A program made the translations under genes and the position numbers. A stretch of DNA of 26,716 nucleotides from a virus (lineage: Duplodnaviria; Caudoviricetes): positions 1-26,716 of IMG/VR virus record IMGVR_UViG_3300031519_008917; one strand, written 5' to 3'. The notes beneath the pieces were generated by a model. The model saw nothing but the letters and a program-made list of their open reading frames with translations, was not told the DNA's origin and did not search any database. Below are positions 1 through 26,716 of this stretch, in pieces. How positions within the stretch are numbered: position 1 is the first letter of the stretch; each line of letters opens with the position of its first letter.

Positions 1-29
1 TCATGTAATAAGTCTTTTAGTTTAATCAT
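1..29 (-). CDS. 5' end of a gene running off the window; N-terminus MIKLKDLLH(E/D), possible phage virion protein
   Basis: The minus strand reads GGAG-7nt-ATG ATT AAA CTA AAA GAC TTA TTA CAT GA (SD at 40..37, ATG at 29), with ATATTTAT at 70..63 upstream. Only 9 full codons are visible. Confidence 0.6.
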
Positions 30-62
30 TCGTGCACTCCATTTGAATATATTGATTCACTA

Positions 63-70
63 ATAAATAT
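63..70 (-). promoter_or_regulatory. ATANTTAT intergenic motif (ATATTTAT), candidate promoter
   Basis: Lies in the 30-92 gap; the same consensus recurs in the other four intergenic gaps of 15 nt or more. Confidence 0.5.
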
Positions 71-92
71 AAAGAAATCAAAATATTAGAAG

Positions 93-749
93 TTATTTTA
101 AATGTGTATAATAGTGACCAAGTGAAAACTTAGTATTAGATGTAGCTGATAATGTTTCCCAAGATGGATTATATTTAGATAATGGAATAACCCTAAAATC
201 AAAACTTATTCTTGTTAAACTTGTTTTATTTGGTTTATTTCCGTGCATACATTGATTTCCATTAAACATAGAATATTTTCCATATTGTAATTCAATTGGT
301 TTAAAATCTAACTTCATAGGTTCACTCTCTACCCACATCGTATTAGTTCCATAGCACCTCGTCAATGGTAGAAAAAAATTAATTTCACCTGGTGGATGTT
401 TATGTAGAGGATCACCATCAGAATGGAATGTGTGAATTGCTTGGTCGTTAGGAATATGTACTCTAAATGTAGGCCATTTTTGATAATGAAATGGTTCAGA
501 AAATAATTTAGTTACTTCAGTATGAATAAAGTTATCATATAAATCATAAAATGATGTCCAATTATCGTTTAGTTTACTATAAAATATATTATGAAATTTT
601 GTTGAACTTTCGGTATATAAATTTAAAGATTCGGTTGGAAGTAAATCTTTTCTTATTTCGTGTATATTTTCCAACTCATCCACATGAAATAAATCAGAGA
701 CTAAGTTTCTAAACCCATACTTGCTTACATCAAATTCTATTGTTTTCAT
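93..749 (-). CDS. StrG-like Fe(II)/2OG-type oxygenase (DSBH fold), 218 aa
   Basis: Motifs YQKWPTFRVHIP, FHSDG..HPPGEINFFLPLT, CMHGNKPN, RISFDFRV give HxD...H plus RxSxDxR. Start moved to ATG 749 (MKTIEFD), with SD GGAGAG at 759..754. Confidence 0.75.
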   Translation of the reverse strand: MKTIEFDVSKYGFRNLVSDLFHVDELENIHEIRKDLLPTESLNLYTESSTKFHNIFYSKLNDNWTSFYDLYDNFIHTEVTKLFSEPFHYQKWPTFRVHIPNDQAIHTFHSDGDPLHKHPPGEINFFLPLTRCYGTNTMWVESEPMKLDFKPIELQYGKYSMFNGNQCMHGNKPNKTSLTRISFDFRVIPLSKYNPSWETLSATSNTKFSLGHYYTHLK

Positions 750-1518
750 ATAACTCTCCAATTGATTTTTCGTTATAACCAAATCTACCACCTGGTTTAA
801 ATTGTGGTTTTACAACACCAAATCCCATATAACCATCAACAAATTTTTCAACCGGATTAATTCTAATATCAATAGAAACTCTTGTTTCCTCTATTCGTGG
901 TGTTCCAGCATGAATACAAGATGAATCAAACATATAAACACCATCAAGTGTCGAAGGTATCTCATTTGATAATTTTAATCCTTTTTTATTGAAATCAGAA
1001 CTCATATCTCTTGTTTCATATGCAACTTTAGAAAAAACATTCCAATCTGATTCGTAATGTTTTAACCAAGAAATACTTTTTTCCTTAGATATAACATGAA
1101 AATTAGAATGTTTATTTTCAGTTAAAGACATCCAAACATTTTTTTCCTGTGGTGGATGTCCGTATTGTATGTCCGAATGAAATTCAGGAAATTTATCTTC
1201 ATTTTTTAACTTTGGTGCATGAAATCGTATCGTTGGTGTTGATTGGAAATAAAAATCAAACTTTAAATAATTTTTTAATTCATTTAAAAATCCGTGATAA
1301 GTAAATATAAATTTATCATCGGTTTCATAGAATATATGCTGTAATTCATTTTCTTTTTCCCTCACAACATAGTTAAATAATTTAATATCAATCTGATTAT
1401 GTAAATTTTCTAAATCAGAAAACTCGTTATCAATAATATTTCTGTCTGATAATAACCGTATAACTTGTTTTCTAAAGATACGATTCCATTTTGATGGTAT
1501 CTTTATAATATCAATCAA
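730..1518 (-). CDS. StrG-like Fe(II)/2OG-type oxygenase, about 262 aa
   Basis: FQSTPTIRFHAP, FHSDIQYGHPPQEKNVWMSLT, CIHAG, RVSIDIRI; paralogue of 93..749. Likely TTG start at 1518 (MIDIIK), 7 nt after GGGAG (1530..1526) and 1 nt after the upstream stop. Confidence 0.72.
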   Translation of the reverse strand: MIDIIKIPSKWNRIFRKQVIRLLSDRNIIDNEFSDLENLHNQIDIKLFNYVVREKENELQHIFYETDDKFIFTYHGFLNELKNYLKFDFYFQSTPTIRFHAPKLKNEDKFPEFHSDIQYGHPPQEKNVWMSLTENKHSNFHVISKEKSISWLKHYESDWNVFSKVAYETRDMSSDFNKKGLKLSNEIPSTLDGVYMFDSSCIHAGTPRIEETRVSIDIRINPVEKFVDGYMGFGVVKPQFKPGGRFGYNEKSIGELYENNRI

Positions 1519-1519
1519 A

Positions 1520-3535
1520 CTATAACTCCCGCACGTTTGCCTTATATTCACCACGATTTCTTAACCACCATAATTTTTCACAAGCAAATTGAAAGGTATC
1601 ACCGGAATAACCCTTTTTGTTTTTAATACTGTCCGTCCAAGTTTGATTAAATTCAAGTTCATATCCACCATTCTGTATGGTAGTAGATTCACCTGTAGCA
1701 CATTGGTGGATGTTGTACTCAAAGTTCTCTACAAGTGGATATGAATTAGTTGGAGTTATTATAGCATTAGATTGATATCTAACAATTTCGTCCCAAAGTT
1801 TATCTTCGAATGGTTGGTCTAAGTAGTCTTTTATGAAAATCCTAAGTTCTTTATAAAATTTATCCTTGTTGTTTCCCAAAGTTAAGTTTATTGCAGTAGC
1901 CTCATCATAATCCCAAATAAGTTGATTTTTTGCCTTATCCTCGTCTACTTCTTTTATTACTCTACCTAATGAAAATTGATTTTCAATTGCATATTCTAAA
2001 CTATCTAATGTTAATTTTAATTCAGAACCGATGAATGTATCTTCATTATCTTGTGCAAATTTTAGTAATTTCCAATAAAAATCTTTAAATGAAACACCAT
2101 TCACATTTCTTAAATACCTACTTATAAATTGTGTTATACCTAACCAATGCATACCACCTGTTAACCACTTAAACATATATGCCTGTTTCCAATCTTCGTG
2201 TGGCATAGACTTTGTTCCAATTACAATATCCCAACCACCACTTTGAGCTACAGGATTAAATGGTGTATGATTTGATTCATATATTTGTGCATACTGAATA
2301 CCATACAATTCACCATATTCTTTTTCTGCTATTGGAGTGTTTGGTAATGCTGCACAAGGAAACATTTTTGCTGAAGTATGTAAACCTATCTCCATTAAAT
2401 AACACAATCCATCAACCCAAGTATCTAATGTTTCTAATGGTAAACCCATTACTAATTCTACATAAGTATCAAGTTTATCTAACTCATATTTTTTTAAAAA
2501 TTCTGCTAATTTACCGTTATCGATGTTCTTCCGTTTTACTGCCTTTAGTGTTTCAGGATTCATCGATTGTAATGCTATAGTTACACCAGTCTTGTCAAGT
2601 TCTTCGTCTTGCATTATTTTAGCAATATCCATCACCCTATCAGCGTGACCTTTAGACCACGACACCGAGAATCTAATTGGAAATCCAGTTTCTCTTTTTT
2701 TCTTACCCATATACTCTACCATATCTTTGTGTTCTGGAAATAATCCAAAATTACTATCAGCACAATCTATAAATTCTATTTTGTTTTCTGATGCCCAATC
2801 TAATTCAGCACATATTTTTTCAATAGAATGTCTTTCTATTTTAGTATAAAGGGTATCTCCAATTTCACAAAATGTACAAGCATAAGGACATCCTCTCGAT
2901 GGTTCAACTGTCATTTTAAATTTTTGTATGTGGTCAGGTTTATTGGAAATTAATTTATCAAATGTTCCATCTAAATAGGGACTTGGCATGAAATTTAAAT
3001 CTTTAACTCTATCTCGTTGCTGATTTATACTTGTGGTTAAATCTTCATTTTTATATGAAATACTTAAAACCTTACTTAAATCAGGAGTATCGTTTAATAA
3101 TTCCAACAAAGTTTCCCTTATGGTTTCTTCTCCTTCATGATGTGCTATAATATCTACATATGGACGGTCTTTAAAAAAATCATATATTGATGGATTTCTT
3201 CTAACCCATCGAGTATTGTTAGAACGTGGTGGCATCTGTCCACCATAAATAACCACACATTCAGGCCATTTTTGTTTTATTAATTCTGCTATCTGATTGG
3301 ATAAAGTCCAAGACCACACATTACAGGAAAATAATGCAACATCTGGTTTTTCTGTGATGTGTTTCATTATTTTTTCTTTTTCATCTTTCCAGTATATCCA
3401 ATTACTAACATTATAGTTTTTAGATATAACTTCATCAACTTTACAATAACTCCACAACACACCTGTACTATACGGCAACCGAACTTCTCCGTATCCAAAA
3501 ATATTACTGAACTCACATATTAAAAGGTTTTTCAT
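1520..3535 (-). CDS. Cobalamin-binding-domain radical SAM protein, 671 aa
   Basis: RGCPYACTFC (CxxxCxxC), DSNFG and ALQS motifs. The N-terminal Rossmann B12-binding region shows SCNVWS, YGGQ, HEGE and MPSPYL; there is no DxHxxG. Confidence 0.88.
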   Translation of the reverse strand: MKNLLICEFSNIFGYGEVRLPYSTGVLWSYCKVDEVISKNYNVSNWIYWKDEKEKIMKHITEKPDVALFSCNVWSWTLSNQIAELIKQKWPECVVIYGGQMPPRSNNTRWVRRNPSIYDFFKDRPYVDIIAHHEGEETIRETLLELLNDTPDLSKVLSISYKNEDLTTSINQQRDRVKDLNFMPSPYLDGTFDKLISNKPDHIQKFKMTVEPSRGCPYACTFCEIGDTLYTKIERHSIEKICAELDWASENKIEFIDCADSNFGLFPEHKDMVEYMGKKKRETGFPIRFSVSWSKGHADRVMDIAKIMQDEELDKTGVTIALQSMNPETLKAVKRKNIDNGKLAEFLKKYELDKLDTYVELVMGLPLETLDTWVDGLCYLMEIGLHTSAKMFPCAALPNTPIAEKEYGELYGIQYAQIYESNHTPFNPVAQSGGWDIVIGTKSMPHEDWKQAYMFKWLTGGMHWLGITQFISRYLRNVNGVSFKDFYWKLLKFAQDNEDTFIGSELKLTLDSLEYAIENQFSLGRVIKEVDEDKAKNQLIWDYDEATAINLTLGNNKDKFYKELRIFIKDYLDQPFEDKLWDEIVRYQSNAIITPTNSYPLVENFEYNIHQCATGESTTIQNGGYELEFNQTWTDSIKNKKGYSGDTFQFACEKLWWLRNRGEYKANVREL

Positions 3536-3539
3536 ATGA

Positions 3540-3547
3540 ATAAGTAT
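3540..3547 (-). promoter_or_regulatory. ATANTTAT intergenic motif (ATACTTAT), candidate promoter
   Basis: Fills most of the 15-nt gap (GAGATACTTATTCAT-ATG) before the radical SAM gene. Confidence 0.45.
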
Positions 3548-3550
3548 CTC

Positions 3551-4822
3551 TTAACTGACAACTTGGTTAAGAATTTTAATTAAAAAATCATCCAAATCAA
3601 AATTACTTAGATGTAATTGATTATATTTAAGTATTGGAATAGAATCTACATATAACTTATTTTTTTCTACATCACTTAATAAACATATTCGTTCTACTTC
3701 ATCCATAATAAATTCGTGTCTGTCCTTGTCGTTTCGTATTTTATCATATGATTCATCAAACACATTTGGAAAACTTTTAAATCCAAATGATTTAAATAAT
3801 TTTAAACTATTTGCACCTGCATTTAATATAAATGGATGTAATATCATACATTTCCACGCATCACCAACCAATCTTTTATGATCAAATGAAGTTTCACTAA
3901 TAACACTAAAATAACTTTTATCGTAATGAGATTTCTTAGGATTAGAATTTCCAATTTCAGAACGATAAACTCCGTGTTTAAATGAACATAAATCACTATC
4001 CATATCTTTTGTTATATCAAGATATATTGGCAATAAATCAAAAATCTTTCCATCGGCGTCTGGATTAAAATCATATAATCTTTCCTTTAAAGTATCAATA
4101 GAGGCCCCGTCTCTATTTGTTGCCGATAATAAAAAATAGTTTTCTAATTTTCTTTTATAAATTTCTGACAAAAGTACCAATTTATGTCCCAATAACGTTC
4201 CGTTGTAATTTAAAAAAGTATAAGGTCTTGGTTCTACATTGTCTAAGTTAAGTAACCATTTTTTATAATCTTTTGGTTTACCCTCGTACTCGTGATTGAT
4301 TGCCATATCTGTAGATAATGCCACTTTTCCAAATTCCTCACCTTCCAATCTAAATACTTGAGCTCGTACATACAACTCCAATGTAAACCCAACGATTCCC
4401 TTTTTGATTCCATGTGAACTTGTTAAAAATTTTACTCTATCGGTGTTATATCCCATTTCCATTAATAAATCTAAAAGTGGTAACGTAGATTTAACATCTA
4501 ATGCTTCAGCTTTTCTATCTATAACCACCCACAATGTTTTATCATTCCACGTGTCAGTTGGTGGTGGGAATTTATCAGTTATGAATTTCTTCAAATAGGA
4601 TATGTTTTGAATTGCGAGAGCTTTAAATATTTCATCTGATTCGACCACCCACAAATGATGTTTGATATCAAATGTATTATGTTTATCATGAAGATGATTA
4701 GCAATAGGTGAAATTGTATCAGCTTCAAAGTTTCCATGTAAACTTATACTAAAATCCTTAAATTTATCATAATCAAGAAATTTATTTTGACGAAATATAA
4801 TATCTGAAATCTGCTTATCCAT
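3551..4822 (-). CDS. GT10-like 'ESYD' family protein (divergent), 423 aa
   Basis: C-terminal YFSVISETS...HPFILNAG...GFKSFPNVFDESYD shared with six paralogues. ATG 4822 follows GGAG (4833..4830). Function is inferred only. Confidence 0.55.
   Translation of the reverse strand: MDKQISDIIFRQNKFLDYDKFKDFSISLHGNFEADTISPIANHLHDKHNTFDIKHHLWVVESDEIFKALAIQNISYLKKFITDKFPPPTDTWNDKTLWVVIDRKAEALDVKSTLPLLDLLMEMGYNTDRVKFLTSSHGIKKGIVGFTLELYVRAQVFRLEGEEFGKVALSTDMAINHEYEGKPKDYKKWLLNLDNVEPRPYTFLNYNGTLLGHKLVLLSEIYKRKLENYFLLSATNRDGASIDTLKERLYDFNPDADGKIFDLLPIYLDITKDMDSDLCSFKHGVYRSEIGNSNPKKSHYDKSYFSVISETSFDHKRLVGDAWKCMILHPFILNAGANSLKLFKSFGFKSFPNVFDESYDKIRNDKDRHEFIMDEVERICLLSDVEKNKLYVDSIPILKYNQLHLSNFDLDDFLIKILNQVVS
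3750..3784. repeat. 35-bp exact direct repeat, copy 1 (copy 2 at 5699..5733)
   Basis: gattcatcaaacacatttggaaaacttttaaatcc is identical at both sites and encodes GFKSFPNVFDES. Confidence 0.9.
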
Positions 4823-5498
4823 CAAAAAACTCCTTTAAAATCTCTTTACTTGTTTTACCTATATCAAAGTCACTCTGTAAATCACCAACATCATAATGAT
4901 AAGTACCAAACTTAGTATTACTGTTAAATAATTCTGATGTTTCTTTTGTAGTAATGGTTTTTCTCGATACTAAATATCTAATACCGGATAAATTTGATTT
5001 AATTGCATCATATATGTTTTCACAATATATAACATCATTAACTGAATCTTCCGTTAGTGTTATATCTTCTCCATTTACTATCTTAAAAAATGAACTCTGT
5101 TTCTTGGGTTGCGGTAAAAAGCACGATACTCGTAATATTAAATAATCTTTACACTTGTCTTGTATGATATGTTCTGAAATTCTTTTAAATATCGCATAAG
5201 GTGTCAAGGATTTTGGTGCAACTTGAATACTTGAGATATAAATAAATTTTTTATGTGGTACTTTGACTAAAGAATATGTTAAATCAATGTTATCTTTATA
5301 GCATTTCTCAGACACATTCTGTAATTCTTCTAATTCAGAATTAAATGCACAATGTATTATCGTATCTACTCCTTCGGAAATAATTTCATCTGTAAGTGGA
5401 TTTTCTCTTGTAATACAAATAGGATTCTTATATTTATTTACCAAAAATAATCCAAGTGAACCATTAGTTCCGGTAATTAATATTTTTTTGTTTTCCAT
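4815..5498 (-). CDS. Short NAD(P)-dependent epimerase/reductase (extended SDR, RmlD-like), 227 aa
   Basis: ILITGTNGSLG Rossmann motif, IIHCA, FIYISS and YAIFK (YxxxK); shortened substrate domain. Confidence 0.75.
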   Translation of the reverse strand: MENKKILITGTNGSLGLFLVNKYKNPICITRENPLTDEIISEGVDTIIHCAFNSELEELQNVSEKCYKDNIDLTYSLVKVPHKKFIYISSIQVAPKSLTPYAIFKRISEHIIQDKCKDYLILRVSCFLPQPKKQSSFFKIVNGEDITLTEDSVNDVIYCENIYDAIKSNLSGIRYLVSRKTITTKETSELFNSNTKFGTYHYDVGDLQSDFDIGKTSKEILKEFFDG

Positions 5499-5499
5499 A

Positions 5500-6789
5500 T
5501 TAACTCACTATTTGACTAAACATATTAGAAATCAACCCTTTTATATCAAAATTCATAAATATATTTTGATTATATTTTATCGTTGGTATAGATTCCAAAT
5601 ATAATTTATGTTTATCCTTTTCACTTAATAAACAAATTCTTTCTACTTGACTTAGTACAAAGTTATGTCGAGTTACATCATCTAGCATATCATCATAAGA
5701 TTCATCAAACACATTTGGAAAACTTTTAAATCCCCAAGACTTAAATAACTTTAAAGTACCCCTACCCGCATTGAAAATCATTGGATGTAATATTGCAGAT
5801 TTAATATGAGATGTAATTCTAGCACAATCATATGATGTTTCATTTGCAAGATAAAAATAACTCTGATTATAATGATATTTCTTTGGTTGAGAATCTCCAA
5901 TTTCTGATGAACCCTCCCCATTAGGTAAGGAAACCTCATATCCAACCGTTTCACTCTTAGAAAGATTTCTATCTATATCAAGATAAATTGGTAACATATC
6001 TAAAATTTTACTTTTATCAAGGCTCTGTACTCCGTTTGGTTGAAATTCTCTAACTCTCTCTCTTAATGTATCTGTATCATCATCATCTCTATTTAATGCG
6101 GATATTAAACAATATTTATCTAATTTTCTCCTATACAATTCTGACAACAATAGTAATTTGTGTGGTGGTAAACTTCCTGCATATGATAGGAAAGTGTAAG
6201 GTCTTGGTTCTGTATTATCTAAATTCAATAACCACTTTTTATAATTTTTTGGTTCATCGTTATATTCGTGGTTAATTGCTATATCCCTATCTACTAATTG
6301 ACCAAATTGTTCATCAGATAATTTAAATCTAAGTGACCTCAAATAAAATTCAAATGGAAAATTCACAAGTAAGTTTTGATTTTCATAAAATGAATTACAA
6401 AAAAATTTAATTCTATTTATATTGTATCCAAGTTTTTTAATTTTACCGATTAGTCTCAAGGCAGATTTTTTATCTAAATGTTCCATTCTTCTGTCTATAA
6501 CTATCCACAATCTATCATCATCGTGTGTCTGTTGAATTTGTGGAAATGTATTTTTAATATAATCACTAAAGATGGATTCATCATACATACTTTGAAATAT
6601 CGTATCCGATGGAATAAACCAAAGATGATATTTGTAATTGTCGTCAGTAGAATTATTTACAAACCCAAAATTACCATCATCATTCCAACAGCTAAGCGTA
6701 CACTTGTAATCTGAAAAATCAGATGATGTCAGTACCATTTTCCCAACCGTAGGTGAACTATCTTCAGTATCCCATCCACCCCAACTCAT
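5500..6789 (-). CDS. GT10-like 'ESYD' family protein (divergent), 429 aa
   Basis: Closest paralogue of 3551..4822 (AINHEY..PK.YKKWLLNLDN.EPRPYTFL; GFKSFPNVFDESYD). ATGA overlap with the upstream gene. Confidence 0.55.
   Translation of the reverse strand: MSWGGWDTEDSSPTVGKMVLTSSDFSDYKCTLSCWNDDGNFGFVNNSTDDNYKYHLWFIPSDTIFQSMYDESIFSDYIKNTFPQIQQTHDDDRLWIVIDRRMEHLDKKSALRLIGKIKKLGYNINRIKFFCNSFYENQNLLVNFPFEFYLRSLRFKLSDEQFGQLVDRDIAINHEYNDEPKNYKKWLLNLDNTEPRPYTFLSYAGSLPPHKLLLLSELYRRKLDKYCLISALNRDDDDTDTLRERVREFQPNGVQSLDKSKILDMLPIYLDIDRNLSKSETVGYEVSLPNGEGSSEIGDSQPKKYHYNQSYFYLANETSYDCARITSHIKSAILHPMIFNAGRGTLKLFKSWGFKSFPNVFDESYDDMLDDVTRHNFVLSQVERICLLSEKDKHKLYLESIPTIKYNQNIFMNFDIKGLISNMFSQIVS
5699..5733. repeat. 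35-bp exact direct repeat, copy 2
   Basis: Identical to 3750..3784. Confidence 0.9.
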
Positions 6790-8099
6790 AATAATTCCTC
6801 AAGTTCATCAACCATTTTTAATTTCATATTTGGAATAAATGTTTCATAAAAATGATAGTAATTATGTTTTATGACATCTTCTATTGACCAATACCAATCA
6901 TGTATTTCTTTAATTGGTTTATTACATAATTTGATAATTTCCTCTTCTATCATATTAAATCTTTTTTTAGTATCATAAACTTTATCATAACTCTCGTCAA
7001 TAAATGGTTCAAAGGTTTTAAATCCATACTCGTGTAATCTCTTTAGTGCACCAACATCATCTAAGTAAATAAAAGGTTGTAAATTGGTTATTGGTTTCCA
7101 AATCTTTTCACTAAAAATTAATTGGTCTTTCCAATCCGTAAAGTTGTTACCTGTAACTATTTGAAAATAACTATTTAAAAAATATTTAACATCAAATTTT
7201 TCATATGAATATTTTGTATTGCTTAAATCTTTCTCATCAATTACCAACGGCATCTTTTTTTCAAGTGATATTCTTTCTTTTTCGGTAACCATCTCTTTCC
7301 AATCCCAATCAGTAATCTTATTAGCAAAAGAAACATAACCCTTGTCTAATAAATTATGTCTATTTAAACTCATAACTAACTTAACTCTATGGTCTTTGGG
7401 TAACCTATTAAATGAAAGATAATACATTTCTCTTATTGTATCTTTGGAATTTACCCATTTTTTCATATTCCTTGATGATTTATTATTTCCATGATACATC
7501 ATTGTTGGATTTTGTTTTGTAAATCTCCATTGGTCTATTGCACAATATTCATATTGTATAATATTAATTTTGGTATCTAATTTAATATTATTGTATGTGT
7601 TATTACTATCCATGTAAATAAAACTCTCCTGTGGAATTTTAAATTTCTTTAATAGAAAATGTATTCTTTCGAGTAATGGTTGGTGTAATATACTATCTCT
7701 GTGATGTGAACCTAACCCCTCATATCCATAATTAATTAATAATTTACATTTACCTTCTTGAATATCTTTGATTACATCATCTGAAATAGAATCAAAAAGA
7801 CTTATATCTTCAAATGTCTCTGGCCATCTATTGTATCCAAGTACCCAGGCAAAACAATTTACATCAATATTGTAAATATAATTGTTTTCTATCTTACTAA
7901 TTGGTAAGGTTTCCATACTTAAATGTTCCCACTCTCGTACAGCTGTTTGTTGATAATCAAACTTAATATCTTGTAACATTCCTAAAAAAACATTACCACA
8001 ATTACAGGTTTTTTTATCTTGAAATTTAAAATTTTCAAGATTGGGTATAGGATCACCATTTTCTTTAAATTGATTAAATCCAAAAATTAATTTATTCAT
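6786..8099 (-). CDS. GT10-like 'ESYD' family protein, 437 aa
   Basis: YYLSFNRLPKDHR; YFQIVTGN...IFSEKIWKPITNLQPFIYL...GFKTFEPFIDESYD. Start moved to ATG 8099 (MNKLIFG), an 8-nt overlap with the upstream stop. Confidence 0.6.
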   Translation of the reverse strand: MNKLIFGFNQFKENGDPIPNLENFKFQDKKTCNCGNVFLGMLQDIKFDYQQTAVREWEHLSMETLPISKIENNYIYNIDVNCFAWVLGYNRWPETFEDISLFDSISDDVIKDIQEGKCKLLINYGYEGLGSHHRDSILHQPLLERIHFLLKKFKIPQESFIYMDSNNTYNNIKLDTKINIIQYEYCAIDQWRFTKQNPTMMYHGNNKSSRNMKKWVNSKDTIREMYYLSFNRLPKDHRVKLVMSLNRHNLLDKGYVSFANKITDWDWKEMVTEKERISLEKKMPLVIDEKDLSNTKYSYEKFDVKYFLNSYFQIVTGNNFTDWKDQLIFSEKIWKPITNLQPFIYLDDVGALKRLHEYGFKTFEPFIDESYDKVYDTKKRFNMIEEEIIKLCNKPIKEIHDWYWSIEDVIKHNYYHFYETFIPNMKLKMVDELEELL

Positions 8100-9036
8100 T
8101 ATTTTTATACCACTCAATTGTTTCTCGTATACCATCTTCAAAAGAATAATCTGGTTTAAATCCAAGTTCAGTTGTTATTCTTTCAGTACTAACCATTCTA
8201 TATGGAATAGTAGTTGGTTTTGAATTATCCCACTCTACTTTTGGAGTTTTACCTGTAACTTTTAGTATCGTATCGACAATATCACCGATAGTTACGGTTG
8301 AACCATAACCAAGATTATATGGTCTCATAGATTCTCCCTTTTCTAATATTAACAACGCACCCTTAACAACATCCTTAACATAAAGAAAATCTCTAACCAC
8401 ATCAGGATTTCCCCAAACCACAAATGGATTCTCATTTTTTAAAACTCGATTAATTAATGCAGGTATTACATGACAAGTTTTAGTATTAAAGTTATCATAA
8501 GGACCAAACATAGCAGTTCCTCTTGCAATTCCAATTTTCATATCAGAAAAATGTGAACAGTGTTCCATGATTTTTTCTCGATATCTTCTCGACCACCCAT
8601 ATCCATAATATGAAATATATGGTTCATCATCCCAATACTCATCTTCTGTTATTGGATATCTTCTATCAGGATAACCAGTAGAACTATTTATATCTAAAAA
8701 TCCTTGTATACCACATTTATTACCTGATTCTAAAAGATTAGACACGAGTGATATTTGAGTTTTTGCTATTTTAAAATCTGTTGGTACATCGGATGGGTGA
8801 CAAATTTTTCCTGCTGCATGAATTACATAATCTGAACCATCTACAAGTTTCATACAATCGTCAAATTTTTCCAAATCAATATTATCCAATACTTCTATTC
8901 TATCATCAACTACATTTAAAGGTCTGTTATGTGTATGTGTTTTTATTTTAGCACCACGATTTAGAAGTTCTTTTATGTAATGTGTTCCAATCATCCCACT
9001 ACCACCCGTAACTACTACTTTTTTATCTTTAAACAT
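8092..9036 (-). CDS. GDP-L-fucose synthase (Fcl/ColC)-like SDR, probable NDP-4-keto-sugar reductase, 314 aa
   Basis: TGGSGMIG, FGPYDNF...HVIPALI, VVWG...RDFLYVKD. The catalytic motif reads YGWSR rather than YxxxK. Confidence 0.8.
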   Translation of the reverse strand: MFKDKKVVVTGGSGMIGTHYIKELLNRGAKIKTHTHNRPLNVVDDRIEVLDNIDLEKFDDCMKLVDGSDYVIHAAGKICHPSDVPTDFKIAKTQISLVSNLLESGNKCGIQGFLDINSSTGYPDRRYPITEDEYWDDEPYISYYGYGWSRRYREKIMEHCSHFSDMKIGIARGTAMFGPYDNFNTKTCHVIPALINRVLKNENPFVVWGNPDVVRDFLYVKDVVKGALLILEKGESMRPYNLGYGSTVTIGDIVDTILKVTGKTPKVEWDNSKPTTIPYRMVSTERITTELGFKPDYSFEDGIRETIEWYKNNE

Positions 9037-10099
9037 CTTTACTCCTCTCCTCTCTAATCTGTGATACAGTATCTGACCAAGTTGATTTTGCTGGGATAAA
9101 ATCTTTACAATATATTAAACTAAATAAATCAATAACATCCCTAAGTATTTTCCTAAAATAAACTAAATTAGAAGCCTCACCACCATCCAATAGACCAATC
9201 TCATTTAAATAATTTTGTGGAAATTTAAAATTATAGTTTGGAATTATATCACTATAATCTATACAATTATATTTTTGATATAACTCTTTTGTAACACTAA
9301 ACTCCTTATAATCAGGAAACAAAGAAAATAATTCTCCTTTATCCATATCCTTAAAATCTCGATATGTTGTTGATATATCACTACTTATATAAAATAATTG
9401 ATTATCAACCAACCGTTGAGTGTTATCAGAATCCTGTTCTTTGTATTTCTGTATTATCCTATCAAAATTACTAACAAAATCTACGTGTTTATATGACTCA
9501 TACAAATCAGTATTTCTTTCGAAAATATCACCAGTAGCAATATCAACCGGTTCTTTATACTCATAATGGTCAAGTGTAGATAAAAGTGTAACATTGTTTT
9601 TTCTGACATGAATACCTATTGAATCAGATACTTTATCTTTTATTAGAGATTTTAAATAAGGATTTTTTAATTTTAATAATTTAAAAACTGGTGGTAAATA
9701 GTAAATTCCGTTATTTCCACCAATATTATCTGATCCAGGTTCTGGTGCCGTAATATTATCTATATTAGGACCACCATCATCAGGACCACCATTCAGATAA
9801 TAATTTTTTGATGTGTCTAAATCTAATATACTCTCATCATATATAAGTTCTATAAATTCTCCATGCATATTATAATAAGGATTACCTTGTTCTACTGAGT
9901 AATCTACAAAAGTAGATTCGGTATATGGAAAATCAACATAATTAGTTTCCGGCCAGTGATATGAATCAAGTAAAATAGTAAATTTAAAATCATGATGTTC
10001 ACTTATTTTATAGGCAAGTGCCCAATGTGGAAGTCGATTTCCAAAACCGGTACATACATCACTTTGCCAAAATTTATCTGTTACTTTTATATATCCCAT
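9029..10099 (-). CDS. Fucosyltransferase-like GT-B glycosyltransferase (GT11/GT23/NodZ-type motifs), 356 aa
   Basis: N-terminal TGFGNRL; motif I IGIHVRK; motif II FYISSD; motif III IDLFSLIYCKDFIPAKSTWS. Confidence 0.72.
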   Translation of the reverse strand: MGYIKVTDKFWQSDVCTGFGNRLPHWALAYKISEHHDFKFTILLDSYHWPETNYVDFPYTESTFVDYSVEQGNPYYNMHGEFIELIYDESILDLDTSKNYYLNGGPDDGGPNIDNITAPEPGSDNIGGNNGIYYLPPVFKLLKLKNPYLKSLIKDKVSDSIGIHVRKNNVTLLSTLDHYEYKEPVDIATGDIFERNTDLYESYKHVDFVSNFDRIIQKYKEQDSDNTQRLVDNQLFYISSDISTTYRDFKDMDKGELFSLFPDYKEFSVTKELYQKYNCIDYSDIIPNYNFKFPQNYLNEIGLLDGGEASNLVYFRKILRDVIDLFSLIYCKDFIPAKSTWSDTVSQIREERSKDV

Positions 10100-10100
10100 A

Positions 10101-11075
10101 TTAGTCCTTGAATGGATTGTGTCTAAAATCCAATTTATTATCTTTGTTTTCTAAATACCAATCAATGGTATTATTAATTCCATCTTCAACGGAAACAGAA
10201 TTCTCGTATCCGTAATTATATGCCCTTGACATATCCAATATTCTTTTGTGGTCTCCGTTTGGTTTTGATGAATCAAATTCTACCTCACATCCAAATTTAT
10301 TTGCAATACTTGTTGCAAGTTTTCCTATATTAACCCCAACTCCACTTCCAAGATTTAATGGTTCGGTTATTTTATTTTCTACCGCGTAAAGCATCCCTCT
10401 TGCAACATCTATAGAATGAATAAAGTCTCTGATTGGTGTTCCATCTCCCCAAACACTCATAGTGCCACCCTTACCGGCTTCTTCTGCCTTTCTAATCAAA
10501 GAAGGAATTACCATTGCAGTTTCTAATTCAAAATTATCCCATTTACCATAAACATTAGCCGGTCTTACAATAGAAATATTATCCCAATCATATTGTATTT
10601 TATAACCTTCTGCCTGTAATTCACCCATTCTTTTTGCCCATCCAGGTAACTTATCATTATCAGATGGAAAGGTTTTCCACATATCATCTTCGTGTGATAT
10701 TTCTGATGGTGTGTAAACTCCATAGGAACTTGTGTATAAATACCAATCCACTCCTGCTTTAAATGCGGCTTCCATCATATTAATATTAAACTTAACCAAT
10801 GGAATAAAATAATTTAAGGGTTTAATCTTTGGCATTTCTGCGGATGCCTTTATACCGGCAACATGAAATACATAATCCATACCCTCACATATCATTTCAC
10901 AATTTTCATAATTAGTCAAATCTACTTTATGAAATTCTACCTCTTCAAAAAAATCAACAGGTTCATCAAGTGAAGCAACTCTTATTTTTGCTCCCCTATT
11001 TAATAATAGCTGTACTAATTCTCTACCTATCATTCCAGTTCCACCTGTCACTAAAACATTTTTATCTTTAAACAT
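10101..11075 (-). CDS. GDP-L-fucose synthase (Fcl/ColC)-like SDR lacking the catalytic Tyr, 324 aa
   Basis: TGGTGMIG, RPANVYGKWDNF, VIPSLIRK, VWGDGTPIRDFIHSIDVA; PGWAK at the YxxxK position. Start is 11075 (7 nt from GGAG) or 11078. Confidence 0.8.
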   Translation of the reverse strand: MFKDKNVLVTGGTGMIGRELVQLLLNRGAKIRVASLDEPVDFFEEVEFHKVDLTNYENCEMICEGMDYVFHVAGIKASAEMPKIKPLNYFIPLVKFNINMMEAAFKAGVDWYLYTSSYGVYTPSEISHEDDMWKTFPSDNDKLPGWAKRMGELQAEGYKIQYDWDNISIVRPANVYGKWDNFELETAMVIPSLIRKAEEAGKGGTMSVWGDGTPIRDFIHSIDVARGMLYAVENKITEPLNLGSGVGVNIGKLATSIANKFGCEVEFDSSKPNGDHKRILDMSRAYNYGYENSVSVEDGINNTIDWYLENKDNKLDFRHNPFKD

Positions 11076-11095
11076 CATATATCTCCAATAATTTT

Positions 11096-11103
11096 TTAAC
11101 TAT
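11096..11103 (-). promoter_or_regulatory. ATANTTA motif variant (ATAGTTAA), candidate promoter
   Basis: In the roughly 30-nt gap upstream of the GGAG SD; one mismatch to the ATANTTAT consensus. Confidence 0.3.
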
Positions 11104-11108
11104 CATTT

Positions 11109-11756
11109 CTATCTACTTTCCTTTCCAAACGTAACCAATGTAAATCTTGGATTCATCGCATAATCAGTTACATGACTAACAAAGTGTGGAAATTTAAATT
11201 TATCAAGTGTATTGTTTATAATGAGTGCACGATTAAATTTTGGAAAAATTGGAATAACAGAATCACTATCATCAGTTTCTTCACTTGCCGTGTCTAAATG
11301 AAAAATTCCACCCCAATCCCATATCCAATCTCGATTAATGTAATATAAACAACCAACACTACTAACCCATTGGTCTAAATGTGTTCTGTAATGACAACCC
11401 TCGTCCATTTTATAACACCTTAAATTGTAATCATTTAAATCAACTTGACTTATATTTTCTAACATAGGTTTAAAATACTTATCGTGTATATTTCCTACAT
11501 CAGAAACTAACCCATCTGAACTCCAAAACTTAGCACTATATGATTCATTTTCTTTTGGTAAGTATTTAGACTTTGTTTTAGCACTCTGAAAATGTGATTC
11601 GGAATATAAATCATCTCTAATTTGGTCTGATATTTTCCAATCTTTATTATGATAATATAATTCTTCTAATTTATTCGCATCATCATTGGGTAAAAAATTA
11701 TCTATGATTACATAACCGTTTTTATTATAATCTTCTCTAAGATTATTTAAATCCAT
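11109..11756 (-). CDS. 2OG-Fe(II) oxygenase (prolyl-4-hydroxylase-like), 215 aa
   Basis: GYVIIDNFLP, HYRTHLD (HxD), LYYINRDWIWDWGG, PKFNR, PHFVSHV (distal His), RFTL (2OG-binding Arg). Confidence 0.85.
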   Translation of the reverse strand: MDLNNLREDYNKNGYVIIDNFLPNDDANKLEELYYHNKDWKISDQIRDDLYSESHFQSAKTKSKYLPKENESYSAKFWSSDGLVSDVGNIHDKYFKPMLENISQVDLNDYNLRCYKMDEGCHYRTHLDQWVSSVGCLYYINRDWIWDWGGIFHLDTASEETDDSDSVIPIFPKFNRALIINNTLDKFKFPHFVSHVTDYAMNPRFTLVTFGKESR

Positions 11757-12918
11757 TACATACCTCAGATATAAAATCTACATCTTCTAAATTTATTGAT
11801 GGGTGTGTTGGTATAATAAACCCCCTTTCATAAATTTTATTTGCAACTTCTCCGTTAAATTCTCCGTATCTACTTTTCCAAAAATTATGTTTTCCAAGAT
11901 TTCCGTGTGACCAAACTCGTGTTTCTATACTATTCTCATTACATTGTTTAATTACTGATTTACGATGATCATTTGATTCTGCCAATACTCCGATGTGTAA
12001 ACTAACAGGTGTGGTATTTGTGCAATCTTGTAGTTCAAATCTATAATTTAATTTTTCAGTATATCGTAAATGATTTTCATTTCGTTTTTTAAATATAATA
12101 TCTGCCTTTTTTAATTGTCGTAACCCAATGTATGCCTGTAAATCAGTAGACCTTACATTAAATCCAGGTTCGTTAAATATGAATGGAAAGTTTTCATCAT
12201 TTCTATATTCATCATTAGCTATATCCTTTACCCACCCATGTGACCTCAACTTTAACAATTCTTTATATAAGAACTCATCATTTGTATTAATAAAACCACC
12301 CTCAATTGTAGATAGTTGATGTCCAAAATAAAATGAAAAAGATGACATATCTCCTAATGTTCCAACAAAACTCCCATCTCCATATCTAGCACCTACTGAT
12401 GCACAAGAATCTTCAAGAATATAACACCCATACTTTTCTTTTAAATACAAAAGGTCTTTTTTTCTATGTGGAACTCCGAGAACATGAACAAACATAAATC
12501 CATCAATATCTCCTTTTTTTAAATAATCCTCTACAATATTTAAATCGATATTATAATTGTCTTTATCCGCATCAACCATTATAGGTTCTATCCCAAACTG
12601 AATAAACGGACTTACGCTAGTAACCCAACCATTTGCGGGTACTAAGAATTTTTTATTCTTTAATAGTCCTGCATTCAATAGAGAATACACCATCAATAGA
12701 TTTGCAGATGAACCACTATTAACATAAACAGAATACTTAGTACCAATGTATTCAGACCACAACCTTTCAAATTTTTTGGTAACATCACCCATAGTAAGTC
12801 GTGGATTTGTCCGTAACCAATCTATAAGTGAATTAATATCACCTTCATCAATAGTATCAGAGGCAAGTGGATATTCCCAAATAGATTGTCCTGTTAAATC
12901 TAATGATTTACTTATCAT
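11743..12918 (-). CDS. colD: DegT/DnrJ-fold PLP enzyme, ColD-type GDP-4-keto-6-deoxy-sugar 3-dehydratase, 391 aa
   Basis: VNSGSSANLL, ILEDSCAS, SFSFYFGHQLSTIEGG (His at the usual Schiff-base Lys position), LRSHGW, GFNVRSTDLQA. It lacks the Cys-rich Fe-S motif of DdhC/RfbH. Start 12918 follows GGGGTG. Confidence 0.72.
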   Translation of the reverse strand: MISKSLDLTGQSIWEYPLASDTIDEGDINSLIDWLRTNPRLTMGDVTKKFERLWSEYIGTKYSVYVNSGSSANLLMVYSLLNAGLLKNKKFLVPANGWVTSVSPFIQFGIEPIMVDADKDNYNIDLNIVEDYLKKGDIDGFMFVHVLGVPHRKKDLLYLKEKYGCYILEDSCASVGARYGDGSFVGTLGDMSSFSFYFGHQLSTIEGGFINTNDEFLYKELLKLRSHGWVKDIANDEYRNDENFPFIFNEPGFNVRSTDLQAYIGLRQLKKADIIFKKRNENHLRYTEKLNYRFELQDCTNTTPVSLHIGVLAESNDHRKSVIKQCNENSIETRVWSHGNLGKHNFWKSRYGEFNGEVANKIYERGFIIPTHPSINLEDVDFISEVCNGFK

Positions 12919-13438
12919 TATAATAATCACCCCATTCTATAATCAACGAAGAACCATCTCTGTTATATGCAGTTTGAAATGCAGGAAAGATTTCTTCTGG
13001 TTCATTTAACAATACCACATCAACTTCACCCAAGATTTGTTTAAATGGTTCAGTATAATTGTTGGTATGTTGAACACCACCGTTTAGTGGATTGGTAGAA
13101 CCAATAGAAGTTCTCATTATAACCTTTGGTTTAAATGTCTGTTCTGTCATATTTTGCATTTTATCTAAATGATTTACTAATGCATCCATACATCTCATAA
13201 AAAAATCAAATCTTGGAAAACAACTAATTGGAACTATTCCATTCATTGCCATTCCAGTACTCATTCCCATCTGTATTTCTTCAAATACAGGCAGTTCAAG
13301 TCTTTTTTCTTCAGGTAATGTATTTAATGTGTTGTAAATTGCATTACCACTATATAAAACTGATTGACCAAGAAAGATTGTTTCTTCTTTTTCACTCAAC
13401 CACTCCATACTTCTTATTATTTCATCTTTATATTTCAT
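12908..13438 (-). CDS. ThDP-dependent enzyme, E1-beta/transketolase pyrimidine-binding domain only, 176 aa
   Basis: IFLGQSV, LELPVFEEIQMGMSTGMAMNG (catalytic Glu), LVNHLDK, GVQH; ends at LIIEWGDYY with no C-terminal domain. TAATG overlap at 13438. Confidence 0.8.
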   Translation of the reverse strand: MKYKDEIIRSMEWLSEKEETIFLGQSVLYSGNAIYNTLNTLPEEKRLELPVFEEIQMGMSTGMAMNGIVPISCFPRFDFFMRCMDALVNHLDKMQNMTEQTFKPKVIMRTSIGSTNPLNGGVQHTNNYTEPFKQILGEVDVVLLNEPEEIFPAFQTAYNRDGSSLIIEWGDYYNDK

Positions 13439-14025
13439 TAGAATAACACCCAATTTCCTGTTCCATGATGTGGATAATCACTTTTATATTTATAATAAAT
13501 TATATCACTTGGAACTTCTTGTTTACCACCCCAAGTTTCTTCAACCGGTGTATTCGTAGAAAGGTTATTATCCTCAACTACAAACTGAATTGGTAAATCA
13601 AAGTTCTTAGCATACTTATATGATTCATGAAATATCCCACTTTCAAAAGTCATATCTCCAACAAAACACCAAACTTTATTTTTCTCGCCTTTCATCTGAA
13701 TGGATTTGGCAGCTCCAAGTGCTATCGGTATAATACCACCCACGATGGCAGATGAATAAAATTTAGGTTCATCACAATATACACTCATACTTTTTCCACG
13801 AACAATCAAGTCCATTAAAAAATCTCTCGGAACTCCGTGTAGTAATGCATGATAGTGATTTCTCCAACTACTAAACACCCAATCATCTTTACTAACATCC
13901 TGAAATATCTCTATCAGTTGTTCCTCGTTATTAGAACTCAAATGAACCGGTGCACTAATTTCACCATCTTCATATCGTTGTTTAACTTCTGTTTCAAAGT
14001 CTATTAAAAACTGTTTATCTATCAT
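13438..14025 (-). CDS. ThDP-dependent enzyme, short E1-alpha (PP-binding) subunit, 195 aa
   Basis: PVHLS, DWVFSSWRNHYHALLHG, SAIVGG, VGDM...VEDNN (GDG-x-NN variant), YPHHGTG. ATGA overlap at 14025 with GGAG upstream. Confidence 0.82.
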   Translation of the reverse strand: MIDKQFLIDFETEVKQRYEDGEISAPVHLSSNNEEQLIEIFQDVSKDDWVFSSWRNHYHALLHGVPRDFLMDLIVRGKSMSVYCDEPKFYSSAIVGGIIPIALGAAKSIQMKGEKNKVWCFVGDMTFESGIFHESYKYAKNFDLPIQFVVEDNNLSTNTPVEETWGGKQEVPSDIIYYKYKSDYPHHGTGNWVLF

Positions 14026-14543
14026 TTGTCTCTCCAATTTAATATAGGGTTTTTTATAGGCCATTCAATACCAATTCTTTCGTCATTCCACTTTAGTACA
14101 TCTTGATCCATCCAATCAACATAATCATGTGGGTATGCCTGTGTGTAATGAAATAAACATTCATCAGTTAAACATAAATGAGCATTTAAAAAATTTGGTG
14201 GAATTAAAACACTTGTATGATTTCTTTCTGAAATTAAAAAACTATCCCACTTTAAGTAATTTACCGATTCAGGTCTATTATCCACCACTACTAAATAAAT
14301 TTCTCCCCAAACACAAGTAATGTTTTTCCAAGTCACATTATCTCCATGTAATCCTCGTAATACATTTTTTCGTGAACGAGTAAACTTAGATATCTTCCAC
14401 TCATGTCCCTTTGGTAATACTTCGTTTTCCTTTTCCCAAAAAGTCCACATCTCACCTCTATAATCATGAAAAGGATCAGGAGTAGCCACTTTAACTTCAG
14501 GAAATACTTTAGAATTTTTGATATCTACTTTGAAGTCACTCAT
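14022..14543 (-). CDS. rmlC: RmlC-family NDP-4-keto-sugar 3(,5)-epimerase (cupin), 173 aa
   Basis: DYRG, SRKNVLRGLH, CVWGEIYLVVVDNR, IPPNFLNAH, FHY, WND..IGIEWP. ATGA overlap at 14543. The substrate may be a GDP-sugar rather than a dTDP-sugar. Confidence 0.85.
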   Translation of the reverse strand: MSDFKVDIKNSKVFPEVKVATPDPFHDYRGEMWTFWEKENEVLPKGHEWKISKFTRSRKNVLRGLHGDNVTWKNITCVWGEIYLVVVDNRPESVNYLKWDSFLISERNHTSVLIPPNFLNAHLCLTDECLFHYTQAYPHDYVDWMDQDVLKWNDERIGIEWPIKNPILNWRDK

Positions 14544-15517
14544 AGGATTTTTCTCCAATGATTTAATAAATCATCACATATCTCATCTAAACCCTTCATT
14601 GGTTTCCAATTAGTTTTTTTTCTAAATTTTTCACTACTCGGTATCTGTAATGTAATATCAGTAGGCCGTATTCTACTTTTATCCTCTTTCTTTTTTAAAT
14701 CTGATTTAGTTGATTTAGATATTAATACATCTAATGCTTCCCCAACCGTACAAGTGTGTTCACCTCCGATATTATATACCTCACCAAATTCACATTTATC
14801 TATGGCTAACCAATATGCCTCAACTGCATCATCTATGTGATTATATGTTCTAACTGATTGTAGATTTCCATGTCGTATAAAACCATCTCCGTTTCCCTTT
14901 TCATTTTGAACTATTTGATGTGCAAAAGATGAGAGTGCAAATCTTTTTCCTCGTCTTTTACCCTCATGAGAAAACATACGAGTTATTATAACTTTCATAT
15001 CAAATGCCTCATGGTAATAATTAGATAATAAATCATGTCCAACCTTTGATATTGAATATGGATTTGCCGCTCTAATTGGATTATTCTCGGTGATTGGTAT
15101 TTCTTCTGACGATGGATTACCATATACTTCAGATGAAGATACACTAACAATTTTTGGATTACAATAATCTCTTTCTTTTGCCAATCTAAGTTCTTCAAAT
15201 AAATTAGTAGTTCCAATTATATTTGTAGTAAGAGTACTGACTGGAGTAAGAAAACTTGATTCTGGAAAACTTTGTGCTGCAAAATGATACACTAAATTTG
15301 GTTTTGCAATATTTATAATTCTTTCAAGACTACCTCTATCTAATAAATCACACTCTTCAAATATAACCCTATCATCACCAAATAAATGCTTAATATTTTC
15401 TTCCTTACTTCTCCACCTTCGAGTAGCAAAGATTTGTACATTTGGAACATTTTTTATAAGATAGTCGGCCATATGACTTCCAACAAAGCCTGTAATACCT
15501 GTTATTAAAACTCTCAT
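14540..15517 (-). CDS. gmd: GDP-mannose/GDP-manno-heptose 4,6-dehydratase (Gmd family, DmhA/WcbK-like), 325 aa
   Basis: LITGITGFVGSH, AAQSFP.SSF, TNIIGT.NL, SSSEVYG, PYSISK, GNL.SVRT, RPTD, DLLNHWR. ATGA overlap at 15517. Confidence 0.82.
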   Translation of the reverse strand: MRVLITGITGFVGSHMADYLIKNVPNVQIFATRRWRSKEENIKHLFGDDRVIFEECDLLDRGSLERIINIAKPNLVYHFAAQSFPESSFLTPVSTLTTNIIGTTNLFEELRLAKERDYCNPKIVSVSSSEVYGNPSSEEIPITENNPIRAANPYSISKVGHDLLSNYYHEAFDMKVIITRMFSHEGKRRGKRFALSSFAHQIVQNEKGNGDGFIRHGNLQSVRTYNHIDDAVEAYWLAIDKCEFGEVYNIGGEHTCTVGEALDVLISKSTKSDLKKKEDKSRIRPTDITLQIPSSEKFRKKTNWKPMKGLDEICDDLLNHWRKIL

Positions 15518-16230
15518 CCCCAAGATTCATTTATAAAATTATATAACTTATCGGCCCATTCTATTTGAACTTCTTCATTTGGATGATTACACTCAGTTAG
15601 TCTATTTTCGGCACTTTTTAAAAATGGTTCTTCATAAAAGTAATCAAAATTAATTAATTTTGTAATATTACAATCCCTATCCATAAAACCATCCGGATTT
15701 CTATCCCCTTCAAAGAAAATATATTTAATATTTTTTGATTCGAAATAAGATTGTAACCCTAATACATACCTCCAAGATATTTCAGAACATTCTTTATTAG
15801 TAGGAACATAATTAAAATTTATTTCATCTCTATCAACCGAAGTATCCCTTTCGTTATGATCCCATGCACTATAACCATCATGTCCGTATTGTGCACCCCA
15901 CCAATGTCTATCCGCATCACTTATTTCAGCATTATTATCTTTATATACAGACCAAATTTCATTTCTAACTGGATATGTTAATTGTATAACAAATATAGTT
16001 TCTTCTAATTTATCTTGATTATTGGTAATCCAATCAAATGTCTTTCTGTAAATTCTCTGATTAGATTCACCACCTCTTGCTTCATTTACATCAGTTGAAT
16101 TAAATTTTTTGGAAAGAAAACCACTATATTTATCTATATAAGTAACCTTTCCCTCGTCAACTTCTGTGTTTTTTAGGCCTGTGCCGTCACTATAACTACA
16201 CCCGTTTGTGTATACGTATTTTATATTCAT
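15514..16230 (-). CDS. SGNH/GDSL-fold protein (possible O-acyl transferase/esterase), 238 aa
   Basis: Block I TNGCSYSDG, block II NEARGGESNQRI, QLTYPVR, block V ECNHP. Confidence 0.7.
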   Translation of the reverse strand: MNIKYVYTNGCSYSDGTGLKNTEVDEGKVTYIDKYSGFLSKKFNSTDVNEARGGESNQRIYRKTFDWITNNQDKLEETIFVIQLTYPVRNEIWSVYKDNNAEISDADRHWWGAQYGHDGYSAWDHNERDTSVDRDEINFNYVPTNKECSEISWRYVLGLQSYFESKNIKYIFFEGDRNPDGFMDRDCNITKLINFDYFYEEPFLKSAENRLTECNHPNEEVQIEWADKLYNFINESWG

Positions 16231-16259
16231 AAAACTAAAAATCCTCTGCTAAAGAGGAC
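16231..16259 (-). terminator. Intrinsic-terminator-like hairpin that also sequesters an SD-like AGAGGA
   Basis: TCCTCT-TTAGC-AGAGGA (16258..16242) is followed by TTTTTAGTTTT and then directly by the ATG at 16230. Confidence 0.55.
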
Positions 16260-16350
16260 ACTATTTAAAGTGCCTCCGTGTGTTTATAGTCATATTATGA
16301 TCGGTTAGGTCTTTGGGTTTTTATACCCCCTGTTTATCATACTGACTTAT
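16231..16350 (-). ncRNA. Candidate structured cis-regulatory leader RNA (riboswitch/attenuator-like)
   Basis: The outer stem AGUCAGUAUGAU (16347..16336)/AUCAUAAUAUGACU (16301..16288) encloses AGG/CCU and GGGU-AUAAAA-ACCC. Downstream, GGAGGCACU/AGUG(U)CCUCU (16277..16253) competes with the terminator hairpin. Confidence 0.5.
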
Positions 16351-16360
16351 ATATAAGTAT
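16345..16360 (-). promoter_or_regulatory. ATACTTAT motif (16360..16353) overlapping a 14-bp perfect palindrome ACTTATATATAAGT (16345..16358)
   Basis: Read directly from the sequence; lies immediately 5' of the structured leader. Confidence 0.5.
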
Positions 16361-16377
16361 ATATATTTTAAAAAAAT

Positions 16378-17613
16378 TTATATTTTTTCTTTAATTAGTG
16401 CTATATACTCATCATAATGTTCATAACCATATTCAGTAAGTCTGTTATAATTATGAATTAGTATATCTTCCATACCCCAAAACCATTTATCCATATCCTC
16501 AATTGACATAGAACATAATCTTTTAATCTCACCATATATTAAAAGTTTTCTTTTTTCACTATTTAATTCTTTATCATAACTTTCATTAATGAATGGGTGA
16601 AATGACTTAAATCCAAATTCTTTCATTGATGATAAAGTATTTGGTTGTCCTATAAAAATAAATGGCTGTAATGTCATCATCGGTTTCCATAATTTTTCAT
16701 TAAAATATACATATGGAAATTTACTACCCTCATCAATTTCAAAAATAGAACCAGATAGTACATGAAAATACGAATTAAAGCATTGAACTACATTGATTGC
16801 ATAAGTAGGAAGGTAACTCCAATCACCAGTTTTATCCCTACCTTCCCAATAATATTTAGAATCAAATTTTAAATCTCTACCACCTAAGATTTTATATTCA
16901 TTATTTTCTATTTCACCGTGTGCATTACTAAAAAAAGTTGCATTACCACACTTTAACAAATCATTATCTCTGAGAAACTCTATTAAATCCAATCTATGAC
17001 TTCTCGGAGAAGAACTAACGGAATAAAAGTGTTTTAATCGTGAAAAATTTCTTCCATTTTTAAAAATATTTAACATATGTGGATGATAATATTCCTGTTT
17101 AATACTATCTAATTGTAATTCCCATTTATTAAAGAATTTTTGAATAAAAGAAAAATCTTTTTGTTGTTTACTATCAATTAAATATTCCGGTGTCATCCAA
17201 ATCAAATTATTCTTGTTAATTTTATTTTTCTGCATAATAGTATCCAAATCACCTTGTTCTTCAAATTCATAGTAGGTATATCCTTCGTCATTCACCCCAC
17301 CCTCTCTTATATTAACAATAACTCGACAATTATTATTCTGTAAATCAGAAATGAGTCGTTTTTCATTTTTAAGGTAATTTAACATATCAACTAAATTATC
17401 ACCATCTAATATCATTACATATGGAGCATCTGGCCAACCATTTTTATTAATATTTAACAAATTAATTTCATTATTTACAAAATTACTGATATTATCAAAC
17501 CCACTCATAAAAAAACTATTATCCCAAACATCAGAAAGGTTGGTTATATTAAAAAATTTAAAAAAAGATTCTCCCTCTTGATGTGAATGTCTCATATAAA
17601 GAATATCAACCAT
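16378..17613 (-). CDS. GT10-like 'ESYD' family protein, 411 aa
   Basis: HFYSVSSSPRSHR; YFHVLSGS...YFNEKLWKPMMTLQPFIFIG...GFKSFHPFINESYD. SD GGAGG at 17624..17620. Confidence 0.6.
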   Translation of the reverse strand: MVDILYMRHSHQEGESFFKFFNITNLSDVWDNSFFMSGFDNISNFVNNEINLLNINKNGWPDAPYVMILDGDNLVDMLNYLKNEKRLISDLQNNNCRVIVNIREGGVNDEGYTYYEFEEQGDLDTIMQKNKINKNNLIWMTPEYLIDSKQQKDFSFIQKFFNKWELQLDSIKQEYYHPHMLNIFKNGRNFSRLKHFYSVSSSPRSHRLDLIEFLRDNDLLKCGNATFFSNAHGEIENNEYKILGGRDLKFDSKYYWEGRDKTGDWSYLPTYAINVVQCFNSYFHVLSGSIFEIDEGSKFPYVYFNEKLWKPMMTLQPFIFIGQPNTLSSMKEFGFKSFHPFINESYDKELNSEKRKLLIYGEIKRLCSMSIEDMDKWFWGMEDILIHNYNRLTEYGYEHYDEYIALIKEKI

Positions 17614-18631
17614 TAAAAACCTCCAATATTTTTTTATCTGTGTGGTGTATGTGAATACCCAATTGACTACTGTTGTGCAATAGAGTTGTTTTCATTTTAA
17701 AATATAATTCATCCATTTCTTTTATTGAAAATTGAGAAATTCTCTTTATCTCATTATGTATTTTTGACATTCTCACATCATATTCTATTTCATCATCATA
17801 TGACTCGTCAATCCAATCAGAAAATGTTTTAAATCCTAATCTTTTTAAGGTTTTTAAAGTTTTATATTGTCCGACTATTAAAAATGGTTTCATACAGGCA
17901 AAAGATTTATATAACTTCTCATCAATATATACTCGTGGGGAATCTTCGGTACTATGTGAATCTGACATAGTGACTATATCAATATACGAATTATAATATA
18001 GTGGTAAATTTAGTTTAGTTGAGGTATATGATGATTCAGACTTTAAATCTAAATGCAAAGATTGTCCTGCACGATTCCAAAAATGAGAATTAAAGGACAT
18101 ATCAAATTTTGACAATAATTTATTTTCAAGTACATAGGACAACAAGTCAACTCTATGTGGTTTTGTGTTTCCATTAAAAGACAAAAAATGTTTCTGTCTA
18201 TATAACTTTTCACTATTCTTATTAAAGTACTTTATAAGTTTTTTATCTATTTGTTGCTGTTCCAATATACAATCTGCCATAGAATAGTTATTAAGAACCT
18301 TACAAGATAAATCATATCCATTTAGATGAAAATCAGGTATTATTACCGATACATCATATTCTAATTTACACAATTCTTCTATTTTAGGTTGATGCAATCC
18401 GTACAATTCTTCTGATAAGGTATCCATATACCATAAAATTATTTTTTTATTCTTGTCCGTAGATTTAATAATTTCAAACGGACTATCACTTTCATATGAT
18501 GGTCGTATTAAAAATATATCACACGAATATAATAATTTTAAATCTTGTATTTTTTCAAATAATATTCTATTTGTCCAAATTTCATTAAAATTATTTAGAA
18601 CTTTATTATTAAAGTAAAATGCTGTTTTCAT
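17606..18631 (-). CDS. GT10-like 'ESYD' family protein, 341 aa
   Basis: HFLSFNGNTKPHR; YIDIVTMS...YIDEKLYKSFACMKPFLIVG...GFKTFSDWIDESYD. Confidence 0.6.
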   Translation of the reverse strand: MKTAFYFNNKVLNNFNEIWTNRILFEKIQDLKLLYSCDIFLIRPSYESDSPFEIIKSTDKNKKIILWYMDTLSEELYGLHQPKIEELCKLEYDVSVIIPDFHLNGYDLSCKVLNNYSMADCILEQQQIDKKLIKYFNKNSEKLYRQKHFLSFNGNTKPHRVDLLSYVLENKLLSKFDMSFNSHFWNRAGQSLHLDLKSESSYTSTKLNLPLYYNSYIDIVTMSDSHSTEDSPRVYIDEKLYKSFACMKPFLIVGQYKTLKTLKRLGFKTFSDWIDESYDDEIEYDVRMSKIHNEIKRISQFSIKEMDELYFKMKTTLLHNSSQLGIHIHHTDKKILEVFNG

Positions 18632-18632
18632 A

Positions 18633-20546
18633 TTAGAAAACTTTAGATTGGTGTTGCATATTTCTACGTCCCCACCACATCATTTCTTTACACCACTTTA
18701 AAAAATCTTTTTGATAATTTTTATTTTCAAAAGTGTATTCATAACCTGAATTTTTTAATTCTTTATTCTCAAACAATACATCTTTTATATTGTAATGAAA
18801 ATTCTTTTTGATAGGGTACTCTGTATTAGGATTACACACAAATATTCTTTGAAAATCTAAAATGTCATCTTCTACTTGACTATCTAACTTAAATTGAGAT
18901 AAGAAATTTTTCACATCAGTATACCACTTACCTTCATTCATTGTAAAAATTAAAGATGTTGCTTCTTCAAAATCCCAATAATAATCTTTTTTAACCTCAT
19001 CTATACTTCTTCCCCAATATTTAGTTCGATTAATAATACCTCTGTATCGTTTTTGAGTTTCAATGTATTCCTTACCAATAAATGTATTTGGGTTGTCCAC
19101 CATATAAGAATAAAATTTTTCATAAAAGTCTCTATATTGGATTTGATGTGTTGATTTTAAAAATCTTGCTAAATATTGTAAATATCCAAGATTGTGTCCA
19201 AACATAAACATCCATCTCCACATACTCATTTCAATATACTCATCACGATTTAATGTTGAATGTCCAACTACCATTAGAGAAGTTTCATCTTTCATTCCTT
19301 GTGGGTAATCATGGTGAAAAAATGCAGGTAATGTTTCTGCAACATCAATACCATACTCTTTAACATAATCAGGTTCTGCAAATGGTGTATTTGGTAATAC
19401 GGTCATTGGGTATACTCCAATGTAATCATAATACTCCAAATCTAATATTTGAAAAATGCCATCGTTAAATGATTTAATGGTTTCTTTTGGAAGTCCGAGA
19501 ATTAGCTCGATATAAGTTTTTAAATTTTCATCTTTATATAAATCAAAAAATGATTTTAATTTTCCACCATCAACATTTTTTCTCCTTACCGCCTCTAATA
19601 CTTCTGGACTCATAGATTGTAAAGCAATAGTAATTCCCTTCATCATATTTGCATCAGTTAATAATTTAGCCAAATCAATAACTTTGTCTGCCTTGGCCTT
19701 TGCCCAATCAACACGAATATTATCAGGATATCCAGTTTGACTTTTTAAATCTGTCATATACTTCACAATATCTCTATGTTCTTTAAACATTCCAAAATTA
19801 GAATCTGCATTATATAAAAATTCTATTTTATTTTCTACTAACCAATCCAATTCCTTAAATACTTTTTCATTTGATTGTTTTTTAATTTTTTGAAAATATA
19901 AATCTCCTATATCACAAAAAGTACAACGATAAGGACATCCTCTAACAGTTTCTATTGCCCCCTCAAAATCATACTCGTGGTCTTTATTTTCCACAAGATT
20001 ATCAAATAATCCATCTAAATATGGACTTGGCATTGAATCAATATCTTCTATTCTTGGTCTTGGTAATGTAGTGTATGCACTTAAATCTGAATCTTTGACC
20101 GAACATCCTAATACATTTTTAAAATTAGGATTATCTTTTAAGTTTTCAATTAATATATCTTCAAAGGTAACTTCACCTTCACCATGTACCGCAATATCTA
20201 CATAAGAATTTTCTCTGAAGAAATTAGAAACTCTATCTGCCTTAGGAGTTCCTTGTCCACCAAAAACAACAATACAATTAGGATATTTTTCTTTTATTTT
20301 TTTTGCAATCTTATGGTCGTATTGTGTATTCCAAACAAAATCTGAAAACCCAATTACACTTGGATTATGTAATTTCTCTACAATTTCATCCATAGATTCA
20401 CGGTAGTAAAACCAACCATCTAATTTATAGTTATCTATTATTTTTTTATTTTGGTGACAATATCCCCAAATTAAACCAGTACTATAAGGTAATTTTACTT
20501 GTTGTGCCGTAACATCGGCTATTTCAAATAGGTAAACATTTTTCAT
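18633..20546 (-). CDS. Cobalamin-binding-domain radical SAM protein, 637 aa
   Basis: RGCPYRCTFC, ADSNFG, IALQSM; N-terminal FSDFVWN, FGGQ, HGEGE, MPSPYLDG. Full-length paralogue of 1520..3535. Confidence 0.88.
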   Translation of the reverse strand: MKNVYLFEIADVTAQQVKLPYSTGLIWGYCHQNKKIIDNYKLDGWFYYRESMDEIVEKLHNPSVIGFSDFVWNTQYDHKIAKKIKEKYPNCIVVFGGQGTPKADRVSNFFRENSYVDIAVHGEGEVTFEDILIENLKDNPNFKNVLGCSVKDSDLSAYTTLPRPRIEDIDSMPSPYLDGLFDNLVENKDHEYDFEGAIETVRGCPYRCTFCDIGDLYFQKIKKQSNEKVFKELDWLVENKIEFLYNADSNFGMFKEHRDIVKYMTDLKSQTGYPDNIRVDWAKAKADKVIDLAKLLTDANMMKGITIALQSMSPEVLEAVRRKNVDGGKLKSFFDLYKDENLKTYIELILGLPKETIKSFNDGIFQILDLEYYDYIGVYPMTVLPNTPFAEPDYVKEYGIDVAETLPAFFHHDYPQGMKDETSLMVVGHSTLNRDEYIEMSMWRWMFMFGHNLGYLQYLARFLKSTHQIQYRDFYEKFYSYMVDNPNTFIGKEYIETQKRYRGIINRTKYWGRSIDEVKKDYYWDFEEATSLIFTMNEGKWYTDVKNFLSQFKLDSQVEDDILDFQRIFVCNPNTEYPIKKNFHYNIKDVLFENKELKNSGYEYTFENKNYQKDFLKWCKEMMWWGRRNMQHQSKVF

Positions 20547-20548
20547 AT

Positions 20549-21250
20549 TTAAACTTCCATATAATATTGACCAACAGAAAAGTATTCTGATTGCCGAAAA
20601 TCAATATTTTTAGATTTTATTATAGTGTCTGATAATTTATTTGTATCGTATTTCCTATGTGCAAATCCCCTACAATCCAAAGAAACTCTACTATTTTTAG
20701 AATTATTAAAAGTTTTTGCACCATGTTGATAAGTATTTAAGTTTGCCTCTAATACTTGTCCGTATTTAAGTAAACAAGGTTTGAGTTGATTATTTTCGTC
20801 CATTACATACATTGTATTATCATTATCCACATCAATCATCGGTATCCAAAAATTAGTTTCCCAAGATGGATGATAGAATGGAGCTTCACCATCTGAGTGA
20901 CAATTGAATTTAATTCCATTTTGTTCAACAACTTTACCACCAAACTGTACCCATTCACTATTTTTATTTGATTCGGTTAATTTTTCTTTTGATGGGATAA
21001 TTTTAACAGATGGTAATTGCTGAACTACTATTTTTGTATCTTTAAGAATACCCTTTACCACATCCTCACAAAATGATTCCCATATTAATTTAAAATCTTT
21101 ACTTGTTCTAAAGTACTCATACACTTTACCAACTATTTCCTCACTACCAACTTTAAATTTTTCGTGTATTTTTTCTAATTTGCACTCTAATAAATCTTCA
21201 AGTAATATCTTGAATGGATACTTTTCAATATTATAATTATGCACTTTCAT
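20549..21250 (-). CDS. StrG-like Fe(II)/2OG-type oxygenase, 233 aa
   Basis: YNIEKYPF, QQLPSVK, CHSDGEAPFYHPSWETNFWIPM, YQHG, RVSLDCR; paralogue of 93..749. Confidence 0.72.
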   Translation of the reverse strand: MKVHNYNIEKYPFKILLEDLLECKLEKIHEKFKVGSEEIVGKVYEYFRTSKDFKLIWESFCEDVVKGILKDTKIVVQQLPSVKIIPSKEKLTESNKNSEWVQFGGKVVEQNGIKFNCHSDGEAPFYHPSWETNFWIPMIDVDNDNTMYVMDENNQLKPCLLKYGQVLEANLNTYQHGAKTFNNSKNSRVSLDCRGFAHRKYDTNKLSDTIIKSKNIDFRQSEYFSVGQYYMEV

Positions 21251-22355
21251 TATACAAGTCTCCTAAAAAAACTTCAAACCTCTTTAATTCGTAATCGTAT
21301 TGTGTTCTTAGATGGTTGGCATTATGATAAAGAATATCTTCCATCTCGTAATATAAATTATGTAATTCATCTATACTATAAATAGACAAATTAATGATAT
21401 TTTCTTTTATCATGTCAAATCTCGTATCAAAATCCGTTTCACTATCGTAACTCTCATCAATAAATGGGTGAAATGTTTTGTATCCCCACTTTTTTAATAA
21501 TGATAAAGTATTAGGTTGACCTATGACAATAAATGGTTGAAAAGTCATAAAATTTTTATGAATTCTTTCTGCTAAAAAAATGTTACCCTCACTAATTCTA
21601 TTTTCTGTGGTTATGTTTACATAAGAATTAAATTGTGCCGTTGTATTTAAATAAAATTCTTCATTTGAAAAATTACCAGGTAATAACTTAACATCATTCA
21701 TATCACCCGGTGTTGGTAACCCATCAGAAGAACCAAAAACATCTTCAATTTCTGATTTTGTATATTGAGAAAAGAAAGTATGTTTTGTTTTTTTAAGTAT
21801 ATTATTCTCTTTAAGAAAATTATATAAATGAAATCTTTCTTCCTTTAAATGGTGATTAAAACTTAAAAAATGAAAATCTCTATTGTATGGTTTCATTGAT
21901 TCAAAATACTTAGAAAAATCTACATATTTATCTTCTCTATCAACATATGATATTCCCACAAAATCTACATATAAAACATCTTCATTATCACCATGTTCTC
22001 CACTTACAACATATGCGTTTGGTACATCTAAATCTTCTACTAAATCAGTTGAATCCCAATCTGGACTATAAAATACAATCTTACACTTATCTTGTTTAGC
22101 GTCATCGACTATCTGTTTCCATAAAATATCATCCTTTACATCATCGTTCCAAAATCCAGCACTAAATTTTAAAGCAAAAAATACAATATACTTTTCAGTA
22201 GGTAATTCTATAAAATTAAAATTATCATTATTAAATTTAGGAAATGAGAATGGTAGATTTTTATCAGGCCATTTTCCATCTTCGTATGACAAGACTTCCT
22301 GTGTATTAACAACTTCAATTTGATTTTGATATTTAATTGTTAAAATATCAATCAT
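21237..22355 (-). CDS. GT10-like 'ESYD' family protein, 372 aa
   Basis: HFLSFNHHLKEER; YVNITTEN...FLAERIHKNFMTFQPFIVIG...GYKTFHPFIDESYD. Confidence 0.6.
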   Translation of the reverse strand: MIDILTIKYQNQIEVVNTQEVLSYEDGKWPDKNLPFSFPKFNNDNFNFIELPTEKYIVFFALKFSAGFWNDDVKDDILWKQIVDDAKQDKCKIVFYSPDWDSTDLVEDLDVPNAYVVSGEHGDNEDVLYVDFVGISYVDREDKYVDFSKYFESMKPYNRDFHFLSFNHHLKEERFHLYNFLKENNILKKTKHTFFSQYTKSEIEDVFGSSDGLPTPGDMNDVKLLPGNFSNEEFYLNTTAQFNSYVNITTENRISEGNIFLAERIHKNFMTFQPFIVIGQPNTLSLLKKWGYKTFHPFIDESYDSETDFDTRFDMIKENIINLSIYSIDELHNLYYEMEDILYHNANHLRTQYDYELKRFEVFLGDLYNESA

Positions 22356-22861
22356 CGTAAAATACCCTCGTTACTAAAATCATAACTCATATCAAGAGTT
22401 CCATCTTCTAAAATCATACCAGGTCTCCAACAAGTTGACCAATGTTGTTTATCTCTATTAATATAAATAGGAATCATATCATTTCCAAGTTGTATGTGTG
22501 CAGTTACTCTATGAGAACCATCTAAATAAGTAATCTTTCCATCTTCGATTTTAACATCTACTGGCATCACTCCACCTGCCTTGATAACTTCTCGTAAGTA
22601 ATATACTAATGCACCATGAGTATTTTTACCAGTCATTTCCCATACACATTGACATACTGTAACTCCACGACTTATACCATCAAAATTTGATTCTTTTTTT
22701 GTTGGTCTTGCACAATATTGAATCTCATTCCAATGGTCAATATCAGGTATAATACCAAAGTTATCGATACCAACATATTCAGAAAACTTTGTGTAATGTA
22801 GATATCCATCAGGTTCTTCATACATTTCTTTAATATATTTAAGTTCCTCTTGTCTAACCAC
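22352..22861 (-). CDS. ParB/sulfiredoxin-fold protein, about 169 aa
   Basis: IKAGGVMPVDV...YLDGSHRVTAHIQLG...IPIYI matches the ParB-N G-x-P-I-x-V...DGxHR..A pattern. Likely GTG start at 22861 after GAGGT; ATG 22825 is an alternative. Confidence 0.65.
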   Translation of the reverse strand: MVRQEELKYIKEMYEEPDGYLHYTKFSEYVGIDNFGIIPDIDHWNEIQYCARPTKKESNFDGISRGVTVCQCVWEMTGKNTHGALVYYLREVIKAGGVMPVDVKIEDGKITYLDGSHRVTAHIQLGNDMIPIYINRDKQHWSTCWRPGMILEDGTLDMSYDFSNEGILR

Positions 22862-24323
22862 CCACAACCTCTGATATTTCAGTCCAACAATTTTTTCTAT
22901 CTTGGTGTTTATAATTTGCAAAATGTTCTTGATTATATAAAAGAATATCTTCCATTTCATAATACCATTTATGTATTTCTTCTTTTGACATACTACATAA
23001 TCTTTTTATCTCGTCTAATATCATAAAAAATCTTTTGTCATTATCTACTTCTTCATCGTAAGATTCATCTATCCAAGGCTGAAAAGTTTTATATCCTATT
23101 TCTCTAAGTTTTTTCATAGCAAATGGATTGGTAAGATAAATAAATGGTACTAATTGTGATATAGGTTTAAAAACCTTTTCACTCATATAAATACAATCTT
23201 CATAATAACAACTTTCAGTAATAACATTAAAATAAACTCTTTTATATTGTGGTGCAAAATTTGACCATTGACCAACTGCCCCACTCCCCCATTCAGGTAA
23301 GAATTCTGCATCTATATCACCATCTGCATCAATAGGATATAATGGTTTTATATTTTTTAATGCATTACTAACCAACTCATTTTGTTTTTCGTCTTTTAAA
23401 AAATCTCCTATTTTGTTTGGGAATACTCCACCAAAAATCTCATCTACTCCTTTTGCTCCACAACTAATAATTCCCTTATCTTGTAACCCCATTTCATAAA
23501 TCATTGCAACTAATGCCAACCTATACTCCCTTATAACTCTATTATAACATAAAAAATACTTTTCTCTTATAGTATCTCTACCATCATCTAAATCTTTTTT
23601 ATTAACAAATGATTGTTTATGTGGATAAAGTTCGTCTATCTTTTTATTATAATCATCATTTAATATTTGATGGTATATTTCATTACTACTCTCTAACATA
23701 TGATTCATTTCAATAATATGCATCTTCTTTTTCGTTAACGTTGGCATTCTATCACAAAAATCTTTGTATTGTTTTTTACCATTCAAATTACTTGCAACAA
23801 AAAAAACTTTATTTGCTGGAATATTATATATATTTAATTCATTATGTAAATTTCTGTATGCCTTTGGATCAACATGACCTTCTTGTGTATAATTAATTAA
23901 AAGATAACCATTTTTATTTGCAATTAAATCTAATAACCTACTACTCATAAAATCAAAAATACTACCCCATTGTTTAGGTGCATCATCTCCATCTATACCA
24001 AGATAAGAATGTAATCCACCAACACCAAAAGGTAAAACAAAATATGTATTATCTTCTAACTCATCAATACTAACTTTTTCATGTCCATCATCAAAATGTG
24101 GATCTAAATTTCCAAGGCCATTTCCCCAATAATAATTACCTGATTTTTCTCCTATTTCCAATGGATGAGTATTTACTTTACCTAATACTGGATTTGTTTC
24201 CATCCAATCAATTTCTGGTGGATTTTCATCTCGAAAATCACCATGCTCTCGTCTCCCACCACCCCACGGATCTGGTCTACCTTCGTGTCTAACTACGTCT
24301 TCTAAAATTTTAATTTCTTTCAT
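22854..24323 (-). CDS. GT10-like 'ESYD' family protein, 489 aa
   Basis: YFLCYNRVIREYR; YFNVITESCYYEDCIYMSEKVFKPISQLVPFIYL...GYKTFQPWIDESYD. Best match to the alpha-1,3-FucT motif among the seven paralogues. Confidence 0.62.
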   Translation of the reverse strand: MKEIKILEDVVRHEGRPDPWGGGRREHGDFRDENPPEIDWMETNPVLGKVNTHPLEIGEKSGNYYWGNGLGNLDPHFDDGHEKVSIDELEDNTYFVLPFGVGGLHSYLGIDGDDAPKQWGSIFDFMSSRLLDLIANKNGYLLINYTQEGHVDPKAYRNLHNELNIYNIPANKVFFVASNLNGKKQYKDFCDRMPTLTKKKMHIIEMNHMLESSNEIYHQILNDDYNKKIDELYPHKQSFVNKKDLDDGRDTIREKYFLCYNRVIREYRLALVAMIYEMGLQDKGIISCGAKGVDEIFGGVFPNKIGDFLKDEKQNELVSNALKNIKPLYPIDADGDIDAEFLPEWGSGAVGQWSNFAPQYKRVYFNVITESCYYEDCIYMSEKVFKPISQLVPFIYLTNPFAMKKLREIGYKTFQPWIDESYDEEVDNDKRFFMILDEIKRLCSMSKEEIHKWYYEMEDILLYNQEHFANYKHQDRKNCWTEISEVVGG

Positions 24324-25285
24324 TATAATCCTTGTCCGTATTTTATAGGAAATCCATTTCTAAAATGACTACTATCCTTGTTTATTATTATTTGGTATCC
24401 ATTTATCAATTCTTTTATTCCACTATTTAATGAGTATTGAGGTTTCCATCCCCTTGATTCAATTTTTTCGTTTGAGACAATATAATCTCGTTTATCCGGA
24501 TCCTCATAATAATCTGATTCATTTACAACAAAGTCTGGAATATAGTTCCGTATCCTTTTAGTCAAATCTCGTTTACTTAAATTAGTATCACTCAATCCAA
24601 CATTAAATGCCTCTCCTATATTTTCATCATAGTTATTTATCATAAATTGAAATACAGAGGATACATCTCTTACATGAATATAATTTCTAACTGTATGTGC
24701 CTGAAATAAAGTAATATATCTATCCGTTAATGCCTTATATACAAATTCATTTACTAATAAATCCAATCTCATTCTCTCACTCATACCAAAAACTGTGGCA
24801 AATCTAAATGTAATTCCACGACACTCACCTAAAATTAAATTTTCAGAATTACATTTGGTTACCCCATAGTGACTTATCGGTGTTAAGGTTTGTGATTCCA
24901 CACAAACACCTTCGGTTTGTTGTCCATAACCACTATTCGTATTTGGATATATTATTCTTTGGTCGGAAGATGAATTTTTTAAGATATTTTTAATTTGAGT
25001 GTAATTTACATCTGTAGCTAAATCTTTGTCTCGGTCACATGCAGGAAATCCTACTATGGCAGCTAAAGGTATAATAATATCTGCATCAGTTACATAATGT
25101 GATAGTTTAGAATAATCTCTAACATCACCATATACAAATTTAAAATTTTTATTACTGAATAAGTTTAATAACGGTGTCTGATTGTACATCAAATTATCAT
25201 ACACAACAACTTGATGTTCCTTGACTAACTCGGAACACAATACTGAACCTAAATAACCTGCACCACCCGTAATCAATATTTTCAT
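24323..25285 (-). CDS. NAD-dependent epimerase/dehydrogenase, Cj1427(WcaG)-like GDP-sugar C4 oxidoreductase, 320 aa
   Basis: TGGAGYLGSVL, ADIIIPLAAIVG, IYPNTNSGYG, YGVTK, RMRLDLLVN, RNYIHVRDV, EDPDKRDYIVSN; these are motifs I recall from Campylobacter jejuni Cj1427. SD AAGGAG at 25298..25293. Confidence 0.82.
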   Translation of the reverse strand: MKILITGGAGYLGSVLCSELVKEHQVVVYDNLMYNQTPLLNLFSNKNFKFVYGDVRDYSKLSHYVTDADIIIPLAAIVGFPACDRDKDLATDVNYTQIKNILKNSSSDQRIIYPNTNSGYGQQTEGVCVESQTLTPISHYGVTKCNSENLILGECRGITFRFATVFGMSERMRLDLLVNEFVYKALTDRYITLFQAHTVRNYIHVRDVSSVFQFMINNYDENIGEAFNVGLSDTNLSKRDLTKRIRNYIPDFVVNESDYYEDPDKRDYIVSNEKIESRGWKPQYSLNSGIKELINGYQIIINKDSSHFRNGFPIKYGQGL

Positions 25286-25302
25286 AATATAACTCCTTGT
25301 AT

Positions 25303-25310
25303 ATAACTAT
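25303..25310 (-). promoter_or_regulatory. ATANTTAT intergenic motif (ATAGTTAT), candidate promoter
   Basis: In the 28-nt gap, 5' of the AAGGAG SD. Confidence 0.45.
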
Positions 25311-25313
25311 CTA

Positions 25314-26285
25314 TTACTCTGATAATAAACTAATTTGTTCTTCTTGATCGTGTTCCCAAAATGGATTTGTAAACCTTGTGTTAGAAACAACCCTTACACT
25401 TTGTGGTGCACCAGCCAACAACCAAGCAATTTCTGAAAAATTACTATTATGAAACAAAATCATATTTTTATTTTTTGATAATAAAAATACATCAAGTAAC
25501 GCTCGAGATGATGTAGGTACATCGTTGTCAAACGTTAATATCCTATCACCATATTTACTTTTAAATTTATTTAAAAGTTCATCATTATCACAACTTAAAA
25601 AAAAATTATAAGAATTATCATACTCATCTAATCGTCTATAATATTCCTGTTCTATCTCATTAGTTAAATTTTGATATTTATCAAATTCATTTTTACTCTG
25701 CTTCCAATCCATATTATTACCAGTTCTCAAATGTACAGAAATGGTTTTATCAGTAAACTCCGATGAATATTCATTTACTTTTTGTAAAAAAGATGGTTTT
25801 AATCTTTTTTTAAATTCATTTAAATAAAAAATAAAATTGTCTAATGGTGGTAAATTTTCAATACTATGATTAAAATCATAATTACTACTATTTGTTCCCC
25901 ATTGGTCAATCTTTTTCACATTAATTCTACCCCATTGATAAAAAAATTGTAAAACTATTGGATTGTCACAATATTTATCCCCATCAAAGATTACAAATTT
26001 ATCATCAGAATGTGTTATATCATCATCTAAGAGTTCTGATGTTGTGTATTTTTCTAATACATTTTCATTAAGTCCAAATGATTGTGAACCAAAAGGTGAA
26101 TAAGGATATTTTAAATTAACTGTTTCTTCGTTTCGTGGTCTGAATAATAAAGCATCATCTCTAATTCTAAGTGCACCAACATAACTTATAATTGTAGAAC
26201 ATATACCAGAGTTGTTAATAGAAACAACTCTTTTATCTGATGATTTGATGTCTTTTAATACATCATCACTTATAACTTGTTCCAC
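25314..26285 (-). CDS. Fucosyltransferase-like GT-B glycosyltransferase (NodZ/GT23/GT11-type motifs), 323 aa
   Basis: Motif I ISVHLRTG; motif II FFLSCDN; motif III ALLDVFLLSK...SNFSEIAW; N-terminal SGICST in place of GLGN. The GTG start overlaps the upstream TAG. Confidence 0.72.
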   Translation of the reverse strand: MEQVISDDVLKDIKSSDKRVVSINNSGICSTIISYVGALRIRDDALLFRPRNEETVNLKYPYSPFGSQSFGLNENVLEKYTTSELLDDDITHSDDKFVIFDGDKYCDNPIVLQFFYQWGRINVKKIDQWGTNSSNYDFNHSIENLPPLDNFIFYLNEFKKRLKPSFLQKVNEYSSEFTDKTISVHLRTGNNMDWKQSKNEFDKYQNLTNEIEQEYYRRLDEYDNSYNFFLSCDNDELLNKFKSKYGDRILTFDNDVPTSSRALLDVFLLSKNKNMILFHNSNFSEIAWLLAGAPQSVRVVSNTRFTNPFWEHDQEEQISLLSE

Positions 26286-26716
26286 TAATTTCTCTCTAAT
26301 TTTATTTTTAAAACATCTTTATAAATATCAACAGCACCTTGTCCAAATTTTCTTCTTATCTTATCAAACCACTCACTTCGATTAAAATACTTTTGAAATG
26401 CATCATCCCTAAACTTTAAAATTTCTTCCCTACTCAACGATTCAGTTGGGTTAGGAAATGAGTCCTTTGAGTAATATGAATAACCTGAATATGTTGGTGG
26501 TAAATCTATTCCTTTATTAAGTGCCTCAGTAAACAAAGGTGAACCAGGAAATATCATAGTTGGATTAAAATTTGCACTACTTGTATTGAGTTCTGTTGCC
26601 AAATCAAGTGTTTCCTGCATAGTTTCGTGGGTGTCTCCACTCATTCCAAACATATAATTACTAATTATTTCTATATCAAAGGATTCTATTTTTTTCACGA
26701 TATCCTTCACATCAAC
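26285..26716 (-). CDS. C-terminal part of a radical SAM protein (probably B12-binding class); 5' end outside the window
   Basis: The frame is open to the window edge. NYMFGMSGDTHETMQETLDLA...PTMIFPGSPLF is typical of the end of the radical SAM barrel; CxxxCxxC is not visible. Confidence 0.7.
   Translation of the reverse strand, partial: VDVKDIVKKIESFDIEIISNYMFGMSGDTHETMQETLDLATELNTSSANFNPTMIFPGSPLFTEALNKGIDLPPTYSGYSYYSKDSFPNPTESLSREEILKFRDDAFQKYFNRSEWFDKIRRKFGQGAVDIYKDVLKIKLERN

Follow-up and report, generated by a model that had tools for sequence, protein, structure and literature searches.

The 5' leader of a sugar-nucleotide operon in a Caudoviricetes phage (IMG/VR record IMGVR_UViG_3300031519_008917; the whole stretch of 26,716 nt analysed is called the window below) belongs, as we hold with high confidence, to a real and new class of cis-acting structured RNA that matches no Rfam family. 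The class is represented by 103 distinct aptamer sequences, parsed from 571 loci in marine phage and metagenome contigs, with covarying helices, competing downstream helices and a position directly before genes of one pathway. On balance we favour the reading that the leader is a metabolite-sensing riboswitch turning its genes off, for which we infer binding of a small molecule. Going by the gene context, the likeliest ligand, tentatively, would be a GDP-linked sugar made by the operon.

The leader locus in the window

All genes of the window are encoded on the minus strand, and the 147-nt gap at 16231-16377 (-) is the only one longer than 30 nt among the 27 ORFs listed, just as the first-pass annotation, made from the letters of the window, had stated. 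The minimum free energy fold of the gap has -30.1 kcal/mol (z = -2.95), better than that of each of 200 shuffles. Since 19 of 1330 other 120-nt windows fold equally well or better, fold energy is insufficient to single out the leader; conservation does single it out. The gap had also been described as GC-richer than its surroundings, which is true of the core at 16241-16347 (38.3%) but not of the whole gap (29.3%, compared with 29.1% for the window). The terminator is the sole terminator-like site within the 10-22 kb region, which is not above chance because shuffles averaged 3.3 such sites. A search for tRNA and tmRNA found none. Taken alone, the single sequence is suggestive, short of decisive.

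The elements that had been read from this one sequence were mostly recovered. The long stem was found as 16347-16343 paired with 16292-16288 and 16341-16336 paired with 16301-16296. The two competing hairpins lie where they had been placed, as an antiterminator at 16277-16253 (-10.9 kcal/mol) and a terminator at 16259-16241 (-7.6 kcal/mol), and the SD-like AGAGGA is indeed 11 nt upstream of the ATG. The features of the leader and of the operon are listed in Table 1.

In 79 of the 103 members a motif of the TAyTTAT type stands no more than 25 nt before P1, against a background of about 0.02 per such stretch. In the window this promoter-like motif lies within a perfect palindrome, ACTTATATATAAGT, at 16348-16361 (-). 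A second copy of ATACTTAT is located at 3545-3552, directly before the start of a 671-aa radical-SAM gene. Four RNA libraries contain pieces that overlap the leader or span from P3 into the first gene; as they are possibly DNA and are given without strand or ends, nothing is concluded from them on expression.

Table 1. Predicted elements of the leader and genes of the operon, with positions in the window
Feature	Position	Strand	Basis
Promoter-like motif ATACTTAT, putative function	16353..16360	-	TAyTTAT-type motif
Aptamer-like domain	16270..16347	-	covariance model R1 match, 75 bits; window within training set
P1 5' strand, pairs with 16292-16288	16343..16347	-	GUC/GAC core nearly invariant; fifth pair covaries
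P1b 5' strand, pairs with 16301-16296	16336..16341	-	4 of 5 pairs changed on both sides
Conserved unpaired AAC	16332..16334	-	neither A varies across the 87 rows of alignment A1
P2 hairpin, variable loop, register ambiguous in the window member	16315..16330	-	first pair G-C in 59 and C-G in 32 of 94
Conserved unpaired AAAG	16311..16314	-	forced by patterns, yet kept in contigs found by proteins alone
Pseudoknot 5' strand CCU-AA-CCG	16302..16309	-	three positions covary with 16278-16273
P1b and P1 3' strands with internal loop	16288..16301	-	fold and alignment
A-rich linker AUAAACACA, predicted pseudoknot loop 3	16279..16287	-	AUAAA conserved, rest variable in length; partly pattern-forced
Switching strand CGGAGG, shared by pseudoknot (3' strand) and antiterminator (5' arm)	16273..16278	-	covariation and folding
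P3 / antiterminator hairpin, predicted ON state	16253..16277	-	P = 0.85 in free fold
Terminator-like hairpin and U tract, predicted OFF state	16231..16259	-	3' arm holds SD-like AGAGGA at 16247-16242
First gene, 238 aa, presumably SGNH-like, replaceable	15514..16230	-	weak DUF6071 match below cut-off
NDP-sugar 4,6-dehydratase	14540..15523	-	top solved relative GDP-D-glycero-D-manno-heptose 4,6-dehydratase 7US5, E 7e-66
Cupin 3,5-epimerase, GDP-heptose type	14022..14558	-	GDP-heptose 3-/3,5-epimerase structures, E ~1e-45 to 1e-49
Two thiamine-diphosphate enzyme subunits, E1 alpha-like and beta-like	12908..14064	-	Pfam E1_dh, Transket_pyr
ColD-like PLP-dependent C3-dehydratase	11743..12930	-	top solved relatives ColD/WbdK, E 2e-46
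GDP-fucose-synthase-like reductase	10101..11078	-	sequence match
Second GDP-fucose-synthase-like reductase	8092..9036	-	sequence match

Members of the family and their carriers

An exact 20-mer search found the homologue locus L001, whose leader is identical to that of the window at 121 of 125 nt, compared with 203 of 300 nt downstream and 179 of 300 nt upstream. Sequence patterns run on viral contigs yielded further, diverged copies. On metagenome contigs the core pattern gave at least 119 loci (about 140 by estimate), and 113 of the 119 listed are members in our reading. Loci were also collected through the dehydratase and epimerase proteins and searched with covariance model R1, which avoids the bias of the patterns. 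R1 matched in 11 of 66 dehydratase-anchored and 18 of 80 epimerase-anchored sources, every time upstream on the coding strand, the 5' leader position expected of a riboswitch. Sixteen contigs that were found through proteins alone and missed by the pattern searches carry new compensatory variants. Model R2, applied to 100 protein-anchored loci lacking an earlier match with 4-5 kb of flanks covered, found nothing below E 5. A relaxed viral pattern, scanned over about half of the collection, gave mostly chance matches, and R2 on 100 of these added one copy of a known member. A distant blastn search of the leader against cultured phages gave no match. Left out of the set were L367 (identical to the window), the partial L331 and L419, loci above 40% GC in the parses, and duplicates.

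Eight sequencing runs from seven studies, none of which carries a flag as a possible source, each contain at least half of the region's words; the runs comprise seven marine metagenomes and a viral metagenome. Each of the five carrier records checked holds one copy of the RNA. Three of these five long records encode the capsid protein Gp23 (one is a complete 216-kb genome), and on this gene the checked carriers can be classed as T4-like phages. Among named phages the closest capsid proteins come from Microcystis phage Mel-JY01 (56%), Flavobacterium phage immuto (52%) and Rhodothermus phage RM378 (38%).

A class of riboswitches usually has a wide distribution among cellular organisms. In GTDB genomes three patterns gave 11, 9 and 16 loci, and R2 accepted 1 of these 36 (L589:2973-3044, G006:C30), located on a contig that was binned into a gammaproteobacterial MAG and carries the gene set of the phages. 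Gp23 was looked for on this contig and none was found. Because of its phage gene set, and because 0 of 60 relatives of the MAG carry the RNA, the contig is likely a mis-binned piece of phage. The GTDB pattern searches with model R2 thus gave no convincing cellular copy, a point against a riboswitch class. The subtypes of the leader are scattered over the epimerase tree (L492-L571), suggesting that leaders are exchanged by recombination as modules separate from the genes.

Helices and conserved loops of the aptamer

Helices P1, P1b and P2 are supported by covariation in the relatives. In an alignment fitted to the structure 94.9% of their cells are paired and 10 of 13 pairs have changed on both sides; in the unfitted alignment A1 92.8% of cells are paired, and the pairing in both alignments beats 500 of 500 shuffles and all slides. 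A C-G pair of P1 is replaced by U-A in 3 of 94. A GGGU/ACCC helix had been proposed by the first-pass annotation at the place of P2, and the hairpin as such is borne out by covariation, with a register that is ambiguous here between GGG/CCC and GGGU/ACCC. In the group of L505 the hairpin reads CUC-UUCG-GAG, so that a UUCG tetraloop is tolerated. P2 is about 55 nt longer in six members (L315:2914-3042, L326, L356, L392, L419 and L423); the insert has its own conserved-looking sequence and may be a second structured domain.

The invariance of the two A residues of AAC was demanded neither by the search patterns nor by the parse. Much of the conservation in the core stems from the search patterns themselves, which in part prescribed AAAG, CC, UAAA and GG-GG; these motifs nevertheless persist in the members found through proteins.

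The pseudoknot

The covariation also supports a pseudoknot that was absent from the earlier reading, in which CCUAACCN pairs with N'GGAGG. It takes the place of an inner AGG/CCU helix proposed before, which failed: AGG is present in 46 of 103 members, and the CCU covaries with the downstream GGAGG instead. The pairing CCUAACC/GGAGG was proposed from four sequences, ahead of the variants, and later data agreed with it at three positions. The N/N' pair is G-C in 66 members, C-G in 20, U-A in 6, A-U in 3 and A-C in 8, that is, Watson-Crick in 95 of 103 with all four types represented; among chance pattern matches it was paired in 4 of 21 distinct ones. The U-A pair of the pseudoknot is U-A in 93, A-U in 5, C-G in 1 and U-U in 4, and one C-G pair is changed to U-A in L501/L502 (1 of 103 distinct). 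A mismatch in the pseudoknot columns is found in 12 of 103 members (8 A-C, 4 U-U).

Significance was assessed with a tree-aware G-test, our own imitation of R-scape. Among 3081 column pairs ranked under its tree null, the five highest all belong to the proposed structure (E over all pairs 0.02, 0.065, 0.11, 0.51 and 0.83). With 19 pairs as the basis of the count, E is below 0.05 for eight proposed pairs; with all 3081 it is so for just one (0.02), the pseudoknot pair standing at 0.11, and significance over all pairs is marginal. In an earlier, less diverse alignment the top three were proposed pairs, none of them below 0.05 (E 0.13-0.45). RNAalifold on A1 returned just five invariant pseudoknot pairs (-0.29 kcal/mol) and none of the nested stems, and therefore gives no covariation support. 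The members come from related phages, and N/N' changed only about seven times on the RNA tree. Mapping on the epimerase tree gives eight coincident changes for N/N', which are not independent because whole leaders appear to move between operons. The predicted topology is that of an H-type pseudoknot in which loop 1 accommodates P2, two bases bulge from the second stem and loop 3 is A-rich.

Expression platform and proposed switching

A hairpin followed by a U run was parsed in 78 of 91 distinct platforms, and variants of the stem keep the pairing. The third pair of P3 is C-G in 66, U-A in 12 and U-G in 2 of the 80 parsed, with loops of 6-25 nt. The base of the terminator, GUCCU/AGGAU in 62, is changed to GCCUC/GAGGC in 7 and to others, with variable loops.

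Masking of single strands was used to follow the competition between the hairpins. In the leader of the window the terminator had a predicted probability of 0.14 when folding was free; this rose to 0.96 once GGAGG was masked and was 0.09 once the linker was. Across the family the gain exceeded 0.3 in 81 of 91 members on masking of GGAGG and in 1 of 91 on masking of the linker. When the pseudoknot strands were masked the terminator formed in 88 of 99 members; 68 of these 88 were below 0.5 when free, and 20 had a probability of at least 0.5 even unmasked. Because masking of GGAGG removes the antiterminator by construction, these values show competition, not ligand dependence. The free state is ahead by 4.9 kcal/mol and the bare pseudoknot duplex has -3.7 kcal/mol, rough values that ignore loop and tertiary terms. 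A ligand could tip this balance, which is the one expected of a switch that requires a partner.

Seven members have neither the hairpins nor the terminator. In these, GGAGG is the Shine-Dalgarno site, 3-6 nt before the AUG of the epimerase gene, so that the pseudoknot would block ribosome binding; across all members the start codon is 3-57 nt downstream of GGAGG. By computation, the expression platform overlaps the aptamer in both the terminator and the Shine-Dalgarno type, as it does in riboswitches. Two unrelated platforms would follow the same logic, with the genes OFF when the pseudoknot is formed. An aptamer-like domain joined to an expression platform had been suggested before, and the suggestion is strengthened by the 103 homologues, the covariation, the conserved unpaired bases, the two platforms and the gene context. 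Two outcomes named beforehand as refuting it, missing covariation and a fold no better than that of shuffles, did not occur.

We propose the following mechanism. Transcription would start from the upstream promoter-like motif, with P1, P1b and P2 the first helices to fold. As long as no ligand is bound, GGAGG would extend P3 over UCCUCU, no terminator would form and the operon would be read. Once ligand is present, it would be held in a pocket to which the conserved AAC, AAAG, AUAAA and the AA bulge contribute, and the weak pseudoknot CCUAACCG/CGGAGG would be locked. UCCUCU would then be free to pair with AGAGGA, which would cause termination and hide the ribosome site as well. In the seven members mentioned above, formation of this pseudoknot would itself conceal the Shine-Dalgarno site.

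Regulated genes

The specificities of the enzymes in Table 1 rest on best matches, from which the nucleotide and the sugar were predicted. The dehydratase scores below the gmd equivalog cut-off, and the epimerase of the window matches dTDP RmlC at E 7e-19 or weaker. The SGNH-like label of the 238-aa first gene is one that we take from its motifs.

This first gene is replaceable. Over 96 loci the first gene is the dehydratase in 42, an SGNH-like gene in 30, the epimerase in 20 and another gene in 4; in a few loci found through proteins it is another reductase or a radical-SAM gene. Among 55 distinct loci for which 2.9 kb or more of downstream sequence is available, the epimerase is present in 49, the alpha subunit of the thiamine enzyme in 36 and the dehydratase in 35. 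An epimerase or dehydratase of the GDP-heptose type occurs within 2.9 kb in 53 of the 55 loci, and in 41 of 42 of those found by RNA pattern. As judged from these matches, the first gene varies and the pathway is constant, and the regulated genes share one metabolic theme. A diverged member (L466:605-683) heads a radical-SAM gene and a transketolase-type pair, followed by dehydratase and epimerase, so that the position of the thiamine enzyme is occupied there by another enzyme family.

Taken together, the gene matches suggest that the product of the operon at 8092-15523 (-) is a branched 3,6-dideoxy sugar, possibly a heptose. The GDP-sugar operon of the first-pass annotation is right in that these are sugar-nucleotide genes; by appearance the pathway is more exactly of the GDP-heptose or branched-deoxysugar type. 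Like the GDP-3,6-dideoxy-heptose pathway described for Campylobacter (PMC10440746), the phage operon has a 4,6-dehydratase, a PLP-dependent C3-dehydratase, an epimerase and a C4-reductase. Like the thiamine-dependent pathways to acyl-branched sugars, in which, as described in PMC9306805, the thiamine enzyme adds the branch, it would have a thiamine-dependent branching step in addition, and the two thiamine-diphosphate subunits likely serve this role. The likeness to the pathways of PMC10440746 and PMC9306805, as far as described there, is one of the regulated genes only, the leader not being found in cellular genomes by pattern.

No match to gmhA or to an NTP-transferase was found in five carrier records, one of them complete. 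The phage therefore likely draws on the host pool of GDP-sugar, which would make feedback useful, and with an OFF switch on such a pathway the signal would be the product or a late intermediate.

The window also contains at least seven paralogous ORFs of 340-490 aa with a C-terminal motif of the type F..FIDESYD, at 3551-8165, 16378-18631 and 21237-24323. They have no Pfam match and are probably a phage family of glycosyltransferase-like proteins. Three ORFs among the glycan genes (93-1554 and 20549-21250), also with no Pfam match, show an H-x-D...H pattern, which we take to be typical of 2-oxoglutarate oxygenases.

Alternative explanations

The same fold and OFF switch could be triggered by a protein, if a product of the operon or another phage protein attaches to the pseudoknot and represses its own operon. 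All structural and context evidence fits this equally. The epimerase is the most constant gene (49 of 55 loci), the RNA tracks one epimerase clade (17 of 23 top-ranked epimerase loci and L532, and 0 of 56 others), and the motif is limited to phage-like contigs; the autoregulation of T4 gene 32 through a leader pseudoknot is a precedent. However, no RNA-binding regulator is visible in the operon, the RNA hardly varies even though the epimerases linked to it share as little as 43% and at most 91% identity with that of the window, and the many invariant purines round the junction would suit a small-molecule pocket. We consider a protein trigger unlikely, though as the main rival it deserves serious attention. 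An attenuator free of any ligand, in which pseudoknot and antiterminator compete kinetically or by temperature or ions and so set the read-through, whether constant or varying with the environment, appears improbable. In its favour, the two states differ by no more than a few kcal/mol, and the unmasked terminator probability ranges from 0.01 to 1.0 across members. But simple competition needs neither the invariant unpaired AAC, AAAG, AA and AUAAA nor a P2 insert, and the free-state terminator of the window barely shifts from 4 to 37°C (0.04 to 0.14, in a fold with the pseudoknot outside the model).

A promoter-like motif and a terminator flank about 110 nt, as they would in a trans-acting small RNA or small ribozyme that merely adjoins the operon. 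The RNA is nevertheless always on the coding strand and directly before the same pathway while the upstream genes vary, the seven members without terminator run into the start codon, the conserved antiterminator covaries, and no Rfam ribozyme family matched, so that we give this explanation little credence. Even less do we expect that the leader has diverged from a class already known, be it a riboswitch or an orphan (TPP, SAM, cobalamin, NAD+-II, manA or wcaG). The thiamine-, NAD- and PLP-dependent enzymes of the operon and a layout resembling NAD+-II (PMC9841397) speak for it; against it, Rfam covariance models gave 0 matches in the window at the gathering level, and only irrelevant sub-threshold rows at E up to 10 or 5 in the window and 12 homologue loci. 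Further, the NAD+-II riboswitch as described in PMC9841397 accompanies pnuC transporters in Streptococcus, and no pnuC was seen here. The leader of the window holds two short ATG frames, as a leader-peptide attenuator might, but ATG frames that reach 5 residues are absent from 62 of the 103 aptamers and no leader peptide is conserved, which refutes a leader peptide as a family-wide mechanism; chance structure is excluded by the covariation and 97% conservation. Either of these is extremely improbable.

Significance of the leader

Returning to the metabolite-sensing OFF riboswitch, the leader is a compact candidate (about 75 nt) in which one strand has two partners and serves two platforms. As a tentative model, it would be a phage-specific class that binds GDP-heptose or a branched GDP-deoxysugar directly, and the first RNA sensor of a nucleotide-sugar. 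To our knowledge no RNA switch reads a GDP-linked sugar, and the literature searched, with most subscription papers outside its reach, yielded no report of a nucleotide-sugar riboswitch. If a GDP-sugar is bound, the leader would add a new ligand type for riboswitches and feedback control of a phage glycan pathway, and it would be a genetically encoded sensor for nucleotide-sugars; a lytic phage would meter its own drain on the host GDP-sugar pool. If a protein is bound, it would still be a new phage autoregulatory element.

Comparison with known RNA classes

No description of the motif was found in the literature searched, with the same restriction on subscription papers. The core string occurs there once, in a preprint on an unrelated method, as far as its text was available, and the main text of Weinberg 2017 does not mention GDP, epimerase or dehydratase. 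The catalogue of Fremin 2023 (PMC10690425) contains 10,006 viral candidate RNA alignments. By comparison of its descriptions, not of alignments, DNAVirus_8349 is the sole row with WcaG/GDP domains; it is an unlikely prior listing because it is mostly freshwater (37 of 41) and 17 of 41 are Nucleocytoviricota. DNAVirus_5765, compared by description only, is marine and has SGNH genes, and it could be a prior listing. An unnamed prior listing of the motif in this catalogue is possible.

In agreement with the earlier statement that no known family fitted, the covariance models of wcaG (RF01761) and manA (RF01745) gave no match to the leader, nor did those of TPP, SAM, cobalamin, the other Rfam riboswitches or the Rfam ribozymes.

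Like the NAD+-II riboswitch of pnuC as described in PMC9841397, the phage leader has two stems linked through an internal loop, together with a variable hairpin; its 3' tail is A-rich, and a short pseudoknot would occupy the ribosome binding site with OFF logic. This is an analogy of layout only, and a match at the level of sequence was not found. NAD+-II has a ligand of the nucleotide type, and the same is proposed for the phage leader. In contrast to NAD+-II, the pseudoknot strand of the phage leader is located downstream of the inserted hairpin, contains a bulge of two bases and would mostly drive a terminator, and the genes that follow are sugar enzymes, none of them pnuC.

Like epsC/EAR (RF01735) and JUMPstart (RF01707), which influence transcription elongation from the leaders of polysaccharide operons (PMC2864571), the phage leader stands before glycan genes. 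Those RNAs promote antitermination via proteins and their models do not match the phage leader, in which a shared strand would choose between pseudoknot and antiterminator.

The motifs manA and wcaG, listed in 2010 as riboswitch candidates near marine sugar genes (PMC2864571), resemble the phage leader in being marine, in occurring in T4-like phages and in lying in 5' UTRs of exopolysaccharide or mannose/fructose genes. As described there, they are found in cyanophages with mixed gene sets, whereas the phage leader follows a single pathway, for which reason we would expect a much narrower set of ligands, and is predicted to have an explicit terminator/antiterminator switch. According to PMC9004378, riboswitches are rare in phages and are copies of cellular classes. 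Like the glutamine (glnA) riboswitch treated there, the leader is a candidate riboswitch of T4-like marine phages; that riboswitch belongs to a known cellular class, whereas the phage leader would form a new one, found so far in phage-like contigs only.
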